This document shows positions 1 to 64,000 of a stretch of DNA of 64,000 nucleotides, piece by piece. How positions within the stretch are numbered: position 1 is the first letter of the stretch; the number at the start of each line of letters is the position of its first letter. The DNA lies in NCBI GenBank assembly GCA_000092065.1, contig CP000599.1; one strand, 5' to 3'. This DNA is from Ostreococcus lucimarinus (lineage: Eukaryota). The notes beneath the pieces are model-generated. The model was not told where the DNA came from. It saw only the letters and a program-made list of their open reading frames with translations, and made no database searches. Made by a program: the position numbers and the translations under genes.

Positions 1-2220
1 CTTTCGGAAGACATCAACGATGAGTTACAGGCGTTGACGACGACGATGGATCGCGTGGATAACTTGCGGGACGTTCTTGGTAAACTTCTCCGAGTCTTGA
101 CCGAGGAAGACGAAGACGTCGCCGGCGCCGGGACGGCTGAAGACTTGGCTTCGGCGGAGCCGTCGTACGATTTAGCCGCCACGGCTCCGAGTCACGAAGA
201 GGTGATGAAAAAGTGGAACAACGTCGCCAAAGAGTGGGTGAAACCGAACGGGGAGTTGAACACGGGCCGTGACAGCGGCGTGGCGCACGTTAGCGCGAGA
301 AATCGTAGCGGCGACGAAAAGTTTGACGATGCGCTGGACGAATCAGACGACGCGGCGCAAGTCCCAGATTGGGTGAGCAAGACGCGAGCGAACGTTGAGA
401 AAGTTACCACGGGCGCAATCAGCGATGCGGTGAGCGCGAAAGACGCGCCGGGTGGGGACGCGCCGTGGGTGCACTCGCGGGCGCGACTCGGATCGTCCAT
501 GGAATTTTCGGCGCCGGCACACTTGGGCGTAAACGTCCTTCCGAGCGATACCTTGGCAGACGTGCTCACACAAATCGTTGATCTCGTCCTGAACGTCACC
601 GAAGCTTTGGACGGCACGCGCTTTGATTTCAACGGCACGCGCTTGAACATCACCGTCGACGTGAACGAAACCGCCGCCGAAACAGCCCTCGGCCCGGACG
701 CCGCGGCGCTCGGAGAGATGCTCCAATCTGAAGTCGCCGACGCCGTGACGGCGCAACTCCGCGATAAGCGTCTCGCGTACGAGGCTTCGCTCGGGGAAAA
801 ACCAACGACGACGAAGACACCGACGCGATTCGCCGCGCTCGGTTCGAGCTGGGGATCAAACGAATGGACGGGCACCGACGCCGCCGACGCGTCTTGGGAT
901 CCGATTCGTGGCGAAGACGACGGCGTGTACGTCGACGATGCGAGCACGCGGCTCGATTGGACGATTCCTCCGGGAGGAGATTCGCGCCTGTCCTCGTCCC
1001 AACCGAACGGTGACGGGGAAGACGAAGAGCTCGCGCCAACGCCGACGCCCGCGGATGAGCACTTCCAATCCAAGAGCAAGAAGAAGATTGTCGAAGAGTT
1101 TGCCAAGGCGGAGCACAAATCCGCCGAGGCGTGGCGACAAGAAGCACTCAAGGCGCAACAAAAGCTCGAGGAAGTGGCGGCAAAGGGTATGGAAAACGAC
1201 GCGGATTTGCAAAAGAGCGCCGGCGCCGTGGAAAAGCTCAAAGGTTTAGTCAAGGAATTCAAAAAGGCTTTGCTGAAGGAGTCCACGGCGCGCGCTAAGG
1301 CCGAGCGATTACTCGAAGAAGAGACCACACGCGCGGCAGAGGAGCAAGAGGACACGGAAAAACGCGTCGTCGAGCAAGCGAAGTTGCAAATTTTAGCCGC
1401 GCGCACCGAGGCGCGCGACGCCTCCTTGGCTCGCATCAAAGCCGAGGAGGAGGCAGAGAAGGCCATTAAAGAGAAAATCGCTCTCGCCAAAGCCGCGGCC
1501 AAGGTGCAACGAAGCGCCGACGAGGCTTTGCGCAGTGTTTTGGCGGATAAGGAAGACGCTGTGGCGCAGAAAAAGTCAAAGATTGAAGAAACCGCGCCGC
1601 GGCCCGACGGGACCGTCGACGCGGTTTCCGACGACGTCCTCGACGCCGCAACTGAAGCGGCGCACGTCGATACCGACGCGACGATCACGCCGCCTGCGAA
1701 ACGTAAGCCCAAAGTCACGACTTGGGACTCGGCGTTGAAGGACATCGCGCGCGACGCGTCGGACGACGAAGACGAAGACGACGAAGAAGCGTCCGCCGGA
1801 GCGCCGAAATCGAAACCGAGCGCGCGTTCAGCCAAGAACGACGACGACGACGACGACGCGAAATCGTCGTCATCATCATCCGCGACGAAACCCGTCTTTA
1901 CCGCCACCATCGCCGTCAAATCCTACGACGTCTCCAAAAAAGACATGAAACTCCTCCGCGGAGCCTTTCTCAGCCTCTTGCGCGCCAAGGCGCCCGGCGC
2001 GTGCGACGACGCCGAACTCACCCTCACCAAACGCGTCGTCTACGACGGCTCCGTAAAAGTCGACGTTCGGTGCGCCAACGTACCGTCCGTCGACCACCTC
2101 ACCGAGGCCAACGACGCGATGAATTGGGCCTTCGTCGCCAGTCGTAAATTCCCCGACAACTTGGTCAAAATCGGTTTTCGCTCCGCGAGCGCCGACGACG
2201 TCACGTTGGATAGTCACTGA
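1..2220 (+). CDS. Hypothetical acidic coiled-coil protein, probably 5'-truncated by the window edge
   Basis: ORF 34..2220 begins at a TTG. The frame stays open upstream to base 1 (LSEDINDELQAL...). The first ATG is at 46. The middle is Glu/Lys/Ala-rich and heptad-like. The stop is at 2218-2220. No family recognised. Confidence 0.6.
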   Translation, partial: LSEDINDELQALTTTMDRVDNLRDVLGKLLRVLTEEDEDVAGAGTAEDLASAEPSYDLAATAPSHEEVMKKWNNVAKEWVKPNGELNTGRDSGVAHVSARNRSGDEKFDDALDESDDAAQVPDWVSKTRANVEKVTTGAISDAVSAKDAPGGDAPWVHSRARLGSSMEFSAPAHLGVNVLPSDTLADVLTQIVDLVLNVTEALDGTRFDFNGTRLNITVDVNETAAETALGPDAAALGEMLQSEVADAVTAQLRDKRLAYEASLGEKPTTTKTPTRFAALGSSWGSNEWTGTDAADASWDPIRGEDDGVYVDDASTRLDWTIPPGGDSRLSSSQPNGDGEDEELAPTPTPADEHFQSKSKKKIVEEFAKAEHKSAEAWRQEALKAQQKLEEVAAKGMENDADLQKSAGAVEKLKGLVKEFKKALLKESTARAKAERLLEEETTRAAEEQEDTEKRVVEQAKLQILAARTEARDASLARIKAEEEAEKAIKEKIALAKAAAKVQRSADEALRSVLADKEDAVAQKKSKIEETAPRPDGTVDAVSDDVLDAATEAAHVDTDATITPPAKRKPKVTTWDSALKDIARDASDDEDEDDEEASAGAPKSKPSARSAKNDDDDDDAKSSSSSSATKPVFTATIAVKSYDVSKKDMKLLRGAFLSLLRAKAPGACDDAELTLTKRVVYDGSVKVDVRCANVPSVDHLTEANDAMNWAFVASRKFPDNLVKIGFRSASADDVTLDSH

Positions 2221-2658
2221 AGGATCATCACCGAATGCATGGGATGATCGCCGAGTGTGAAACACGTTAGTCGTTTGTTAGATAGAGACAAACCACATCA
2301 CGCGAAACCGCGTCGCGCGCGACCGACGCGCGAGCCTCGAGTCGAATTCAAATTCCTTCGGTCCCCTCGTCAGCTCGTGACTTGAAACGACCGTTGTCGA
2401 CCGCGAGTCAACGCGCGTGAATGTAAACACGCAAACAGTCTCACATACACATACACAAGGTGCCGACCCGTATCACAGACTAAAAACCCACACAGTATGT
2501 GTATTTATACGTATAATAAAAATTAGATGGCATTTGCCAGCGCATCGCCAGCGCATCACGCCGAATGTCCGAACCTTCCATTTTATCGCGCCACACTGGT
2601 TATCTGGTAACAGGTTATAATTTCTTTGAATACGAGGCGTGTCGACCCGGTCGACGCA

Positions 2659-2698
2659 GACACGTCGTTTCGCGACACGTCGTTTCGCATGACGTGTC
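2659..2698. promoter_or_regulatory. Three GACACGTC (ACGT-core) elements upstream of AMT: a 15-nt direct duplication plus one inverted copy
   Basis: gacacgtcgtttcgc occurs at 2659 and again at 2674, followed by gacgtgtc (the reverse complement of gacacgtc) at 2691-2698. Confidence 0.3.
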
Positions 2699-2810
2699 GC
2701 GCGCGCACCCGGAGACGCGCCGCATTCCTCGACGCCGAGCTCGTCGGTTTCGCGCGCGCACGCTCGAACCGCGACCGCGAAACGAAAGAATATATAATCT
2801 CTCATCATGG

Positions 2811-3173
2811 GTGCGTGCGCGATGCGCGATAGCGACGTCGTCGGTGCCGCGAACGAGGCGACGATCAGAGACGATTCGACGACGCATTCGAATGCGCGCG
2901 AAGCGACGCGGCGCGAAGCGACGCGGCGCGCGGTCGCGCGCGACGATCGGCGACGGCGAGTGATGGTTGGAAAAGTTTTACATCGTTTGTGGCGCGCGCG
3001 GGGGGCGTCGCGTCGTCGCGGGCGCGGAGAGGACGGACGCGGTCGAGGGGGACGACGCGACCCGCAATTCGACGAGCTGGGGCGGGTCGGTTGATTGAGG
3101 GTTGAAGTGGGATTACACTGTTTACGCATACGCGCTCGGGTGACTGACGAAGACGCGAATCGCGCGCGCGCAG
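2811..3173 (+). other. Putative spliceosomal intron immediately after the AMT start codon
   Basis: ATGG|GTGCGTGCGC donor at 2811, GTGACTGACGA branch at 3141-3150, GCGCGCAG acceptor ending at 3173. The phase is compatible (G+CT=Ala) and gives MAVGDDVDINFMLTNTF... Confidence 0.4.
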
Positions 3174-4471
3174 CTGTTGGTGATGACGTCGATATCAACT
3201 TTATGCTGACGAACACCTTCTTGGTGTTCTTCATGCAAGCCGGCTTCGCGATGTTGTGCGCCGGATCCGTGCGAAGCAAGAACACGAAGAACATTTTGAT
3301 TAAAAACGTGCTCGACGCGTGCGTCGGCGCCATCGCGTGGTTCTTGTTTGGCTACGGTTTCGCGTTCGGGGCGACGACCGGAAAGAAGGAAAACGCGTTC
3401 ATCGGTTCCGGTAACTTCGCGATGAAGGACGTCACCACTGCGAGCGAATTGGCGATGTACTTGTTCCAGTGGTCGTTCTCCGCTGCGGCGACGACGATCG
3501 TGTCTGGCTCTGTCGCCGAACGCACCAAGTTCGAGGCGTACCTCGGCTACTCTTTCTTCCTCACCGCCTTCGTGTACCCGGTCGTCGTGCACTGGACCTG
3601 GAGTGGTGGCGCGGGCTGGTTGGGCACTGGCTACACTTTGGGCGACAAGGTCGCTGACGTTGGCATGCACGACTTCGCCGGCTCTGGCGTCGTCCACATG
3701 GTTGGTGGTTTCGCTGGTTTGATGGGCGCCATGATCGTCGGTCCGCGCACCGGTCGCTTTGCTTCCGATGGTCGCGTGAACCCGATGCCGGGCCACTCCG
3801 CCCCGCTCGTCGTTCTCGGCACCTTCGTCCTCTGGCTCGGCTGGTACGGCTTCAACCCGGGCTCCGCGGGCGGCGTCGTCGACAACGCTGAAACTGTGGC
3901 CCGCTGTGCCATCACCACGACGCTCTCCGCCGCCGCTGGTGGTGTGACAGCCATGCTCTTGAACTACAAGTTGTACCACGTCTGGGACTTGATCGCCGTG
4001 TGCAACGGTGTTCTCGCGGGTCTCGTCTCCATCACCGCCGGTTGCGCCGTCACGGAACCGTGGGCCGCCCTCGTCTGCGGTTCGCTCGGCGCCCTCGTCA
4101 TTCACTTCTCCTCCAAGCTCTTGCTCAAGTTCCAAATCGACGATCCGCTCGAAGCGGCGCCGATGCACGGCTTCTGCGGCGCCTTCGGCGTTCTCTGGGT
4201 CGGTTTCATGGCCAAGAAGGAATACGCCGAGGCTCAGGGTGCCAGAGCTGGTGCGTTTTACGAAGGTGGCGGCAAGCAACTCGGCGCGCAAATCGTCGGT
4301 ATCCTCGTCATCATCGCGTGGACGTGCGGCACCATTGGTCCCTTCTTCATGTTGATGAAGAAGTTCAACTTGCTCCGCACCACCGTCGAAGAAGAGACGC
4401 TCGGCTTGGACGAATCCAAGCACGGCGGCAAGGCGTACGCGCTGGAACTCGTCGCTCCGGAACCAGCGTAA
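3174..4471 (+). CDS. AMT1: Ammonium transporter (Amt/MEP/Rh family, AMT1-like), main coding exon
   Basis: Hallmark motifs FLVFFMQAGFAMLCAGSVRSKNTKNILIKNVLD, DFAGSGVVHMVGG and GFNPGS, with multiple TM helices. The ORF-track start at 3095 is a TTG. The first in-frame ATG is at 3203. A probable 4-nt first exon ATGG (2807-2810) is spliced to 3174 (see findings). Confidence 0.92.
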
Positions 4472-4627
4472 ACGTGCGCTCCACGGGTTGAACGAACGTA
4501 TCGTCGGTCAGAAATTTTCTGAGCACGTACATCCCGCTCGTTTCTGCGAAGAAGGCGCTCGTACGCACGCGTTCGCGCGTCTCTTTTTCACTCTTAACCA
4601 TCACAAAACAGATTCACCTTCCTCTTT

Positions 4628-4632
4628 TGTAA
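4628..4632 (+). terminator. TGTAA candidate poly(A) signal for AMT
   Basis: ttttgtaaaacc lies in the AT-rich convergent gap between AMT and the HAD gene. Confidence 0.35.
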
Positions 4633-4670
4633 AACCGATGATTACTATACCTATTATTATTACACCTCGA

Positions 4671-5798
4671 TCACCACGCGAAACGTTCGATCACGTGCGT
4701 CGGCGTCGCATCGGGATGCTCTCGCAGAACGTCCTCGAGCGCTCGAAGCTTCAACTCCGCGGCGTGAACGCCCACTCCTCGCACGAACACCGTGTCCACG
4801 CCCGCGCGCGCGCCGCCGGCGACGTCGTGCGCCAACGAGTCTCCGACGGCGACGACGCGCGATTTATCCAAATCGCCGCCGGCGGCTTTGATTTCCCACA
4901 GCAACTCTTCGTAAATGATGGACGACGGCTTCCCCATCAAACACACGTACGCCTCGCCGTCCTCGCCCGCGTGCGTGGCGTTGAATTTATCGACGTAATA
5001 TCTCGCGAGCGTCCCCGGCATGGCGACGAGCGTCTCGCCCGAAACCGTCACGAAATCCGGATTCGCGACGCACAGAGGCACCTTGGCCGCCGCCGCCCGT
5101 TCGACGAGCGCCCGCATCGTCTCCTCGTCCACGGTCTCGCACGGCTTCCCATCGCCGCGCCCGATCGCCTCCGTCCCGTGCGCCAACACGAAATCCACGC
5201 GTTCGATCGCGTTCGCGTCGCCAGCGTCGTCGGCCGACGAAACGTCCACGATTTCGATTCGCGCGTTCGTCTCCTCGCCCAGCGTAATCGCGCCGCGAGC
5301 GCTCCACGTCAAATGCGCCGCTCTCGCTCTCCTCCCCTCCGATCTCGCCCCATCGATCGCGCGTCGCAAGCGACGAAAATTATCTCCCATCGCCGTCGTC
5401 TTTTCCGTTCTCCAATCGTCCGCGTCGCGCGTCGCGAACCGCCGCGCGACTTCGCCGCTCGTCATCGCGCCGCGAAACGCCGTCGCCGAGAACCCCATCG
5501 ACGCCAACCGCGCGATCGTGCCCTCTCGACCGCGCGAGGAGTTCGACACGATGTATATCCGCTTCCCCATCGCGGCGAGCGCGTCGACGCACTCGACGGC
5601 GCCGTCGTACGGCGTCGAACCGTCGTGCAGTAGACCAAACTGGTCCAGCAGCCAAACGTCGTAGTCGTCCGCGAATCGCGACACGCGCGTCGCGCGCGTC
5701 GACGTCATCGCCGCGGAATCGCGCGAGCGACGCCGTCGCGAGCGCGCGGACGACGCGCGCGCGGTGGCGACGCGAGAGAGATTCGACGCCGTCGCCAT
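4671..5798 (-). CDS. HAD-superfamily hydrolase, subfamily IIA (TIGR01459-like)
   Basis: LLDQFGLLHDGSTPYDGAVECVDALAAMGKRIYIVSNSSR, a C-terminal AVGDSLAHDVAGGARAGVDTVFV motif, and an Arg/Ser-rich N-terminal presequence. ATG at 5798. Confidence 0.8.
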   Translation of the reverse strand: MATASNLSRVATARASSARSRRRRSRDSAAMTSTRATRVSRFADDYDVWLLDQFGLLHDGSTPYDGAVECVDALAAMGKRIYIVSNSSRGREGTIARLASMGFSATAFRGAMTSGEVARRFATRDADDWRTEKTTAMGDNFRRLRRAIDGARSEGRRARAAHLTWSARGAITLGEETNARIEIVDVSSADDAGDANAIERVDFVLAHGTEAIGRGDGKPCETVDEETMRALVERAAAAKVPLCVANPDFVTVSGETLVAMPGTLARYYVDKFNATHAGEDGEAYVCLMGKPSSIIYEELLWEIKAAGGDLDKSRVVAVGDSLAHDVAGGARAGVDTVFVRGVGVHAAELKLRALEDVLREHPDATPTHVIERFAW

Positions 5799-6031
5799 GC
5801 GCGACGAAGAGTGACGCGGCGCGACGCGCGCTCGCGGATCGCGGACGCGCGCATCACGGTATTACAGCGCGCCTAACGTGAGATTTAAACGATTTTCGCG
5901 TCGCGCGGCGCGCGGCGCGCGCGACGACCGATCGACCGATCGACGCCGCGCTCGACGCCTCGGTCGACTCGACGACTCGACGACTCGACGTCCCGACGTC
6001 CCGACCGCCGAACGCCCTTTCGCGCGCGCGC

Positions 6032-6487
6032 CTAATCCCTCAACAACTCGTCGTTTTCAGCGTCCACGATGCACGCCTCGACCTCGTCGACGTCGCCTCG
6101 CATCACCGCCGTCATGCAGTCCTCGAAGACGCGCTCGGCGCTCAGCTCCTTGAGCTTCGCCGTCCAAAACGCGTCGCCCTTCACCTCCGGTCGTCGTCGC
6201 AGCGTCTCGATCGTCGCCGTCGCGCTGACGCCGTGTTCATCGAAACCGTCCTCGCACTCGAGCAGGCACCGCTCGAGCTCGGCTTCGTCGCCGGACGCCA
6301 CCGCGTCGAGGCACGAGCGCAGCACGCGCTCGCTCGCGCGCGCCTCGGTCTCCGTCTCCGCGTCGCGATTCGCGGCGTCCGACGACGCGGCGCGGCGCGA
6401 CGCGCGGTCGCGCGTGTCGCGTTTCGCCCGCGCGGCGCGCGCGCGAATCGACGGCGCGAGCGCGACGCGAGCGCTTCGGGACATCAT
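6032..6487 (-). CDS. Small hypothetical protein with presequence and an internally duplicated Cys-containing acidic motif
   Basis: 150-aa ORF with ATG at 6487. Two related segments are CLDAVASGDEAELERCLLECE and CMTAVMRGDVDEVEACIVDAE. The codon bias looks like real coding. Confidence 0.55.
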   Translation of the reverse strand: MMSRSARVALAPSIRARAARAKRDTRDRASRRAASSDAANRDAETETEARASERVLRSCLDAVASGDEAELERCLLECEDGFDEHGVSATATIETLRRRPEVKGDAFWTAKLKELSAERVFEDCMTAVMRGDVDEVEACIVDAENDELLRD

Positions 6488-6726
6488 CGCGATCGCCGCG
6501 CGGTCGCGCGATCGGCGGGTTTCGCGGCGTCGATTCCGCGCGCGGCGTCGCGATGCGGGACGTCGCGCGCGCGGCGTGCGTCGATGCGTTTAAACCGCGA
6601 GCGGACGCGCGCGAGCGGGGCGAATCGGCGCGAGGCGAAGAGTGCGGCGAAGAGAGACGAAGGGAGACGCGATCGGGGCGCATCGTGCTGAGTCATCCAA
6701 CTGTCGATTAAATTATTCGCGGCGAG

Positions 6727-9700
6727 CTACCGCGCGCGTAATTCGTTAATTTTAAGCGTGAGATAGGCGGTGACGTCGTCGGAGGCCGGTGGCATGGACT
6801 CGGCGATGTAGACCAAGGTGGCGATCTCGCGCGCGGTGGCGCCGGCGCCGTCTAAGACGGCGTCGAAGACGCGCTCGGCGGCGGCCAAGGATACGGCGCC
6901 GGATTTCTTCACCGAGGCGTCCGCGATCGAGAGAGCCTTGTCGTCGTATTTCGCGCCGTCGATGACGCGGTATTGCTTTGAGGCGGATTTTGTGAGACCT
7001 GATTCGATCTCTTCGCGTCTGGCGTCGATTCGCGGTTGTAAATACGTCGCCGCGGCGTCGCTGAGGACGTAGGCGTATCGACCGCCGCCGCCGGCGAGCA
7101 CCAGCGCCAAAGTCTCGAGCTCGATCTTCGTGATTCCGGCGCCGTCGAAGACGCTTTCGTAAATTTTTTCCGCGCCGGCGCGATCGATTTCGCCTCTTTC
7201 CGCCATGAAAGTGTCCGCGAGGCACAGAGCGGCGTTGTCGTACCTGACGCCGCCGACGGTGCGATAGAATCCTTGAGGCGCTTTACGCTTTTGCGCGCGC
7301 TGTTGCTGCGTCAAAGCGTTCTTTTCCGTCAAACGTGCGTCGCGCAGTCGGGAACGGAGCTCCGCAGCGAGACCCGTGGCGTCGAGACCGCGCGCTGCGC
7401 ACTCGGCGATGAGTTCGTCGCGCTTCATTTTGCTCAACGCGGTGAGCGAGGACGGTTCGAAGACGATCGCCGGGCGTTCCTCACTCGCGGCGTCAACACC
7501 CGGCGAGGAGGTTTCAGTGCTGACGATTACGGGCGTCGGCGTCGATGGTGCCGGCACCTGCGCTCCGCTCGCGCGTTCAGCCGCGGTTTCGGCTTTCGCC
7601 GCGCGTTTGGCCAGAGCCTCCGTCTTGGCTTCGGCTTCCTTGATCGCAAGCGTCGCCGATGAAAGCTTGGCTTCGAGCTCTTCCAACTGCGTCGCGAATC
7701 GAGACTCGGCTTCCGCTAAATCGCTCGCCGCACGCTCAGCGATCGTCTGCGCCTCGACCGCAAATTCTTCTTGGGCTCGCTCGCGCGCAACATCGGCGTC
7801 GTCCTCGGCAGCGGCGAGCCGCGCCTCCATGCGTGCCAAATCTGCTCGCAATTCTCGCTCGACGTCGTCATTCAACGCGCTACTCGATGCCTCAACCTTT
7901 GCTCGCGCTTCCGTTAAGTTGCGCGTCAACTCGTCGCGCTCGGCGGCGATTGCCGCGAGCGCCGCCGCAGCCGCTTCCTGTTCGCTTCTGAGCTCGCGCG
8001 CCAGTTCGCTCGCGCGATCGTCTGCTTCGGCTAGCTTTCGCTCCAACTCATCGCTCATCGAACGCAGGCGCGTCGCCTCGGAAGCTTCAGCCCTGGTGCG
8101 CTCGATTTCATCTCTCAACTCCTCCTGCTCGAGTTCAGCGATTCGAAGTTTCTCTCGCCATGCGTTTTCTGCGCGTCGCGCGTCGTCGCGCGCGGCTTCG
8201 AGTTCAGAAGCCTCGACGAGACTCGCCGTCTTCGCTTTGAGGGCTTCAAAGCGCGCGTTGGCTTCGCTCGCACGGCGCTCGGCGTCGGTGAGTTGACCTT
8301 TTAAGCTCTCGAATGCCTCCGCCGCAGACGCGGCGGAGAGTTCGCGCGCTGATCCTTCTTCGACGAGGCGCTCTATGTCGCTCACAAGGCCGTCAGATTT
8401 GCTCGTTTCCTCGACCAATCGCGCGTCGACTCGGGACTTTTCTGCACGTAAGCGCTTGATTTCGACTTCTAGTGCGGTGAAGCGCTCCTCCACTTGCGCG
8501 ACGGCTGTTCTCGCCGCCGCTACGTTTTGTTCGCTCTGCGACATGGCGTCGTCGATGGATTTCTTGGACTCGGCGTACGCACGATCGACCTCGGACTTTT
8601 CGGCAACTAATTCATCGTACTTTGCTCGAATTTCGGCAATTCGCGCTTCAGATGAATCCACCGCCGTCGCAAGCTTTGCTTCGCTCACGCGTAAAGCCTC
8701 CGCAATGCGCTCGCGTTCTTTTTCAGACGCAACGGCGTTTTCTGCCGCCTTTGCTTCCAATTCGGCGAGAGCATTACGCACGTCATTTCGCTCTTCAACC
8801 AGGCGGTCGATCTCACCTTGTCGACGCAATGCTTCGTTTGCCGCGGCGGCGTTGATAGCGTCCTTTTCAGCGCTAGAAGCCGATTTCAAACTCGAGATTT
8901 CACTCGCATACGTGCGTGCACTCTCGGAAGCGGCTTTCTCCGCCTTGTTGAGCTCGTCGGTTTTAGCTTGCAATTGCCCGCGCAAAGTTTCGCACTCGGC
9001 TCGCGATGCATCCAGCGCCGTAGAATCTACCGCATTTGCGAGTTCACGCTCAAACGCACTCTTTTCCTCAGTCAATCTCGCGACGGTTTCTTGTAACTTT
9101 GCCATATCGCTTAACCGCGCGTTTTGCTCGCCGTCGAGTCGCGACTGTGCCGCCGCCTTTTCTTCTTGAACTCGCGCGAGCGCTTGACGCAATTCGAGCG
9201 CTTGCGATTCCGCGCGAGCTTCGGCACTCTTGAGCGTCTCCAGCGCAGATTCCTTCTCTGCGCGAAGTCGCTCAATCTCGCTCTTCATTTGCTCCTTCTC
9301 CGCTCGGCTCGACTCGTTGAGCGAACGCTCCATCTGAGCAACGGAGTCTCGCATCTCTTGCAGTTGTGCTTGCGCTTGTTTAGTTTCCGCGGAAGCGGCG
9401 TCAAGGGCTCGCGACATTTTGAGCGTCGCGTACGATTGCTCGTTCGCGCTTCTCGTTTCGAGTTTCGCCTCCACCTTGGCGAGTGCCGCGCGCGCGGTCG
9501 CGGCGTCTTCCATCGCTACTTCGGCTTCGCGCTTGGCGTCGTAGAGCTCTCGCGCAGTTTTGTCTTCATCGAGCAAAGTCGCAAATTGCTTCTCCAATCT
9601 TGCTGAATTTTCAATAGCCTTCTTCGCGTCAGCTTCGAGATTCTTGATCCGCCGCTCTTCGTTGGCGTATTGATGCTCGAGTTCGCGACGACGTTGATCC

Positions 9701-12276
9701 GCGGCGAGGGTCACTTTCCTCAATTCGAACGCGGCGTCCCGCTCCACGATTTCGGCGGCGCGTTCAGCCTCGCGAAGCATGCGCGTCAAGTCGGAAACTT
9801 GCGTCTTCAATTCGGCGTTTTCCGTCATCAACGCCTTGACACGCCCTTCGAGTGCGCCGGCACGCATATCATCGCGCTCAAGCGCCTTGTTGGCCGTGCG
9901 AAGTTCGCTGACTGCGCGCTCGAGTTCGCTGACCTTCGCTTTGAGTTGCTTTACGCGCGCGATGGCTTCGTCCTTGGCGATTTCTTCCGAGCGAACGCGG
10001 TCTTTGAGTTTTGCCACCTCATCGACAGTCATCCCAGATACACCTTCGAGCTCGGAGACGCGCGCATCCGTCTTGCGTTCGACTTGAGTGCGTTGGTACG
10101 TGTACTCCAACTGCACTTTTTCCAGACGCGAAGTCACCTCGCGGCACTCTTCGCTCAATTCATCGTTCCTCGCGTTGGACGCCTTCAGTTCGTCTTCCAA
10201 ATTACGCACGCGTTCGCCCAAGTTGCGCGCTTTTTCGTCGCTCTGCGAAGCAGACGTCATGGATTTTGCGACAAGCACTTGCAACTCTTCTTCCATTTCC
10301 TTTACCTTGAGCTGCTCCGCTTCGAGTTTTTGCGTGAGAGAGAACTCAACTGCCATTTGCTTCCCGAGCTCTGCTTTGGCGGTTTCCAAGCTCTGAAGCG
10401 CTTCGTCGACATCTGTTTCACTGGTGGTGCGCTTGCTCATGAAAACGTTGATATTTTCGATCCAAGCGGCGACGGGCATGCCGACTGAGGTTTCAATAGA
10501 CGGAATTTCCGGCGATGACTCCGGCTGCGTTGGCTCTTCCTTCGTCTCCGTCGCTTGAGCTTCGATCTTGGCTTGTTCGCGCTCGCGTTCTTCCTGCGCC
10601 GCCTTGGCCTTAGCCTCGCGTTCCTCCTGCGCCGCCTTGGCCTTAGCCGCGCGTTCCTCCTGCGCCGCCTTGGCCTTAGCCGCGCGTTCCTCCTGCGCCG
10701 CCTTGGCCTTAGCCGCGCGTTCCTCCTGCGCCGCCTTGGCCTTAGCCGCGCGTTCCTCCTGCGCCGCCTTAGCCTTGGCCTTGGCCTCGCGTTGTTGGCG
10801 CTCGCGTTCTTCCTGCGCCGCCTTGGCTTTGGCTTCGCGCTCTCTTTGAGACGCTTGGGCTTTCAAATCGCGCTCGCGCTGTTCGCGTTCACGTTTCTCT
10901 ACGAGTGCCTTTGCTTTGGCTTCGCGCTCGCGCTGCTGACGCTCGCGCGTCTCCTCTTGCTCGCGTTTGCGCTTCAAGCGGTCGAGCTCCGCCGCCTTGG
11001 CTTTCGCCTCGCGCGCTTGCACGGCGCGAATCTCCTCCTGCTCGCGCAAGAAGACGGCATTCTTCATCGCTGCCTTTTCAGTGTCTCGGGCTTTATAATA
11101 GACGTCGATCGCCGCGAGCACAGACGCCGGAATCTTGTTGCGAGGCGTCTGTTCTTCCATATCGGCGATAGTCTTGCAAACGGCGGCGTCAAGCTCGTCG
11201 CTCGAAGCCGCGAGCTTAGCCGCGAGCTCTGGCGCGCCCGAGATTTGCGAAAAAGCCTCCGCGAAGTCCAAACGAAGCGCTTGTCGACCTTCGGTCGTGG
11301 TGAGCAAACGCCTGTACACGGTGCCGTAATACGCCGTGACGACGAAACCGACGAGCTGTTCGAGCGCCGCGAGCGGCGGGTTGGATTCTAAACTCGACAA
11401 AACGGCGTCAATGGAAACCGTGGACAACACCGCCGTGACCGCGATCCCGGTCACGGCGCTGTACGCCACGCCCTGACGCAACGCGCGCTCGCGCGTGCGC
11501 TCGTACTCTTCCCAACTCGAATTCGCCTCGGCGTCGAATTCGCCATCCTTGTACTTTTTCAAATCCTCCAACAAGCTCGTCGTCTCTTTCGCCGTCTTCG
11601 CCGTCAGCGCCTTCACCGTCGCCTCCGCCTCGCTCTCATCTTTCGCCGCGAGCAAACTCGCGATCTTAGAGCTTATAAACGCCGCCTTCTTCGCCGCGTC
11701 CGCGAGCTCCGCCGGAATCGCTTCGTCTTCGTTCGCCCGCGCCTCCCGCGTCGATCGATCCAGCACTCGCCTTCCCGCGTCTCGCGCCCTCGACACCACC
11801 GCCGACGACGTCTCCGACTCTTCCTCTTCGTTTCCCGTCTCTCCCGTCGCTTTCACGATCGCGATTCGCTTCGATTCGCGTCGTCGTCGCGCCTTCGCCG
11901 CGCCTCGCGCGCCTCGTCGCGCCCCGCCGTCGATCCTTCCCGCCACCGTCGCCGCGATCGCCATCGCGACGCCCCCGGACGACGCGAGCGGTCGCGTCGC
12001 GTCGACGCGCGCGCGCGCGGTCGCGCTCGGTGCGCGCGCGCGACGAGCGCCGCGCGCGGGATCGGCAGACGGCGCTGCGATTTCAAACTTCGCGCGTCGA
12101 TTTCGTCGCGAAACCGCGTCCGCGGCGCGCGAGATTCGCGCGAGGCGCTCGCGTTCGCGCGCGCTCGCGTTCGGCGCGCGCTCGCGTCGCGCGTCGCGCG
12201 CGCGTGTGCGGTCGGCGAGGCGCGCGTTCGACGACGGTCGACCGCGCGGGTGGGTAAACAGTGCGGTACATTTCAT
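6727..12276 (-). CDS. Giant coiled-coil protein with N-terminal hydrophobic segments, a SAP domain and a duplicated C-terminal domain
   Basis: 1849-aa ORF with more than 1000 aa of heptad-rich Glu/Ala/Lys/Arg sequence. SAP-like LTALSKMKRDELIAECAARGLDATGLAAELRSRL. Two C-terminal repeats (YRTVGGVRYDNAAL... and YRVIDGAKYDDKAL...). The start may really be Met at 11964, because the CBS gene stop lies only 39 nt upstream of 12276. Confidence 0.75.
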   Translation of the reverse strand: MKCTALFTHPRGRPSSNARLADRTRARDARRERAPNASARERERLARISRAADAVSRRNRRAKFEIAAPSADPARGARRARAPSATARARVDATRPLASSGGVAMAIAATVAGRIDGGARRGARGAAKARRRRESKRIAIVKATGETGNEEEESETSSAVVSRARDAGRRVLDRSTREARANEDEAIPAELADAAKKAAFISSKIASLLAAKDESEAEATVKALTAKTAKETTSLLEDLKKYKDGEFDAEANSSWEEYERTRERALRQGVAYSAVTGIAVTAVLSTVSIDAVLSSLESNPPLAALEQLVGFVVTAYYGTVYRRLLTTTEGRQALRLDFAEAFSQISGAPELAAKLAASSDELDAAVCKTIADMEEQTPRNKIPASVLAAIDVYYKARDTEKAAMKNAVFLREQEEIRAVQAREAKAKAAELDRLKRKREQEETRERQQREREAKAKALVEKREREQRERDLKAQASQREREAKAKAAQEERERQQREAKAKAKAAQEERAAKAKAAQEERAAKAKAAQEERAAKAKAAQEERAAKAKAAQEEREAKAKAAQEEREREQAKIEAQATETKEEPTQPESSPEIPSIETSVGMPVAAWIENINVFMSKRTTSETDVDEALQSLETAKAELGKQMAVEFSLTQKLEAEQLKVKEMEEELQVLVAKSMTSASQSDEKARNLGERVRNLEDELKASNARNDELSEECREVTSRLEKVQLEYTYQRTQVERKTDARVSELEGVSGMTVDEVAKLKDRVRSEEIAKDEAIARVKQLKAKVSELERAVSELRTANKALERDDMRAGALEGRVKALMTENAELKTQVSDLTRMLREAERAAEIVERDAAFELRKVTLAADQRRRELEHQYANEERRIKNLEADAKKAIENSARLEKQFATLLDEDKTARELYDAKREAEVAMEDAATARAALAKVEAKLETRSANEQSYATLKMSRALDAASAETKQAQAQLQEMRDSVAQMERSLNESSRAEKEQMKSEIERLRAEKESALETLKSAEARAESQALELRQALARVQEEKAAAQSRLDGEQNARLSDMAKLQETVARLTEEKSAFERELANAVDSTALDASRAECETLRGQLQAKTDELNKAEKAASESARTYASEISSLKSASSAEKDAINAAAANEALRRQGEIDRLVEERNDVRNALAELEAKAAENAVASEKERERIAEALRVSEAKLATAVDSSEARIAEIRAKYDELVAEKSEVDRAYAESKKSIDDAMSQSEQNVAAARTAVAQVEERFTALEVEIKRLRAEKSRVDARLVEETSKSDGLVSDIERLVEEGSARELSAASAAEAFESLKGQLTDAERRASEANARFEALKAKTASLVEASELEAARDDARRAENAWREKLRIAELEQEELRDEIERTRAEASEATRLRSMSDELERKLAEADDRASELARELRSEQEAAAAALAAIAAERDELTRNLTEARAKVEASSSALNDDVERELRADLARMEARLAAAEDDADVARERAQEEFAVEAQTIAERAASDLAEAESRFATQLEELEAKLSSATLAIKEAEAKTEALAKRAAKAETAAERASGAQVPAPSTPTPVIVSTETSSPGVDAASEERPAIVFEPSSLTALSKMKRDELIAECAARGLDATGLAAELRSRLRDARLTEKNALTQQQRAQKRKAPQGFYRTVGGVRYDNAALCLADTFMAERGEIDRAGAEKIYESVFDGAGITKIELETLALVLAGGGGRYAYVLSDAAATYLQPRIDARREEIESGLTKSASKQYRVIDGAKYDDKALSIADASVKKSGAVSLAAAERVFDAVLDGAGATAREIATLVYIAESMPPASDDVTAYLTLKINELRAR
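10585..10840 (-). repeat. 33-bp in-frame tandem repeat (about 7 copies, 4 of them identical) encoding AKAKAAQEERA units
   Basis: The unit gcgttcctcctgcgccgccttggccttagccgc is repeated back-to-back at 10618, 10651, 10684 and 10717, with degenerate copies on both sides. Confidence 0.9.
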
Positions 12277-12315
12277 CGGTCGGTCGGACGCTCGACGGCA
12301 TCGATCGAGTCGCGC

Positions 12316-12901
12316 TCACGCGGCGGGCGCGCTCGATCGCGTCGGACGCGAGCCTCGTAAGCGCGGCTGTCGGACGCGCTCGAAGAATTCTTGCCAAAAC
12401 GGGAGCTCGTACGCGCGACCGACCTCGCGAGCGATGTCCCACGCCGAGACGAGGCCGACGAAGACGCCGTCTCGGTCGGTGACGGCGACGTGGTGCACGC
12501 GATTGCGCATCAGCACGGCGCTCACCTCATCGCGCGTCATCCACGGACTCGCCTGAATCACCGCCTTGTTCGCCACCGCGCCGCACGCGCAGTCCATGGG
12601 AAGCTTTTCGAGCCACCACTCCAGCGCGTCCGCCTTGGTGACGACGCCGACCGGTTTCCCGGCGTCGAGCACGCACACGCACCCGACGCCGTCGTAGGCC
12701 AGCGCGTGTACGACGCTCTCGATCGTATCGTCCGTCGTCGCCGTGATGCACCTGCGCGAGCGAAACGCGCGCGCGCGGTTCAGTCGAACGTCCTCGCGCG
12801 CGCCGTCGCCTCGTCGTCTCGCGCGTCGCCGCGTCGCGCGTCGTCGCCTCGCGCACGCACGCGCGCGCGGGGGTCATGAAATCTCGGCACGTCGGCACCA
12901 T
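12316..12901 (-). CDS. CBS-domain pair protein, two exons (12861..12901 and 12316..12751)
   Basis: Exon 1 is MVPTCRDFMTPARA. Exon 2 is CITATTDDTIESVVHALAYDGVGCVCVLDAGKPVGVVTKAD ... VHHVAVTDRDGVFVGLVSAWDI. The two ORF-track fragments (12527..12901 and 12316..12678) are joined in phase. Total length 477 nt. Confidence 0.7.
12752..12860 (-). other. Spliceosomal intron (109 nt) in the CBS gene
   Basis: On the minus strand: GTGCGTGCGC donor, TTCGACTGAACC branch, CTCGCGCAG acceptor. Confidence 0.6.
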
Positions 12902-13020
12902 CGTCGGCGAGTCGCGCGTTCGGTCGGTCGGTCGGTCCGTCGGTCGCGCGTTCGTTCGTTCGGTCGCGCGTCGAGCTTTGCGAACTCCCCCCCCCGTCGG
13001 TTCGAGGCGCTTTGATGCGT

Positions 13021-13108
13021 CGTCTAAATATCTAATTATATGGCCCTATACCATTCTTAGTACGGTCTCGTACTCGTATTTAAGTATACATACCATCTGT
13101 ATACATAG
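13021..13108. promoter_or_regulatory. AT island between divergent CBS (-) and ARM-like (+) genes
   Basis: tctaaatatctaattatatggccctataccattcttagtacggtctcgtactcgtatttaagtatacataccatctgtatacatagg. It has two GTAC cores and one CGTAT. Confidence 0.4.
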
Positions 13109-13308
13109 GAGAGCCGTTGCGACGCCCGCGCGGCACACGTCCACGCGCGCCCGCGTCCTCGCGCGGCGCCGGCGCGCGCGCGCGCGGCGCGACCCGATCG
13201 TGTTCGCCCCCGCGCGCGCCCGCATGCGCGCTCGCGCGCTCGAACGCGCCGCGGACGAAGGATTCGACGAATAATCTTTAGAATTTCACATTCGCACTCG
13301 CGCGCGCG

Positions 13309-15375
13309 ATGTCGCGCGACGCGCTCGGAGAACGCTCGACGCGGACGTTGACGGCGTACGGACGTCCGTCGACGTCGCCGCTGGCGGAGAGCGCGAGAGA
13401 ACTGGCGAGGACGACGATGGCGGGACGACTTCGGGACGCGGCGACGACGACGCGACGAGGACGGCGAGACGACGAGGGCGAGGACGAGTACGAGAGCGCG
13501 ACGACGACGAGCGAGACGACGAGCGCGACGGCGAGTTTGATTGGGTCGTCGGTGATCGAATTCGGGCGCGAGCGGGAGGGCGCGAGGAGACTGCGGGGGA
13601 GGGATCGGTTCGGAACGGCGGCGCGGCGCGAACGATTCGAAGAGTCGAAGCGAACGGCGAAGACGCGAGGGACGTTTGACGTGGCGGAGAACGCGAGATT
13701 GGCGCTCGAGGCGAAGGAGGCGCAGTTGCAGAAGATGGCGGCGCGATTGCGAGCGTTGGAGCGCGAGCGGGAGCGGGAGCGCGGGCGTGAGATGGACGAG
13801 GAGCGGGAGACGTTTGCCGACGCGGCGAACGATTTAGAGGGGGAGATGGCGGCGGCGATGGCGAGGTTACGAGGCGACGCTGGCGGCGCGACGACGTCGC
13901 GTCAGCAGACGACGAAGTCGTCGCGCGCGCGCGAGGACGCGGGCACGTTTGCGTTCGCCCCGGATGCTTTCGCGAGTCGCGACGGCGACGACCCCGCGAC
14001 GCCCGAGCTGCCGCGCGGGCGAGGCAAAGCGGAGGAACACGGCGATGACGTCGAGATGACGAAGACGCCGGAGATAAAGCCGATGCACCCACCGCGCGCG
14101 CCACCGTCAGAGCGCTCGGACGCCGAGATTTCGGAGTCGAAGACGCCTGAACCGATCAAACCAGGCGTACGCGTGGACGGCGGATACCTCACGCCGAGCG
14201 GTCGAGTCGTCGGGAGCGCGTTGAAATCGGGTTCGTCGAAGCCGAAGACGCCGAACGAATCCAAGTCCGTCGTATTCACACCCGGAGAGATCGCGCAGTA
14301 CTCGGACGCGGGAACGCCGTTCGACGCGGCCGATGTAGAAGAGTTGCGCGCCGAGCTCCGCGAAGTCAGGGCGGCGCTCAAGAGCGCGTTCAGCGTGAGT
14401 GAAAAACTCGTCGCGCAGTGCGAAAAGAAGAATAGGGAGATCAAGGAAAAGAATACGAGCGTCATGCTCGCGCGCGAGGAGCTGGAGAACGCGCGCGCAG
14501 CGCTCGAGCGAGCGCAAAAAGAAGCGCTAGAGGCGAAGAAGTCCGTCGCCGGCGTCCCGGCGGGCGATCTCGCCGAGGCGTACGAAAAGAGCAAACGTTT
14601 GAATAGCGAACTCTTGCGCGTGATGCGCGCGTCGATCGGGGTGAATGTCGAATTAAGTCCGGACGTTGTGTTCGCAATTCTACCCACGCTCGCGAGCTTA
14701 GCCGTGCGGGGAGACGTCGCCGAGGCCATGGCGCAGGGCGGCGCCTTGGACGCCCTCGCGGGAGCGTTGGATTTGTTCGCGCACGACCCCGCGGTTTGTC
14801 GCAAAGCCATCGCCGCGATCGAATCTATTTGTCGCGCCGGATCTCCCGACGCTAGCGGGGCGACTCAAGACGAAGAGATCATCGCCATTCGCTCGAGATT
14901 GACGAACGAAGCCGTGGACGCGTGCGGCGCCGCCGTGGCGCGATGCGCGTACGATCACGTCGCCGACGCGCGATTGAGCGAAGCCATTTGCGCGCTCGCG
15001 CACGCGTTCGCCGAGATCGGCGATTATGATCGCGTTCAGTTCTTGATTGGACGTGAATGCGCGCTGGTGCAAGCGATTTGCAAGATCTCTAAGACGCACG
15101 AGCACGACGAGCGAACGCAGCGCGCGTCTTCGTTGGCGCTCGCCGCGTTCGCCGCGTGCGACGAGAACACCAAGCGCGTCGTCGAAAGTCTCGGTGGCAT
15201 CGCGCTCATCAAGCGGTGCGTGCAGGAACTCGGAATAGATGACGCGCAGCGCGCGTTTCCGCACGTCAAGCGATGGATTTCCGGGAAGAAGACGCGCGAG
15301 GACAGAGAACGCGGCGCCCGCGGTTTCGACTCGGACGACGGCGAAGCCGACGTCGACGTCACGGGAAATCTATGA
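13309..15375 (+). CDS. Hypothetical protein with coiled-coil middle and armadillo/HEAT-like C-terminal region
   Basis: 688-aa ORF from ATG 13309. The N-terminus is Arg/Asp/Glu-rich. The central segment ELRAELREVRAALKS...LENARAALERAQKEALEAKK is coiled-coil-like. The C-terminal helical repeats include LASLAVRGDVAEAMAQGGALDALAGALDLF. Confidence 0.65.
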   Translation: MSRDALGERSTRTLTAYGRPSTSPLAESARELARTTMAGRLRDAATTTRRGRRDDEGEDEYESATTTSETTSATASLIGSSVIEFGREREGARRLRGRDRFGTAARRERFEESKRTAKTRGTFDVAENARLALEAKEAQLQKMAARLRALERERERERGREMDEERETFADAANDLEGEMAAAMARLRGDAGGATTSRQQTTKSSRAREDAGTFAFAPDAFASRDGDDPATPELPRGRGKAEEHGDDVEMTKTPEIKPMHPPRAPPSERSDAEISESKTPEPIKPGVRVDGGYLTPSGRVVGSALKSGSSKPKTPNESKSVVFTPGEIAQYSDAGTPFDAADVEELRAELREVRAALKSAFSVSEKLVAQCEKKNREIKEKNTSVMLAREELENARAALERAQKEALEAKKSVAGVPAGDLAEAYEKSKRLNSELLRVMRASIGVNVELSPDVVFAILPTLASLAVRGDVAEAMAQGGALDALAGALDLFAHDPAVCRKAIAAIESICRAGSPDASGATQDEEIIAIRSRLTNEAVDACGAAVARCAYDHVADARLSEAICALAHAFAEIGDYDRVQFLIGRECALVQAICKISKTHEHDERTQRASSLALAAFAACDENTKRVVESLGGIALIKRCVQELGIDDAQRAFPHVKRWISGKKTREDRERGARGFDSDDGEADVDVTGNL

Positions 15376-15459
15376 TGAATCTTAGTGTTGGCTATTTATA
15401 ATCTAATTTCTACTAGCAGCGATCGAACGAGCGTTTCGCCCGACTCGGCCGCGCCCGCG

Positions 15460-16602
15460 CTAACTCGACGCGTCGTCCGAACGTTTCTCTCGCGCGCCGA
15501 TGAACGCCGACATTTCCACCGCCGCCGTTCGAGTCGGCGACGCGTACGCGTCGTCGTCGTCGTCGTCGTCGTCGTCCATCGTCGCGCGCGTGAGCACGAC
15601 GAACCCATCGCCCGCGGCTCGAGCCCCGCCCTCGTCGTCGCCCTCGTCGTCGTCGCTCGCGAAATCGACGTCGTCCGCGAGATCTCCCAACCCCGTCTGC
15701 GCGTCCTCCGCGCCGACCCCCCGCGCTCGCGCCGAGAGCCGCGCGCACCCGAACGCCGTCGCCAACTCCACCGCCATCTCCCCTCGCGCCGGGTGCGCCA
15801 ACACGAACACGATCGCGTGCACCGCCCCCTGCGACGTCTTACACGCGACGTGCGCGCACGCGAGCCACAGCGCCGGCTTCGCTCGCCCCGCCAGCGTCGA
15901 CGCCCGCAGCGCCGTCCCCGGCACGTTCGTCACCACCTGCGCGATCGGGTACCACGCCAACCGTCGCACGTACGTCCGCAATCGCGCGTGCGCTCGCCGC
16001 GCCGTCGCGTCGTCGCGCCCCAACGTCGCCTCGAGCGCCGCCGCGCTCGCCATCCCGCGACGAATCGCGCGCCAGCAGCGCGCGTTGTAACAAAACGCCG
16101 CCCAAATCGGGACGTAATAAAAAACCAACCGGATTGTCGCCGCGCGCCTCCCCTCCGATTTCACGTGACACCGCCCCAGCCTCGAATCGCCGTACGCGTT
16201 CGCGAGCATCGGCGCGAGCGCCGACGCCGCGCACGCCGTCCACGCGAATCCGTCCTCGCGTCGCGCGTCGCCCCTCGCGCGTCCCGCGCGCAGGCTCTCC
16301 ATCAGCGCCCGCGACACGAGCGCCGCCCACACCGCGCCGGCGACGCCGAACGTCTGTATCAACGCGCCCTGCAAAGCGCAGATCGCGCCGCCGCGCGCGC
16401 CGCGATCGCCGAGCGCGCACGCCGTCGAAAACATCAAATCGCTCAGCGCCAATCGTTTCACGTACGCGTACGTCCTGCCGCGCGTACTGCGCGTCGCGAT
16501 CGCGCCCGCGAGGAGCACGAACGACGCGCCGGCGATCGACGCCGCTGAAGCGACGCGGTTCGTCGCGCGCACGATCGCGCGTTCGTCGGGCGTCCACGAC
16601 AT
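15460..16602 (-). CDS. 7TM receptor-like protein (cAMP-receptor/GCR1-type GPCR family, tentative)
   Basis: Starts MSWTPDE at 16602 and has seven hydrophobic segments. Family-like landmarks are CALQGALIQTFGVAGAVWAA, RLVFYYVPIWAAF, LAWYPIAQVV and SQGAVHAIVFVL. The tail is acidic and poly-Asp. The upstream part of ORF 15460..17727 is non-coding. Confidence 0.6.
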   Translation of the reverse strand: MSWTPDERAIVRATNRVASAASIAGASFVLLAGAIATRSTRGRTYAYVKRLALSDLMFSTACALGDRGARGGAICALQGALIQTFGVAGAVWAALVSRALMESLRAGRARGDARREDGFAWTACAASALAPMLANAYGDSRLGRCHVKSEGRRAATIRLVFYYVPIWAAFCYNARCWRAIRRGMASAAALEATLGRDDATARRAHARLRTYVRRLAWYPIAQVVTNVPGTALRASTLAGRAKPALWLACAHVACKTSQGAVHAIVFVLAHPARGEMAVELATAFGCARLSARARGVGAEDAQTGLGDLADDVDFASDDDEGDDEGGARAAGDGFVVLTRATMDDDDDDDDDAYASPTRTAAVEMSAFIGAREKRSDDASS

Positions 16603-16827
16603 TGTGGATTGAAAATTCGCGATCCGATGATTCGCGTCGCGATCGCGCGGCGTTCGGTTCGACGCGCGTCTCGATCGTCTCGGAACGTGTTCGCGATCGT
16701 TTACGACGCGTCGACGCGTCGACGCGCGGCGCGCGCGCGGCGCGATCGCGCGATTCGACGCGGGGGCGATCGATCGACGGCGGTGATTCGCGGACGCGAA
16801 CGCGAACCGTCGCGATCGGACACTCGG

Positions 16828-16905
16828 GTATAGGTATTGTGTTTCATATGATAAATATAATGTATAGAACGTGATAGTAATAAAAGGTAGTCGTATATAT
16901 AGGAT
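16828..16905. promoter_or_regulatory. AT island between divergent 7TM (-) and USP (+) genes
   Basis: ggtataggtattgtgtttcatatgataaatataatgtatagaacgtgatagtaataaaaggtagtcgtatatatagg. Confidence 0.4.
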
Positions 16906-16956
16906 GCACGTCGTGCGCGACGGCCGGCCGCGACGGTTCGCGCGACACGACGACGC

Positions 16957-17767
16957 ATGGCGAACGCGACGGACGCGTCGGCGATCGTCGACGACCGCGC
17001 GACGACGGCCGACGACGACGACGACGTGACGAGCTCGATGCGCGCGCTGCGCGTCGGCGACGACGGCGAGGACGAGGACGCGCCTCGACGCGCGCGAACG
17101 ATACTGTGCCCGGTGACGGAGCGCGACGACGACGCGAACGCGGTGAAGTGGGCGCGCGATAATCTCGTCGACGCGAAGCGCGGCGATTGCGTGCACTTGC
17201 TTCACATTCTGCCGCGGCGAACGGAGGCGGTGGCGGGGTACGCGTACCCGATGATGGGGGCGCCGACGCGGCGAGGTGGGCGCGTCTCGTCTCGCGCGCG
17301 CGCTCTCGTCTCGCGCGCGCGCTCTCGTCCCGGCGGCGGCGGCGAAGGCGCGAGACGACTGACGGTTCGGTTCGCGAACGCGAGCGCGCGCAGCGTGCGA
17401 AGAGCTCGAAGACGCCGAGCGCGAGCGCAAGCGATTGGATCGCGTCAGGGCGAAACACTGGATCAACGCAAAGTTTGGACGAATGTTGCGCGAGAGCGAG
17501 ACGCCGTACCTCGTCGATTTGACGTGCGGATCGCAGGGGAACGTGGCCGTCGGCGAACTCATCACGGCCGTCGCGGAGGCGATCGACGCGGACGTGATCG
17601 TGATGGCGACGCACAATCGAGGCGCGCTCGCTCGATTCTTCGTCGGATCGGTGGCGAATTTTTGTTTGCGAAACGCCACGATGCCCGTCGTGCTGTTACG
17701 TCCGGGCGAGTACGCGCTCGATCGCAAGCGCAGTCATCACCGCGTGTTGATCGACAGACACGATTAG
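16957..17767 (+). CDS. Universal stress protein (USP-A family), two exons (16957..17275 and 17394..17767)
   Basis: ILCPVTERDDDANAVKWARDNLV...CVHLLHILP at the N-terminus, and GELITAVAEAIDADVIVMATHNRGALARFFVGSVANFCLRNATMPVVLL at the C-terminus. The two frames join in phase across a 118-nt intron. Total 693 nt. Confidence 0.7.
17276..17393 (+). other. Spliceosomal intron (118 nt) in the USP gene
   Basis: G|GTGGGC donor, ACGACTGACGG branch at 17355-17365, GCGCGCAG acceptor ending at 17393. It contains an internal direct repeat of gtctcgcgcgcgcgctctc. Confidence 0.55.
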
Positions 17768-17833
17768 ACGAGTCGCGCGCGCGGGCGCGAATCGATGAAA
17801 ACGACGATCGATTTCTTTACAAACACCGTCAAA

Positions 17834-18920
17834 TCACGTGAGATCGTCCTCCTCGGCTTCCACGGCGGCGACGATGCGCTTCTTAGCCTTTAATAGCATC
17901 GTCGTCTTCCAACCGTCGAGCCTGGACATGGAGTCGAATTCCGCCACCGCGCTCGAAAACGCGTCTTGATCGCCCGCCTCGAACGCCTTGGCGCAATTCA
18001 CCAACAAATCGCGCTCGCGCGACGACGCGAACGCCGGGTCGCTCTCCTCGTATCGCTCGCACGCGTTCAGCACCCCGACGGCGTCGTTCCAGCACAATCG
18101 ACAGATCCCCGCCTGTAAAAAGTACCCCTTCACCGAGAACCGCAGTAAATTGTTATTCAACGACGCGCGTCCGACGTCCTCAAAAATCTCCGTCGCCTCT
18201 TCGAATCGATCGAGCTTGCTCGCCAGCAGCGTCGCCGCCTTCAGTTTACAATTATTCCCCGTCGTCCGTCCCGAGTCGCCCTCGCCGTCGTACAGATCCG
18301 CCGCGCTCGAGAACGCCTCCACCGCGCGTTCATCCCCCTCCGCCGTCCCCAGGCTCTCGTACGTCTCGCCGATCTCCTTCAAATGTTTCGCCGCCTGCGC
18401 CAGTCGTCCCAATCGCGCGTACGCGTTCGACGCTTCCCTGTAGTGTCCGATCGCCTCCTCGTTCGCCCCGCACTTCTTCAGCATCTGCGCGCAGTCCACG
18501 TGCGCCGACGCCGCGTCGTGCGTCTCCTTCGTCGTCGCTCTGCACGTCGCCAGCGCCTCGTACGCGTCCGCCGCTCTTCGCCAGCTCTTCGCCAGCTTAA
18601 ACGACGTCGCCGCGCGCTCGTACAGCTCCGCCGCCTCCTCGTGCCTGTTCGCGCCCGTGATCGCGCTGAAGAATCCAACGCTCTGTCGTCGTCGTTCAGT
18701 CGGTCGCGCCGTCGTCAGTCGTCCTTCGTTCCTTCGTTCGTTCGTTCGTTCGTTCGCATTCATTCATTCATTCATTCGCGTCGATCGTTCGCGTCGAGCG
18801 CGCGCGTTCGCGCCGCTCGAGCGCGTCCGATCGCGCGCTCGCGCGCGCGCGTCGCACCCTGAGTTTCTTGGCCGCCGCGGCGCAGAGCGCGTCGCCGCGC
18901 GCGAGATCGTCGTCGCCCAT
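17834..18920 (-). CDS. ASNAP: Alpha-soluble NSF attachment protein (alpha-SNAP), two exons (18858..18920 and 17834..18682)
   Basis: Exon 1 is MGDDDLARGDALCAAAAKKLR. Exon 2 is SVGFFSAITGANRHEEAAELYERAATSFKLAKSW... This matches the canonical SNAP N-terminus (MGD...KKL..F......AA.L...AAN.FKLAKSW). TPR-like repeats run throughout. Confidence 0.88.
18683..18857 (-). other. Spliceosomal intron (175 nt) in alpha-SNAP
   Basis: AGG|GTGCGA donor, two CGACTGA(C/A) branch candidates, GACGACAG acceptor. It contains (GAAT)n(GAAC)n microsatellites. Confidence 0.8.
18722..18776. repeat. Compound tetranucleotide microsatellite (CGTT)n(CATT)n inside the SNAP intron
   Basis: ccttcgttccttcgttcgttcgttcgttcgttcgcattcattcattcattcattc. 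Confidence 0.9.
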
Positions 18921-18985
18921 CGATCGATCGATGCGTCGCGCAGTGCCGCACACGACGACGCGACGCGCCGACGCGTCGACGTCGA

Positions 18986-19771
18986 ATGCGCGCCGCGACG
19001 CGCGTCGCGACGTCGCGCCCCGTCCCTCGCGCGTCGCGCTCGAGCGCGTCGCGCGTCGCGGCGACGCGAAGATTCGACGCGCGACCGAGCGACGACGTCG
19101 ATTCGGCGCAAAGATTCGACGCGCGTATGGCGCTCGTGGCGCTCGCGACGGTCGCGGCGACGCGATGCGAACTTCTAAAGCCGCCGGCGTGCGAGGCGGC
19201 GTTCATGGAGGCGGTCGAGGGGTCGGCGTCGGTGGTGACGCCGGCGGCGCCGTCGAGGCTGAAGCCGCGCGCGCGCGACGTCGTGCTGGAATCGAAATCC
19301 GAACACGCGGGCGAGGATCTGCGGCGAGAGGACCTGCGAGGGGCGATCTACGCCGAGGCGGATTTGCGACGGAGCGATCTGCGGGAGAGCGACGCGCGAG
19401 GGGCGGTGTTCAGTCGAGCGGTGATGCCGGGGGTGGACGCGCGAGACGCCGATTTTTCAGACGCGATGTTCGATTACGCGCTGCTGCGAGGGAGCGATTT
19501 CACGAATAGCGTGTTCGTGGGGGCGAATTTCGTGCGGGCGGATCTGGGGGAGGTGGTGGCGACGAACGCGGACTTCACGGAGGCGGTGATCGATCGGTAT
19601 CAGACGCTGTCGCTGTGCGAACGGGCGTCGGGGACGAATCCGTACACGGGGGCGAACACGCGGGATTCGTTGCTGTGCGACTTGGTGAAGCCGTACGCGG
19701 GCTCGGGCGAGGGAGGGAAGGTGGTGGCGACGAAGACGTCGGGGACGTGGGGTGGGGGGGGGCGCGAGTGA
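18986..19771 (+). CDS. Thylakoid-lumen-type pentapeptide-repeat protein (TL15/TL17-like)
   Basis: Tandem A(D/N)LxX pentapeptides: EDLRREDLRGAIYAEADLRRSDLRESDARGAVFSRAVMPGVDARDADFSDAMFDYALLRGSDFTNSVFVGANFVRADL. The N-terminus looks bipartite, with an RR-containing presequence and then the hydrophobic MALVALATVAA. Confidence 0.8.
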   Translation: MRAATRVATSRPVPRASRSSASRVAATRRFDARPSDDVDSAQRFDARMALVALATVAATRCELLKPPACEAAFMEAVEGSASVVTPAAPSRLKPRARDVVLESKSEHAGEDLRREDLRGAIYAEADLRRSDLRESDARGAVFSRAVMPGVDARDADFSDAMFDYALLRGSDFTNSVFVGANFVRADLGEVVATNADFTEAVIDRYQTLSLCERASGTNPYTGANTRDSLLCDLVKPYAGSGEGGKVVATKTSGTWGGGGRE

Positions 19772-19781
19772 GCGCGGCGCG

Positions 19782-19786
19782 TGTAA
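19782..19786 (+). terminator. TGTAA candidate poly(A) signal for the pentapeptide-repeat gene
   Basis: gcgtgtaattacc, 11 nt after the stop. Confidence 0.35.
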
Positions 19787-19851
19787 TTACCTACGTAGCT
19801 ATCCACTAAATCGACGCTAAGCGTCCTAATAAGACTACGTCGCGTCGCCGT

Positions 19852-22800
19852 CTACAGCGTCACGTGCGCGACGCGCTGCGGGAAGCGATACACCGTTCCG
19901 TCGCCGCTCAGACAGCTCGCCAAGTACGCCCCCAAAGACGCCGAACTCGACATCATGGTGTCTAAACTCAACGCGTCGTCCATGGCGACGCCGTGCAAGT
20001 AAGGCTCCAAGTTTTCGACGGCGACGGCGGTGACGTGAGACTTCACCTCGACGTTGTACGACGCGCCGAGCGCGCTCAGCGCGTCGCAAATTTGTTCGGC
20101 GCACGTCAAGAAGACGTCGTCGGCGGGCGCGGTGTCGTGGGACCGTCGTTCACCGCGGCGTTTCTTCTCGGCGTGGTACATGGCGAAAAATTTGGCGTCG
20201 TGACTTTGTTCCGTCGCCGCGGCGATGAACCCCAAACCGCCGGGTCGAAGCGACTTGCGGAAATTTCGCAGCGCGGAGTGTAATTTCCCGCGAGGCGTCG
20301 TCGCGAATCCGTGCGCGGTGTACACGATGTCGTAGCCGATCGAAGGGTCAGCGGCACCGCCGCCGTCGCGAGTGTCGTCCTGCGTCAGCGCGTCCGCGTA
20401 ATCCTGCGGAGGCACGAACGTCGTCGTCGATCCGCGATGGAGCGTGCCGACTCTAAACGGCGGCACGAGCGACGTCGCCGCCGTGTGCAACGCCACCGCG
20501 GAGACATCCAGTAGATCGACGCTGACGTATAAGCGTTCCATCGCGGGATCGATCAACGGTGACATCATCGCCTCGCGCGTGGCGTCCGCGATATGGCGGC
20601 ACAACGCCGCAGAAAACGTGCCGACGCCGCACGCCATTTCGAGCGCCGTGAGCGCGTCGGATGGGATCGACTGACGCACCGTCGTGTTGGCGTACACTGA
20701 AGACGTCACGGATGCCACGTCGCTCGCGTCGACGTCACTTTCGCCGCGCGCCCAAGCTTTCTCAATATCGCCGTCCTCCCCGTCGTCGACGTGTTCGCGG
20801 ATGCGTTCGCGCTGAAGCGACGCGAACGTCTTCCACCAGTCGTGCGATTCAGTGATGGATTGCACGTCTGAAAACGTCGCCATGCAATACCCGGGCGTAC
20901 GACGAAGTCGCTCGTGTTTTGCGGTGTCGTGCTCTTGCTCCAACATTTCGGCGATGCGTTCGGGCGCGTTCGACCCGTCGTCCACGGACGTCGCCGTGGT
21001 GGCGGTGACGTCGCCGCCGTAGTCGCTGTAAAATTCGTCGTCGACGATGGATTGAATGTCGGATTCATCGTCGTTTTCGAACCCGTCGTCTTCGGAATCC
21101 GATAATAACGGACGTCGCTCGATTATCGTCTCTTCTTCGTCGTACGCTTTTGCACGAAGGGGTGTCGGTGTCGCGCGCGCGCCGCTCGAAACGTTCGGAG
21201 ACGTAGACGTCTTCGGAGCCGCGCGATCCACCGCACGAGATATCCGAGCGCACTCCCCAGCGCTCACGACGCCCACGTTTTCCATCCAACCGGCGCGCAA
21301 CAACGCGCGATACGTCAATGTTTTCACAAAGTCTTGCAGCGCGAACGAGCACAAGGCGAAGACAAACACAAACGCGATGCGCGCCCACGAAATCGACGCC
21401 AACGCCATGAAGGGCCAATTCGCGCTCAACAAGCAACTCATCGTCAATGACGTGGCGAACGCAGCCAAAACTAGCCCCCCTGGGCGTCGCTCGAGGAACG
21501 ACTTGTGCGCACGAGCGCTGAAAACCGTCATCGCGTCCGTGAGCGTGAGCTTGAGAAACACACAGGTTTGCACCTCGCCGTACGGTAATCGAGCGCTCAG
21601 CGCCACGCGCAGTAACGCCAGAGTCGTGAAACACGCCGTGAAGCCGCTCGCCGCGCTGACGAAGACGTGCGGAAGTAAATTCCAACGCTCTGGTAAACGG
21701 CTCGGTGAGGTGTGGTCGTACGCGGTGCCGATGACGACAACGTCATTGAGCGCGGCGTTGACGCACAACGCGATGACTGGGAGCGTAAACGTATCCGGCG
21801 CGGAGACGTCGAAAGATTTTGGACTCACCACGAGGGCGCCAAATACAAAAAATCCCAAGACGTGCGCCGTGCACGTCGCACGAAATACAATGTATTCACG
21901 CACGCGCGCGAACATCACTCGGGCAGAGAGAACCGCGTGCGCCAAGGCTGCGAGCGACGGCGCGGCTAATATGATGTCGGACGCGCATCGCGCGGCGTCG
22001 CTAGCGTTATTCATCGACACTCCCACATGTGCGAGCTGAAGCGCCGCGCTATCGCTCGCGCCATCACTCACTAAACCGACGATGTCACCCTTAGCGCGAT
22101 GGGCCTTCACCAGCGCGTGCTTGTCCTCGGGTAGCATTTCGGCGTAAGCCTTCATGCGATCGAGCTTGTCGCAGTGCGCCGGGCTCAGCACGCTCGCGCG
22201 AAGAGGCACGTACGGTACATCGCTCGGAGTGTGGATGATTCCGTCAGAATTCTCGCTCAGATCGAAACCAATCTTATCGCACGCCACGCGCGCGACCCGA
22301 GCGACATCACTAGTGACGATTTTTACGTCGACGCCGAGCGATTGCATCGCGTGCAGCATCTCGTGCGCGTCCTTGCGACGCACGTCGTCGTACATAATCA
22401 AACCCAGACCGACGTACGAATCGTCGTGGGTTTTCGAACAAGCCACCAAGAGTGCGCGAGAAATCACTCCCGCCGCCGCGCGAGATTGCAACTGCTCGAG
22501 CGCGTCGTCGACGATGGCTTGCGCGCTCTCGCGGTTGACACACTTTTCTAGCGCGACGTCGATCGGGCCCTTCATCACGCGAAACGTCGATCCGTCGTTC
22601 GCTCGACGGATGATGCTTTCACTGAATTTTCTCTTTGCCGAGACATCGAAAGGTCGATGCTCTACGAGTTCGAACTTCCCTTCCAAGTGTCGCGCGACGT
22701 CAAAGGCGTCTAAAATCATCGCGTCCACGGCGTTTGTCGGCGGCTCCTTCCATCGCGTTCCCATCGCCGCCGCCGTCATGACGTCGTTTTCGCTGACACC

Positions 22801-24228
22801 CTCGAGTAAAGGCACCGTGGGAACGATCGAGCTCAGTTTTGCGGCATCTTTAGTCAACGTTCCGGTTTTATCGACGCACAAGACGTTCATGAGAGCCAAA
22901 TCTTCGATGACGCGCGCGCGCGCGACGATGCACGATTTTTTCGCCAACGCGCGAACGCCCAAAGAGGTCGTCGTGTGCACGATCGTTCGAATCGCCAAAG
23001 GTGTGCTGATGATCAAAAGAATGACCGCAAACGATAGCGAGCGGAAGAAGTCCTTCCCCCCCACGATGAGGTACAAGAATACGCTCAGCGAGGACGCGCA
23101 TCCGACCACCGCGAACGAGCGCGTGACGATGGACACGTTCGCGTCGAACGCGGACATTTCCTTGCGAGATGAATCTCTGGCTCGCATCACGCGCGCCGCG
23201 CGCCCAGCGAATGTGTGTTTTCCGGTGCGCACCACCATCGCTCTCGCGGAGCCGCGCTTGACGACGCCTCGCGTGAACAACGGTTCGCCCTTCGCGACGT
23301 CGACGGTGTGCCTGTCGCCCGTGATCAAAGAATTATCCAAAACCAACGTCTGCGGTCCGCACGACACGCAATCCGCGGGCACCGCACACCCGGGCGTGAG
23401 CGTGACGATGTCTCCCGGCACGAGAAAACGCGCGTCGACGACGCGCGACGTCCCCGATCTCGTCACCGTCGCTCGAGCGTCCACGAGCTCCGCCAACTCC
23501 CGACTCGCCCGCACCGCGTCCTCCCTCTCGACGTGCGACACCCACGCGTTACCGAAAACCAACCCCAACAAAATCATCGCGTTGAACGTCGGATCGTCGT
23601 GCACGCGCGCGTTAAAACTCTGCGCCAATTCCAACGCCGCCCCCGTCGCCAACACCCGCGCCGTCGGATTCCTAATCTCCGCGCGCAGAAACCGCGCGAA
23701 CCGCGCGCGCGCGCGTCCCGCGTCCCCCCCCCCCGCGCTCGCCTTCCGCGCCCGCGCGCCGTCGTCCCCATCCTCGCCCGTCGCCCAATCGTTCGCGCCG
23801 TACTTTTCCAACCGCCGCGCCGCCTCGCGTTCTCGCAAGCCGCCGTCGACGTCCGCGTCCAAATCCTCCTCGTCCACCGCCGTCTCCTGCACCCCGTGGT
23901 CTCGCGCGCGCGACATCTCGTCCATCATTTTCCGCGCGTCCATCGCCGCCGCCGTCGTCGCGCTCGAGTCGTTCGCGCGCGCGCGTCGTCCGTCGTCGCC
24001 GTCGTCGCCCGCGGCGCCGTCGTCGCCCGCGGCGCCGAGCGCGCGCACCCATCGTTCAATCTTTTTCGTCACCGGCGCCTCGTCGCGCGCCGTCGCGCGT
24101 CCCAGATCATCGCTCAGCATGCGTTCGTAATCGTCGCCGATCGGTGACGTCGGGTCGTCGTCGCGCGCGTCGCGCGTCGTCGAATTCGTCGCCGCGTCGT
24201 CGCAATCATCGCGTTCGCGTCGTCGCAT
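19852..24228 (-). CDS. Divergent P-type (P3A H+-ATPase-like) ATPase fused to a C-terminal class-I SAM-dependent methyltransferase domain
   Basis: One uninterrupted frame. Pump motifs are LEKYGAN, VPGD, PAD, ITGDRHTV (in place of TGES), CVDKTGTLT, KGPID, KIVTSD and SDGASDSAAL, with 10 TM-like helices. After about 125 aa of acidic linker come the MTase motifs LEMACGVGT (motif I), VDLLDVS, YDIVYTAHGF and LRPGG. The ORF-track start at 24498 runs through an AT island. The first plausible ATG is at 24228. Confidence 0.75.
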   Translation of the reverse strand: MRRRERDDCDDAATNSTTRDARDDDPTSPIGDDYERMLSDDLGRATARDEAPVTKKIERWVRALGAAGDDGAAGDDGDDGRRARANDSSATTAAAMDARKMMDEMSRARDHGVQETAVDEEDLDADVDGGLREREAARRLEKYGANDWATGEDGDDGARARKASAGGGDAGRARARFARFLRAEIRNPTARVLATGAALELAQSFNARVHDDPTFNAMILLGLVFGNAWVSHVEREDAVRASRELAELVDARATVTRSGTSRVVDARFLVPGDIVTLTPGCAVPADCVSCGPQTLVLDNSLITGDRHTVDVAKGEPLFTRGVVKRGSARAMVVRTGKHTFAGRAARVMRARDSSRKEMSAFDANVSIVTRSFAVVGCASSLSVFLYLIVGGKDFFRSLSFAVILLIISTPLAIRTIVHTTTSLGVRALAKKSCIVARARVIEDLALMNVLCVDKTGTLTKDAAKLSSIVPTVPLLEGVSENDVMTAAAMGTRWKEPPTNAVDAMILDAFDVARHLEGKFELVEHRPFDVSAKRKFSESIIRRANDGSTFRVMKGPIDVALEKCVNRESAQAIVDDALEQLQSRAAAGVISRALLVACSKTHDDSYVGLGLIMYDDVRRKDAHEMLHAMQSLGVDVKIVTSDVARVARVACDKIGFDLSENSDGIIHTPSDVPYVPLRASVLSPAHCDKLDRMKAYAEMLPEDKHALVKAHRAKGDIVGLVSDGASDSAALQLAHVGVSMNNASDAARCASDIILAAPSLAALAHAVLSARVMFARVREYIVFRATCTAHVLGFFVFGALVVSPKSFDVSAPDTFTLPVIALCVNAALNDVVVIGTAYDHTSPSRLPERWNLLPHVFVSAASGFTACFTTLALLRVALSARLPYGEVQTCVFLKLTLTDAMTVFSARAHKSFLERRPGGLVLAAFATSLTMSCLLSANWPFMALASISWARIAFVFVFALCSFALQDFVKTLTYRALLRAGWMENVGVVSAGECARISRAVDRAAPKTSTSPNVSSGARATPTPLRAKAYDEEETIIERRPLLSDSEDDGFENDDESDIQSIVDDEFYSDYGGDVTATTATSVDDGSNAPERIAEMLEQEHDTAKHERLRRTPGYCMATFSDVQSITESHDWWKTFASLQRERIREHVDDGEDGDIEKAWARGESDVDASDVASVTSSVYANTTVRQSIPSDALTALEMACGVGTFSAALCRHIADATREAMMSPLIDPAMERLYVSVDLLDVSAVALHTAATSLVPPFRVGTLHRGSTTTFVPPQDYADALTQDDTRDGGGAADPSIGYDIVYTAHGFATTPRGKLHSALRNFRKSLRPGGLGFIAAATEQSHDAKFFAMYHAEKKRRGERRSHDTAPADDVFLTCAEQICDALSALGASYNVEVKSHVTAVAVENLEPYLHGVAMDDALSLDTMMSSSASLGAYLASCLSGDGTVYRFPQRVAHVTL

Positions 24229-24396
24229 TTCGTCGTCTCGCGTCGTCGCGACGCGGTTCGAGACGCCCGCGCGCGAGTATTTTTCGCGTGCGATCGCGTT
24301 CGACGCGATTCGCGATCGCGATTCGCGATCGCGCAAAGCGCGGCGTCGCGAGCCGTCGCGCTCTGACGCGAATCGCGTCGCGTCGGGCCGTCGTGA

Positions 24397-24462
24397 TGTA
24401 TCATAAACCCTATATTTACGTATTGTACACTTTTTAGTACTATGTAGATGTAGATTTTGGGT
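24397..24462. promoter_or_regulatory. AT island between divergent ATPase-MTase (-) and uL3 (+) genes
   Basis: tatcataaaccctatatttacgtattgtacactttttagtactatgtagatgtagattttgggtaaaac. It has two GTAC cores, a TACGTAT and an AAACCCTA telo-box. Confidence 0.4.
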
Positions 24463-24527
24463 AAAACGAGCGCCCCGATCGCGCGCGCGCGTCCGCACAC
24501 GACGCCGAGACGCGCGCGCGCGCCGTC

Positions 24528-25610
24528 ATGCTTCGTCGCGCCTGCGCGCGCGCGGCGACGCGCGTCGCCGCGCTCGTCGCGCCGAGCCGCGCGATCGGCG
24601 CGCCGCTCGCGTCGCCGCGCGCGCGATTTCCGTCGCCGCCGCAACTCGTCGCGTCGGCGAATCATCGCCTCGCGAGCGCGCGCGCGGCGGCGCCTCGACC
24701 GTCGAGCGCGGGAATCGCGCGCGATCGACGCTCGGCGCGATCGAACGCGGTCGAGCGCGCGACGTACGCGACGTCGGCGCGCGCGGTGGACGCGGCGCAC
24801 CGAAGGGCGAACGCGACGCGCGCGGCGACGCGAGAGGCGCGCCGAAGGACCGGCGCGGTGGCGATCAAGACCGGGATGACGTGCGATTGGGACGCGCGAG
24901 GGACGAGGATCCCGCTCACGGTGCTGTGGATCGACGATTGCGAGGTGGTGGCGGCGAAGACGTCGAGCGGGGCGGACGGGTACGACGCGGTGCAGGTGGG
25001 ATACGGAAGCCGAAAGCCGAAGCAGGTGACCAAGGCGGAGCTGGGGTACTTTGTGCGAAGGAAAACGAACATTAAGAGAGCGCTGTGCGAGTTTCGGACG
25101 AGCGCGGACGGGGTGCTGGCGCCGGGGACGGCGATCACGGCGGCGCACTTCGCGGCGGGGCAGTACGTGGACGTGCAGGGCGTGACCAAGGGGAAAGGGT
25201 TTCAGGGACCGATGAAGCGGTGGGGGTTCTCGGGACAGCCCGCGAGTCACGGGAACACGAAGAAGCATCGCGCGCACGGGAGCATCGGGCAGTGCCAGGA
25301 CCCGGGGCGAGTTTTTAAGGGGAAGAAGATGGCGGGTCGGATGGGCGGCAGGACGCGCACGGTGCAGAGCGCGTACGTGTACAAGGTGGACACGGAGAAG
25401 AATTTGGTGTACGTCAAGGGACAAGTCCCGGGGAACGCCGGAATGGCGGTGAAGATCAGAGACAGCCTGCGGAAACCGCCGGCGCTGGACGGGAGCGAGG
25501 TGCCGTTTCCGACGGCGGTGGCTGGCGAGCACCCGACGGGGGTCTTCGTCGCGCCGCCGCAGGGCGCGGATCCGTTCGGTAACCCCGAACCGGTGAAGCA
25601 GCGCGCGTGA
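24528..25610 (+). CDS. MRPL3: Organellar (mitochondrial-type) ribosomal protein uL3
   Basis: KGKGFQGPMKRWGFSGQPASHGNTKKHRAHGSIG...GRVFKGKKMAGRMGGRTRTVQSAYVYKVDTEKNLVYVKGQVPGN, preceded by an Arg/Ala-rich presequence. Confidence 0.9.
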   Translation: MLRRACARAATRVAALVAPSRAIGAPLASPRARFPSPPQLVASANHRLASARAAAPRPSSAGIARDRRSARSNAVERATYATSARAVDAAHRRANATRAATREARRRTGAVAIKTGMTCDWDARGTRIPLTVLWIDDCEVVAAKTSSGADGYDAVQVGYGSRKPKQVTKAELGYFVRRKTNIKRALCEFRTSADGVLAPGTAITAAHFAAGQYVDVQGVTKGKGFQGPMKRWGFSGQPASHGNTKKHRAHGSIGQCQDPGRVFKGKKMAGRMGGRTRTVQSAYVYKVDTEKNLVYVKGQVPGNAGMAVKIRDSLRKPPALDGSEVPFPTAVAGEHPTGVFVAPPQGADPFGNPEPVKQRA

Positions 25611-25890
25611 GCGCGAGCGCGAGACGCGGACTATCTAGCTACTTAGACGACGGCGAGACGTTCGTTCGGTGTGATTGAATAGAAGTCGTAGTAACGACGG
25701 AACCCCGTGCGAATGAATATTAAATGAAACGCGCGCGCGCGCGTTCGCCTATTGATACCGACTAGAATGCATGCATGCACGCGCGAACGAACGAACGATC
25801 GATCGAACGAGCGAGCGAACGAACCCCCGTTCGCCCGCCCGCGAGCGCGCCTCGCGCTCGCGCGACCGCGTCCGCTCGCGCGCGCCCCCC

Positions 25891-26553
25891 TCACCGCTCT
25901 CGCGGCGCCTCCAACAACAACGGCTTGAGTATGTCCCAAGTCTTCGCCAACACCGCCGTCTTATAGCACAAAAACCCACAAAACGTCGCCCCGTACGAGA
26001 AATCAAACGGCAAATCCAACCGATTCCAGCACGCCGTGAACACGACGAGCGCCGTCGGCACCAACAGTCGTCTCTGCAGCAGCGCCCTCGAGTACACGCC
26101 GCCGACTTTGCCGAACGCGCCGCTCAGCATCGCGCCCACGTCCGTCACCGGTTCGTACACCAAATTTCGCGTGTAATCCGCCTCGCTGACGTTCCCATTT
26201 TCTAAGCTCTCGCTGACGCCGTCGACGTAGTCTTGGAGCAATCTGAGGTAGCCGAGCGCGCCCGCCGAGCCGAGCGCCGCGCTCAGCCCCGGCGCGACGC
26301 CGTACCCCAGCAGGCAGTACGCCGACAGCGCCGCGCCGTGCGCGAGCGTCGTCGAGCTCAGCTCCCGCTTCAACGCGACGTACTCCTCGTCGCTCATTCG
26401 CTTCTCATCGAGCGCGTCCGCGGGCGTCGCGCGACGCGGCGTCGCGATGTTTCCGCGCCGAGGGTTTCGTCGATTCGCATTCGGCGCCCGCGCGGCGCGT
26501 CCGAGCGCGCGCGCGTCCGTGCGCGTCGATCGCGACGTCGACGACGATCGCAT
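25891..26553 (-). CDS. Four-TM membrane protein, CGL160/ATP-synthase-protein-I-like (tentative)
   Basis: EYVALKRELSSTTLAHGAALSAYCLLGYG...LGYLRLLQDYVDG...RRLLVPTALVVFTACWNRL...FCGFLCYKTAVL. I chose the start at Met 26553 because ORF start 26844 would overlap the PIS gene. The family call comes from memory of CGL160-type sequences. Confidence 0.55.
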   Translation of the reverse strand: MRSSSTSRSTRTDARALGRAARAPNANRRNPRRGNIATPRRATPADALDEKRMSDEEYVALKRELSSTTLAHGAALSAYCLLGYGVAPGLSAALGSAGALGYLRLLQDYVDGVSESLENGNVSEADYTRNLVYEPVTDVGAMLSGAFGKVGGVYSRALLQRRLLVPTALVVFTACWNRLDLPFDFSYGATFCGFLCYKTAVLAKTWDILKPLLLEAPRER

Positions 26554-26694
26554 CTCCGCCGCGACCGCGCTCGGGCGCGTCCAGACGGCGTCCAGCGCGC
26601 GCGACAGTGCGGATTGCGAAATTGCACTTTTTGGGGACGCGCCGAACGCGCGCGCGTTCGCACTCCTCGACGCGCCCCGGACGCGCCGCGCGTC

Positions 26695-27474
26695 ATGCCT
26701 CCGCGCAAAAAAGCATCTTCGACCGACGCGCGCGGCTCGCGCGCGCGCGCGCCGGCGAAATCGGCGTCCAAGGGCGACGACGCGACGCGAACGCGACCGC
26801 GCGGTCGAATCGACGCGCCGCGCGCATCCTTCTTCTCGCGCCACGCCAACGTGTACGCGTACGCGCCGAATCTCGTCGGGTACGCCCGCATCGCGCTCGC
26901 GATCTGCGCCCTGAGGACCGCGTTCGCGGACGTGCGGACGTGTCTGCTGTGTTACTTCGCGTCGTTCGCGTGCGACGAGCTCGACGGCCGCCTCGCGCGG
27001 CGATACGATCAGTGCTCCGAGTTCGGTCGAGCGCTGGACATGATCACCGATAGGCTGGCGACGTCGGGATTATTGGTCGTGCTCGCGATGGAGCATCGAG
27101 AGTGGTACGCGACGTGCGTGGGATTGCTGGCGCTGGACGTGGCGTCGCACTGGACGCACGCGTACGTCCAGCTCATGATCGGCGCCGACGGTCACAAATC
27201 CATCGGCGACGAGTCCTTCTTTCTGTTGCGGTGGTACTACGGGAATCGGATATTTATGGGCGCGTGCTGCGTCAGCGTGGAGGTGCTGTATCTGTGTTTG
27301 CACGCGATGCGCGCGGATCCCGCGTTCGTCGGTTTTCGCGCGCTCGGGCCGCTGACGTTTTCGGCGCTCGCGCGTCTCGCGATTCCCGGGTTCGTCGTCA
27401 AGCAGATGGCCAACTGCGCGCAGTTGTTCGAGGCGTGCGAAACGTTGGTGAGGATCGATCGCATGGCGATTTAG
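26695..27474 (+). CDS. PIS1: CDP-diacylglycerol--inositol 3-phosphatidyltransferase (phosphatidylinositol synthase)
   Basis: CDP-alcohol phosphatidyltransferase motif DELDGRLARRYDQCSEFGRALDMITDR, preceded by YAPNLVGYARIALAI. The start MPPRKK at 26695 is in frame with ORF 26233..27474. Confidence 0.88.
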   Translation: MPPRKKASSTDARGSRARAPAKSASKGDDATRTRPRGRIDAPRASFFSRHANVYAYAPNLVGYARIALAICALRTAFADVRTCLLCYFASFACDELDGRLARRYDQCSEFGRALDMITDRLATSGLLVVLAMEHREWYATCVGLLALDVASHWTHAYVQLMIGADGHKSIGDESFFLLRWYYGNRIFMGACCVSVEVLYLCLHAMRADPAFVGFRALGPLTFSALARLAIPGFVVKQMANCAQLFEACETLVRIDRMAI

Positions 27475-27495
27475 CGCGGCCGCGACGCGTCCGGA

Positions 27496-27500
27496 TGTAA
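27496..27500 (+). terminator. TGTAA candidate poly(A) signal for PIS
   Basis: ccggatgtaaaacg, 22 nt after the stop. Confidence 0.35.
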
Positions 27501-27648
27501 AACGAATGAAATCCGTCTTCGACGCGCGTCGCTTCGCGTCGTCCCGCGGCGCGCTGGGTGTTACCCCGCACACCGTCGCGCGGACGCGCGCGTCGCGCGA
27601 TATTTCGACGCCGAGTCGACGAACGCGTCGTCGACAAAGCTCGGCGTC

Positions 27649-29019
27649 ATGCAGAGCGCCGAAAAACGCCCGCGGTACGCCCTGATCGACTGCGAAGACG
27701 ACGCGAGGTGGCACGGCTTGGCCCAGTGCATCGTCAAACTTTTCGGCCGCGACGACGAAATCTGGCACCACTACCGCGCGTGCGACGGCGAGTTGCCGTC
27801 GAAAGAGATGTTCGCGACGTACGACGGCGTGGTGGTGTCGGGGAGCTCGCACAAGGCGGAGTGGGACACGAACGGGACGCCGCGGTGGACGCGAGCGCTG
27901 GGCGAGTGGCTGCGACGCGCGACGGACGATCGACATCCCGAGTACACGCGCGACGCCGACGGAGGAAAGAAAAAGGTGAAAATATTAGCGATGACGTTCG
28001 CGGGGTACCTGTGCGCGATGGCGAACGGGGGGGCGGTGGGGATGATTCCGAACGGCGGACACGTCGTCGGGGCGACGGCGATGAAGACGACGGAGGCGTG
28101 GCGACGATCGAAAGCGTTCGTCAAGGCGCGGGAGACGTACGGTGAACCGATGGATGGTAAGGGAGAGACGCTGGTGGTGCATCAAAATCGCGCGCAGAGG
28201 ATTGAGCGATTGCCCGAGGGCGCGACGGCGACGACGACGAGCGGAGACGGGGAGATTGAAATGTGGACGACGCGCGATGGACGCTGTTTAGCGTGGCAGC
28301 ACTCGTTCAGCGATGGCGTCGCGAGCGTGTTGTCGCACAAAGTCGAGAGCGGGCTCGAGGCGAGGCGGTCCGAGAAGAGCGCGGCGGCGGCGGGGGACGT
28401 AAAGCCGGATGATTTGCCAAACAACGACGCCGGGTTTCTCATCGGCGTCGCGCGCGCGTTTTTGCGCGACGGCGCGCTCGCGAGCGACGAAGACGAAGAA
28501 TATTTACGCACTCGCCGCCGCGAGGCGCGCGAGACTTTGTCGTGGGCGGCGCGACGGAGAGAGGAAATCATGGCGGCGCGCGCGGCGCGCGGCGCGCGGC
28601 CCGGCGCGGCCAACGCCAAACGCGACGCCGCGAACGATGGTTCGACCGCGCCAGCGATCGTCGAGCGAGAAGAATCCGCGCGCACGCAAGCCATGGCCGC
28701 GCGCGCGTTCACCAAAATCGCCGACACCGTCAACGCCGAGCTCTCGCTCGCCGCGAGCGAGGTTCGATTTCTCCAAAACGCCAACGAAACCGCCGCTCGC
28801 GAGTACGACGCCGTCGGCGAATCCATCGCCGACTTGCACGTCTTCATCGGCGCATTAAAAGCCAAGGACGAGGCGATGAAACCAAAGTTAGACGCGATCT
28901 TAGCCATCGAAGGCGAGGTGGACGCGTTGGAGACGCTCGCGCGCGCCGTCGACAAGCGCGTCTCCGCGCTCGAGCTTCGTCTCAAATCCATCAAGTCCAA
29001 GCGCGCGAGCGCGACGTGA
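27649..29019 (+). CDS. BLOC1S2: Fusion protein: degenerate class-I glutamine-amidotransferase-like domain + BLOC-1/BORC subunit 2 (BLOS2) domain
   Basis: The N-terminal half follows the GATase1 layout (YALIDCEDD...YDGVVVSGSSH...KILAMTFAGYLCAMANGGAV...LAWQHSFS), but the nucleophile Cys and the His of HPE are substituted. The C-terminal roughly 95 aa align without gaps to my recollection of human BLOC1S2 (ELS/TxxxSExxxxLxNxN...Y...L.P.LD.I..IE..V.ALE..A...D....LE..K). Confidence 0.7.
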   Translation: MQSAEKRPRYALIDCEDDARWHGLAQCIVKLFGRDDEIWHHYRACDGELPSKEMFATYDGVVVSGSSHKAEWDTNGTPRWTRALGEWLRRATDDRHPEYTRDADGGKKKVKILAMTFAGYLCAMANGGAVGMIPNGGHVVGATAMKTTEAWRRSKAFVKARETYGEPMDGKGETLVVHQNRAQRIERLPEGATATTTSGDGEIEMWTTRDGRCLAWQHSFSDGVASVLSHKVESGLEARRSEKSAAAAGDVKPDDLPNNDAGFLIGVARAFLRDGALASDEDEEYLRTRRREARETLSWAARRREEIMAARAARGARPGAANAKRDAANDGSTAPAIVEREESARTQAMAARAFTKIADTVNAELSLAASEVRFLQNANETAAREYDAVGESIADLHVFIGALKAKDEAMKPKLDAILAIEGEVDALETLARAVDKRVSALELRLKSIKSKRASAT

Positions 29020-29043
29020 GCGCCGCGCCCGCGCGCGTGCCAT

Positions 29044-29048
29044 TGTAA
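29044..29048 (+). terminator. TGTAA candidate poly(A) signal for the GATase-BLOS2 gene
   Basis: gccattgtaaattatt, 25 nt after the stop. Confidence 0.35.
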
Positions 29049-29160
29049 ATTATTATTTTAAACCAGCGCTCGCTCGCGCGTTAGACGCGTTCCAATCGCC
29101 GCTCGCCTCGTCGAACGCTCGCCTCGCGTCCGCACACCGCGACGCCGCCCATCCCTCGCG

Positions 29161-29526
29161 ATGTCCGATCGCGTCCCCGACGCCCTCGACGCCGTCACGA
29201 ACGAAGATCGTTTCACCGTCGAGCTCGAGTTCGTGCAATCGCTCGCCAATCCGCGCTACGTCCACTTCTTAGCCTCAAAGGGCGTCCTCAGGGATGACAG
29301 ATTCATCGCGTATCTCCGCTATCTGCGCTACTGGGAGCGCCCGGAGTACGCGAAATTCATCCTCTACCCCCACTGCCTGCGGTTTCGAAGGCTCCTGCTC
29401 GACGACGCCTTCCGCGTCGCGATGGAGAACCCGCGAAACGCCGAGCGCGCGTTCAAGGCGCAGTTTGAACGCTGGAGCGCGCGCGGCGCGGCGCCGAGCC
29501 GCGCCGACGCGGACGCGAACGCGTGA
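29161..29526 (+). CDS. MED31: Mediator complex subunit 31 (SOH1)
   Basis: RFTVELEFVQSLANPRYVHFLASKGVLRDDRFIAYLRYLRYWERPEYAKFILYPHCLRFRRLL is the canonical MED31 core. Confidence 0.92.
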   Translation: MSDRVPDALDAVTNEDRFTVELEFVQSLANPRYVHFLASKGVLRDDRFIAYLRYLRYWERPEYAKFILYPHCLRFRRLLLDDAFRVAMENPRNAERAFKAQFERWSARGAAPSRADADANA

Positions 29527-29650
29527 CGGTTCGCGCGATGCGAGCGCGAAAAAGAGGGATTCGCGTCGCCGCGCGTCGACGACGACCCTCGCGCGTCGGC
29601 GCCGCTCGGCGCCGCGTCGCGCGTTGAAATTACACCGCGCGCGGCGCTGA

Positions 29651-29673
29651 TTTAGGGTTTAGGGTTTAGGGTT
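29651..29673 (+). repeat. Interstitial plant-type telomere repeat (TTTAGGG)x3 / tandem telo-boxes
   Basis: tttagggtttagggtttagggtt. It lies 125 nt after the MED31 stop and 38 nt before the ATG at 29711. Confidence 0.95.
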
Positions 29674-29710
29674 CGCCGCGCGTCGACGCCGCACACGCCG
29701 ACGCGGCGCC

Positions 29711-30430
29711 ATGGCGTCCGCGGACGACCCCTCGCGCGCGCGCTTCGGCGCCGCCATGCTCGACGGCTTCGCCGTCGACGTCTCGCACCAGGAGATCGAG
29801 CGCGTCGTCGTCGAGCTCGAGGAACTGTACCGAAGCCAACCGGGCGAGTGGCTGCCGATCGCCGGCATCGGCGACTACCTCGCGCGCGAGCTCGGATACG
29901 AGGACCTGGACGAGTTCGAGGACGCGCTGAAGAGCGATTTCGCCGCCTTCGTCGGGAAACTGCCGCACGTGGTGATCTCGCGCGTGGAGAGCGAACTGAC
30001 GCCGGGGACGTTTCGGGACGTCTTCAAGGTGACGACGCCGGCGGCGACGGGAAAAGCGGCGAAACCGCGCGTCATGCGATTGCGGGTGCGAAACAGAGAG
30101 GATCTGTGGCGAGTGTTCATGAAATCGCCGAACACGGCGCTGGAGATTCCGGAGATTGATTTTTACGTCGGCGGCGACGCGAAGCGCGCGGTGGACTCGG
30201 TGTACAACCACGTCGCGGCGTGCGTGTTCAATCTCGAGACGCACGTCGCGCACATGGCGACGAGCGCGGAAACCGAGGATGAGCGTCGAGGGATCTTGGA
30301 GACGTGCGAGGCGCTGCGAGGGATGTTGGATTTAGAGCGGGAGTTTACGCTCGTCGCGCGAGACGCCGACGGCGCGTGCGCGTTCAAACCGGACGACGGC
30401 GTCGAGATCGAGTACGTCGACGACGCGTGA
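29711..30430 (+). CDS. Hypothetical conserved-looking acidic protein
   Basis: 239-aa ORF with ATG at 29711 and coding-like composition (GEWLPIAGIGDYLARELGYEDLDEFEDALKSDF...). No family recognised. Confidence 0.6.
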   Translation: MASADDPSRARFGAAMLDGFAVDVSHQEIERVVVELEELYRSQPGEWLPIAGIGDYLARELGYEDLDEFEDALKSDFAAFVGKLPHVVISRVESELTPGTFRDVFKVTTPAATGKAAKPRVMRLRVRNREDLWRVFMKSPNTALEIPEIDFYVGGDAKRAVDSVYNHVAACVFNLETHVAHMATSAETEDERRGILETCEALRGMLDLEREFTLVARDADGACAFKPDDGVEIEYVDDA

Positions 30431-30672
30431 TCGAGCGCCGTCCATCGTAAAAAATGTATTAGCGCGCTTGTAACGCCGGCGCACGCTAGCTCGAACCGCG
30501 CGCTTCGATCGCGCGTCCCGTCCCGCGTCCCGAGCGCGTCCCGAGCGCGTCCCCGTCCCGCACACCTCGACGTCTCGCGACGCCGCCGCGACGCGTCGCG
30601 CCGCGACGACGCCGACGTCGACGACGCGCGCGCCGAGCGTCGCGAGACGCGCGAACCGCGCGATCGCGCGCG

Positions 30673-31646
30673 ATGCGTCCGAGCGGTCGACTTTTGCGCG
30701 CCTTCAAGGGGTGGTTGGACACGCGCGCCGTCGTGCGCGTCGCCGGCGCGGACGCCGCGGCGTTTCTGCAGGTGCGCTCGATGTTTACGTATCGCCATCG
30801 TTTCAAAACTGACGCGACGACCAGGGCGCGGTGACGAACGACGTGCGCGCGCTGCGCGAGGGCGGCGACGCGGCGTACTGCGCGACGCTCACGCCGAAGG
30901 GAAAAATCTTCGCCGACGCGTTCGTTCGACTCGCCGGGAGCGAATCGGATGAATTTTTATTGGACGTCGATCGAGAAAAGTCGAGCGAATTTTTGCGCGC
31001 GCTCAGGATGCTGAGCCTGAGGAAACGGGTGACGATCGAGGACGCGAACGAGCATCGCGTCGTCGTCGCGAGCGCGGACGCGGACGTCGGGGATTCGAGC
31101 GCGCGCGCGGTGCGGAGGGACGAGCGATTGGAACAATTAGGGTTTAGGGGTATAGTGCCCGCGTCCGACGCGGCGTGGCGCGACGCGGTGGCGGACGCGC
31201 ACGCGCGAACGCGAATCGCGCTCGGCGTCGCCGAGGGCGCGAGCGAGCTCGCGAACGCGTTACCGCTCGAGTGCAATTTCGACGCTTTGAACGGCGTGAG
31301 TTTCACCAAAGGGTGCTACGTCGGGCAAGAGAACACGGCGAGGCAGCGGTTTCGAGGGGTCGTGCGCAAGCGCATCGCGCCTTTCGTTGCGATCGAACCC
31401 GGCGCGCGCGCGCCGAGCGTCGGGGGAAAAATCGTAAACGAACGCGGCGACGTCGTGGGTGATGTCATCGCGGCGATCGAAGACGAGGACGCGGTCTTGG
31501 GTTTGGTGCGCGCGCGCATGAGTTTCATTCGCGCGCACGTTGCGGGCGAACCAGGGTCGGCGTTTCGAATCGCCGACGGCGCGCGCGTCGGCGTCGAGCC
31601 CCCGAGTTGGTGGCCGACCGAGTGGCTCGACGCCGCCGAGGAGTGA
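30673..31646 (+). CDS. IBA57: Folate-binding YgfZ/IBA57 (CAF17) family Fe-S cluster assembly factor, two exons (30673..30771 and 30825..31646)
   Basis: Exon 1 is MRPSGRLLRAFKGWLDTRAVVRVAGADAAAFLQ. Exon 2 is GAVTNDVRAL...ATLTPKGKI... with the signature FTKGCYVGQENTARQRFRGVVRKR. The joined length is 921 nt. Confidence 0.8.
30772..30824 (+). other. Spliceosomal intron (53 nt) in IBA57-like gene
   Basis: CAG|GTGCGC donor, AAACTGACG branch at 30806-30814, GACCAG acceptor ending at 30824. Confidence 0.75.
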
Positions 31647-31728
31647 AGCGCCGAGGAGGAAAGAGTAGCTGCGTTTATAGAATCGTGCGTGCGCACGAGC
31701 TTTAGGTTTTATCACAAATCATTCGTTC

Positions 31729-32835
31729 TCATTCGTCCTCCTCGTCGTCCACGACCAACGCGCGTTTCTTTCGCTCCTTGGGCGCGCCGACGGCTTCGTC
31801 TTCGTCTTCGTCCAACGAGCCCGCGGCGACGTCCTGTTCCATCGCGCCCGCACCATCGCTACCGGCCGCACCATCGTTCTCCTCGGCCTCTAAGAAATCG
31901 GCGTCCATCCGCGCCGCGCCCCCTTCCGCGTCGACGTCGCCGCCGGCGTCGTCGCGTCGTTCGTAATACGACTCCGTGTACCCGCGATCGTTTCTCCCCC
32001 CCGCCGACCACATCCCCGTCCGCTCGCGGTCTTCCCGCATCATCTTCGCCTGTTTCCTCTCCAACGCCGCGCTCTCCCTCGCCGCGCGCTCTAGCTCCGC
32101 GTCCAACGCCTCCTTCTCTCGCTCCGGATCGACGCGCGACACGTACGCCATCGTCCGCGTCGCCCTCGATCCGTGCTTCTTATCGATCGCCGCCGTCAAC
32201 CTCTTGTGCGTCCGCGAGTCCAACGTCGCGGGATTAAACGTCATCTTTGTCGTCAACCGTCGCTGCGCCTTCATCAACCCTTGTTTCCGCACGTACAAGA
32301 ACGAATCCGCGTCCGCCACCGCCCGTTCGTCGCATCGCAGGTACTCGTCGCCGACGACCAAATGCGTCGTTCCATCGTCCCATCGCACGTAATACGCGTT
32401 ACTCTCCGCCTCACCCGTGCTTTCATTCATCCTCCATCGCACCGTGTTCTCGTTCGAGGTCCTGATGCGCGTGACGCCGTCGACGTCGACGAATTCCTCG
32501 CGTTCGCCGTCGTCTCGATGCGTCGCCGCGTCGAAGGGTTTGGGCTCGGCGCCGAAGATGTTGCTCAATTTCGCAATCTTCGTCTCGTCCTCGATCGTCT
32601 CGCGCCCCGCTTCGGCGCTCGGCAGCTCTAATCGCAACGGTTCGCCCTTCGCTCGCGTCGCCGGGTCGTCCTCGTCGTTTTCCGCGTCGTCCGGGAGCTC
32701 TAAAGACGATTTAAACGTGGATTCGCGCCCGCGATCGTCGCGGTTTTCGAGCGATTCCGTCGCGACGCGGTCTCCGTCGTCGTCGTCTTCGCTGTCGGAA
32801 CCAAAAATGTTCTTCACCAAATCCACGTCCGCCAT
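31729..32835 (-). CDS. LEO1: RNA polymerase II-associated factor LEO1 (Paf1 complex)
   Basis: Leo1 core NTVRWRMNESTGEAESNAYYVRWDDGTTHLVVGDEYL...LTTKMTFNPATLDSRTHKRL, with acidic termini. The start is MADVDLVKNIFGSDSEDDDD at 32835. Upstream ORF sequence overlaps the GNAT gene and is not coding. Confidence 0.85.
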   Translation of the reverse strand: MADVDLVKNIFGSDSEDDDDGDRVATESLENRDDRGRESTFKSSLELPDDAENDEDDPATRAKGEPLRLELPSAEAGRETIEDETKIAKLSNIFGAEPKPFDAATHRDDGEREEFVDVDGVTRIRTSNENTVRWRMNESTGEAESNAYYVRWDDGTTHLVVGDEYLRCDERAVADADSFLYVRKQGLMKAQRRLTTKMTFNPATLDSRTHKRLTAAIDKKHGSRATRTMAYVSRVDPEREKEALDAELERAARESAALERKQAKMMREDRERTGMWSAGGRNDRGYTESYYERRDDAGGDVDAEGGAARMDADFLEAEENDGAAGSDGAGAMEQDVAAGSLDEDEDEAVGAPKERKKRALVVDDEEDE

Positions 32836-33005
32836 GACGACGAGCGAAACCGCGCGAGCGACGCTCCGAGGCGCGATCTGGGGCGATTCCGGGGACGCCG
32901 CGCGGCGACGCGGCGACGCCGCCGCGCGGCGCGCGGCGCGAGCGACGATCTCGCGTCGCAAAACGCGGTTTCGACGTCCGAATAAATGAATAAATTTAAA
33001 TGACG

Positions 33006-33581
33006 CTATTTTACACCGCGCGGCGGCGCTTCGTCTTCGTCGCGATGCCGCGCGCACTCGAACCACGCGTCGCGGCCGTGCGTCACGCTTGACTCGCCCA
33101 AACACCGAAACCCACCGCGACGCTCGTAAAACTCGATCAGCGCGCGCTTGCACAGCAACCTGATCGTCAGCACTTGATCGCGCGCGTCGCCGAAGACGCG
33201 CGCGTCGCGTCGGTCGTCGGCGAAGCCGATCCAGTCGTCGACGTAGCGCCGCAGCGCGGCGCCGCCGAAGCCGCGGCGTCTCGCGCTCGGCGACGCGCAC
33301 ACGCTGTGCACGCACAGCGTCCGCCCGAGCGGGTCGTGATTGGTCATCGTCGCGGCGTCCAGGGCGTCGCGCGCGGTGAGCGTGCCGCAGACGTACGCGA
33401 CGACGGCGCCGTCGAGCGCGGCGACCATGAAGAATTCGCGCGCGTCGGTCGCGCGGGCGCGAAGCGTCGCGGCGGACGCGGCCTCGTCCGCGGGGTAGCT
33501 CGCGGCCTCCATCGCGGCGATGGCGTCGAGATCGGCGTCGTCGACGGCGCGGAACGTCAGGCGGTCGACGTCGGCCGACAT
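33006..33581 (-). CDS. GNAT-family N-acetyltransferase (arylalkylamine N-acetyltransferase-like)
   Basis: EAASYPADEAAS..., LCVHSVCASPSARRRGFGGAALRRYV (acetyl-CoA-binding R/Q-x-x-G-x-G/A) and LIEFYERRGGF. Confidence 0.8.
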   Translation of the reverse strand: MSADVDRLTFRAVDDADLDAIAAMEAASYPADEAASAATLRARATDAREFFMVAALDGAVVAYVCGTLTARDALDAATMTNHDPLGRTLCVHSVCASPSARRRGFGGAALRRYVDDWIGFADDRRDARVFGDARDQVLTIRLLCKRALIEFYERRGGFRCLGESSVTHGRDAWFECARHRDEDEAPPRGVK

Positions 33582-33869
33582 CGCGCGTCGGCGCGTGCGG
33601 CGACTCTTAAGGGTGGGTGTTGTGTCGAGAGGAAAATATCTCGCGCGGCGGCGTCGCGACGGCGCGCGCGGCGACGCGCGCGCGGCGCGGACGGCGTTTT
33701 CGCGTCGCCGCGCGGCCTCGTCCGCGGTTCGGCGTCGTCCGCGTCGCGGAAGGCGCGCTCGGGACGCGCGTCGTCAACATTCGACAAAATTCGACGCGAC
33801 AAACGTCGTTTGGTGTCCCGAGGACGCGCGACGCGCCGACGCGGACGCGAAAGCGCGCCGCGGATCGAC

Positions 33870-34589
33870 ATGCGCGTGTCGACGCGATTTCGAAACTTTG
33901 GCGTCGGCGTGCGCGTGCGCGCGGGACGCGGGCGGGCGTCGGTGCGACGCGCGCGGACGGTGCTGCCGGAGCCGGTTCGCGAGGACGAGGACGAGGACGC
34001 GACGCCGCGAGCGACGAGGACGTCGGCGCGTTCCGAACGCGCGATCGCGTCGATCGAGGACGAGGATTTGGAGCGCGTTGAGTTGGCGTACGAGGTGACG
34101 GTGCCCGCGCGGCGGGTCGACGCGCGGCGCGCGTTTGAAGTCGTGCTGCCGCTGATTTGTCCGCGAGACGCGCGTCAAGCCGAGGAGTGCGTGCGAAGGA
34201 TGTCGTCGATAATCGATTGCGCCGTCGTCGACGACGGCGACGAAGAAACGATCGTGCGACAGACGAGTAAGTGGCGACACTCGGCGCTGATCGCGGGGAA
34301 GTCGGTGACGACGACTAGAATTCGTCGCGACGACGAGACGCTGTCGGTGACGTTCGACGTCGATACGCGCGGATGCGATAATAATTCGTCGACACTGCGG
34401 AAATACGTCGGTTTCACGGACGTGCGCGAGGTATCCGACGACGCGTTGGCGATTCGCATGCACGGCGTGGCGCAAATCGATCGCGCGACGAGCTTCGCGT
34501 CGCGCATGATTCGAGAAGTCATGCTCGGCGCGATGCACAGCCAGATGCGCGCCAGTCTCGTGGATTTGGGACGCGCGCTCAAGGAATGA
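33870..34589 (+). CDS. Hypothetical protein (possible SRPBCC/START-like fold)
   Basis: Start MRVSTRF at 33870 within ORF 33174..34589. The earlier part of that ORF is antisense to the GNAT gene. The body is beta-rich and ends in a terminal helix. No motif-level identification. Confidence 0.5.
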   Translation: MRVSTRFRNFGVGVRVRAGRGRASVRRARTVLPEPVREDEDEDATPRATRTSARSERAIASIEDEDLERVELAYEVTVPARRVDARRAFEVVLPLICPRDARQAEECVRRMSSIIDCAVVDDGDEETIVRQTSKWRHSALIAGKSVTTTRIRRDDETLSVTFDVDTRGCDNNSSTLRKYVGFTDVREVSDDALAIRMHGVAQIDRATSFASRMIREVMLGAMHSQMRASLVDLGRALKE

Positions 34590-34614
34590 GTGCGCTTTCG
34601 CCCGTCTATTACGT

Positions 34615-34619
34615 TTACA
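34615..34619 (-). terminator. TGTAA candidate poly(A) signal for the coiled-coil gene 34638..35765
   Basis: On the minus strand, cattgtaaacg lies 19 nt after the stop. Confidence 0.35.
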
Positions 34620-34637
34620 ATGTTGCCGGCTAATCTT

Positions 34638-35765
34638 CTATTTTTGTGACTTTTTCGAGAGGAAGTCGGCGTAGAGCGCGTTCTTCTCCTTCTCCATCGC
34701 CGCGAGCGCGGCGACCGCTCGCGTCTCGCGCGCCTCGGCGAGTTCCAGCTCCGCGCGCGCGTGCTCTGACGCCGCTTTGAACTCAAACTTAGCCTTGGAC
34801 TCTGAAATCAGCGCGCTCTGACTCTTTTGCAAATCATCCAACGCGCGCTCGACGCGAGACTTCAACGCGCGCTCCGCCTTGAAGCCGTCGTCGCGCGCGT
34901 CCTCCGCGCGCCGCTCCAAATCGACGACGCGCTGCGACAGCTCGCCGTTCCGACGCAACTCCTCGCGATGACTCGCGCGCGCCCGCTCCGCCATCGATTT
35001 CATCTGCGCGTTCGCGTCGTACAACGCGCGCACTTTTCCCCGCAGCTCGCCGTTCTCGCGCTCCAACCGCGTCGTCCGCTCCCGCTCCACCTTCAACGCG
35101 TCGTCGAGTCGAGCGTTCGCTCGCGACGTCTCCGCCTCATCATTCGCCTCCTCGGACCTCTTCTCGCGCGTCCTCATTCGCTCGCGTTCCATCGCCAGCT
35201 CCGTCGTCTCCAACGCCTCGATCAACTCCGACACCCGCGCCTCGCATCGCGCCTCGACCGCCTTCTTTTCCTTCGCCCGCGCCGACGCCGTCGCGCGTTC
35301 GAATTCCATTCGCATTCGTCGTTCCTCGCGATATTTCAGCGCCCACGTCTCGCTCTTCGCGCGCCACGCGTCCTCGCCCGCGGCGACGCTCCGCAGCGCC
35401 TCGCACGCGTCCGCCGCGGCGTCCCGCTCGGCGTTCGCGCGCGTCTCCGCTTCGTCGCGCCGTCGCGTCGCGTCGTCCCGCTCGAGCGCGGCGTCGCGTG
35501 ACTCGGACAGCGCCGCATCGCGCTCGTCTTCGGCGCGTCGGAGCGCCTCGCGCAGCGCCGCGACCTCGCGCTCGCGGCGCGCGAGCGAGAGGGACAAGGT
35601 GTTGGCGTCGTTTTCGCGCGCGCTCGCGTCGACGAACGCGCGGAGGGGGGCGTCGAGGTCGACGACCGGTTTCTGGGCGCGCGTGGGCGCGACGTCGCGG
35701 TCGACGGCGTCGAGGACGTCGAGGAGACCTCGCGCGCGAAGGGCGAGGTCGCGCGCGCGAGACAT
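34638..35765 (-). CDS. Hypothetical coiled-coil protein
   Basis: 375-aa ORF with ATG at 35765. It is continuously heptad-like Glu/Arg/Ala/Leu sequence. A TGTAA lies 19 nt past the stop. Confidence 0.6.
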   Translation of the reverse strand: MSRARDLALRARGLLDVLDAVDRDVAPTRAQKPVVDLDAPLRAFVDASARENDANTLSLSLARREREVAALREALRRAEDERDAALSESRDAALERDDATRRRDEAETRANAERDAAADACEALRSVAAGEDAWRAKSETWALKYREERRMRMEFERATASARAKEKKAVEARCEARVSELIEALETTELAMERERMRTREKRSEEANDEAETSRANARLDDALKVERERTTRLERENGELRGKVRALYDANAQMKSMAERARASHREELRRNGELSQRVVDLERRAEDARDDGFKAERALKSRVERALDDLQKSQSALISESKAKFEFKAASEHARAELELAEARETRAVAALAAMEKEKNALYADFLSKKSQK

Positions 35766-35890
35766 GGCGACCGCGCGCGAGGCGCGATGTGACGTCGACG
35801 AATCGATGGATTGATACGATGTTGATGTGAAAAAGAGCTATGCCGTCGAGGCGGCGGATTGATTTTAATGTACTCGAGGGCGGCGTCGGA

Positions 35891-38800
35891 CTAGTACGGG
35901 ACGCATCCCGGCGACGCGCAGTAGCCCCAGCTGAGGACGTCCATGGTTTGGTGCACCTCGGCGGCTTGGTAGCCAACCTTTGCGAAGCCCTTGCTGCCCG
36001 TGGACGCGGTGAGACCGATGTAGGCGTTGCCGTCCGTGTCCAAAATCTTCGCCATGTCTCTGTCTTCCACGGCGACTTGGAAGACGTAGCGGTCCATGTC
36101 GTCGATGAAGACTTGAATCTCCCCGGGGAACTCCTTGATGATGTTGTAATTGATGTTCGAATCTTGCTTGGGATCGAACGCCGGTTGTTGAATGTCGAAG
36201 AAGCTTTGTCTGTCGGGAGACGTCGCCGTGCCCGTGTTTTCGAGTTGCGCTTCGGTGTCAGAGGTGATGCTGATGACGCGCGTCGCTTCGCCGTCGTCGG
36301 CGAAACCCGCCGTGCCGCTGACGACGGCTTGTCGCGAGCTGTCGAGAGTTTTGTCCCGGTTAATCTTCACCTTGACGTTCGCCTTGACGCGGCCGCCATA
36401 ACCGAATTCAAAACCGGTTCGCAGCTCGGTTTTGAACTTGGTGCTCGAGCCAACCAATTTACGTCTGTCGGTCGAGCCGTCGGTGTGCGTCGTCGTGATT
36501 TGCCCAGTGCCCGCCTTCTCCGTGGTGAACCCGCGAGTGTATCTAATCTTCACCGTGTGCGCTAAACCATCCGCCATCGTCGGCACGCTCGGCGTGCTTC
36601 CGAAGTGCATGCCTTCGCTGTCATCGCTGTGATCGGCTTTCAAGTCGGTCACCGAGCTCCCCCACGGTTGGTTGTCGTAAAACGGCGCCGTCGTCATGAA
36701 GACGCCCAGGTGATTGTCGTTATAGGACACGTACTCGGTGGCGTTAATCCACCAGTGTTGCTTTCCTTGCTTCGGATCACGACGCTCGACGTTGTAGAAG
36801 GTGTCGAATTCCACCGCGAGCGACTTCTTCAAGCCGTTGGTGCACATGTCGGGCGTGCCGTCGTAATCCGCCGAGTCCACTTGCGTGGATTCTCCGTATC
36901 CCAAACCGTCGCCCGGGCACCCGACGAAACCGCCACCGTCGGTCAAGGACCCGCTCGCACCGCACAACTTGTACCTTGTGCCGGAAATCGGTTGCGGATT
37001 GGACGCGTCGTCGAACGTGCACGCCCAGCCTGTGTTGCCGTGCACGCTGTCCACCGTTTCTTGACGATCGTCGTTAGAGATGACGAACGCAAAGCCGTCG
37101 GCGCCGTCGCAAATTTGATCCGCGCCGCCGCATTGCGTGGGGTTGGTGATTTGGAACTCAAAGTTGGTCTCGAAACCATCCCAGATGTGTACTTTGCGGT
37201 GCCACCACACGGCGCCGACGCGCTGCGAGGTGCGGAAATCGGCGCTCGACTTCCACGGAGATCCGAGGGCGGAGTTACCGTTCGTTCTCGCGAACGCTTC
37301 GGTCAGTCGCACGACGTACTTGGGCGACGCATCGTTATTTTTCACCACCGACGCATCGCCCGCAAAACGCAGGTTGTGCTGAATGCAGTTGTTGATCCAC
37401 GTCTTGTTCCCACCCCACGCCGAGCCCTCACGCGTTCCGGTAGGGTTGGAGTCGTCGACGAAGGAATCGTCGCACGCGAAGTTTGGAAAGTCAAACTCCA
37501 TGTAAAATCTCGCGCTGTATTCGCTCGCACCGACGGTTTGCGGGTAGCGGTTATCGCCCATGATACCGATCGTGAGTTGATCGCAATTCGGCGACGCGTC
37601 GTTGTGGATGTAGTGTCCGAGCGCTCGCGCGTACGCAAACGCTGACTTCGAGCTGTCGGTGGTGTACCCGCCGAGAACGGCTTGCTTCAATTCCCCGCTG
37701 CTCGCTTCACCCTCGTCCGGGCCGGCGCAGAGCACCAAGGATTCGCCGACTGAAAGCGCCCAGGGCACGGATTCGCGCACCGACGTGTGACCGTAAGACC
37801 CAGTCGTGGGTCGCGTCGTACCGACGGTGGTGTACAAATCGAGGTTGTCGTTCACGGTGTGCACGGCGATGCGGAAGTCGTAGTCGCCCATGTCCGGCTT
37901 CAAATAGTAGTACGCGTACTGTTGAGGATCGACGACGGAGGAGACACGGAAACCGCAGCACCCCGGATCGATTTCGCAATACTTGTGCGACCAAGTTTGG
38001 TAAAAGGTTTGCAGAGGGTGGCGCAAGTACGCCCCGGCGTTGTCGTCCGCGACGATGGTAGTAGTGTCGTCGTGGACCCCCGAGCCCCCGCCCCCGCCAT
38101 CGCCGAATCGCCCGCCCGCACACTTGAGCACCTTGACGTCAGTGCCGGAGTAAGCGTTGGCAAAAGTGTCGATCGAAACCACCGTCGCAGTGGTATCATC
38201 AGTGATGGCGGTCACGCGAGCGTCGACCGGCCCGTTGGCGTTGGCGTCGCGCACGATGTCTCCGAGTTGAAGCTCGGTCAAAAACTTGCTGCCGACCCCA
38301 GCGAGTGTGCCGGCGGAGTGGGTGAGGGTAAAGCCACCCGTTTGCGTGAGCGCCTTTGCGGGCCGATGGGAGTCACCCACGTTCGCCGGAACGCACTTGC
38401 CGTGGTTGTAGCAAATCGGCGGGTTCGCGTTGTCGTCCGTCATGTACCGCTCGCCTTCGGTGGAGATGTAATACCGACAGTTTTCAATGTCGGCGACGTG
38501 GAGTCGCCACTCGGAACCGACGTCGACGGTCTTATCATCCCACTTGACGTAGACGCCGATACCGGAACTCACGCCTGAATCTTGCAGTTCAACCCACGCG
38601 GTGTGGTAGGCGCCCGCGGCGCCGCCAGAGTTGGCGAAGTTTTTCCAGTACGTGGTGTACGAGTAGGTGTGGGGGGAAGCCGTGTTCGCGCCCGACGTGT
38701 GCACGAGTTGCACCGTCACGCCTCGAGGCCAGAGCGGAAGAAGTCGCGTCAAACCGCGGACGTGCAGCGTCGTGATCGTTGCCGTGCCGCTCCCATTCTC

Positions 38801-40228
38801 CTTCTTGACGAACTCGCGGTTCCCGAGCGTGAAGGGACGATCGATGGTGAGCTCGACGTCGGACTGAATCGAGTTGACCATTCTCGTCTGCCCGCACGCG
38901 GTGATGGTGTATCCCGTGCGCAACTGCGTCAAAAAACGCGTGTCGCCGTACGTGCCTTGGGAAGAGAGCGAACCGGGCGCGCTTGGTGCGGTACCGTCGA
39001 TGTCTTCGAAGAGTTCCTTGTTGTCCCAAGAGTTGGAGACGACGCGCTTGCCGTACGAACGAACGGTGCCGTAGCCCTTGGTGAGCATGGGGAACCATTC
39101 CCAGTGCGTCGCCTTGAGAAGAGGCTCGGAGAACGAGTTGTGTAACACCATGATGTACTCGGCGAACGTCGTCGTCGTGCCGATTTCTTTCACTCGAACC
39201 GTTTCCCAGTCGCCGTTGATTTGAACGCTCATCCAAGGCCCGGATGTGTGATACTTGGCGGCCCACGTGCTCGAGGCGCCCATCTGCGACTCGAAACGCG
39301 TACCGCGACCGTGAATGCGATGAGAACTCATCGTCGCACTTCCACTGGCGTCCGACAAGTGACCCGCGTCCTCGTACGGCGTTTCCGACGCGAGTTTGGT
39401 GTTTTCGGCGATGACGGCGGTACCGTGCACCGCGTTCAAGGTGTCTTGACTGTGGTACGTTTCAATCGTCCCCAGACCGACGTTTCGCTTACCGATGCGC
39501 GGCGGGCACGAGACGTAGCCCCAAGAACCCAAACCGGTGAGGAATCCGGTGATATTGTAATCGACGGTGAGCGACGTTTCGCTGGCGATGGCTGTGATGA
39601 CGCGGTAATCGACGACGTCGTTCGCCTTGTATACGACGATCCAGTAGCCAACCTTCAGCTCTTGCAAAAACTCCGTGTTGGTACCATCGATTGTCAACGC
39701 TTCTGTCGTCGCACTGTTCGGTCGCGCCGTCGTCGTGGAGCTCGCGGCGAGCGTGCCCGTGCCCGTTCGCGCGGCGACGCCGAACGCCACCTCCGAGCCC
39801 GCCGACACCGCCGCCGGCGACGGCGACGGCGCCAGCGTCATCGACGTATCGCTGTGCACCGCCAACACCTCATGCACAGCCGTGTTCGCGATGTCGTAAA
39901 ACTTCGCCCCCGATTTCGTCCCGCCGTGAAACTGCTGCGTGAATCGCGTGTTCACCCCCGTCACCGCCGCGCCCGAGGTCGAGTACCGCCCCTCCCCTCC
40001 CACGAGCGTCGGCACCCCGCTCACGAGCCCGCTCACGTGATCGCCCGCGTTCACGTCTCCGTACCCTCCCTGCGAGTGCGGATCGTGTCCGCACCATCCG
40101 CACGACGTGTCCGCGACGCACGCGCCGCAATTCGTGTAGTACTCGCACCCCGCGATCGCGCCCCGCGTCGCCGCCGCGATCGCCGCGATCGCCAGCGCGC
40201 CCGCGAGCGCTCGCGACGCGCGAACCAT
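35891..40228 (-). CDS. Giant secreted protein: signal peptide + PSI-like Cys knot + PPC-like module + C-terminal legume (L-type) lectin / ConA-like domain
   Basis: Signal peptide MVRASRALAGALAIAAIAAATRG. PSI-like CEYYTNCGACVADTSCGWCG. PPC-like DYDFRIAVHTVNDNLDLYT. L-lectin landmarks DGFAFVISN, GDGLGYGE, LAVEFDTFYN, NHLGVF and YIGLTASTG. No C-terminal TM seen. Confidence 0.75.
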   Translation of the reverse strand: MVRASRALAGALAIAAIAAATRGAIAGCEYYTNCGACVADTSCGWCGHDPHSQGGYGDVNAGDHVSGLVSGVPTLVGGEGRYSTSGAAVTGVNTRFTQQFHGGTKSGAKFYDIANTAVHEVLAVHSDTSMTLAPSPSPAAVSAGSEVAFGVAARTGTGTLAASSTTTARPNSATTEALTIDGTNTEFLQELKVGYWIVVYKANDVVDYRVITAIASETSLTVDYNITGFLTGLGSWGYVSCPPRIGKRNVGLGTIETYHSQDTLNAVHGTAVIAENTKLASETPYEDAGHLSDASGSATMSSHRIHGRGTRFESQMGASSTWAAKYHTSGPWMSVQINGDWETVRVKEIGTTTTFAEYIMVLHNSFSEPLLKATHWEWFPMLTKGYGTVRSYGKRVVSNSWDNKELFEDIDGTAPSAPGSLSSQGTYGDTRFLTQLRTGYTITACGQTRMVNSIQSDVELTIDRPFTLGNREFVKKENGSGTATITTLHVRGLTRLLPLWPRGVTVQLVHTSGANTASPHTYSYTTYWKNFANSGGAAGAYHTAWVELQDSGVSSGIGVYVKWDDKTVDVGSEWRLHVADIENCRYYISTEGERYMTDDNANPPICYNHGKCVPANVGDSHRPAKALTQTGGFTLTHSAGTLAGVGSKFLTELQLGDIVRDANANGPVDARVTAITDDTTATVVSIDTFANAYSGTDVKVLKCAGGRFGDGGGGGSGVHDDTTTIVADDNAGAYLRHPLQTFYQTWSHKYCEIDPGCCGFRVSSVVDPQQYAYYYLKPDMGDYDFRIAVHTVNDNLDLYTTVGTTRPTTGSYGHTSVRESVPWALSVGESLVLCAGPDEGEASSGELKQAVLGGYTTDSSKSAFAYARALGHYIHNDASPNCDQLTIGIMGDNRYPQTVGASEYSARFYMEFDFPNFACDDSFVDDSNPTGTREGSAWGGNKTWINNCIQHNLRFAGDASVVKNNDASPKYVVRLTEAFARTNGNSALGSPWKSSADFRTSQRVGAVWWHRKVHIWDGFETNFEFQITNPTQCGGADQICDGADGFAFVISNDDRQETVDSVHGNTGWACTFDDASNPQPISGTRYKLCGASGSLTDGGGFVGCPGDGLGYGESTQVDSADYDGTPDMCTNGLKKSLAVEFDTFYNVERRDPKQGKQHWWINATEYVSYNDNHLGVFMTTAPFYDNQPWGSSVTDLKADHSDDSEGMHFGSTPSVPTMADGLAHTVKIRYTRGFTTEKAGTGQITTTHTDGSTDRRKLVGSSTKFKTELRTGFEFGYGGRVKANVKVKINRDKTLDSSRQAVVSGTAGFADDGEATRVISITSDTEAQLENTGTATSPDRQSFFDIQQPAFDPKQDSNINYNIIKEFPGEIQVFIDDMDRYVFQVAVEDRDMAKILDTDGNAYIGLTASTGSKGFAKVGYQAAEVHQTMDVLSWGYCASPGCVPY

Positions 40229-40603
40229 CTTTAATCGACGTCCGCGCGCGCGTTCGATCGCCGCCCGCGCGCGCGCCGACGCCGCGAGCGCGGTCGAGAG
40301 ATTTGAAATTCAAAACGATGCGATGATCGGAATTCGGCGCCGAAGGATCGCGTGTCTTCGTCGTTTCTTCGCGTCGTTCGCGCGCGCGAGCGGCGTCGGG
40401 CGTCGAGTGAGGGCGCGCGCGTCGGTCGCGCTCGGTCGCGGGTCGCGAGAGGGCGGCGCGCGCGCGCGTGTGCGGCGAACGCGTCGACGGGCCGCGGGCG
40501 CGGTTCGAACGGCGCGAAAACGTGTTGGTGATTTTGGGTGTGATTGTATGGTGCTTGAGTACGCATTGTAGTGGTGTTTGAAGCTATGAGAGTGGTTGTT
40601 GTG

Positions 40604-40608
40604 TTACA
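40604..40608 (-). terminator. TGTAA candidate poly(A) signal for NDUFV2
   Basis: On the minus strand, ctttgtaacac opens a CA-rich 3' region. Confidence 0.35.
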
Positions 40609-40671
40609 AAGACGCGCGTCCGGAGCCGCGGCGACGCGAATCGCGGACGGCGGGTCGAGACGACGCGCGCG

Positions 40672-41739
<1,068 letters not shown>

Positions 41740-41810
41740 TCACGAGGCGTGATTTATCGATATTTGCGCGCGCGCGATGGACGCGCGCGAGGCGAAGGCG
41801 CTCGCGGCGC

Positions 41811-42743
41811 TCACGCGGAGGGCGCCAACGCGAGGACGCCGCACGCCAAGCGCTGCGCTCGCGTAAACCGAAGCGATCGATCGTCCGTCAGTCGAAAGCC
41901 GCGTGCGCGAAAAACGAAACCCTAAACGCGCGTCGAAATCGCGTCGCGTCGAGTCGCGATCGTGGAAATCGCGTCGAAATCGCGTCGTCGACGCACCGCT
42001 CCGGCGTTGCCCGTCGTCTTCGACGTCTTGCCCTGGGTGCCGATCTCAGAGCTATCGCCCTTGCCGAGATCGTCCTCGAGCTCGTGAATCACGAACGCGC
42101 GTCCGATGATCGAGTTCGCCCCGCTCAGCGGAATCTGCGAGTCCTCGATGACGAAGTCGCACCCGCCCGCGGTGGCCTCGACGTTGCCGAGGTCGCCCGC
42201 GTGTCGCGTCGCGTCCGTCGGCGCGCCGTGATCCATCTTGTTCGGGTTAAAGTGCGGTCCCGTGGACATGCACCCGTTCGTCGTATCGCCGAACTCGTGA
42301 ATGTGCAGGCCGTGCTTGCCCGGCGCGAGTCCGGTGATGGAGCCGACGACCTTCGTCGGCGCGTCGCCGCTCTGGCTCAGCTTGAGCACGCCCGACACCC
42401 CCGCGGTGCCCGTGAGCACGCACACCGCCTGCTTTTGCTCCGCCGTCACCGCGACCGCGCGAGGGCGATGCGCGGACGTCTTCGTCGACCTGCGATCGCG
42501 CGCGCCGGCGTTCGCGCGCGCGTCAGTCGTCGCGTTCGTCGCGGGTTTAGGTTCGTCGCGTCGTCGCGCGTCGTCGCGCAGCGCGTCGCTCGAGCGCACC
42601 GCGCGCACGCGCACTTGGCGCCGCAGAGGTGGGTCTTGGAGGCGAGCGTCGCCGATCGGGAGAGCGTCTGCATGGCGCGGCGTCGGGCGTCGTGTGTCGG
42701 CGATGACGTGGCGAGGGCGCGAACGCGCCCTCGTCGCCATCAT
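41811..42743 (-). CDS. CSD: Cu/Zn superoxide dismutase with long N-terminal presequence, two exons (41997..42743 and 41811..41852)
   Basis: [23 protein letters not shown]...HAGDLGNV...[16 protein letters not shown]...TTGNAGA in exon 1. Exon 2 supplies the canonical end [13 protein letters not shown]. Start MMATRA at 42743. The rest of ORF 41922..43901 is antisense to CCS. Confidence 0.9.
41853..41996 (-). other. Spliceosomal intron (144 nt) near the 3' end of Cu/Zn-SOD
   Basis: GCG|GTGCGT donor, TTCGACTGACGG branch, GAGCGCAG acceptor. The intron carries TTTAGGGTTT, whose TAG ends the unspliced frame at 41922. Confidence 0.85.
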
Positions 42744-42751
42744 TCGAGGGC

Positions 42752-42897
42752 CTTTATATACGTATATTTCGTAGAAATATACTTTATATTCGGAAACATG
42801 TCGTATGGGTATTGTGTCTGTGGTTATAATTGGTAGTATCCGAATATTCGGACACACGGCGTATGCGTATTGTGTATATACACATAATTGGTAAAAG
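42752..42897. promoter_or_regulatory. AT-rich island in the SOD/CCS divergent intergenic region (putative bidirectional core promoter)
   Basis: About 145 bp of TA/TG/CA-rich sequence in an otherwise CG-saturated context. It contains TATACGTATA (42757-42766), four CGTAT motifs and the palindrome TCCGAATATTCGGA. Confidence 0.4.
42839..42852. promoter_or_regulatory. 14-nt perfect palindrome TCCGAATATTCGGA, with an extra direct half-site ATATTCGGA at 42786-42794
   Basis: Read directly. It is self-complementary across all 14 positions, and the half-site recurs 50 nt away. Confidence 0.35.
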
Positions 42898-43070
42898 TCC
42901 GAGCGCGCCGACCGTCGGCCGCGCGCCGCACGTCGCGACGCGCGATCGCGCGACGCCCGATCGCGTCCCGCGCGACGCCCGCGGACCTTCTCGACGCCTC
43001 GACCCGATCTTAACCGCCCGCGACCCGCGCGCGCGACACCCGAGGCGTCACGTCGACGACGACGCGCGTC

Positions 43071-44033
43071 ATGATTCCGTCGACGCCGCGCCTTCGCGCC
43101 GCCGCGCCGCGTCGCGTCGTCGACCGCGCGTCGCGATCGCGAACGCGGTCGCGATGCCGACGCGCGCTCGAACGCGCCGACGCGCGGACGAAAGACCTCG
43201 AGCGGGCGTTGGAATTCATGGTGGAGATGCGGTGCGGAGGGTGCGCGGCTAAGGTGACGACGGCGTGCGAGGCGCTCGCGGGCACGACGCGCGTCGACGC
43301 GTCGCTCGGGACGAACACGGTGACGGTGATCACGCGCGATGCGGAGCGAACGGTCAGGGAGGCGATCGAGAGCGCCGGGTATAAGGCGCGATTGATCGGG
43401 CAGGGGCGCGCGGAGCGAAGCGCCGAAGACGACGACGATTTCGGCGAGGCGCTGGCGGAGGCGCTGGGCACGGACGTGCGGACGCTGCGACAGAGCCTGG
43501 CGGCGGTGGCGGAGTTTAAGGGGAAGGCGTACGGGCACGGTGAGGCGCGAGGGACGGTGCGGCTGGTGCAGGTGAGCGAGGAGACGATATTGGCGGAGGC
43601 GGCGCTGGACGGGTTGAGTCCGGGGGCGCACGCGATTCGCGTGCACGAATACGGGGATTTGACGCGCGGGATGGATTCGATCGGGGACGTGTACGGGGGG
43701 GAGGGAGGGGCGGGGATGATCGGGATCGTCGTCGCGGACGAGAATGGGTCGGCGACGATGCCGTCGACGATGTTGAGCTCGGAGCTCAAGGCGTGGGACG
43801 TCATCGGTCGAAGCGTCGCCGTGTACGCCGCCGCGGACGGCGATACGACCGGCGCGGTGTGCGCCGTGCTCGCTCGAAGCGCGGGCGTGGGGGCGAATCA
43901 TAAAAAGTTGTGCCAGTGCGATGGGACGATCATCTGGGAGGCGGGCGAAGATTTCTTGCCCCGCGCGGTGGACGAATGCGACGCCGCGAGACCGCTGCTC
44001 GGCAAAGGAATCACCACCGCTCGGCGCGGGTGA
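43071..44033 (+). CDS. CCS: Copper chaperone for superoxide dismutase (CCS)
   Basis: HMA domain with MRCGGC metal site ([21 protein letters not shown]), a central SOD-like domain (GTVRLVQV...[12 protein letters not shown]...IGRSVAVY), and a C-terminal CxC motif ([12 protein letters not shown]). Confidence 0.88.
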
Positions 44034-44045
44034 GAATAGCGCGCG

Positions 44046-44050
44046 TGTAA
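44046..44050 (+). terminator. TGTAA candidate poly(A) signal for CCS
   Basis: gcgtgtaatgatg, 13 nt after the stop. Confidence 0.35.
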
Positions 44051-44121
44051 TGATGATTGCGATGATTGATTGATTGATGAATTGATGCTTAAAAAGGACG
44101 TTATCGTTGAGATTGTTATAT

Positions 44122-46803
44122 TCACTTGATCTTGATGAGCGAAGGGAGCTTGACGCCGTCGATGGCGCGTTTCGCCTCGGCCCACGTCTTCGTCGTTCGC
44201 GGCGGCGGAGTCGGCGGCGGCGGCGGCGCGAAAGGTCTCGGCCGCGGTATCACCATCGTCGACTTCTTCGGCGGCGCCGCGGGCACGCTGGACGATGGCT
44301 GGTTTTCTTCGTGCGTCTTGCTCGACGGCGGCGCCGCGAGCGCCGGCGAATCGTTCGTCTTCAACGCCGGGAATTCCTTCAATCGCGACTCTCGATCGAC
44401 GGCGCTTTCGGCGTCGCTCGAGGGGGTCGCGGACTCGGACGTCGATTGCGATGCGACTTTCGGCTTGGGTGGAAAATCCGGTAGCGCGGACAGCCCCGTC
44501 GGCGGCGGAGGCGGAGGCGGAGGCGGAGGCGGCGCGGCGGCGGCGACGGCGGTCGATCTCGGCGCCGGGATGCGCGCCGGCGGCTTTCCACTCGGCAACG
44601 GCGGCGGATTCGGTGGCAGCGGCGGTGGATTCGGCATCGTCGCGACGGTTGGTCTTCGAGGCGCATCCATTTCCTTCGCGAACGTCGGTCGCGGCGGCGT
44701 GTTGGGCTTCCTTCGCGATCGCGCCGCCGTCCACTCGCCGCCCGAATCCGAATTCGCCGCGTCTTCGAGCGTCGGTTCGGGGGTCTTCGATCGCGGCGTC
44801 GTCGGCGCTTCGGGTTCGTCCTCGGCGTCGTCAGCGACGGTGATTTCATCGCGCTCGACGTCGCGCGCGACTTTCGTCAGCGCTCGCTTCGCCTTGGACG
44901 ACGAAGATTTCCGTTTCTTCTTCGAAGACGCGCCGCCGGCGGATCTCTTAGAGTTGGCGTCGCCGCCGCGGAGAACATCGTCGTCATCTTCGAACGCCTT
45001 GAGCGCAGCTTCCAAACGCGCGTCGTCCAGTGCTTTAACGTGCTCTTTGACCGCACCGCTCACGACTTTCACGAACGTCGCGCACTTTGCGAGTTCGATG
45101 CCGTACGCCAAGTGCGCGCCCTCAAGATTGAGCGCTCGAACGACGCGGTCGACGACGCCGTCGAGGGCGGTGGATTTGTACCTGTCCATCACGGGTTGGA
45201 TTCTTCGATGCAAACCTTCGACATCGTAATTTGTCGACGTCGCGCCGGCGTTCGTGGAGGAAGCGCCGCCGCTCGCGGCGGAAGTGATGGCTCGAAACGA
45301 GCGCTTTAAATCCCGCATGACGTCTCGCAGGATGACTTTGACGTCGAGCGCACGATCGGCGTACGCCTTGTCGACAACGCGCGACGAATCACCGTCACAC
45401 GAGTTCAACGCTCGCGTCGCCAGCACGCATTCTTTGGCGTGGCGCTCGATCTCTTTCGCGCTCGGTGCCGCGACGGCGAAAGAATTCCTCGCGTGATCCA
45501 AATGCTTATTCAGCACGATTTCCAGCGCCTTGGAATCCCCGGGCGGCGTCACGTGCTTGTAACACATTTCGTTCTCGCGAAGATAAAACCGCGTGCGCTT
45601 CTCGGCCAGACGGAATTCTTCCACACCCAGCTCGAGCGCCGCGGTGACGTCGCGAAATTCGCACCAGGCGCCGAGCGCGCGCGTCAAGAGCTCACGTCGC
45701 TGAATCGCGAGCAAATCCGCGTTGTCGTCGCGCACGAGCTCGGCTAGCTCAAGCATCGCTCGTTCGGCGTCGCGCTGCTCGGCGAGCCAAGACTTGACGA
45801 GGTTATGAACGCTTTCAGAAGTTTCGTCGTCCATGCGCCTGACGACGTCGAGATCGTGCGCTTGTTTAGCTTCATCCAATCCGCCCGAGGCGTCGACGAG
45901 CGGCGGCGCGGGCGCGTCGACGCTCGTGTCGAACTCGCGATCACCGAGCGTCGCCCGCGAATCGCGACGTTTGCTTCGAATCGTCGCGAATCGATGTAAA
46001 CACTCGAATCCTCGGCGCACCCAACGCTCGACGTCGACGTCGTCGCGTAAACCGATGGAATCCTCGCCGCGACGCGCGTAATCGCGCGCGTCTTCGTCTT
46101 TGACCAAATCCTCGTTCGCGCGACGCGGACGTCGCGCGTCGTCGTCGTCGTCGTCGCCACCGCCGACCGCGTCGACGACCGCACCGCCGCTTTCATCGAC
46201 CGCGAGCGCGCGCAACGTCTCCATCGCCGCCGCGAGCGCGTCCGAAGCGTCCGTCCCGCGTCGCCCCGTCGCCGTCGTCTGCGCGCCTCGACGCCCCCCC
46301 GACCCCGACCCCGACCGTCCCATCGTCCCCATCGACGCCTCCGCGCCCACCGCGCGTTCGATCGCGCGTTCGATCGCGCGCACCGACGCCGCCGCGCGTC
46401 TCCCGCGCGCGCCCACCCGTCTCGCCACCGCGCGCGCGTCCTCCTCCGCGTCTCCCTCCCCGTCCACCAGCATCGCCGCGAACGCCCCCCGCGCCGCGTC
46501 ATCGTCCCGCAGCATCGCTCGCAGCGTTCGATCGAGCGCGCGTCGCGCCCTCGATCGCGCGTCGTCGTCGTCGCGCGCCGTCGCGCGCGCCATCGCGGAA
46601 GACGAACCGTCCCTTCGATCGCCGTCCCTTCGCGCGCGTTCGTTCGACGCGCGTCGTCCGTCCTCGCGCGGTCGACGCGCGCCGCGCGCGCGTCCGTCGT
46701 CGTCGTCGCGCGCCGCGTCCGTCGCGCGCCCTCGATCGCGCGTCGCGCGTCGCGATGTCGCGCGTCGTCGTCGCGCGTTGACCCGCGCGTTGACCGTCGC
46801 CAT
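44122..46803 (-). CDS. Large hypothetical protein with Pro-rich C-terminal region
   Basis: 893-aa ORF with ATG at 46803. The N-terminus is Arg/Asp-rich, the middle is a structured helical region, and the C-terminus has [10 protein letters not shown] tracts. No family recognised. Confidence 0.6.
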
Positions 46804-46815
46804 CGTCGACGTCGC

Positions 46816-46985
46816 CCTATATATAATACGACGCGAAACCTCATATAATCCTCATCACGACACCCAACAGTCACACACACGTATGTCTCTCATCATTACT
46901 AAGTACCTTACGACTATATATACATATACCGTATGTCCGATATATGTTTATAGGTATCCGTGTACGTATATTAGTAAAATAACGT
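46816..46985. promoter_or_regulatory. AT island between divergent 893-aa gene (-) and AGPase (+)
   Basis: ctatatataatacg...cacgtatgtctctcatcattactaagtaccttacgactatatatacatataccgtatgtccgatatatgtttataggtatccgtgtacgtatattagtaaaataacg. It contains the 14-mer ACCGTATGTCCGAT at 46928-46941. Confidence 0.4.
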
Positions 46986-47415
46986 CGAGCATTCGACCGA
47001 CGTTCCTGAGCCAGTCGTTACGCGCGCCATTTTCCGCCGCGTCGCGAATCGCCGATGCGCGCCGCGTCCCTCGCGCAGCGCGCCGCGCTCGCGCCTCGCC
47101 GCGTCGACGCCGAGCAAAGGTGCGCGCGCGACGCCCGCGCGACCGCGACGCCCGATCGACCGCGAACGCGAACGCGCGAGACGATCGCGTCGCGACGGAC
47201 GGATCTCGACGAGACGCGCGACGGATCGACGCGAACAGCGCGCGACGACGCGCGCGAGCCGCGAGAGACGCCGGATTCAAACGCGTCTCGCGCGTCGTCG
47301 GCGTCGCGCGACGGATCGACGCGCGCGCGGCGCGAGGGCGGCTCGGGACGCGCGACGCGGGACGGAGGATAAGACGAGACGCGAGAGAGACGACGAGCGG
47401 ACGCGAGACTGACGG

Positions 47416-48852
47416 ATGCGCGCGATGGGACGAAACGATAGGCGAACGGGAAGTGGGAAACGATGCGCGAAGCGCGCGACGCGATGCGATGTGGCGCAAT
47501 CGCCGGAACGGTCGACGACGGCGATCGCGAACTCGAAGACGGTGGCGGCGGTGATCCTCGGAGGCGGGGCGGGGACGCGATTGTACCCGCTCACGAAGAG
47601 CCGAGCGAAACCGGCGGTGCCGATCGGTGGGGCGTATCGATTGATCGACGTCCCGATGTCGAACTGCCTGAACAGCGGGATCTCGAAGGTTTACATTTTG
47701 ACGCAATTCAACAGCGCGTCGTTGAACCGACACTTGGCGCGCACGTACAACTTTGGTAACGGGATCATGTACGGTGGGAATGGTTTCGTGGAGGTGCTGG
47801 CGGCGACGCAAACGCCGGGTCAAGGCGGGAAGGAGTGGTTCCAAGGCACCGCCGACGCCGTGCGACAGTACTCTTGGTTGTTCAACGACGTCAAGAACAA
47901 GGACGTCGAGGACATCGTCATCTTGGCGGGCGATCACTTGTACCGCATGGACTACATGAAGTTCGTCGAGGCGCACAGAGAAAGCAACGCCGACATTACC
48001 GTCGGTACGTTGCCGATCGACGAAGAGCGCGCGAGCGATTTTGGTTTGATGAAGATTGACTCGTCGGGACGCATCGTCGAATTCACCGAAAAGCCCAAGG
48101 GCGACGCCCTGCAAGCGATGAAGGTGGACACCACCATTCTCGGTTTGACCGCGGCCGAGGCCGAGGCGAAGCCTTTCATCGCTTCCATGGGGATTTACGT
48201 CTTCAAGAAGTCGATGTTGGTCAAGTTTTTGGACGACGACTACCCCGAAGACAACGACTTTGGCGGCGAAATCATCCCGAAGGCGAGCGCCGACGGCGCC
48301 AGAGTGCAAGCGTACTTGTTCAACGATTACTGGGAGGACATTGGAACCATGAAGAGCTTCTTCGAGGCTAACTTGGCCTTGGCCAAGGACCCGCCGAACT
48401 TTGAGTTTTACAACGCCGAAGCGCCGATTTACACTTCGCCGCGCTTCTTGCCGCCGGCCAAGATTGAACGGTGCCACGTCAAGGACTCCATCATCTCTCA
48501 CGGTGCCGCTCTCGCGGATTGCTCCGTCGAAGAATCCATCGTCGGTTTGCGCTCGCGCGTCGAAGCGGGGACGAAGATCAAGCGCACCATGATCATCGGC
48601 GCCGACTTTTACGAGAGCGAGGAGAAGCGTAAAGCCATCTTAGCCGCCGGCGGCGTCCCGGTCGGGATCGGCGAGAACACCATCATCGAGAACGCCATCA
48701 TCGACAAGAACGCGCGCGTCGGGAAGAACTGCGTCATCACCAACAAGGACAACATCGAAGACTTGGCCGACGAAGAGCGCGGCGTCTTCATCCGCAACGG
48801 CATCGTCACCATTCTCAGAAACTGCACCATCCCCGACGGGACGGTCATCTGA
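47416..48852 (+). CDS. Glucose-1-phosphate adenylyltransferase (ADP-glucose pyrophosphorylase)
   Basis: [64 protein letters not shown]..., and a left-handed beta-helix C-terminus. An extra 5' exon (47055..47119) may supply a longer transit peptide (see findings). Confidence 0.92.
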
Positions 48853-48924
48853 TCGATCGATCCCTTCCGGACGCCGCGCCGAGCAAATCACGCAAGCGAT
48901 AATCACAAAAGACCTAGTTCAGCA

Positions 48925-48929
48925 TGTAA
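48925..48929 (+). terminator. TGTAA candidate poly(A) signal for AGPase
   Basis: agcatgtaaatcg, 73 nt after the stop. Confidence 0.35.
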
Positions 48930-49052
48930 ATCGACCTATCTCTTGATTGAGCGTCTCGCGCGCCGCTCCGCTCGCCGTCTCGCGCGCGTCCCGCGTCCGC
49001 ACTTTGCCGCGTCGCTCGCGCTCCGTCGCGCGCGCGCGCGTCGTCGGGTCCG

Positions 49053-50867
49053 ATGCACGCGAATGGCTACGCGCGCAACGCCTCGGTCGAGCTGTACTGC
49101 TTCTGCGTCGTCGCTCTGGGTCTGATCCTGTACGGCTACCCGGTGGGTGTTACGAACGTCATGCTCACCTCGCCCGCGCAATTCCAGCGCGACGCCGGAT
49201 TCGAGGGCGACGTCGAGACGCTGGGAATGCTGGTCAGCGCCAACAGCGCCGGCGCGCTGATCGGGTGCGCGCTGACGCTGGTGCCGACGCGCGGCGTCGC
49301 GGCGGCGGACGCGCTGGGACGAGTGGCGCTCGTCAAACTCGGCGCGGGATGTTACGCCGCGGCGTCGCTCGCCATGGCGCTCACGCCGATGAAATTGAAC
49401 GAAATATTCGGCAGTCGCGCGGTGATACGTTGGTTCGCGGCGTGCCGGTTGTTGTACGGGATCGGGATGACGCTGACGTACGGCGGCGCGGCGGTGTACG
49501 TGGCGGAGTTGATGTCGCAGCAAACGCGCGGGTATTACTTGCCGATGATGAGCGTGATGACGATGACGGGGGATTTGCTCGGGAATTTCGTGGGGATGCC
49601 GTTGGAGCGCGCGGCGGGAGGATGGCGCGTGCTCGCGGCGTTGCCGGTGCCGGTGGCGTTGGGGTTTTACGCGTACGCGCGCAAGCTGCCGGATTCGCCG
49701 CGGTGGGAAGTGTTGAACGCGACGAACGCGGCGCAGCGCGAGGGAGAGGCGAGAAGGAGGGCGGCGGCGGAGAAGAAACGCGGAAAGCGTGGGTTGTTTG
49801 GACGCGGCCGCGATTCGAACGCGCCGTCGGATTCGGAGAGCGAGAACGAACCGTCGTGGACCGCGCGAGACGTCGACTTGACGGCGGCGCGGCGGTCGCT
49901 GGGGATTTTACGAAATGAATCCGCCAAGGCGTCTTTTTCCGTCACCGACGCGTGCGTACGTCGATCGAGATCCGGCGGCGCGGGAGGTTTGCTCGCGCCG
50001 CCCAACCCCGACGCGCAGAGTAAACAAATGAAGAAGGAGATTGAACAGGAGCTCGCGGAAATCATCGACGTCGTAAAAACTGGTTCGAAGAACGGGCGCG
50101 ATTGCGCTTCGGCGGTGAACACCGACGCGAGTAAGCGCGCGATGACCGTGGCGTTTGGTTTATCCATCATGTCGATGTTGAGCGGCGTTCCGGCGATGAG
50201 TTACTTCACCAAACACATCTTCGAGATGACGGGGCACACGCCCACGGCGGCGAGCGGGATGACGACGGCGCTTGCCTTGTGCAAGCTCATCGTCACAATC
50301 TTCGTCGCGATGTCCCTTGAAACTTTTGGACGACGACGAATGCTACTCATCGGTATATCCATTCAGGGCGTCGCGATGACGCTCTTGGCGTTTCTCTTCG
50401 ACGGCGTCACGTGGATCGAGGACCCGCGACACGCCGTGTCGTTTCAGCTCTTGAACGGATCCATCGCACAAGTCGCCGACGTCGCGATTTTCGTCAACGC
50501 CGTCGGGTTTCATCTCAGTTTTTGGGCACTCGCGTGGACGGTGGCGAACGAATTGAGCCCGCTGCGCACGCGAGCCACCATCATGGCCATCAACTCGATG
50601 TTTTCCTGGACGCTCAGCACGGTGACGGTTCGCTTCCTCCCGGTGATGATGAAATCTCCGGGAATTTCCGCCACCTTTGGCTTTTGCGCCGTCAACCTCT
50701 ATGCGACGATCATTTTCGTCTACTTGTACGTCCCGGAAACCAAAGGACGGACGCTCGAAGAGCTGGAAATCGTCATGACCAAGTCTTCGAGCCTTCGCGA
50801 CGTCGTGCGTCGCTTGAATCGACCCGACGAAGACGACGATTTGAAACCGCTCGCCGGCGCGCTTTGA
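49053..50867 (+). CDS. MFS transporter, sugar-porter-like, with an unusually long central cytosolic loop
   Basis: 12 TM-like segments. RLLYGIGMTLTYGGAAVYVAELMSQQTRG, WTVANELSPLRTRA and YVPETKGRTLEELE are sugar-porter signatures. About 170 aa of Arg/Glu/Ser-rich loop lie between the two halves. Confidence 0.8.
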   Translation: MHANGYARNASVELYCFCVVALGLILYGYPVGVTNVMLTSPAQFQRDAGFEGDVETLGMLVSANSAGALIGCALTLVPTRGVAAADALGRVALVKLGAGCYAAASLAMALTPMKLNEIFGSRAVIRWFAACRLLYGIGMTLTYGGAAVYVAELMSQQTRGYYLPMMSVMTMTGDLLGNFVGMPLERAAGGWRVLAALPVPVALGFYAYARKLPDSPRWEVLNATNAAQREGEARRRAAAEKKRGKRGLFGRGRDSNAPSDSESENEPSWTARDVDLTAARRSLGILRNESAKASFSVTDACVRRSRSGGAGGLLAPPNPDAQSKQMKKEIEQELAEIIDVVKTGSKNGRDCASAVNTDASKRAMTVAFGLSIMSMLSGVPAMSYFTKHIFEMTGHTPTAASGMTTALALCKLIVTIFVAMSLETFGRRRMLLIGISIQGVAMTLLAFLFDGVTWIEDPRHAVSFQLLNGSIAQVADVAIFVNAVGFHLSFWALAWTVANELSPLRTRATIMAINSMFSWTLSTVTVRFLPVMMKSPGISATFGFCAVNLYATIIFVYLYVPETKGRTLEELEIVMTKSSSLRDVVRRLNRPDEDDDLKPLAGAL

Positions 50868-51283
50868 GCCGCCATAGCACTAGCATAATATTAGATTTGT
50901 ATTGACCAGCGCGCTTAGCACGACTTCGGCGCCGTGCGTCCCCGCGCGCTTTCGCTCGCCGCCGCGCCGGCGCTCGACCGTCCCGCTCGACCGTCCCTCA
51001 CATCCAAGCGCGCGGTCGAATGCCCATCGGCGCGCGCGCGTTCGCCGTCTCGGCATCGCGTGCGCCCGTGCGATCGCAACTCCGCGCTCGCGCGCGCCGC
51101 GAGCGCGCCGACGGCGTCGCGAGACGACGATTTATCTCGCACAAAGGGGACACCCTCAAGCCTTGTGAATCAGTTCTACCGCGCGCACGCGCGCGCGCGA
51201 GCGATCTCGCGCCTCGCGACGGCGTAAACTTGCAGACCATCATTTTGAGCAAGCTCCCGAGCGCTCGCGCGGACGTGGCGACG

Positions 51284-52630
51284 ATGACGTCGGGAGATGC
51301 GACGAAGATTTTTTTCACCGCGCTCGCGGCGCTCGCGCTCGTCGCGGCGCGCGCGGCGGCGCGCGCGCTGACGACGCGCGAGGCGAAGAAACGCGTGGTG
51401 ATCATCGGTGGTGGATTCGCTGGGATGCAAGCGGCGCTGGATCTGCGGAAAACGTGCGAGGTGACGCTGATTGATAAGAAGCGGTATTTCGAATACGTCC
51501 CGGGGACGCCGGCGGCGCTCGCGGGCGCGGCGCCGTTGAGTCCGGCGTCGCGCGGAGACTCGGCGAAGAAACGCGAAAAGACGCTGACGGTGCCGTATAG
51601 CAAGGCGCTCGGAAAGAGCGTGGCGTTCGAATGCGCGGCGGGACGAGACGTGCGGGTGATGAGCGCGTACGTGGACGTCGGCGGCGACCGCTTTGAATAC
51701 GACGAATTGATACTCGCCACCGGGAGTCATTATCCGGGCGTGTTGAAAGCGGAGTGCGACGGTGAGGCAGGAGAAGACAGAGATGCGAGAATGCGAGAGA
51801 TCGCCGAGGCGCGAGAGGACGTGACGAAGGGGAAATCGGTCGTCGTCATCGGAGGCGGCGTCGTCGGCGTCGAGGTCGCGGGCGAACTCGCGGCGAGAAA
51901 CGCCAAGATGAAATCGGGTGCGCGCGTGATTCTCGTGCACAGCGGCCCAAGGTTGCTCGATACGTTGCCCAAGTTTGTCAGTGAGTATGTGTCGAAAACG
52001 CTCGTGAGATTTGGGGTGGAGGTGTACGTCGGGCAAACGTACGACCGCGTCGGCGACTCGTTCGTCGGGCGAATGAACGAAAACGTCATCGAGGGCGATA
52101 GGGTCATGATGTGCGTCGGCGCCAAGCCCGCGACTGAGTTCTTGGATCGGGAGAGCGTGAACTTCAGCGAAGATGACGATGACTCGCCGCTAAATTTTCC
52201 GCTCGACATGATTGGGCGCGTTCGAGTGGACGAGGCGACGCGTCAAGTCATCGGCTACGACAACGTCTACGCCGTCGGCGACTGCGCGTGTAAATTACCG
52301 GACCAGATGCTCGCTTCGTACGCGCACTGGGAGGCCGAATACGTGTCAAAGCGAATCATGTGCGACGGCGACGCTCGCGCGCTCGGGAAACTCGGCAGAT
52401 ATCGTCTTCCGCCGCGGTTGATGGCGATTTCTCTGGGCCCGTTCGCGGGCGTCGTCGTCTGGGGCGACAGAATTTTATGCCGCGGATGGTGCGCCGCCGT
52501 GTTCAAGGCGTTGATCCAGTTTTGGTTCATTCGCTTCCTTCCCGCGCCGTATTCCATCATGAAGAGATTCCCTCGCATGCGCGTGAAACCGCCCGCGAGT
52601 GTGATTTTGCGCAAACCGCTCGCGAATTAA
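51284..52630 (+). CDS. FAD/NAD(P)H-dependent pyridine-nucleotide-disulfide-family oxidoreductase (AIF/FSP1- or NDH-2-like) with N-terminal membrane anchor
   Basis: KRVVIIGGGFAGMQAALDL (dinucleotide fold 1), SVVVIGGGVVGVEVAGELA (fold 2) and VYAVGDCA. The alternative upstream in-frame ATG at 51020 cannot be excluded. Confidence 0.8.
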   Translation: MTSGDATKIFFTALAALALVAARAAARALTTREAKKRVVIIGGGFAGMQAALDLRKTCEVTLIDKKRYFEYVPGTPAALAGAAPLSPASRGDSAKKREKTLTVPYSKALGKSVAFECAAGRDVRVMSAYVDVGGDRFEYDELILATGSHYPGVLKAECDGEAGEDRDARMREIAEAREDVTKGKSVVVIGGGVVGVEVAGELAARNAKMKSGARVILVHSGPRLLDTLPKFVSEYVSKTLVRFGVEVYVGQTYDRVGDSFVGRMNENVIEGDRVMMCVGAKPATEFLDRESVNFSEDDDDSPLNFPLDMIGRVRVDEATRQVIGYDNVYAVGDCACKLPDQMLASYAHWEAEYVSKRIMCDGDARALGKLGRYRLPPRLMAISLGPFAGVVVWGDRILCRGWCAAVFKALIQFWFIRFLPAPYSIMKRFPRMRVKPPASVILRKPLAN

Positions 52631-52766
52631 AGGGAGACCAAGAGACACGGGGACACCAAAAAAAAACGCACGTTGGTTCTCGACGACCGCCGCACACGCG
52701 GTCACCGCGCCGTGTCGGCGCGTGAAAAACGCGCTCGCGGCGCGCGCGCGCGCTCGCGGCGCGCTC

Positions 52767-53582
52767 ATGGTCAAGTTGTGCGTCGACAGCCCCGCGCTCG
52801 ACGTGGACGCGGCGACGCTCTGGCGAGCGCGCACGACGTCGCTCTTCATGACGTGCGAACGCGCGGTATTTGGTGATTTAGAGAGATCCGTCGTGTTATA
52901 CGAACGGTGTAGACACGATGAAAACCGCGCGCGGTGCGTGATACGAACGAAACTCGACGCGAAGCTGCCGTACATGGCGAGACGGGCGCTCGGGGTGAAG
53001 TCGTCGCGAGACGCCGTGGTGATGTACGACGACGTCACCCTCGAAGAGACGCAGAGCACGGGGCCGTATCTGTTCGAAGCGTCGTCGCGGACGTACGGGA
53101 CGTTTTTAAATCCCGAAAATAGCGTGTTGAAAGGGACGGTGCTGTGTAAATCAGTCGACGACGGTTCTATGTTGAGCGTGCGGTTGGAGTGCGCGGTGAA
53201 AATGACGGGCATCGGGAGCGCGATCGAGCGAACGATCGTCAGCGGCATGAAGACGAAGTTTGCGCTGTATCCGAAAGTCATCGAGCTTTACAAGGCTAAA
53301 CTGCGAGAGAATGAGGCCAAACGGCGAGAGAGAGACGAAGAGAGAGCGGCGAAGGCGAGCATCGACGCGTGCGCCGACGCGTGCGAATTTCACTCCGCGC
53401 GCGATTCGGATAGCGAACGGGACGACGTCGCGCCATCACTCGCTGACGATAGAGTCGCCGACGCGAAAAAAGGCGACGCGACGAGTCCAATCGCGACGGG
53501 ATGTTGCGTCCCCGCGTCGCGTCGCCGCTCGCGCTCGTCAAATTCAAACTCAAACGCCGCTCCCGTCAAAAGAATCCCATAG
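52767..53582 (+). CDS. Hypothetical protein (possible SRPBCC/lipid-binding-like fold, acidic tail)
   Basis: The first ATG (MVKLCVDSP) is at 52767, because the ORF-track start 52722 is GTG. The composition is coding-like. The 3' end overlaps the convergent neighbour by 17 nt. Confidence 0.55.
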   Translation: MVKLCVDSPALDVDAATLWRARTTSLFMTCERAVFGDLERSVVLYERCRHDENRARCVIRTKLDAKLPYMARRALGVKSSRDAVVMYDDVTLEETQSTGPYLFEASSRTYGTFLNPENSVLKGTVLCKSVDDGSMLSVRLECAVKMTGIGSAIERTIVSGMKTKFALYPKVIELYKAKLRENEAKRRERDEERAAKASIDACADACEFHSARDSDSERDDVAPSLADDRVADAKKGDATSPIATGCCVPASRRRSRSSNSNSNAAPVKRIP

Positions 53583-54318
53583 CCGCCACTTTTGATTTCA
53601 CCCTGCCAAACTTTTTAAGCTTGAACGGCTCTTTATCGACGACTTTCGCGATTTTCGCGTCGTTCGACGACGCCGGCCGCGCTTCATCGCGACTCGTCGC
53701 CGCGCTCGCTCGCGCCGCGGCGCGTTCGGCCACTTTTGCCCGGACCCAATCCTGCGAGTAATCCCCTCGAATCAACGCCGCGATCGACTGCGATCGCGGC
53801 GCGTAGCCTTCAGCGTAACGTATTTCCTCGGCGTAACGCGTTTCGGACGGTCGCCCGTACGTCGCGTTCGCGTCCACGCGCGGAGGTTCCGCGCGCACCT
53901 CGCCCGACTTGAGCAAAATAGGTTCGGCGAGCGTCCTGAACCGCCGCACCTCCGCCGAGTTCACGCACTTGTTCTGCGTCGCTTTCTTATTCATCGCCAT
54001 TAAATCCAATCCGCCCTTGTAAGAGACTTTGTTCGTCGACGACGACGCGCTGAATTCGCGCCACGCGAGCGCGTCTCGCGCGCTCAAAGTCTCGCGCGCC
54101 GGTCCGCCGCCGAACGTCGCATCGCGCGCGCGCGCCGGCGCGAATATCAGGTGCTCGCGCGCGCGCCCGACTTCTTTATTGGTGTTTATCAACGCGTTCG
54201 TCGCGATCGACGCGCGGTCGAAGCCGATGCGAGCGTCCATCGCGCGCTGCGCGATGTGAAGACTCGCCAAAAATAGTCTCTCGCCGCGCGTCGTCGATCG
54301 ATCCATCGATCCATCCAT
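53566..54318 (-). CDS. Hypothetical protein, CFAP77-like ciliary/flagellar protein (tentative)
   Basis: ATYGRPSE...IAALIRGDYSQDWV and the C-terminal EPFKLKKFGRVKSKV resemble what I recall of CFAP77 (F..RPSTP...LL...Y...W and ...W.MP.FKKV). This is a low-certainty family call. Confidence 0.5.
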   Translation of the reverse strand: MDGSMDRSTTRGERLFLASLHIAQRAMDARIGFDRASIATNALINTNKEVGRAREHLIFAPARARDATFGGGPARETLSARDALAWREFSASSSTNKVSYKGGLDLMAMNKKATQNKCVNSAEVRRFRTLAEPILLKSGEVRAEPPRVDANATYGRPSETRYAEEIRYAEGYAPRSQSIAALIRGDYSQDWVRAKVAERAAARASAATSRDEARPASSNDAKIAKVVDKEPFKLKKFGRVKSKVAAMGFF

Positions 54319-54415
54319 CGAATCGCGCGACGACGCGCGAGCGGCGCGAAAGTAACACCACGCGTCGCGACGCGAATTCTGAATTCCACGCGCGAACGCG
54401 ATCGCGTTTCACCGA

Positions 54416-54793
54416 TCACCGCGACGCGTCGCCGTCGCCGTCCGTCTTCGCCGCGCGTTCCGCCGCGCGTCCTCGCGCGCGAGCGAGCCACGCCGAATCC
54501 TTCCTCTCGTCCCCCCGCGCGCCCCTCGCGTCGCGCGCGCGCGCCGTCGGCGCCGTCGCCGTCGCCGTCGTCGCGCCCGCGCCCGCGCTCGCCGCCAATC
54601 TCTCCCCGCTTCCGCGCGTCGTCGTCGACGCGTCGATGAAAACGCCTCGCCCCGCCGTCGCCGCGTCAATCTCCCCCCCCCGCGAGCGCTGCGCCGCCCG
54701 CGCCCCCTCGAACCGCACCCGCATCGCCGCCAGCGCCTCCCGCGTCGCCGCGTCCGCGATCATCGTCGTCCCGCCGTCGTCGTCGTCGTCGTC

Positions 54794-54829
<36 letters not shown>

Positions 54830-55381
54830 GCGTTCAAACCTCGCCACGTCCGCCGCGCTCGCGACCGCGCGACACGTCGGACACGTCGGACGCGTCACCG
54901 CGCTCCCCCCCTCCCCCCCCCCTTTCGCCCACTTCAAAAAGCACGCGCCGTGAAACGCGTGCCAACACGCGTCCAACCGCGCGCGCGTCTCGCGCGTCGC
55001 CGCCTCGCGACAAATCGCGCACCGCCTCGCCGCGCGTCCCATCGCCCGCGCGCGCGCTCGAGCCGCGCCCAGCACCGCCACGAGATATCCCTCCGTCCGT
55101 TCGAACGCCTCGGCGTCGCGCGCGATCGCCGCCGCGAGCGCGCTCGCCGCGTCGTCGTCGTCCGCGCCTCTGGTGTGTGTAATCATAATCGTCGTCTCAC
55201 TGTTTGGCCATAGGTGTGGATTCGCAATCGTCACGACGACGTCGCACGACGCGTCGGCGTCGTCCCGGTCGTCGGCGCTCGTCGCGCGGTGCGCGACGAC
55301 GACGCGGTCGGTCGTTCGCGACACCGACGGCGCGACGCCGAGGTAGACGCGCGCGGCGTCGAGCTCGGCGTCGAGCGCCAT
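54416..55381 (-). CDS. RING-H2 zinc-finger protein (probable E3 ubiquitin ligase)
   Basis: C3H2C3 pattern CAIC-x14-CWHAFHGAC-x24-CPTC. The first ATG (MALDAELD) is at 55381, because the ORF-track start 55435 is GTG. Confidence 0.7.
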
Positions 55382-55435
55382 GGTGTGCGGCGTCGGCGGC
55401 GCGCGCGGGTGACATAGAGTGTTAGGGGTGCGCAC

Positions 55436-55478
55436 TACGACGTTTGGTATCGTATATTGATCGATATTCGTCCTTCGA
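55436..55478. promoter_or_regulatory. Small AT island (GGTATCGTATATTGATCGATATTCG) between divergent RING and DUF285 genes
   Basis: It has the same CGTATATT signature as the islands at 42752 and 46816. Confidence 0.3.
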
Positions 55479-55580
55479 CGCGCGTTCGCGCGCGCGTATC
55501 TGCGCTCGACTCGGCGTCGCGCAACACCTTCCCCCCGCGCGCGCGCGCGCGCGACGGCGCGACGCGACCGACGACGCGCG

Positions 55581-55612
<32 letters not shown>

Positions 55613-55656
55613 CGACGGGGCGCGACGGTCGCGGGACGCGCGCGATCGAGCGCGCG

Positions 55657-56940
55657 ATGGCGACGCGCGAAGGCGGCGCGAAGAAGAATCGCGGCGCGAG
55701 AATCGCGAAACCCTCGATCGACGCGACGATCGTCGGTGGCGCGTGCGTCGTCGCGCTCGCGGGACGCGCGCGCGCGGTGCTCGCGGGAGACGTCCCGTCG
55801 GGGGGCGGCTCGGCCGTGGACGGGTACTTCAACTCCGAGAGCACGCTGAAGAGCGCGGTGGACGCGTGCTGGAGCTCGTCGACGACGGTGAACGCGGCGT
55901 GCGCGGACGGCGCGGTCGGCATCGCGGATTGGAACGTCGGCGACGTGACGAGCATGCGTGACATGTTCTCCGAAAAGGAGGGCTTTAACGCCGACTTGAG
56001 TCGTTGGAACACGAAGTCGGTGACGACCATGAGTGCCATGTTCAACGGCGCGACGAGCTTCAACGGCGACATGCCGAACTGGAACGTCGAGAAGGTGACG
56101 CACATGACTCACATGTTCCGAGACGCGACGAGCTTCAACGGCGACATGCCGAACTGGAACGTCGAGGCGGTGACGAACATGGCTCAAGTGTTCTCCGGCG
56201 CGACGAGCTTCAACGGCGACATCTCGAACTGGAACCCGAAGGCGGTGACGGGCATGTATCGCACGTTCTACGGCGCGACGAGCTTCAACGGCGACATCTC
56301 GAACTGGAACGTCGAGGCGGTGAAGGACATGAGTCAAGTGTTCAACGGCGCGACGAGCTTCAACGGCGACATCTCGAACTGGAACGTCGAGGCGGTGACG
56401 AGCATGCGTGACATGTTCTACGGCGCGACGAACTTCAACGGCGACATCTCAAACTGGAACCCGAAGGCGGTGAAGGACATGAATCAAATGTTCCGAGACG
56501 CGACGAGCTTCAACGGCGACATCTCCGCGTGGAACATCCAAGCCGTTACGGACATGTCTAACATGTTCAACAACGCGCGGGCTTTCGCGCGAGACATCAC
56601 GGGCTGGAACGCGGCGGCGATCGCCGCCGCGCGCGACGCCACCAAAGTTTCCGGCATGTTCAAGAACGCCACGGCGTGGCGCGCGATCTACACCAACACG
56701 CAGACGTCTTACTTTTCGGCGAACGACGGCCCGCCGCATTTGTGGACCGCCGGCGCCGCCGCTCCCGGCGCCGGCGCCGCCGCTCCCGGCGCCTCCGTCG
56801 CAGACTTCCCCGAGTGGGGCGTCGCCCTCGTCGCCCTCTCGCTCGCGCTCTCCACGATCACGTCCATCGTCGTCATCGCGCGCGCGCTGTGCGCGCCCAA
56901 GATTCTCGTTCCCGCCGCGCGGTGGTCCGCGCGCGTCTGA
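55657..56940 (+). CDS. BspA-type / DUF285 leucine-rich-repeat surface protein with C-terminal TM anchor
   Basis: About nine 25-aa repeats F.GATSFNGDISNWNV.AVT.M..M. The C-terminus has an Ala/Pro linker followed by the TM segment WGVALVALSLALSTITSIVVIA. Start MATREGG at 55657. Confidence 0.8.
   Translation: MATREGGAKKNRGARIAKPSIDATIVGGACVVALAGRARAVLAGDVPSGGGSAVDGYFNSESTLKSAVDACWSSSTTVNAACADGAVGIADWNVGDVTSMRDMFSEKEGFNADLSRWNTKSVTTMSAMFNGATSFNGDMPNWNVEKVTHMTHMFRDATSFNGDMPNWNVEAVTNMAQVFSGATSFNGDISNWNPKAVTGMYRTFYGATSFNGDISNWNVEAVKDMSQVFNGATSFNGDISNWNVEAVTSMRDMFYGATNFNGDISNWNPKAVKDMNQMFRDATSFNGDISAWNIQAVTDMSNMFNNARAFARDITGWNAAAIAAARDATKVSGMFKNATAWRAIYTNTQTSYFSANDGPPHLWTAGAAAPGAGAAAPGASVADFPEWGVALVALSLALSTITSIVVIARALCAPKILVPAARWSARV
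55921..56680 (+). repeat. 75-bp coding tandem repeats (DUF285 modules)
   Basis: The DNA-level periodicity is visible: ...acgagcttcaacggcgacatctcgaactggaacgtcgaggcggtga... recurs every 75 bp. Confidence 0.85.
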
Positions 56941-57131
56941 GCGCGCCGTCGGCGCGACTTCGACGTCGACGCAACTTTTTATCCACGCAATCAACATCCA
57001 TGCACCGCATTAAACCGTCTTCGAACGCCGCGCGCTCGACGAACCGCGATCGCGGCGCCGACCCTCGACGCGGCGTTCGATACCGACGCCGCGTTCACGG
57101 AGCGCGCCAACGCGCACCTCTGGAACCTATG

Positions 57132-57369
57132 AATGACGCGAATCGCGCATCAGATACCGCATTCACGCGCTCTAACGCGTACATCTCAACCCTGATCCGC
57201 GCGATAAATGACGCGAATCGCGCATCAGATACCGCATTCACGCGCTCTAACGCGTACATCTCAACCCTGATCCGCGCGATAAATGACGCGAATCGCGCAT
57301 CAGATACCGCATTCACGCGCTCTAACGCGTACATCTCAACCCTGATCCGCGCGATAAATGACGCGAATC
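57132..57369. repeat. Perfect 75-bp tandem repeat, 3 full copies plus 13 nt (intergenic minisatellite)
   Basis: The unit aatgacgcgaatcgcgcatcagataccgcattcacgcgctctaacgcgtacatctcaaccctgatccgcgcgata occurs at 57132, 57207 and 57282 with no mismatch. A fourth copy is truncated at 57369. Confidence 0.97.
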
Positions 57370-57498
57370 CCTCGCGCCGCGCGCGGCCGCGGCGTCGGCG
57401 CGACGTCGCACTCGCGCGCGCGCTCGACGCCCGACCGCCGCTCTCGCGCGCGCGCGCCGAATCCGCGCCCTCGCCGAATCCGCGCGCGCTCGCGAGCG

Positions 57499-59328
57499 AT
57501 GGCGACGCCGCGCGCGGCGGCGGCGGCGGTGGCGGCGCGACCGTCGACGCCGCGCCGACGCGCGCGCGCGCGCGCGGGCGACGGGCGACACCTCGACGCG
57601 ACGGCGGACGCGGTGCGCGCGGCGGGCGTCGCGGCGCGGCGCGCGGCGCCGCGAACGGGACGCGCGGAGGACGGGGAGGAGGACGCGCGGGGGCGACGCG
57701 CGGTGTACGTGGAGACGTACGGGTGCCAGATGAACGTGAACGACTCGGAGGTGATGATGGCGGTGCTCGAGGGCGCGGGGTACGACGAGACGAAGGAGGT
57801 GAACGACGCGGACGTGATTCTGATCAACACGTGCGCGATTCGGGATAAGGCGGAGGCGAAAATTTGGCAGCGGTTGGCGTACTTTCGATCGCTGGGGAAC
57901 GGGAAGAAACGGAGCGAAAAGCCGGTGGTGGGCGTGCTGGGATGCATGGCGGAGAGGATCAAGGAGAAGTTGTTGGAGGCGGATAGGCTGGCGGACATCG
58001 TGGCGGGACCGGACGCGTATAGGGATTTGCCGAATCTCATCGACGCCGTCGTCGGGAATCCGGGAGGGAAGGCGATGAACGTGCAGTTGAGCGTGGAGGA
58101 GACGTACGCGGACATCATTCCCGTGCGCGAGGCGGGGTCGCACTCGGCTTTTGTCACCATCATGCGCGGGTGCGACAACGCGTGCGCGTTTTGCATCGTG
58201 CCGTACACGCGCGGACGCGAGCGCTCGCGCGATTTGGCGAGCATCATGTACGAGATTCGTCTTTTGAGCGAACAAGGGGTGAAAGAGGTCACTTTGCTCG
58301 GGCAAAACGTGAACTCGTACGCGGGAGAGCCCGCGAGCGCGACGACGACGGATTTCTTGAGCTCACTGCGAGGCGAATCCAAAGACCCGATCGCCGAGCT
58401 CGCGAACGCGTCGACGGAACGTTTGGCGAGCGCGAGCGGTAGCGCGTTCGTCGGCTACGCCGATGGCTTCGCGAGTCGGTACGATCCCGAGCGCAAGCGA
58501 GCGGGGACGATTCAATTCGCCGAGTTGCTCGATAAAGTCGCGAGCGTGGATCCCGAGATGCGCATTCGTTTCACGTCGCCGCACCCGAAGGATTTCCCCG
58601 ACGACGTCTTGCGAGTGATTCGCGATCGACCCAACGTGTCGAAGTGCTTGCACATGCCCGCGCAGAGCGGGTCGTCGGCTACCTTGGAGCGCATGGCGCG
58701 TGGGTACACGCGCGAGTCTTACTTTGCCCTCATCGATCGCGTCAAGGCGATGATTCCGGGGTGCGCCATCACCACGGATATCATCAGCGGCTTTTGCGGC
58801 GAGACCGAGGACGATCACGAGGACACCGTGAGTTTGATGAGCGCGATCGGATACGAACAAGCGTTCATGTTCGCTTACAGCGAACGCGAGGGCACGGCGG
58901 GGCAAAGACACCAAATCGACGACGTCCCCGAAGACGTGAAGCAGCGGCGTCTGCAGGAAGTCATCGACGCCTTTCGAGCGCGCGCGGCGGAGAAGCAACA
59001 GATGGAGATCGGTTCCACGCATTGCGTGTTGGTGGAGGGTCCGAGTAAGAAAAACTCCGACGAGTGGACGGGGAAGACGGACACATCGAAGTGGGTGGTG
59101 TTCGAAAAGAATGATGCCATCGGCAAGTACGCCGGCGACGAAGACGCGCCGACGAGCGGGTCGTACGGCGTCAAGCCTGGAGATTACGTCGCCGTTCGCG
59201 TCACTGGGTGCAGTACGGGGACGTTATTTGGTCAAGTTCTCGGTAAGACGAGTTTGGTAGAGTTTCAAAACTTGCACGGCGCGCAGTGGACGACGCCAAA
59301 GTCGAGCAACGGCGCGAGCGCGCGTTGA
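57499..59328 (+). CDS. CDK5RAP1: Radical-SAM tRNA methylthiotransferase (MiaB / CDK5RAP1-like)
   Basis: UPF0004 domain VYVETYGCQMNVNDSE...ILINTCAIRDKAE, radical-SAM cluster GCDNACAFCIVPYTRGRERSR, and a C-terminal TRAM-like domain. Start MATPRAA at 57499. Confidence 0.9.
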   Translation: MATPRAAAAAVAARPSTPRRRARARAGDGRHLDATADAVRAAGVAARRAAPRTGRAEDGEEDARGRRAVYVETYGCQMNVNDSEVMMAVLEGAGYDETKEVNDADVILINTCAIRDKAEAKIWQRLAYFRSLGNGKKRSEKPVVGVLGCMAERIKEKLLEADRLADIVAGPDAYRDLPNLIDAVVGNPGGKAMNVQLSVEETYADIIPVREAGSHSAFVTIMRGCDNACAFCIVPYTRGRERSRDLASIMYEIRLLSEQGVKEVTLLGQNVNSYAGEPASATTTDFLSSLRGESKDPIAELANASTERLASASGSAFVGYADGFASRYDPERKRAGTIQFAELLDKVASVDPEMRIRFTSPHPKDFPDDVLRVIRDRPNVSKCLHMPAQSGSSATLERMARGYTRESYFALIDRVKAMIPGCAITTDIISGFCGETEDDHEDTVSLMSAIGYEQAFMFAYSEREGTAGQRHQIDDVPEDVKQRRLQEVIDAFRARAAEKQQMEIGSTHCVLVEGPSKKNSDEWTGKTDTSKWVVFEKNDAIGKYAGDEDAPTSGSYGVKPGDYVAVRVTGCSTGTLFGQVLGKTSLVEFQNLHGAQWTTPKSSNGASAR

Positions 59329-59337
59329 CGCGAGCGA

Positions 59338-59342
59338 TGTAA
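59338..59342 (+). terminator. TGTAA candidate poly(A) signal for the MiaB-like gene
   Basis: cgatgtaaaatt, 10 nt after the stop. Confidence 0.35.
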
Positions 59343-59366
59343 AATTACACACAATCTAATCATTAT

Positions 59367-61283
59367 TCATCTTTCGTCGACGACCGATTCTTCTTCCGCT
59401 TCATCCTTCGCCCGCACGTATCGTCTCTTCAAGCCGAGCGCCAACGCGACGTCTTCCGCGACGTCTTCTGCTCGAGTGTCCACGACGCACGTGACGTAAA
59501 ACGGTCCCTCCTGCCCCGTGCGCGCCGTGCGTCCGCATCGGTGCACGTGCATCTCCATGGACGGCGCCGCGCCGTACTGCACGACGTGATGTAATTGCGG
59601 AAAATCGATTCCACGCGCCGCGAGATCGGTGCACACGCACGTGGTGAGCTCACCGGAGATGAAATCGTCGAGGACGACGCCGCGCTCCTTCGCCTTGCCG
59701 TGAAACGCGAGCGCGACGACGTCGCGCTCGTCGAGTTTTTGCACGACTTCATCCGCCTCTTCGGGAGAGTTGACGAAGATGAGCGTTTTGTACTGTTTGT
59801 GCCGTTCGAGCGCGTCGGCCAAGGCGGCGAATTTCGCCTCGGCACCGTCGACGTCGTCCACGCGCGTCTTGAGCTGCGGATGCACGCGACCGAATTGCGC
59901 CGTCGAGATCCACTCGAATTCGTCCGCCGCTTCCGCCGGAAATGCGTCGAGCAGAGGCTGCGCCTCGCGCATCGTAGCCGCGGCGAAAACGTACTGCACG
60001 CGCGCGTCGAATCGATTGACCCCACCCTCGCCGTACGTCGCGGCGATGATACCGCCGACGTCGCGAGCGAAACCGCTCGACAACATTTCATCCGCCTCGT
60101 CCACGACGACGTGACGCAAACGACCGAGCAACACCCACTCGTCTTTGATGAGTTTCAGCAAGCGCGCGGGCGTGCACACGAGGATATCGGCGTTGCGAAA
60201 TTCCGGAATCGCCTCCTCGTCTCCCGCGAGCTTCGACTTGTCCGCCGACGTGGATTTCGTCTTTTTCGCTTTGCCCGTCTTGGCGCCGCCCTTGGATTTC
60301 GGTCTCACCAACTTCTTCTCCTTCCCGAGCAGCGCGAACACGCTCGGCGTCGGCACGTCCGCGCTCGCGCTGCTCCAATACGCCGCGAGTTCGGCGGCGT
60401 GCGCGACCTGTCTCCCCAGCTCCACGCTCGGCGTCAACGCGACGCACGCGGGACAACATCGTCCGCTTCGCTTCGTCCCTTTCCTCCCCGGCGTCGTCAT
60501 CGACGCCAATATCGGCAGCAGGTACGCGAACGTCTTCCCCGACCCCGTCTCCGCGAGCAACACCGCGGACTTCCCCCGAACGAGCTCCGGAATCGCCAAT
60601 CGCTGAATCTCCGTCGTCCGCCGCAACCCGGCGTCTCGCGCGTTCGCCGCCAATCCCGCCGGCAATCCCGCCCTCTCGAGCGCGTTCGCCCCCCCCGAAT
60701 CCCCATTCGCGCCCTCTCGCGCCTCTCTCTCCGCGCGCCGCGCGTCCCTCGCCCTTCTCGCCGCCTCCCACGGCCGTTCCGTCCCTCGCTTATACGCCGT
60801 CGCCGCCTTTCCCGAATCCGCCCTCGTCGTCTCCGACCCCCCGTCTCGCCGTCGAATCCTCCCATCCACCGCCCGCGCGTCGACGTCCTCCCCCATCATT
60901 CGCGCCCATCCGCTCAGGCCCTCGTCCTCGCCCCAGTACGCGTCTCGCGCGCGCGTCGCGTCGCCTCTTCTCGTCGCGTCGCGTCGTCGCGTCGCCCTCG
61001 CGAGCGCCGCCGCGCTCGCCGCGCGAAATCCCGCCTCGTCGTCGTCGTCGTCGCTTCGGCGCGCGTTTGAGTCGCGCGTCAATCGCGCGTATTTCGCGTC
61101 GTTCGTCGACGCCCACGAGCGCGCGCGCGGCCGTCGCGCGTCGAGGGCGTCGTCGCCGTCGCGCGTCGAGCCGGCGGCGGCGACGACTCGTCGCGTCGTG
61201 TTCGCGTCCGCGCGCCGCGACGCGACGGGAAAACGACGCGACGACGCGACGGGCGTCGCGCGCGGCGCGAATCGCGCGGGCAT
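59367..61283 (-). CDS. DEAD-box ATP-dependent RNA helicase with organelle-type presequence
   Basis: Q motif TEIQRLAIP, motif I AETGSGKT, motif II VVDEAD, motif III AAT (SAT variant), motif VI HRCGRTAR. Confidence 0.9.
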   Translation of the reverse strand: MPARFAPRATPVASSRRFPVASRRADANTTRRVVAAAGSTRDGDDALDARRPRARSWASTNDAKYARLTRDSNARRSDDDDDEAGFRAASAAALARATRRRDATRRGDATRARDAYWGEDEGLSGWARMMGEDVDARAVDGRIRRRDGGSETTRADSGKAATAYKRGTERPWEAARRARDARRAEREAREGANGDSGGANALERAGLPAGLAANARDAGLRRTTEIQRLAIPELVRGKSAVLLAETGSGKTFAYLLPILASMTTPGRKGTKRSGRCCPACVALTPSVELGRQVAHAAELAAYWSSASADVPTPSVFALLGKEKKLVRPKSKGGAKTGKAKKTKSTSADKSKLAGDEEAIPEFRNADILVCTPARLLKLIKDEWVLLGRLRHVVVDEADEMLSSGFARDVGGIIAATYGEGGVNRFDARVQYVFAAATMREAQPLLDAFPAEAADEFEWISTAQFGRVHPQLKTRVDDVDGAEAKFAALADALERHKQYKTLIFVNSPEEADEVVQKLDERDVVALAFHGKAKERGVVLDDFISGELTTCVCTDLAARGIDFPQLHHVVQYGAAPSMEMHVHRCGRTARTGQEGPFYVTCVVDTRAEDVAEDVALALGLKRRYVRAKDEAEEESVVDER

Positions 61284-61351
61284 CGCGCGCTCGACGCGCG
61301 CGCGGGAGCGCGGTCGCGAGGTCGGCGCGGCGCGCGACCGATTCGATGCGA

Positions 61352-61452
61352 TACTCCATCATGGGGTTAAAATATATTTATATATGTACTGGTTCGTCTA
61401 TGGGTTTGTGTGTATTTATATATGTACCGTATGTCCGATGTGTATATTTATG
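61352..61452. promoter_or_regulatory. AT island between divergent DEAD-helicase and bL19 genes
   Basis: ggggttaaaatatatttatatatgtactggttcgtctatgggtttgtgtgtatttatatatgtaccgtatgtccgatgtgtatatttatgtatag. It contains two TGTAC cores and the 14-mer ACCGTATGTCCGAT (61416-61429). Confidence 0.4.
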
Positions 61453-61630
61453 TATAGACGCACACACGACGCCATTCGAGGGTTTCGCGCTGTGCGACGC
61501 GCGACCGCACCTCGCGACGCGACGCGCGACGACGAACGACGCGTCGCGAAACGCGCGCGCACGTTTATTTACCGCCGCTCGACGCGACCGCCGAAGCTCG
61601 CTCGACGCGACCGCGACGCACACGCGGACG

Positions 61631-62542
61631 ATGATGACGACGACGACGACGACGCCGGCGCGCGCGACGGCGACGCGGGCGACGCTCGCCGCGCGACGCG
61701 CGACGTCGATTCGCGGCGCGCGATGCGCGCGACCGACGCACACTGCGACGCTTCAACGCTCAACGCGTCGAGCGCGCGTCGAGATCGCGTGCAGCGCGAC
61801 GAAGACGGCGCACTCGTACAGCCACACGAACAAGAAGGGTTTGTCGGCGTACGTCGAGCGCGCGAGCGCGCGACAGACGAAGCGCGATCTGATCCCGTTC
61901 CGAGTCGGGATGACGCTGAGGGTGGGCGTGACGGTGAAAGAAGGGAATAAGACGCGGGTGCAACCCTTCGAGGGGGTGGTGATCGGGATTCACCGCGCGG
62001 GCGTGGCGACGACGGTGACGGTGCGGAAAACCTTGCAGGGGTTCGGCGTGGAGCGAGTGTTTCCGGTGCACTCGCCGTTGTGCACGTTCGAGGAGGTTCG
62101 CGGCGCGGGTAAACCGGTGGTACGTATTTTATTGAGCGTCGACGCGGGCGCGACGGCGCGACGGCGCGACGCGGGACGCGCGAGGACGCGAGACGCGACG
62201 CGCGCGGATAACCCTCGAGCCGCGCGACGCGGACGACTGACCTCGAGCGATCTCTTCTTCATTTTCTCCGCGCAGGTTCGTCGCGCGAAATTATTCTACC
62301 TCCGCCGATTGGTGGGCAAACAAGCGCGCCTGAAGACGCGCTTCGTGTCCAAGCGCGAGGGCAAGACGAGACACGAGATCAAGATGGAAGCCATGCGCGC
62401 CGAGGACGCGCGTCTGCAAGCCGTCGCCGACGCCGAAGCCGCCGCCGCCGCCGCCGCCGCCGAGGCCGCCGCCGCCGCCGAGGCCGCCGCCGCCGAGGCC
62501 GCCGCCGCCGAGGCCGCGTCTTCGGAGGAACCCGCGGAGTAG
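61631..62542 (+). CDS. RPL19: Organellar ribosomal protein bL19, two exons (61631..62119 and 62276..62542)
   Basis: FRVGMTLRVGVTVKEGNKTRVQPFEGVVIGIHRAGVATTVTVRKTLQGFGVERVFPVHSPL...GAGKPV|VRRAKLFYLRRLVGKQARLK. It has a Thr/Arg/Ala presequence (MMTTTTTT...) and an Ala/Glu-rich tail. Confidence 0.9.
   Translation: MMTTTTTTPARATATRATLAARRATSIRGARCARPTHTATLQRSTRRARVEIACSATKTAHSYSHTNKKGLSAYVERASARQTKRDLIPFRVGMTLRVGVTVKEGNKTRVQPFEGVVIGIHRAGVATTVTVRKTLQGFGVERVFPVHSPLCTFEEVRGAGKPVVRILLSVDAGATARRRDAGRARTRDATRADNPRAARRGRLTSSDLFFIFSAQVRRAKLFYLRRLVGKQARLKTRFVSKREGKTRHEIKMEAMRAEDARLQAVADAEAAAAAAAAEAAAAAEAAAAEAAAAEAASSEEPAE
62120..62275 (+). other. Spliceosomal intron (156 nt, in-frame and stop-free) in bL19
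   Basis: GTG|GTACGT donor, GACGACTGACC branch at 62231-62241, a pyrimidine-rich stretch, then CCGCGCAG acceptor ending at 62275. Confidence 0.85.
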
Positions 62543-62753
62543 AGCTTTTAACGCATCGATTCATCACCACGAACGCGTCTTCGCCTCGACGCCCGGCGCC
62601 CGGCGCCGCGCCCCCCCCGGTCACCCTCGCGTCGTCGCGATATCCCTCTTTCACCACCCCGAATACGTACTCAAACCTCATATTTTACCCAACTGTAAAC
62701 CTAACGAATCCCACTCGCCGCGCCATCGCGCCGCACTCCGCGACGCGCGCGCC

Positions 62754-63355
62754 ATGGCCGCCACGATCACGCTCCGCTCGTCCGACGACGAGACCTTCGA
62801 GGTCGACGAGGACGTCGCTTTGTGCGTGCCCGCGCGTGTCGCGACGCGCGAATCGCGACGCGCGAATCGCGACGAAGGAATCGCGTCGAACGATTCGAAA
62901 CCTCGACGACCGACGACCGACGACCGAGGACTGACGAGACGCGACGACGACGCGCGCGCGACGACAGCCTGTCGGAGACGATTAAATCCATCATCGAGGA
63001 CACGGAGAACGACGCGCCGGTGCCGCTGCCGAACGTGAACTCGAAGATTTTGACCAAGGTGATCGAGTACTGCAAGTATCACGTCAAGGCGAAGAAGGAG
63101 AACGAATCCGAGGCGAACGTGAAGGCGTTCAACAACGATTTCGTCAAGGTGGACCAGGCGACGCTGTTTGAAATCATTCTGGCGGCGAATTACTTGAACA
63201 TGAAGGGGCTGCTGGACTTGACGTGCATGACGGTGGCGAACATGATGAAGGGGAAGACGCCGGAGGAGATTCGTAAGACGTTTAACATCAAGAATGATTT
63301 CACGCCCGAGGAGGAAGAGGAGGTTAGGAAGGAAAATCAATGGGCGTTCGATTAA
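62754..63355 (+). CDS. SKP1: SCF ubiquitin-ligase subunit SKP1, two exons (62754..62821 and 62968..63355)
   Basis: [23 protein letters not shown]|[38 protein letters not shown]...[44 protein letters not shown]. The joined length is 456 nt. Confidence 0.93.
62822..62967 (+). other. Spliceosomal intron (146 nt) in SKP1
   Basis: TT|GTGCGTGCCC donor, GAGGACTGACGAG branch at 62926-62938, CGACGACAG acceptor ending at 62967. Confidence 0.85.
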
Positions 63356-63512
63356 TCGACGGTGACGACGAGACGAGACGAGACGACGAACGACGAACGA
63401 CGAGACGAGACGACGAGACTCGAAAAATTTACTGTATCATGAACAACACGATTAGCTAGCGATGACGATGAGAATACGACGACGAAAGAAAACGCATCTT
63501 CAAAACGCCGCG

Positions 63513-64000
63513 TCACAAGTACTCGTTCGCCTTCATCTCCGCGAGCTCGGGTAAGGACACTTCGATCTCGATTTCTTCCTCCTCGCCCTTGGCCGCGAAC
63601 GACGACGTCTTGATCGTCCACGGTCCGCGGGGCTTGCGAACCTCGGTCAAGTCACCGTTTTCGCCCGCGGGCGCGCATTCGAATCCTTCGTCGCGTCGCG
63701 CCAATTGCGCGACGGCTTTCATCGCGAGTTCGAACGCCTGAAGCTCGATGATCGCCGGTCGGGAAATCTCGAGATTGTCGCCGGATTCCTCGTCTAGGGC
63801 GATTTTAAAGAATAGCGGCCACAACACGCCGCCGACTTCACCCTCCGCCGCGACTAACGGCCAATCGTGCGCGTCGCGCGCGTCTAAATCCTCGAAAGGC
63901 GTCTCCACAGCGCTCGAAAACATGCACGTCTGCCCCTCCAAGCTCGGCTCGACGTCCTCGTTCCCGTGCTCGACCTCAAACGCCACCTGCGCATCCTTCA
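63513..64000 (-). CDS. Hypothetical acidic protein, 5' end outside the window
   Basis: The frame stays open to the right edge, and the ORF-track start 63986 is GTG. The composition is coding-like (WPLFFKIALDEESGDNLEISRPAIIELQAFELAMK...). Stop at 63513. Confidence 0.55.
   Translation of the reverse strand, partial: KDAQVAFEVEHGNEDVEPSLEGQTCMFSSAVETPFEDLDARDAHDWPLVAAEGEVGGVLWPLFFKIALDEESGDNLEISRPAIIELQAFELAMKAVAQLARRDEGFECAPAGENGDLTEVRKPRGPWTIKTSSFAAKGEEEEIEIEVSLPELAEMKANEYL

What the first reader, a model, noticed from the sequence alone, without database searches (positions are those of the whole stretch)
2807..3173. Ammonium transporter may start with a 4-nt coding exon (ATGG) followed by a 363-nt intron
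The AMT frame has no ATG upstream of 3203, which would begin the protein inside TM1. At 2807 the sequence ATGG|GTGCGTGCGC gives a start codon followed directly by the window's consensus donor. The same GTGCGTGCGC decamer opens the CBS-gene intron. The branch GTGACTGACGA (3141-3150) and the acceptor GCGCGCAG|CT (3173/3174) fit, and the phase is right (G+CT). The result is MAVGDDVDINFMLTNTFLVFFMQ... There is a caveat. A TATATAA sits only 10 nt upstream of this ATG, which is too close to be its TATA box. An alternative model with a 5'UTR intron and a start at 3203 remains possible.
Basis: inference. Interest (0 to 1): 0.5.

Follow-up and report, generated by a model that had tools for sequence, protein, structure and literature searches.

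The report
Four-base first coding exon, confirmed
The ammonium-transporter gene of the tiny marine alga Ostreococcus lucimarinus does start with a 4-base coding exon (ATGG) followed by a 363-base intron, as spliced environmental transcripts show, but the public genome annotation already has exactly this model, so it is correct and ordinary.

Summary
The window is Ostreococcus lucimarinus CCE9901: one window ORF is 448/448 identical to XP_001422384.1.

Eleven transcript-like contigs of about 1.5 kb, from eleven environmental samples and at least two alleles, match window 2724/2743-2810. They then continue directly at 3174, giving the junction ATGG|CT. One contig carries a template-switch-oligo tail in front of window base 2724, and a second starts at that same base.

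The 83-nt leader has no ATG, so the TATATAA at 2791-2797 lies inside the 5'UTR. Unspliced RNA would stop at the TGA at 3092-3094.

Related strains keep the donor and the branch/acceptor region unchanged. In several the codon corresponding to window 3203 is TTG, so the rival "start at MLTNTF" fails.

The exact 433-aa spliced product is already public as XP_001422370.1 / A4SAD9. The finding is therefore already known, and interest is low.

One by-product: Ostreococcus AMT1 relatives share this phase-1 intron, with the coding part of exon 1 being 4, 13, 16 or 25 nt. The window gene has the shortest form.

The parts
2724..2810 (+). Exon 1: an 83-nt 5'UTR (2724-2806, no ATG) plus the 4-nt coding part ATGG (2807-2810). 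The start codon sits in the context CATCATGG (A at -3, G at +4).
   Evidence: Contigs L001-L011 match 2724/2735-2743..2810 at 100%. L001 has ACATGGGG (template-switch-oligo tail, from my own knowledge) just before window base 2724, and L002 starts at the same base. Absence of ATG in the UTR was checked.
2791..2797 (+). TATATAA inside the 5'UTR. It is not a TATA box for this gene.
   Evidence: All transcript contigs start at least 48 nt upstream of it, except the truncated L011, and read through it. It is replaced by AATAAAAAATAA in L023.
2811..3173 (+). Phase-1 GT-AG spliceosomal intron, 363 nt.
   Evidence: It is absent from the 11 transcript-like contigs and present in the syntenic genomic contigs L013-L023. 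The shared G allows a 1-nt slide of the junction. The GT-AG rule fixes it at 2810|2811 and 3173|3174.
2811..2820 (+). Donor site GTGCGTGCGC.
   Evidence: Invariant in all genomic relatives. The same donor, G|GTGCGTGCGCGA, occurs in the tandem AMT paralogues.
3092..3094 (+). In-frame TGA inside the intron. It ends the reading frame if the intron is retained.
3140..3150 (+). Branch-site-like GTGACTGACGA. CTGAC is at 3144-3148 and its A at 3147 lies 26 nt before the acceptor.
   Evidence: Invariant in L012-L023. The same GACTGACG motif precedes the acceptor in the paralogue introns and in L036. Use as a branch point is inferred, not shown.
3166..3173 (+). Acceptor GCGCGCAG.
   Evidence: The junction seen in the transcripts. 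Two other phase-compatible AGs (3107, 3152) are not used.
3174..4471 (+). Coding part of exon 2, with the stop at 4469-4471. Together with ATGG it encodes the 433-aa Amt/AMT1 ammonium transporter.
   Evidence: Translation. PF00909 is listed for the hits. Solved Amt/Mep structures match down to E = 1e-60. The product is identical to XP_001422370.1.
3203..3205 (+). Internal Met codon (M12), the rival start. It aligns with the start of transmembrane helix 1.
   Evidence: It is TTG in L023, L029 and L032. E. coli AmtB aligns from query residue 2.
4472..4663 (+). 3'UTR of about 170-190 nt.
   Evidence: The longest transcript contigs end at about 4633-4663. The convergent HAD-hydrolase ORF ends at 4671.

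Best explanation
This is the 5' end of an AMT1-type ammonium-transporter gene of Ostreococcus lucimarinus CCE9901.

Shown here:
- Transcription starts at about window 2724.
- The 83-nt leader contains no AUG.
- A canonical phase-1 GT-AG intron (2811-3173, 363 nt) follows the fourth coding nucleotide and is removed from the mRNA.
- The spliced product is the 433-aa protein MAVGDDVDINFMLTNTF..., identical to the deposited gene model.

Inferred:
- Under ribosome scanning, the first AUG (2807, context A at -3 and G at +4) is the initiator.
- The branch point is the A at 3147 in CTGAC.
- Splicing is obligatory for making the transporter, because a retained intron gives a 95-codon dead-end ORF ending at the TGA at 3092.
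- The 4-nt coding exon is the shortest state of an old intron shared by Ostreococcus AMT1 orthologues and tandem paralogues. In these the coding part of exon 1 is 4, 13, 16 or 25 nt, differing by whole-codon indels.
For: Organism and annotation: window ORF 51020-52630 is 448/448 identical to XP_001422384.1 of O. lucimarinus CCE9901. The exact 433-aa spliced product equals ABP00687.1 / XP_001422370.1 / UniRef A4SAD9, 'Amt family transporter: ammonium', on the same 154,676-nt record. Six other N-terminal variants are not in the collection.

Splicing: cluster members P0127 and P0133 (MAVSDDVDVNF...) and P0129 (MATGDDVDINF...) are 433 aa long. They sit on 11 contigs of 1.4-1.6 kb from 11 samples. 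BLAST and MAFFT show each contig as two blocks, window 2724-2743..2810 and 3174 onward, with nothing between.

Transcript ends: the contigs end within the gene, with most 3' ends at 4589-4663. L001 starts with ACATGGGG immediately before window base 2724.

Genomic counterparts: syntenic metagenome contigs of 5-35 kb keep the intron.

Conservation:
- The donor, the first 60 nt and the last 69 nt of the intron are 100% identical in nearly all close strains.
- Against the most distant relative, L023, these regions are 93% and 97% identical, while the CDS is 89% identical.
- The 3203 ATG is TTG in L023, L029 and L032.

Shared intron: tandem paralogues and the positional orthologue L036 have the same phase-1 intron after 13-25 coding nt. 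The transcript-derived protein P0006 reads MSTLT|ELDTK..., which fits this.

Literature: long, well-supported 5' introns (323 and 406 nt) are reported for Micromonas AMT1.1 (PMC2944026).
Against: - None of the spliced contigs is from strain CCE9901 itself. They are environmental relatives (about 96-98% identical over the start of exon 2, 100% over exon 1).
- I could not read the sample metadata, so their RNA origin is inferred from their structure: gene-length contigs, the missing intron, and the oligo tail.
- Start-codon use is inferred from the scanning model. No N-terminal peptide or ribosome-profiling data were available, and minor initiation at 3203 by leaky scanning cannot be excluded.
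- The look-up of encoding contigs did not find the exact protein, although listing of cluster members did.
Confidence: 0.95

Rival explanations
1. The intron lies entirely in the 5'UTR and translation starts at the ATG at 3203 (MLTNTF...), giving a 422-aa protein.
For: 3203 is the first ATG inside the long uninterrupted ORF. A bacterial-style gene call on a related contig starts there (P0002).
Against: - In the spliced mRNA the first AUG is 2807, in good context and in frame, with no AUG upstream.
- The 3203 codon is TTG (Leu) in L023, L029 and L032, while the ATGG microexon is kept.
- A start at 3203 would remove the conserved D-x-N-F that aligns with the N-terminus of AmtB.
- The 422-aa product is not in the protein collection.
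Confidence: 0.03
2. There is no intron. The gene is read straight through from a non-ATG start (TTG at 3095 or GTG at 3140), as in the 458-aa and 443-aa database entries.
For: P0001 and P0125 (458 aa) and P0121 and P0126 (443 aa) are called this way on many metagenome contigs.
Against: These are prokaryote-style gene calls on eukaryotic DNA. The extra residues (RVEVGLHCLRIRARVTDEDANRARA) are absent from all 11 transcript-like contigs. The organism is a eukaryote with an annotated spliced model.
Confidence: 0.01
3. The intron-less contigs are not mRNA. They would be assembly artefacts or a genomic deletion allele.
For: I could not check the sample metadata. The contigs carry no poly(A) tail.
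Against: - Eleven samples and at least two alleles give the identical junction.
- Every such contig begins at 2724-2743 (one at 2781) and ends before the neighbouring gene. Contigs that contain the intron run past these limits (L012 from 2687, L035 to about 4688).
- L001 has a template-switch-oligo tail.
- The deleted interval has exact GT...AG ends.
Confidence: 0.01

Closest known systems
Public gene model XP_001422370.1 / ABP00687.1 / UniRef A4SAD9 (Amt family transporter: ammonium, Ostreococcus lucimarinus CCE9901)
   Same: The protein is identical from the first to the last residue (433 aa, MAVGDDVDINF...). That is only obtainable by joining ATGG to 3174.
   Different: Nothing differs in the model.
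Long 5' introns of Micromonas AMT1.1 (McDonald et al. 2010, PMC2944026)
   Same: Same order (Mamiellales) and same gene family. Each has a single, well-supported 5' intron longer than the genome average (323 and 406 nt, against 363 nt here).
   Different: The exact position and phase of the Micromonas introns were not checked here, so homology of the introns is not shown.
Start-codon introns (Nielsen and Wernersson 2006, PMC1626468)
   Same: The intron lies essentially at the start codon, so the first exon contributes almost nothing but the AUG.
   Different: That class is phase 0, directly after the ATG, and is enriched in short, lysine-rich, often ribosomal proteins. This intron is phase 1, after nucleotide 4, in a 433-aa membrane transporter.
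Tandem AMT paralogue and positional orthologues in other Ostreococcus lineages (L023, L024-L032, L036)
   Same: They share the Kozak context TCATCATG, the phase, the branch-like GACTGACG motif and the GCGCAG acceptor. All but L036 also share the donor G|GTGCGTGCGCGA.
   Different: The coding part of exon 1 is 13, 16 or 25 nt, the introns are about 440 nt, and the N-terminal tails are longer. L036 uses GTACGCGT as donor.

Membership tests
U2-type GT-AG spliceosomal intron | GT at the 5' end and AG at the 3' end | tested here: met
   GT at 2811-2812 and AG at 3172-3173. Both are invariant in the relatives.
U2-type GT-AG spliceosomal intron | Removed from mature RNA with exact exon joining | tested here: met
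   Eleven transcript-like contigs join 2810 to 3174. Their RNA origin is inferred from structure.
U2-type GT-AG spliceosomal intron | Branch-point motif (CTRAY-like) roughly 18-40 nt upstream of the acceptor | tested here: inconclusive
   CTGAC is present at 3144-3148, 26 nt upstream of the acceptor, and is conserved. Actual use as a branch point cannot be shown with these tools.
U2-type GT-AG spliceosomal intron | Splicing restores a continuous reading frame | tested here: met
   ATGG plus 3174-4471 gives 433 codons and a stop. Unspliced RNA stops at 3092-3094.
Amt/Mep/Rh ammonium transporter family (PF00909), AMT1 type | Match to the family profile and to solved Amt/Mep structures over the whole length | tested here: met
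   PF00909 is precomputed for all close hits. phmmer against PDB gives Amt/Mep2/AmtB at E = 1e-60 to 1e-34, covering residues 2-426.
Amt/Mep/Rh ammonium transporter family (PF00909), AMT1 type | Conserved pore residues (the Asp and twin histidines of AmtB: D160, H168, H318) | tested here: met
   Read directly from the translation...MHDFAGSGVVHMVGG... and ...APMHGFCGAFG.... The correspondence to AmtB numbering is from my own knowledge, not from a residue-by-residue check.
Amt/Mep/Rh ammonium transporter family (PF00909), AMT1 type | Ammonium transport activity | not testable with these tools
   Needs an uptake or complementation assay.
Start-codon introns in the sense of Nielsen and Wernersson | Phase 0, between codons 1 and 2 | tested here: not met
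   With GT-AG ends the intron is phase 1, after nucleotide 4. A phase-0 reading would need GG...CA ends.
Start-codon introns in the sense of Nielsen and Wernersson | Host proteins are short, lysine-rich and often ribosomal | tested here: not met
   The host is a 433-aa polytopic membrane protein. The class definition is from the abstract read.
Introner-like repeated intron elements (as described in Micromonas) | Many near-identical copies of the intron sequence in different genes | tested here: not met
   blastn of the intron against the 64-kb window gives only short GC-rich low-complexity hits. A metagenome scan with the exon 1/donor pattern returned AMT loci only. The whole genome was not searched.

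The most novel reading that the evidence does not exclude
The intron may be more than a passive interruption. Between the window and its most distant intron-bearing relative (L023), identity is 95% in the 5'UTR, 93% in the first 60 nt of the intron and 97% in the last 69 nt. This compares with 89% for the CDS, 85% at four-fold degenerate sites and 79% in the middle of the intron.

Every Ostreococcus AMT1 orthologue or paralogue examined keeps a long phase-1 intron within 4-25 nt of the AUG. Retention of the intron kills the reading frame.

This fits a conserved regulatory role, such as splicing-dependent or intron-mediated control of transporter expression in response to nitrogen. It does not prove one.
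Probability: 0.15. Interest if true: 0.35.

Novelty: already known. Interest (0 to 1): 0.08.

Why it matters
The practical value is in annotation quality. It shows that a 4-nt coding first exon in a compact algal genome is real, and that the deposited model is right.

It also shows that the many 458-aa, 443-aa and 422-aa versions of this protein in metagenome catalogues are artefacts of bacterial gene callers applied to eukaryotic DNA.

For nitrogen-uptake biology of picophytoplankton it fixes the true N-terminus: a 10-residue tail before transmembrane helix 1. That matters for topology and targeting predictions, which McDonald et al. 2010 note depend on gene models that are often faulty at the 5' start. 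No new mechanism is implied.

Tried and rejected
1. Motif statistics. The donor decamer is not enriched over shuffles, so it cannot carry the argument.

2. Exact look-up with the look-up of encoding contigs. It returned 'not on record' for the 433-aa protein. This was a false negative, because the listing of cluster members found it.

3. P0036 (MGNFMLTN...) as a possible alternative splice form. No canonical splice site can produce it. It is most simply the template-switch-oligo tail ACATGGGG fused to a 5'-truncated cDNA starting at AACTTT. This is an inference: the source has no contig to inspect.

4. Intron retention. The intron-containing short contigs L012, L034 and L035 come from a different sample series. 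L012 runs past the transcription start (it begins at window 2687) and L035 past the mRNA 3' end, so these two at least look like genomic fragments.

5. An intron-less orthologue. I first read the P0008/P0269 type (...TAMAANVNSNFLL, contiguous) as intron-less. Reading the locus L036 showed an upstream ATGTCGACGCTCACCG|GTACGCGT exon and the same intron. The transcript-derived P0006 (MSTLT-ELDTK...) agrees, so the idea was dropped.

6. Introner or repeat origin of the intron: no second copy in the window.

7. Rfam scan of the whole window at gathering thresholds: no hit.

8. Organism identification from the first two protein searches failed because names were lacking. Cluster membership gave it.

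Full report
**1. Observation**

The sequence features are exactly as described:
- ATG at 2807-2809 and G at 2810.
- GTGCGTGCGC at 2811-2820.
- GCGCGCAG ending at 3173, with exon 2 starting with CT at 3174.

The interval 2811-3173 is 363 nt. The ATG at 2807 lies in the same frame as the AMT ORF, but an in-frame TGA at 3092-3094 separates them. There is no in-frame ATG between that stop and 3203. Joining ATGG to 3174 gives a 433-aa product, MAVGDDVDINFMLTNTF..., ending at the TAA at 4469-4471.

On motif statistics alone the site is not special. The exact decamer occurs 3 times in the window against 1.2 expected, and 12 of 100 shuffles do as well. With one mismatch allowed it occurs 35 times against 36 expected.

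**2. Organism and existing annotation**

A homologue search with the spliced protein returned only unnamed environmental proteins at the top. The best cluster (P0001) is a 458-aa bacterial-style call starting at the TTG at 3095.

A second window ORF (51020-52630, an NADH-dehydrogenase-like protein) led to a cluster containing XP_001422384.1 of Ostreococcus lucimarinus CCE9901, on a record of 154,676 nt. It is 448/448 identical to the window.

An exact-sequence look-up then showed that the predicted 433-aa spliced protein is itself in the public databases. It appears as ABP00687.1 / XP_001422370.1 / UniRef100_A4SAD9, 'Amt family transporter: ammonium [Ostreococcus lucimarinus CCE9901]', on the same 154,676-nt record. 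The 422-aa product from 3203 and five other N-terminal variants are not present.

**3. Transcript evidence**

The P0001 cluster also holds 433-aa members: P0127 and P0133 (MAVSDDVDVNF...) and P0129 (MATGDDVDINF...). They are encoded on eleven contigs of 1.4-1.6 kb from eleven JGI or Logan samples.

Alignment and BLAST show that each contig matches the window in two blocks. The first is 2724-2743..2810 at 100% identity, and the second starts at 3174, with nothing between. The sequence reads ...AATATATAATCTCTCATCATGG|CTGT....

The contigs end at 4589-4663 (one, L011, is shorter at both ends), just before the convergent HAD-hydrolase gene. L001 begins with ACATGGGG, which I recognise from my own knowledge as the 3' tail of the SMART template-switch oligo. 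It is followed immediately by window base 2724, and L002 starts at that same base. This places the cap site at about 2724.

The 83-nt leader has no ATG. So 2807, in the context CATCATGG, is the first AUG of the mRNA. The TATATAA at 2791-2797 is simply part of the 5'UTR.

Intron-containing short contigs (L012, L034, L035) come from another sample series. L012 starts upstream of the transcription start and L035 runs past the mRNA 3' end, so these two look like genomic fragments rather than retained-intron RNA.

Because the exon and the intron share a G, the junction could slide by one base. Only 2810|2811 and 3173|3174 give GT...AG ends.

**4. Comparative evidence**

Syntenic genomic contigs from Tara Oceans and other metagenomes (L013-L022, 94-98% identical; L023, about 85%) all keep three features:
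- CATCATGG|GTGCGTGCGCGA at the exon 1/intron boundary.
- GTGACTGACGAAGACGCGAA before the acceptor.
- The ...GCGCGCAG|CT acceptor junction.

The first codons of exon 2 vary freely (GTTGGT, GTTTCG, ACCGGA, ACTGAC).

In L023, L029 and L032 the codon corresponding to window 3203 is TTG (NFLLTS). In those lineages the microexon ATG is the only possible start before FFMQ, deep in helix 1. E. coli AmtB aligns with the query from residue 2, so M12 falls at the beginning of transmembrane helix 1.

**5. Origin of the 4-nt exon**

L023 carries a second AMT gene in tandem upstream. Its 5' end reads ...CTCTCATCATG TCT GCT CTT CTC G|GTGCGTGCGCGACGCGCGA... and later ...GAGACTGACGG...CGCGCGCAG|AG ACG.

A metagenome scan for TCTCATCATG-N(0-30)-GGTGCGTGCGCGA returned ten loci, all AMT genes:
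- The coding part of exon 1 was 4 nt in the window type, with introns of 359-369 nt.
- It was 13, 16 or 25 nt in the tandem paralogue type, with introns of 441-445 nt.
- The intron was phase 1 in every case.

The positional orthologue in a more distant Ostreococcus (L036; its protein family is about 76% identical to the window protein) has ATGTCGACGCTCACCG|GTACGCGT and the same GTGACTGACGG...GCGCGCGCAG acceptor region. The transcript-derived protein P0006, MSTLT|ELDTK..., matches that structure.

The simplest reading is inference: one old phase-1 intron that predates the duplication, with whole-codon indels in exon 1, and O. lucimarinus holding the minimal state.

McDonald et al. (2010) reported well-supported long 5' introns (323 and 406 nt) in Micromonas AMT1.1 (PMC2944026). 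Introns hugging the start codon are a known phenomenon in eukaryotes, although the described class is phase 0 and mostly in ribosomal-type proteins (PMC1626468).

**6. Mechanism**

- Shown: the transcript boundaries, the removal of 2811-3173, and the restored frame.
- Inferred from the scanning model: initiation at 2807.
- Inferred from sequence and conservation: branch point at A3147.
- Follows from the sequence: unspliced RNA yields only a 95-aa product, so splicing is required for transporter synthesis.

**7. What remains open**

Against L023, the 5'UTR (95%), the first 60 nt of the intron (93%) and the last 69 nt (97%) are more conserved than the CDS (89%), four-fold degenerate sites (85%) and the middle of the intron (79%). 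This could reflect regulatory elements in a genome with very short intergenic spacers. It rests on one divergent comparator, and the four-fold sites here are clearly not neutral. I give a regulatory role for the intron a probability of about 0.15.

**8. Verdict**

Observation confirmed and interpretation supported. The feature is a genuine 4-nt coding first exon followed by a 363-nt intron, but it is already in the public annotation and belongs to a familiar kind of gene structure. Interest is low.

Noticed in passing
L023 1-2131 and 2482-4242; also L029 and L032: Some wild Ostreococcus lineages carry two AMT1 genes in tandem where the window has one. Both copies share the 5'UTR end, the donor and the phase-1 intron. 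The upstream copy has a 13-25-nt coding first exon.
   Followed up: partly
Proteins P0002 and P0004; window CDS 3174-4471 compared with L013-L023: Amino-acid identity between strains (98.4%; 86.5% for L023) is lower than, or about equal to, identity at four-fold degenerate sites (99.6%; 85.2%). P0002 and P0004 look like mosaics of the window-type and tandem-paralogue-type sequences. This suggests gene conversion between AMT copies, or chimeric metagenome assemblies, together with strong codon bias.
   Followed up: no
Protein cluster P0018: The cluster at about 72% identity to the window protein contains OtV6_115c of Ostreococcus tauri virus RT-2011, a virus-encoded ammonium transporter related to this host gene family. 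Many environmental members sit on contigs of up to 190 kb.
   Followed up: no
window 2659-2700: Two tandem copies of GACACGTCGTTTCGC (2659-2673 and 2674-2688) are followed by ATGACGTGTCG. All have ACGT cores and lie 25-65 nt upstream of the inferred transcription start. They are candidate promoter elements. The homologous stretch is only partly kept in L023 (172-225).
   Followed up: no
window 2886-2930 (middle of the intron): The window and L014/L017 carry a duplicated GCGCGAAGCGACGCG unit. Other strains have GCGCGGGGCGTCGGTCGACG followed by one unit. L018 has an extra 7-nt insertion near 2865. So the middle of the intron is polymorphic in length (359-369 nt) while its ends are fixed.
   Followed up: partly
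window 12752-12860, minus strand: The first intron of a CBS-domain gene (about 109 nt) begins with the same GTGCGTGCGCGA and ends with ...GACTGAAC...CTCGCGCAG. This hints at a strong preferred donor context, GTGCGTGCGCGA, in this genome.
   Followed up: partly
window 51020-52630: The deposited protein XP_001422384.1 (448 aa) starts at residue 89 of a 536-aa ATG-initiated ORF. Environmental gene calls use the full 536 aa. The annotated start of this NADH-dehydrogenase-like gene may be too far downstream, or the long ORF may be spurious.
   Followed up: no
Protein P0036 (MERC, ERR1712224): Its N-terminus MGNFMLTN... cannot be produced by canonical splicing. It is best explained as the template-switch-oligo tail ACATGGGG fused to a truncated cDNA. 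This is a caution for protein catalogues assembled from SMART-type metatranscriptomes.
   Followed up: partly

Follow-up and report, generated by a model that had tools for sequence, protein, structure and literature searches.

The AT-rich islands that interrupt the GC-rich DNA of the window, a 64,000-nucleotide stretch of Ostreococcus lucimarinus DNA (GenBank contig CP000599.1; strain CCE9901 according to exact protein matches), are probably the AT-rich cores of TATA-containing RNA polymerase II promoters, located mostly between head-to-head genes. All seven AT blocks that an earlier, sequence-only reading of this DNA had listed exist where it had placed them, as does a related block upstream of an ammonium transporter gene (2470–2530; Table 1). 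The islands are 43–170 bp long and 60–74% AT, in flanks with 70–75% GC and a window with 64% GC, and each boundary can be placed to within a few bases. Apart from the unusual base composition, they resemble ordinary promoter cores of the TATA type, and not a new motif or a repeat family. Among the proposals of the sequence-only reading, that of a bidirectional core-promoter or nucleosome-excluding architecture is the best supported, given that the islands lie in 5′–5′ gaps, hold most of the TATAWAW matches and keep their position, but some divergent junctions lack an island and some islands lie at other junctions.

A gene map of the 64 kb based on codon usage contains 10 head-to-head, 11 convergent and 18 tandem junctions, and the gene orientations are the same in independent gene calls on contigs of near-identical strains, which cover 3.3–25.4 kb and 33.7–64 kb of the window. 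Six of the island junctions are represented on gene-called strain contigs with agreeing orientations, and none of these contigs spans both sides of island 24397. Seven head-to-head junctions carry an island, as first reported, out of 10 on the codon-usage map and not out of about nine; those in the window that are free of islands are at 18674–19054, 26431–26721 and 33585–33863. At the seven island junctions, the coding-to-coding gaps measure 158–732 bp, an arrangement typical of bidirectional promoters (two divergent genes with no third one in between and starts within 1 kb of each other). Inside the window, the association with orientation is strong, since island-type patches occupy 7 of 10 divergent, 1 of 18 tandem and 0 of 11 convergent junctions (divergent versus tandem, P = 0.0007). 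When the sample is extended by about 10 kb of flanking chromosome taken from strain contigs, it becomes weaker (7 of 13 versus 3 of 22 tandem, P = 0.02). In the added DNA, all three divergent junctions are short and free of islands, and island-type patches occur in two long tandem junctions, which tempers the claim that the islands mark divergent junctions. Furthermore, because the three divergent junctions within the window, the three in its flanks, and most tandem promoters do without an island, the islands are not a general promoter requirement.

Table 1. Islands and associated elements in the window, named by start coordinate except for island 1; strands of flanking genes are in parentheses
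Feature	Position	Strand	Composition and context	Sequence content
Island-type block	2442..2530	.	967-bp tandem junction, upstream of ammonium transporter gene	CACATACACATACACA, GTATGTGTAT, TATACGTATA
Canonical TATATAA	2791-2797		ammonium transporter tandem junction	
Island 1	13021..13108	.	66% AT; CBS-domain gene (-) / XP_001422371.1 (+, ATG 13309)	evening-element-like TAAATATCT; inverted repeat AGTACG..CGTACT; TATTTAAG; alternating runs GTATACATAC, TGTATACATA
Conserved element	13109..13123	+	adjoins right edge of island 1	GGAGAGCCGTTGCGA
Island 16828	16828..16905	.	74% AT; 7TM-like gene (-) / universal-stress-protein gene (+, ATG 16957)	right edge CGTATATATAGG
Island 24397	24397..24462	.	71% AT; P-type ATPase gene (-) / organellar ribosomal protein L3 gene (+, ATG 24528)	CCTATATTTACG, on the - strand CGTAAATATAGG
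Island 42752	42752..42897	.	66% AT; Cu/Zn superoxide dismutase gene (-) / its copper chaperone gene (+)	palindrome TATATACGTATAT; internal direct repeat of ~50 bp (ATATTCGGA..CGTATG.GTATTGTGT..ATAATTGGTA); GTAC 0
Island 46816	46816..46985	.	largest; 64% AT; unknown 893-aa gene (-, ATG 46803) / ADP-glucose pyrophosphorylase (AGPase) gene (+)	left edge CCTATATATAATACG; deeper inside TATATATACATATAC, CGTGTACGTATAT
15-mer	46926..46940	+	second copy at 61424-61438 in island 61352; inside a similar stretch of ~39 nt	TACCGTATGTCCGAT
Island 55436	55436..55478	.	weak, short; 60% AT; RING-finger gene (-) / DUF285 repeat-protein gene (+)	CGTATATTGATCGATATT
Island 61352	61352..61452	.	68% AT; DEAD-box helicase gene (-) / unknown gene (+)	TATTTATATATGTAC twice, 38 bp apart

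The TATAWAW element is concentrated in the islands. Of its 18 matches in the 64 kb, 14 fall in four islands (P = 3e-14), three others lie upstream of the ammonium transporter gene, and none is found in 52 kb of coding sequence. A strict match to the TATAWAW(R) consensus is thus present in four of the seven islands, and the other three have relaxed variants (TATTTAA, TATATTT and GTATATT); the weak island 55436 has neither a strict TATAWAW nor an alternating run of at least 10 nt. The pair CCTATA/TATAGG is enriched as well, with six occurrences in four islands where 1.2 are expected, and faces outward at island edges at 16892 (+), 24411 (-) and 46816 (-). At 16894, TATATATAGG is invariant in six haplotypes in which the adjoining bases vary. 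TATA-like elements occur near both edges in several islands, which is at most suggestive of one shared element driving both genes. The TATA tetramer as such is only marginally in excess (37 versus 30.5 in dinucleotide shuffles, P = 0.06); alternating DNA rich in TA will contain TATA-like words by chance, and this counts against the promoter reading.

In the mechanism that we propose, TBP would bind TATA-like elements of quasi-palindromic form (TATATATA, TATTTAA, CGTA.ATATAGG) that lie close to one edge of an island or to both, and the TBP-bound edges would support one or two outward-facing initiation complexes. Transcription would begin at or just past this edge, with a leader rich in GC and CpG. 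Because the islands are far richer in AT than the DNA around them, with a GC drop of about 40 points relative to the flanks, they are probably poor in nucleosomes; nucleosome maps of O. lucimarinus are reportedly available from Huff & Zilberman (2014). The stretch between two start sites would be the sole untranscribed DNA here, and is predicted to drift fast, roughly at an AT-biased mutational equilibrium, except for a few binding sites. In a TATA promoter, the element is expected about 25–35 bp upstream of the start (up to ~120 bp in yeasts). Within the 5′–5′ gaps, the distance from island edge to first in-frame ATG is 9–226 bp, and for two genes it is just 9–13 bp, which leaves no room for a TATA at -30 plus a leader; these two genes would need a later ATG or initiation inside the island.

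As for TATA-type Pol II promoters with a nucleosome-depleted region in yeast and plants, the islands lie just upstream of genes, concentrate TATAWAW, have a size in the range of such regions (43–170 bp) and are associated with a minority of genes. TATA promoters show a usual bias toward regulated and stress genes, which fits the genes flanking the islands, among them those for Cu/Zn superoxide dismutase (SOD) and its chaperone, a universal stress protein, AGPase and the ammonium transporter. There are also differences. The contrast between the islands and their CpG-saturated surroundings of 70–75% GC is extreme, TBP binding is a prediction here, and the yeast nucleosome-depleted regions use poly(dA:dT) tracts, whereas in the islands AA/TT is depleted and alternating TA/AT is in excess.

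A second comparison is with the CpG-island bidirectional promoters of mammals and plants, which likewise serve head-to-head genes less than 1 kb apart from one compact, compositionally distinct and probably unmethylated island. Known bidirectional promoters are GC-richer than other promoters and TATA-poor (PMC4035068), and the composition of the O. lucimarinus islands mirrors this, being AT-rich with almost all of the TATA matches. Rather doubtful is the idea that the islands represent a lineage-specific promoter architecture, a compositional mirror image of the vertebrate CpG island, in which composition and alternation, and not single motifs, are selected. Transcribed DNA would then be maintained in a CpG-saturated state with methylation in nucleosome linkers, promoters would be set apart by selected, strictly alternating TA/AT/CG sequence, and near-palindromic, orientation-neutral TATA-like words would license transcription both ways. 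Gene starts in O. tauri have the lowest CpG methylation and the highest 6mA (preprint 10.64898/2026.07.10.737489). This profile fits the main promoter reading as well; on the more doubtful idea, the ApT richness of the islands could make them the target of this 6mA.

Purine–pyrimidine alternation distinguishes the islands from the AT patches at gene 3′ ends (0.661 versus 0.519 of steps, P = 5e-10). TA, AT and CG are in excess and GC is depleted along with AA/TT. TATA boxes by themselves do not account for the predominance of alternating TA/AT over AA/TT, a point against the promoter reading. Of the 13 AT-rich alternating runs with a length of 10 nt or more, 10 are in divergent junctions (P = 2e-10), as are 4 of 4 in O. 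tauri. An origin of this pattern by CpG decay, where transitions would turn (CG)n into TG, CA and TA, was rejected because, for the given purine–pyrimidine pattern, there are too few CA/TG steps and too many CG and TA steps. The AT patches of convergent and tandem gaps are a different class, which is accounted for by the chlorophyte UGUAA polyadenylation signal, a signal that the islands do not contain. Chlamydomonas and other green algae use UGUAA as their main poly(A) signal (PMC4025486, PMC1868727). In the window, TGTAA/TTACA is present in 6 of 11 convergent AT patches, in agreement with what had been noticed for several convergent gaps, and in 7 of 18 tandem and 0 divergent ones; a sense TGTAA at most 150 nt past the stop is found at 12 of 38 gene 3′ ends (2.2 expected), 7–73 nt after the stop codon.

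Alternation is the most significant property of the islands, and could in principle point to a structural element, with the alternating tracts acting in unwinding, as Z-DNA or as cruciforms that absorb negative supercoiling from diverging polymerases, or as replication origins. We consider such a role highly unlikely. Although islands account for 6 of the 10 windows of 40 bp with the lowest duplex stability in the 64 kb, their stability does not differ from that of convergent AT patches (P = 0.31), and duplex instability was therefore discarded as a discriminator. Cruciform or hairpin potential was likewise abandoned as an island property, since single-strand folding gives no consistent hairpin excess (Z-scores -3.1 to +1.7, significant in island 1 only). 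The strict alternation that mixes TA, CA/TG and CG steps, as in TGTGTATATACACATA and CACACACACGTATGT, is shared with Z-DNA-prone promoter tracts, but the island runs are short (10–16 nt) and TA-dominated, with no structural signal in the folding and stability tests. TA-rich alternating runs of this length are poor Z-DNA formers, and seven islands per 64 kb would be far denser than usual replication origins. With respect to RNA genes, a search of the whole window with Rfam at gathering score gave no structured RNA match, and two tRNA calls by ARAGORN (16575–16672 and 30489–30570) are without Rfam support and probably false.

The sequence-only reading had defined the islands by a CGTAT/GTAC signature. 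As it described, CGTAT is present at least once in 7 of 7 blocks, and four (13021, 24397, 46816 and 61352) have two GTAC each. TACGTAT recurs at 24417–24423 and 46963–46969, 1–2 nt away from the positions first reported, and the longer TATACGTATA at 2506–2515 and 42757–42766. The convergent gaps are not wholly devoid of these words, as had been thought, since the gap 4454–4685 contains one CGTAT and two GTAC outside its AT patch. Compared with dinucleotide shuffles, both GTAC (8 versus 6.7 expected, P = 0.35) and the bZIP A-box TACGTA (3 versus 2.2, P = 0.37) are at chance in the islands. CGTAT is enriched 2.3-fold over the dinucleotide expectation (12 versus 5.2, P = 0.0025) and its presence in all seven blocks has a P of about 0.0015; these values are nominal, the motif having been picked after the sequence had been inspected, and an unbiased ranking of 5-mers leaves CGTAT outside the ten most enriched. 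A specific signature can therefore be upheld for CGTAT in a nominal sense, but not for GTAC, and CGTAT itself is gained and lost among strains. The signature is mostly a by-product of purine–pyrimidine alternation at the dinucleotide level, rich in TA, AT and CG; CGTAT, GTAC, TACGTA and TATA would all be constituent words of alternating DNA rich in TA, AT and isolated CG.

It is accordingly hard to see CGTAT, TACGTAT or GTAC as the recognition sequence by which one specific transcription factor would define the island junctions, for example a bZIP protein on the ACGT core or an SBP/CRR1-type protein on GTAC, and we hold this to be very improbable. In addition to its occurrence in every island, CGTAT/ATACG has a density about tenfold that of other AT patches (P = 3e-5) and the words recur in island-type patches beyond the window. 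Across strains, 10 of 11 checkable instances of CGTAT are conserved, and that of island 1 is kept in L013. However, CGTAT is lopsided with respect to strand (12 CGTAT, 2 ATACG), which ill suits a shared bidirectional site, and its placement inside the islands is not fixed. The copy at 16892 has lost its CG in 2 of 6 haplotypes, a new copy is present at 13081 in another strain, and one GTAC in island 24397 is polymorphic among strains. Moreover, the island between the copper-related SOD and chaperone genes, where a copper response through SBP/CRR1 would be expected to enrich GTAC, has none.

The notion of a decayed repeat family was rejected. In an all-against-all Smith-Waterman comparison of eight blocks on both strands, evaluated against 200 dinucleotide shuffles, 1 of 56 pair-and-orientation comparisons is significant, namely islands 46816 and 61352 (z = 5.5), which have the 15-mer in common; every other pair scores no better than shuffled sequence. 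The maximum score is compatible with the shuffles (P = 0.065) and the summed pairwise score is slightly above them (P = 0.035). Relics of a short mobile element that favours open promoters, such as a MITE, would agree with the similarity of this pair, with the summed score and with the internal direct repeats of islands 42752, 61352 and the L007 island, but this origin is exceedingly improbable. Neither terminal inverted repeats nor target-site duplications were seen at the island ends by visual inspection and folding, and orthologous junctions are occupied by unrelated sequences, which fits turnover in place and not insertion. The output of generic repeat and tandem-repeat finders was dominated by GC-rich low-complexity sequence.

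Across Ostreococcus lineages, the islands keep their position and style but not their sequence. At the AGPase junction, O. tauri (L001), L003 and L007 also have ATAC/GTAT-rich islands, with unrelated sequences, and the junction of island 1 carries an island in both L013 and L016. Island 1 differs from its L013 ortholog by 33%, about five times the 6.8% at fourfold sites, and the L015 ortholog of island 16828 is unalignable and less AT-rich. Footprints nevertheless persist inside island 1. Next to it, GGAGAGCCGTTGCGA is identical in L013, and the clade with 49% protein identity (L016, L017, L019), where island 1 itself is unalignable, retains the core GAGCCGTTGCGA; this sequence is a candidate start-site-proximal element for the + gene XP_001422371.1.

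Within the species, the islands vary differently. Island 1 has three segregating sites among eight haplotypes, island 46816 has nine and a 7-bp indel among nine haplotypes, and island 61352 has few SNPs in two other haplotypes; the shared 15-mer TACCGTATGTCCGAT is nearly invariant among strains. Island 55436 was not located in strains L030 and L031, where the region is rearranged or variable. Segregating sites have a density of 4.4% in islands, compared with 5.1% in the GC-rich 5′ flanks and 1.4% at third positions of codons. Since most islands are as polymorphic as other 5′ non-coding DNA (P = 0.59), constraint is hardly apparent outside a few blocks, which speaks against the promoter reading. 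The AT patches at 3′ ends are the least polymorphic non-coding DNA among the near-identical strains (0.65%). This differs from the finding attributed to Piganeau et al. (2009, J Mol Evol), who reportedly saw conserved sites more commonly in 5′ than in 3′ regions, a trend that does fit the footprints at island edges. Constraint in Ostreococcus intergenic DNA is said in that study to depend on the orientation of the neighbouring genes.

The fast turnover raises the possibility of a passive spacer, in which the islands would have no sequence function and represent the short untranscribed gap between two start sites. Lacking both transcription-coupled repair and whatever force keeps transcribed DNA rich in GC and CpG, such a gap would approach an AT-biased mutational equilibrium, and alternating TA/CG would result from mutational neighbour effects or dinucleotide slippage. 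The GC content of the islands, about 33%, is near the mutational equilibrium of 36.8% in O. tauri, where the intergenic mutation rate is twofold higher and mutated intergenic sites have lower RNA-seq coverage than non-mutated ones (PMC5455958). These values, like the divergence of island 1 and the density of segregating sites, also fit the fast drift that is part of the promoter reading. The rapid divergence of island 1, polymorphism at the level of other 5′ non-coding DNA, and gain and loss of CGTAT and GTAC among strains are all in line with this, as are local duplications and microsatellite-like runs inside islands and the lack of islands in very short divergent gaps (15–115 bp). Even so, a spacer of this kind is on balance unlikely. 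A compact genome should delete useless DNA, but the islands persist at orthologous junctions across Ostreococcus clades; footprints survive within island 1, and island 42752 is almost invariant, with one segregating site in 146 bp among nine haplotypes compared with 2.4% in its flanks. CA/TG steps are scarce in relation to CG and TA, whereas CpG decay would have left the reverse, and the spacer would require a special mutational process that is so far hypothetical.

The statement that the islands had not been characterised stands in a limited sense, in that full-text literature searches gave no description of them, while context was found on methylation, 6mA, mutation bias and poly(A) signals. 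Piganeau et al. (2009) are likewise said to describe no AT islands, purine–pyrimidine alternation or concentration of TATA. Nothing in known promoter biology is overturned by the promoter reading, but Ostreococcus is a model for minimal eukaryotic genomes in which promoters are poorly defined and start sites rarely mapped. If transcription does start at the island edges, a very simple rule based on TATAWAW or on AT-rich alternating runs of 10 nt or more, both essentially absent from coding DNA, would allow promoters to be located for a sizeable subset of genes. Gene models would then improve, for example where start codons have to be chosen for the SOD and 893-aa genes, and compact bidirectional promoters would become available for engineering. 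[quoted passage not shown] If this boundary is the transcription start, it would point to a force linked to transcription, and not to a regional one such as biased gene conversion.

The window has a GC content of 64.2%, with observed/expected ratios of 1.78 for CpG and 0.52 for TpA. Its gene map, based on a codon-usage log-likelihood scan and Pfam matches, contains 39 junctions (10 divergent, 11 convergent and 18 tandem), and genes called independently on metagenomic contigs that are nearly identical to the window, covering 3.3-25.4 kb and 33.7-64 kb, have the same orientations. Exact-sequence look-up of ten ORFs matched several to O. lucimarinus CCE9901 proteins, including XP_001422371.1 (13309-15375) and XP_001422383.1 (49053-50867), which puts the window on a small chromosome of this picoalga. 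All seven AT-rich blocks, here called islands, lie where the sequence-only reading had placed them; they are 60-74% AT between flanks of 70-75% GC, with edges sharp to a few bases, and occupy 7 of the 10 divergent junctions. As also claimed, the ammonium transporter has a related block upstream of it. The AT patches of convergent and tandem junctions differ from the islands in that they directly follow stop codons, often with TGTAA. Tandem junctions have only a short TGTAA patch just past the stop codon, and from there to the next ATG the sequence is GC-rich. Two intergenic tRNAs predicted by ARAGORN are not recovered by Rfam at gathering score, and are probably false positives from GC-rich sequence. 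Tandem repeats are present within a ~1,850-aa SAP-domain ORF (6727-12276), in the tandem junction directly upstream of a MiaB-like gene (57358-59328) and, as a separate array, inside a DUF285 repeat-protein gene (55426-56940) that O. tauri and the uncultured lineage L007 lack at the orthologous position; this region also differs among strains.

The proposed link between islands and divergent junctions stands within the window (7/10 versus 1/18 tandem junctions, P=0.0007) and weakens when flanking chromosome is added. Strain contigs reaching ~5 kb past each window end contribute three divergent junctions (15, 40 and 115 bp), none with an island, and two island-type patches in long tandem junctions (525 and 1090 bp; alternation 0.68-0.69, with CGTAT and TATATAT). 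In the pooled set, islands occur at 7/13 divergent and 3/22 tandem junctions (P=0.02), and independent promoters at the tandem rate would place an island at 25% of divergent junctions, which gives P=0.027 for the observed count. Because of these counts, the effect of gene orientation is regarded as real but modest, and it is explained in part by gap length and by the two promoters that share a gap. A ~105-bp tandem duplication, GGGCTCGATATGCG..GAAAACTCGAATAGTTTTCTGCGTATTGAACACGATGTATCCCCATGAATACAAAAC.. (17370-17575 of the strain contig L032), lies some 1.5 kb beyond the left end of the window, next to an island-type patch in a 1.1-kb intergenic region where the gene calls of strains L032 and L033 differ.

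The strongest property of the islands is found at the dinucleotide level. Alternating purine-pyrimidine steps make up 0.661 of the islands, 0.519 of 20 other AT patches and 0.559 of the whole window (islands versus other patches, Fisher P=5e-10; per-patch Mann-Whitney P=4e-4). TA (18%) and AT (16%) steps are frequent, AA and TT account for 5-7%, GC is almost lacking (0.6%), and CG (5.3%) is mostly isolated (CGT 21, CGC 1). The words CGTAT, GTAC, TACGTA and TATA are all strictly alternating. Alternating runs of at least 10 nt with at least 60% AT occur 13 times in the window, three times upstream of the ammonium transporter and ten times in divergent junctions, which constitute 6% of the sequence (P=2e-10); the convergent gaps and the 52 kb of coding DNA have no such run. 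A structural role for such DNA, as Z-DNA, cruciform, unwinding element or replication origin, receives no support from folding and stability calculations, and we consider it very unlikely. Coding DNA has no match to the TATAWAW consensus on either strand; four islands account for 14 of the window's 18 matches, the region upstream of the ammonium transporter for three and a convergent gap for one. Three island edges bear outward-facing variants of CGTA(N)ATATAGG.

The CGTAT/GTAC signature described in the sequence-only reading is only partly borne out. Every block contains at least one CGTAT (7/7, shuffle P ~0.0015), and four blocks do contain two GTAC each; TATACGTATA is present at both stated positions, and TACGTAT lies 1-2 nt from where it had been reported. 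Against dinucleotide-preserving shuffles of the seven blocks, CGTAT is enriched (12 observed, 5.2 expected, P=0.0025), whereas GTAC (8 and 6.7, P=0.35), TACGTA (3 and 2.2, P=0.37) and ATACG, the reverse complement of CGTAT (2 and 3.4), are not. When every 5-mer and 6-mer is ranked without prior choice of words, CGTAT falls outside the top ten, below CCTATA/TATAGG (6 versus 1.2 expected), AAATAT (8 versus 1.9) and GTCCGA. The density of CGTAT/ATACG in the islands is nevertheless about tenfold that in other AT patches (14 per 692 bp versus 3 per 1424 bp, P=3e-5), and the words recur in island-type patches beyond the window. CGTAT is thus a reproducible word in island-type DNA and at most a candidate motif, and since enrichment, strand symmetry and conservation all speak against a site for one specific factor, we give that reading little credence. 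Among strains, the 16892 CGTAT has lost its CG in 2/6 haplotypes next to an invariant TATATATAGG, one strain gains a CGTAT at 13081, and one GTAC of island 24397 is polymorphic; the CGTATs of islands 42752, 46816 and 61352 are kept.

Features in the window and segregating sites among eight or nine near-identical haplotypes
Feature	Position	Segregating sites	Share
Islands, five pooled		24/548	4.4%
Third codon positions		132/9655	1.4%
GC-rich 5' flanks		133/2618	5.1%
3' AT patches	e.g. 4575-4691, 15364-15437, 34587-34649, 44031-44124	3/463	0.65%
Island 1	13021-13108		
Island 16828 (highest)	16828-16905	9/78	~12%
Island 24397	24397-24462		
Island 42752, SOD/chaperone (lowest)	42752-42897		0.7%
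Island 46816	46816-46985		
Island 55436	55436-55478		
Island 61352	61352-61452		
Divergent junctions without island	18674-19054, 26431-26721, 33585-33863		
CGTA(N)ATATAGG variants	16892(+), 24411(-), 46816(-)		
TATACGTATA	2506, 42757		
TACGTAT	24417, 46963		
Shared ~39-nt element	46921-46960, 61413-61451		
Perfect evening element AAAATATCT	33630-33638		
TAAATATCT	13025-13033		
W-box-like duplicate GCGCGTTGACC(C)GCGCGTTGAC	46766-46790		
(TTTAGGG)3	29644-29664		
tRNA-Phe prediction, 98 nt	16575-16672		
tRNA-Pro prediction, 82 nt	30489-30570		
Six near-identical 33-nt (11-aa) repeats	10551-10900		
75-nt unit, at least 3 copies, 99% identity	57129-57369		
Second array, 75-nt period	55855-56679		

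O. tauri and several uncultured Ostreococcus lineages (L002-L010) share synteny with the region. An ATAC/GTAT-rich island precedes the ADP-glucose pyrophosphorylase gene in all of them (~340 bp in L007, with its own internal direct repeats), and at this junction the island sequences of different lineages are not mutually alignable. The 21.8-kb O. tauri locus has four AT-rich alternating runs, all of them in divergent junctions (P=0.002). A metagenome scan for island 1 recovered 15 loci. L013 (93% protein identity) retains the island, which aligns gap-free at 33% divergence; the adjacent gene diverges by 6.8% at its 4-fold degenerate sites, and the GC-rich leader side by 15.5%. ATTCTTAGTACG, CGTAT and GTATAC remain intact in L013, as does GGAGAGCCGTTGCG at the right island edge, the core of which is present in one clade even at 49% protein identity. 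Noncoding DNA diverges by 15-38% from L013, and among strains 5' noncoding DNA has 2.4-8% segregating sites versus 1.2-1.6% at third codon positions; synonymous sites are far more conserved than 5' noncoding DNA in both comparisons. Descent from a decayed repeat family, the other origin that had been proposed, is scarcely credible, since the islands failed the similarity test, apart from one ~39-nt element shared by islands 46816 and 61352.

We favour, with some reserve, the view that the islands are TATA-type promoter cores, because their place, size, conserved position and near-monopoly of TATA matches all fit, the flanking genes belong to regulated or stress-related types (Cu/Zn SOD, its copper chaperone, a universal stress protein, AGPase; the ammonium transporter has an upstream block of the same kind), and a conserved element edges island 1. 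The promoter-type architecture suggested earlier is upheld to this extent, but it is not specific to divergent junctions. TBP would bind at the islands, and nucleosomes would be depleted there. The stretch separating two divergent start sites would be the only untranscribed DNA here, and the abrupt change in composition at the island edge would then mark where transcription starts. Outside their conserved parts the islands evolve fast, and their GC content of ~33% is close to the mutational equilibrium of 36.8% in O. tauri, where the intergenic mutation rate is twofold higher and intergenic sites that mutated have lower RNA-seq coverage than unmutated ones (PMC5455958); this fits the proposed untranscribed stretch between divergent starts. 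A purely passive spacer could account for the fast turnover and the composition as well, and yet it does not account for why islands persist when the genome is streamlined, why island 42752 hardly varies, or for the footprints and the deficit of CA/TG steps, which makes it an unlikely though still serious alternative. With respect to promoter cores, the low CpG methylation and high 6mA at O. tauri gene starts, where they reach their minimum and maximum (preprint 10.64898/2026.07.10.737489), appear compatible.

Several candidate elements were noted near promoters. The evening element lies in an island-less divergent junction, TAAATATCT at the left end of island 1, and the telomere-type (TTTAGGG)3, which resembles the plant 'telo-box' promoter element, 40 bp upstream of gene 29705-30427; in L024 and L025, telomere-like AAACCCT repeats also precede the ortholog of island 1. 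The W-box-like duplicate, just left of island 46816, sits within what are nominally the first codons of the 893-aa gene. O. tauri has a nearly identical stretch (L001 9690-9712) despite poor conservation of the protein, which suggests that the duplicate is a cis element and that the start codon lies farther downstream. The palindrome GAGTCATGACTC, whose TGACTCA core is AP-1/GCN4-like, occurs repeatedly in the promoter regions of another Ostreococcus clade (L003 5500-5525 and 5760-5775; upstream regions of L022, L024 and L025) and is not seen in the islands of the window.

At gene 3' ends, sense TGTAA occurs within 150 nt of the stop in 12/38 genes, where 2.2 would be expected, and its distance downstream is mostly 7-39 nt. 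Chlamydomonas and other green algae use UGUAA as their main poly(A) signal (PMC4025486, PMC1868727), and by analogy TGTAA may be so used here. The 3' AT patches are the least polymorphic noncoding DNA among strains, with fewer segregating sites per base than third codon positions have, which implies that very short 3' UTRs and poly(A) regions are strongly constrained.

As probable TATA-containing promoters whose core stands apart in composition, the islands differ from the yeast model by avoiding A- and T-tracts. Bidirectional promoters in plants and mammals are GC-richer and TATA-poor (PMC4035068), and the islands are their mirror image. No description of the islands was found in the full-text literature searched. 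The islands are not a new kind of element; as a descriptive feature of promoters in the Mamiellales they are clean and useful, and they may provide a handle on what holds these genomes GC-rich.

Follow-up and report, generated by a model that had tools for sequence, protein, structure and literature searches.

This locus of Ostreococcus lucimarinus raises the question of whether a P-type ATPase and a SAM-dependent methyltransferase (MT) are made as one polypeptide, as was originally predicted from sequence alone. Within the 64,000-nucleotide stretch of contig CP000599.1 (assembly GCA_000092065.1) that we analyzed, referred to here as the window, positions 19852-24228 on the minus strand form a complete CDS of 1458 codons plus TAG, running from the ATG at 24226-24228 to the stop at 19852-19854 with zero internal stops. 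The predicted single uninterrupted frame thus held, as did the motifs quoted for it, with LEMACGVGT lying exactly at 20617-20643. The gene is apparently intronless and its product is a 1458-aa membrane protein; a metagenomic protein with 99% identity (P0003) matches it in length and start. In order, the product comprises a P3A-like pump, a conserved 30-aa segment after TM10, an acidic tether (about 80 aa) and an MT module of 373 aa.

We found that the N-terminal two thirds of the protein derive from a plasma-membrane-type (P3A) H+-ATPase. A poorly conserved acidic tail (aa 1-115, 23884-24228; 25% D+E, 26% identity to orthologues, dN/dS 0.46) precedes the ATPase core, which contains the A, P and N domains and TM1-TM10 (aa 116-975, 21304-23883; dN/dS 0.15). 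When the translation was searched against Pfam, the pump half matched E1-E2_ATPase (PF00122) at 5.7e-42, with 143.7 bits against a cut-off of 28.1, and it also passed TIGR01494 (155.2 bits, cut-off 62.3). Together with the motif CVDKTGTLT at aa 451-459, the A- and P-domain profile matches satisfy the criteria of the P-type ATPase superfamily (HAD-IC). The closest solved structures were AHA2 (1.9e-73) and Pma1 (1.1e-70), whose alignments extend through TM10, and the top NCBIfam model was the P3A equivalog TIGR01647 at 431.4 bits, more than 240 above the next family at 182 bits. The P3A-like identity that had been predicted therefore held as the best match, yet the window pump remains below the curated TIGR01647 cut-off of 615.5 bits, with orthologues at 423-491 bits; the distant fusion P0153 exceeds it at 657.7 bits. 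The ten predicted transmembrane helices held only in part, since seven of ten rose above a simple hydropathy threshold, while TM1, TM2 and TM8 were inferred through the AHA2 alignment.

Compared to P3A H+-ATPases such as AHA2 and yeast or Neurospora Pma1, the window pump has the same domain order through TM10 at approximately 30% identity. The phosphorylation motif DKTGT (aa 453-457, 22858-22872) is intact in the window copy, with DKTGV/A, DTTGT and ETTGT found among orthologues. N227, equivalent to the TM2 gate-keeper Asn106 of AHA2, is conserved in all 17 sequences, and D829, equivalent to the TM6 proton acceptor/donor Asp684, is Asp in 16 of 17, within LND or LDD. At the position of AHA2 Arg655, the alignment places a His, as in Pma1; most chlorophyte P3A pumps lack Arg655 (PMC3355532). 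The window copy also keeps the KGP lysine and the second Asp of GDGxND in addition to the full DKTGTLT. However, several canonical P3A motifs are not met, with TGES replaced by TGDR, DPPR by DVRR (Asp and Arg kept), TGD by TSD and GDGxNDxPAL by SDGASDSAAL. Most orthologues carry TGER and TGD, and the first Asp of GDGxND is lost in 5 of 17 sequences of the orthologue set. These changes in TGES, TGD and GDGxND leave open the possibility that the window pump is already catalytically impaired. Across the fusion lineages, pump motifs range from canonical to dead, with the window copy intermediate and MT motifs intact throughout; in two deeper lineages, L002 and P0140, the pumps are clearly dead and the MT domains intact.

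Similarity to AHA2 stops after TM10, and the streptophyte-type R-domain (Regions I/II and the 14-3-3 site YTV-COOH) is absent, the tail being the MT instead. What had been described as an acidic linker of about 125 aa was corrected to two elements. A juxtamembrane segment (aa 976-1005, 21214-21303) is the most constrained stretch of the protein (72% identity, dN/dS 0.08) and carries the motif [VL]S..E..R[VI]S, which a motif alignment showed to be common to all fusion lineages. It is followed by the variable linker proper, a flexible, acidic, Ser/Thr-rich tether (aa 1006-1085, 20974-21213; 26% D+E, 36% identity) that spans 81-112 aa among orthologues, in frame throughout. The claim that the linker is coding held, with a dN/dS of 0.37.

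A complete HNMT-like class I SAM-dependent MT forms the C-terminus of the fusion, and SAM binding and methyl transfer are inferred for it. The class I fold that had been predicted held, and its size was corrected from about 350 aa to 373 aa (aa 1086-1458) because four lid helices at its N-terminus and a disordered acidic insert of 43 aa belong to the module. The lid (aa 1086-1145, 20794-20973; dN/dS 0.05, helices at pLDDT 87-95) aligns with the N-terminus of bacterial stand-alone enzymes, whereas the insert (aa 1146-1188, 20665-20793) is a gap in the bacterial rows and shows 20% identity, a length of 40-60 aa, a dN/dS of 1.09 and pLDDT 51-69. The core (aa 1189-1458, 19855-20664) has the seven-stranded Rossmann-type beta-sheet topology of class I MTases, with a helical cap between beta6 and beta7. 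Absence of an MT fold would have refuted the original prediction, and the structure model instead found it present with confidence (pLDDT 88.1, pTM 0.87), its structural matches being exclusively class I MTases. Within motif I (aa 1196-1204, 20617-20643), the C, G, G and F of E-M-A-C-G-V-G-T-F are invariant in 33 algal and bacterial sequences, and the acidic residue expected at the end of beta2, the Asp of DLLDVS, shows at least 90% conservation. As a single sequence, the window protein scored only 16-22 bits against Pfam Methyltransf_12/25/23, below cut-offs of 27-30. MT-family matches at E<=0.001 were nevertheless obtained in 13 of 17 orthologues, and gathering scores were passed by P0153 and the bacterial homologues (Methyltransf_25, 36-40 bits; Methyltransf_12, 32-40 bits). 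A single-sequence search of PDB chains with the MT gave no match, the best value from a profile search was only 0.0035, and NCBIfam offered no name for the module.

Histamine N-methyltransferase (HNMT) was the top fold match, but membership in its family was rejected, since identity is 11-13% with zero HNMT sequence matches, leaving an architectural resemblance only. HNMT and other capped small-molecule class I MTases (4VPMT2, JHAMT, TmtA/GtmA, SAMT and HvrF) show 10-17% identity to the window MT and, unlike it, are not covalently joined to a membrane pump. We also observed that the protein ends in ...AHVTL; the penultimate Thr is present, yet it belongs to the last MT beta-strand (pLDDT 98).

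It is likely that the P3A-like ATPase and the class I MT are made as one polypeptide, although co-translation is inferred from evolution only, without transcript or protein evidence. The same architecture was found as one uninterrupted ORF in 22 orthologous protein clusters (full-length, 57-99% identity) and in three deeper lineages (P0140, P0144 and P0153). L002 is a further deep fusion whose homologue was split by a prokaryotic gene caller, an apparent split explained by a scaffold gap and a wrong-strand gene call. The gene order L3-fusion-pentapeptide is kept in the window, L001 and L004. Indels in the linker are whole codons, dS is uniform, and dN/dS in the MT is 0.05-0.23. No Met between TM10 and motif I is conserved among orthologues, and P0006 lacks any Met there. 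Since the frame is open in these clusters and deeper lineages, linker changes stay in frame under a dN/dS of 0.37, and no Met is conserved, the shared frame of the two parts is not fortuitous. By our estimate, approximately 180 stop-free codons in the correct frame would arise by chance in roughly 0.3% of cases at this GC content, and the junction frame was open in every lineage sampled. An ascertainment bias exists in that the full-length orthologues were recognized by their long ORFs; the short MT-only matches that we examined were contig-edge fragments and hence no counter-examples. The prediction of one polypeptide thus held on conserved ORFs, synteny, selection on linker and MT, the lack of a conserved start and the MT fold. 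In a tree, the fused MT modules group together with support of 100/100 for nine and 65/100 for all ten, a clustering that fits a single ancient fusion event.

The nearest stand-alone relatives of the MT are bacterial. The algal MT-module profile detected bacterial proteins at 1e-26 to 1e-13, and the module is homologous end to end to an uncharacterized bacterial stand-alone enzyme of about 280 aa. This 'class I SAM-dependent methyltransferase' family (MCG8692717.1, MEM8573875.1 and WP_424044002.1) resembles the algal MT over the whole module at 21-32% identity and shares its lid helices, motifs I-III and a C-terminal LE.YL...DD..SLD.M...G.YL....Y.FPQ sub-domain, but differs in being soluble, stand-alone and without the acidic insert. 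The bacterial gene lies in a conserved cassette of a PhyH dioxygenase (likewise unnamed in NCBIfam), the MT, in some cases an MFS transporter, and a second MT (MT2); among 80 bacterial loci, PhyH was present in 74, MT2 in 67 and MFS in 35. By analogy, this context speaks for a small metabolite that is transported rather than for a protein or lipid as the substrate, whose identity it does not give, and the originally suggested methylation in metalloid, osmolyte or lipid pathways remains conjecture. However, a search at E<=0.01 of the 64-kb window and of algal loci L001-L004, L008 and L009 yielded no homologues of PhyH, MT2 or MFS, and with no such partners near the algal genes, the pathway suggested by the bacterial cassette may not hold for the alga.

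Aside from one footnote, we found no prior description of a pump-MT fusion in the literature searched, so the original claim that no P-type ATPase with an MT had been described held with this qualification. In that footnote, the Ostreococcus tauri pump OtAHA1 (Q00RY3, Ot20g00330), which diverges most among the P3A ATPases considered there, is called 'a possible chimera' (Pedersen et al. 2012, PMC3355532). About 200 of its C-terminal residues are unmatched past the equivalent of AHA4 residue 862 (PMC3355532), a point that corresponds exactly to the linker start in the window fusion; the listed model has 1043 aa and no MT was recognized in it (PMC3355532). OtAHA1 is probably orthologous to the window gene, although this is not shown. 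P4-ATPase-guanylate cyclase chimeras of alveolates and stramenopiles (PMC6592433, PMC7858053, PMC13466520) likewise join a eukaryotic P-type ATPase to a cytosolic enzyme, and to our knowledge no other such fusion is well documented. They differ in having a P4 flippase rather than a P3A pump, a cyclase with its own TM helices rather than a soluble MT, another taxonomic range, and appended domains without sequence relationship. ATPase catalytic motifs are degenerate in some of these chimeras.

Several other readings of the locus were weighed. The most serious is that the window pump is already a pseudo-ATPase, transporting no protons and serving only as an anchor, scaffold or sensor for the MT, which we consider possible. 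In its favor are the non-canonical window motifs, the tolerance of DTTGT, ETTGT and DKTGV/A and the loss of the first GDGxND Asp among orthologues, the dead pumps beside intact MTs in L002 and P0140, the equivalog score under the cut-off, and the parallel argued for some P4-ATPase-guanylate cyclase chimeras. Against it, the window copy keeps its phosphorylation motif, KGP lysine, DVRR Asp and Arg, second GDGxND Asp and proton-site Asn and Asp, the pump core is under tighter purifying selection (dN/dS 0.15) than expected of a mere anchor, and TGD in place of TGE is a conservative change. It is unlikely, on the other hand, that the MT here is no metabolic enzyme but has a regulatory role, standing in for the autoinhibitory R-domain and tuning the pump by binding SAM/SAH or methylating it. 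Its place directly after TM10, where plant and fungal pumps have their C-terminal regulatory domain, the lack of a reported Region I/II or 14-3-3 site in the O. tauri counterpart (PMC3355532) and the extreme constraint on the adjoining juxtamembrane segment would fit, but the MT is conserved where the pump is dead and nothing is left to regulate, and putative substrate-cap elements common to the bacterial enzymes are also conserved.

Two readings would deny the polypeptide as translated, and we regard both as very unlikely. Two adjacent genes might share a frame, with the pump mRNA ending and a separate MT mRNA starting inside the acidic region. Gene-dense, GC-rich genomes do hold long chance ORFs, as the many antisense ORFs in the window illustrate, and the L002 homologue was split by the gene caller; however, the frame stays open in the 22 clusters and three deeper lineages despite linker length changes in whole codons, the linker is under selection, no start is conserved (P0006 has no Met at all), and the L002 split is an artifact of a gap and a wrong-strand call. 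Alternatively, an in-frame intron might be spliced out at the acidic insert (20665-20793) or within the linker, leaving a mature protein shorter than the ORF. The insert evolves neutrally, is missing from bacterial homologues and is disordered in the model, and a frame break in the related fragment P0139 could be an intron. Yet the insert is stop-free in every case at 40-60 aa, and is D/E/S-rich like the linker and N-terminal tail, which is typical of disordered coding loops.

We therefore return to the fusion of pump and MT, in which a membrane-held, active MT is combined with lineage-dependent pumping, as the likely overall explanation, with both MT activity and H+ transport inferred. Since the chain of a P-type ATPase emerges from TM10 into the cytosol and ends there, the MT would lie on the cytosolic face with SAM at hand, as part of a 480-aa enzyme-bearing extension placed where plant and fungal P3A pumps bear their autoinhibitory tail. 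Because all SAM-binding signatures are kept under purifying selection in every lineage, the MT most likely acts as a membrane-anchored methyltransferase on a small molecule, although its methyl acceptor is unidentified. Since its bacterial counterpart shares its gene cassette with a PhyH-family dioxygenase, a second MT and often an MFS transporter, the substrate would probably be a small polar metabolite, first produced or modified and afterwards carried across a membrane. The window pump, with its phosphorylated Asp motif and proton-site Asn and Asp kept and its other motifs altered to TGDR, DVRR, TSD and SDGASD, may still cycle, perhaps slowly or under regulation. Pump decay reaches the state of an obvious pseudo-ATPase in some lineages, with no such decay of the MT, which suggests that membrane tethering of the MT would be the selected function common to the family, with proton pumping an ancestral, lineage-dependent extra in a pump-MT combination that is conserved across several algal lineages.

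The fusion gene occupies a single minus-strand frame running from the ATG at 24226-24228 to the TAG at 19852-19854, and its 1458 codons contain zero internal stops. Each motif quoted in the original prediction was found where it had been placed, with LEMACGVGT falling exactly at 20617-20643. The claim of a P-type ATPase in the N-terminal part held as well, since Pfam E1-E2_ATPase matched it at 5.7e-42, the closest solved structures were the P3A pumps AHA2 of Arabidopsis (1.9e-73) and Pma1 of fungi (1.1e-70), with Mg2+, Ca2+ and Na+/K+ pumps ranking behind, and the P3A equivalog model TIGR01647 was the top curated model at 431 bits, with the next family at 182 bits. The window pump nevertheless remained under the TIGR01647 cut-off (431 vs 615.5 bits). 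A 658-aa ORF lies antisense to the pump (22154-24130, plus), and long Arg-rich antisense ORFs overlie real genes in these GC-rich genomes. Elsewhere in the window, an 1849-aa ORF (6727-12276, minus) had a SAP domain near its C-terminus as its sole Pfam match.

When the pump half was used as the query, we recovered 22 full-length fusion clusters of 1413-1581 aa, drawn from separate ENA, JGI and Logan assemblies, with identity to the window protein falling from 99% through 92% to 57-61%. Precomputed methyltransferase Pfam hits were present on several of these clusters, and in a 17-sequence alignment, Methyltransf_23 was detected at E<=0.001 in 13 sequences, Methyltransf_25 in 11 and Methyltransf_12 in 10. 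The surrounding block in the window (17837-33315) runs in the order SNAP, pentapeptide-repeat protein, fusion, an organellar-type ribosomal L3, the green-lineage protein CGL160, CDP-alcohol phosphatidyltransferase, BLOC1_2 and Leo1. The same SNAP-to-Leo1 order was found on L004, a 73-kb metagenomic contig of a relative with 57.5% GC, and the pentapeptide gene is also next after the fusion on another homologous locus, L001. This shared gene order shows that the fusion genes are orthologous and that synteny has been kept between two fairly divergent green picoalgae, the sources of the window and of L004, whose fusion proteins are ~60% identical. The assignment to a green picoalga is based on the CGL160 domain of the green lineage, on neighbouring genes of eukaryotic type and on a genome that is compact and GC-rich. 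Exhaustive searching with a profile of the C-terminal module revealed three deeper fusion lineages, represented by P0153 (1211 aa; L008 3337-6972; 8 cluster members, one of them on a 212-kb contig), P0140 (1561 aa; 28 members) and the N-terminally truncated P0144. In a neighbour-joining tree, nine fused modules grouped together in 100/100 bootstraps and all ten in 65/100, which is consistent with a single ancient fusion.

Orthologues differ in the length of the tether joining TM10 to the class I SAM methyltransferase (MT) (81-112 aa) and of the internal acidic insert (40-60 aa), and every length is in frame and stop-free. There is no conserved Met between TM10 and motif I across the orthologues, and one of them, P0006, lacks any Met there. 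We also compared the window with L003, the locus of a 92% identical orthologue, and found that dS was even at 0.13-0.19 apart from the poorly conserved N-terminal tail, while all indels were whole codons. The pump had a dN/dS of 0.15, the tether 0.37 and the 30 residues past TM10 only 0.08; within the MT, the lid had 0.05 and the core 0.23, and the acidic insert was the only neutral part (1.09).

When the C-terminal 499 aa were used as the query, only two matches were returned, probably because the acidic low-complexity linker swamped the word index, as we suspect from the 22 full-length fusions recovered with the pump half. One of these two matches, P0002, appeared to be a stand-alone algal MT. 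We ruled this out, since P0002 is part of a single 1856-codon frame on its contig L002 (2-5572, plus) that is interrupted by a scaffold gap only; the MT seemed to be a separate gene because the metagenome gene caller had annotated an antisense ORF (1328-3004, minus) instead of the pump. The short MT-only proteins P0137-P0142 were likewise ruled out as separate genes, as they are fragments on 1.2-2.1 kb contigs and belong to a divergent P0002-like group. In one such fragment, P0139 (L016 377-1492), the conserved C-terminal sequence is lost right past LEAYLHG and the fragment runs on out of register, which may point to an intron in this lineage or to misassembly.

The proposal that the C-terminal part is a methyltransferase was suggestive and unproven from the window alone. 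Taken singly, this part scored 16-22 bits against Methyltransf_12, Methyltransf_25 and Methyltransf_23 of Pfam, under their cut-offs of 27-30, and it had no PDB sequence match with a single sequence and only marginal hits with a profile. The claim held once orthologues, bacterial homologues and a fold model were added. Across its full length, the MT module (aa 1086-1458) can be aligned with proteins of about 250-310 aa that stand alone in bacteria and whose source annotation is just 'class I SAM-dependent methyltransferase'. Algal modules and bacterial enzymes have in common the N-terminal lid helices with DY..L...DW, a motif I C-G-x-G-x-F that is invariant in 33/33 sequences, an acidic LLD(P/V)S past beta2, PPF, YD.V(W/Y)..H, PGG.GFIA and a C-terminal sub-domain, LE.YL...DD..SLD.M...G.YL....Y.FPQ. 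AlphaFold gave a poor model with a 10-sequence alignment only (pLDDT 55) and a confident one when the alignment included bacterial homologues (pLDDT 88.1, pTM 0.87). In the model, the class I core has seven strands, four helices form the lid, and a helical cap sits between beta6 and beta7; the acidic insert is the sole disordered part. The extreme C-terminus, AHVTL/M/I (window 19855-19869), is nearly invariant and carries a penultimate Thr. We considered whether it represents a plant-like 14-3-3 site (pT-X-COOH) of AHA pumps and set this aside, since the model buries it as the final beta-strand of the MT fold (pLDDT 98), where its role is likely structural.

In the window pump, CVDKTGTLT and the KGP lysine are retained, as are the residues equivalent to AHA2 Asn106 (N227) and Asp684 (D829). 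At the AHA2 Arg655 position, it has a His, like Pma1, and Arg655 is absent from most chlorophyte P3A pumps (PMC3355532). Other motifs are substituted, with TGES replaced by TGDR, DPPR by DVRR, TGD by TSD and GDGxND by SDGASD. Orthologues can have DKTGV/A, DTTGT or, in one case, ETTGT in place of DKTGT, and the first Asp of GDGxND is missing in 5/17 sequences. Across the family, the pump of P0153 is fully canonical (TGES, DKTGT, TGD and GDGAND) and passes TIGR01647 at 657.7 bits, the window family has intermediate motifs, and P0144 lacks TGD. The pumps of L002 (DDVGT, ATR and GAGASN, without TGES) and P0140 (DSEIL, with the TM6 Asp lost) are dead. MT motifs are intact in every lineage of this series. 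Since the pump motifs decay while the MT motifs persist, what stays constant in the family is a membrane-tethered methyltransferase, and pump competence, as inferred from sequence alone, varies by lineage. Constraint within the protein is strongest in the 30-residue segment directly past TM10 (aa 976-1005; window 21214-21303), whose motif [VL]S..E..R[VI]S is recognisable in all fusion lineages, including those with dead pumps. Its function is unknown; it could be a docking or phosphorylation site.

The bacterial MT family is present in at least 317 GTDB species representatives, most of them Alpha- and Gammaproteobacteria of marine or saline settings, with Rhodovibrio sodomensis, Chromatocurvus halotolerans and Thiohalocapsa among them. 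Cultured carriers of its cassette include Rhodovibrio sodomensis DSM 9895 (L057), Chromatocurvus halotolerans DSM 23344 (L076) and Sphingomonas sp. UV9 (L064). Its genes occur in a cassette with the order PhyH-family dioxygenase, MT, in some cases an MFS transporter, and a second methyltransferase, MT2, which is unrelated to MT; examples are the bacterial loci L017 (2944-7068), L005 (5744-9714), L012 (5003-7815) and L057 (about 2541-5748). The PhyH-family Fe/2OG dioxygenase was found in 74/80 bacterial loci, and in 57 of the 74 loci that had room for it the gene sits immediately upstream of MT in the same orientation; MT2 was found in 67/80, and the orthologous MFS transporter in 35/80, mostly between MT and MT2. 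NCBIfam holds no curated name for the MT, its PhyH partner or the cassette, and no PhyH, MT2 or MFS homologues were found near the algal genes in the window and the algal loci searched. The cassette likely marks an uncharacterised small-molecule pathway, and the recurrence of a transporter beside the bacterial MT suggests, by inference, a small transported metabolite. We also observed a 620-aa protein from a Myxococcales MAG, P0184 (MCB9570126.1), in which an EgtD-like histidine N-alpha-methyltransferase (Methyltransf_33, 1.8e-63) is fused to a second MT domain related to the algal and bacterial MT family. Together with HNMT as the top fold match, this fusion gives a weak hint of imidazole or histidine-derived substrates.

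Four rival explanations can be weighed. That two genes merely share one frame is very unlikely: the prediction of one polypeptide held on comparative evidence, namely the in-frame junction, the selection acting on it and the lack of a conserved Met, in the absence of direct RNA or protein evidence. An in-frame intron within the ORF is just as improbable, the acidic insert being stop-free at every length. That the pump half is a pseudo-pump remains possible without being the favoured reading; it is dead in L002 and P0140, and for the window copy, competence is plausible, with a dN/dS of 0.15 and intact key residues, but unproven. We regard it as unlikely that the MT is a SAM-sensing regulatory domain; the module stays conserved in lineages with a dead pump, as do the putative substrate-cap elements it has in common with the bacterial enzymes.

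For the pump-MT polypeptide, the architecture, its conservation, the fold as modelled and selection on both halves are shown. We infer that the MT would be cytosolic, on a flexible acidic linker at the C-terminus of a 10-TM P3A-derived pump, attached where plant and fungal pumps bear their regulatory tail. Its most likely substrate, as yet unidentified, would be a small polar metabolite, methylated at the membrane, and the pump may either still extrude protons or act as an anchor or sensor.

Few membrane proteins are as well studied as P-type ATPases, and their covalent fusion to enzymes is very rare. To our knowledge, there are no P-type ATPase-enzyme fusions other than the alveolate flippase-cyclase chimeras, and these P4-ATPase-guanylate cyclases are the nearest analogue in logic (PMC6592433, PMC7858053, PMC13466520). 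The original prediction that no P-type ATPase carrying a methyltransferase had been described held in the full-text literature searched, where the sole trace was a 2012 footnote mentioning a 'possible chimera' (PMC3355532). In that study, Pedersen et al. gave OtAHA1 of O. tauri as the P3A pump that diverges most, terming it 'a possible chimera' in which 200 residues at the C-terminus find no match. They also listed Cre07.g316950 of Chlamydomonas (1628 aa), which is P3A-like and contains low-complexity regions, as 'possibly a pseudogene or chimera' (PMC3355532, Table 2, footnote 9). Both are likely linked to the fusion, and Cre07.g316950 may be a chlorophycean member of the family, although neither view rests on sequence comparison. 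The automatic JGI name for close relatives is plain 'H+-transporting ATPase', and since prokaryotic gene callers can also split the gene, the architecture is easily missed.

A bolder reading, which stands as one joint claim and which we offer tentatively as clearly more apt to fail than to hold, is that this is a second independent case, after the P4-ATPase-guanylate cyclases, in which a P-type ATPase became a membrane platform that serves a cytosolic enzyme. An ancestral working proton pump would have captured a bacterial-type small-molecule MT, the pump would then decay lineage by lineage into a pseudo-ATPase positioning or gating the MT, and the MT would make an unidentified methylated metabolite by the chemistry of the widespread PhyH-MT-MFS-MT2 cassette of marine and halophilic bacteria. 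If true, an unknown methylated compound would be common to abundant picoalgae and marine bacteria.

A conserved pump-MT protein of small marine green algae would newly couple membrane energetics or localisation to SAM-dependent chemistry, and the series from canonical to dead pumps with an intact MT offers a ready-made system for studying how pumps become pseudo-enzymes. The algal MT is tied to an uncharacterised four-gene bacterial cassette; working out either system would be likely to identify the substrate for both, and this common substrate may be a methylated osmolyte-like metabolite with a bearing on ocean chemistry.
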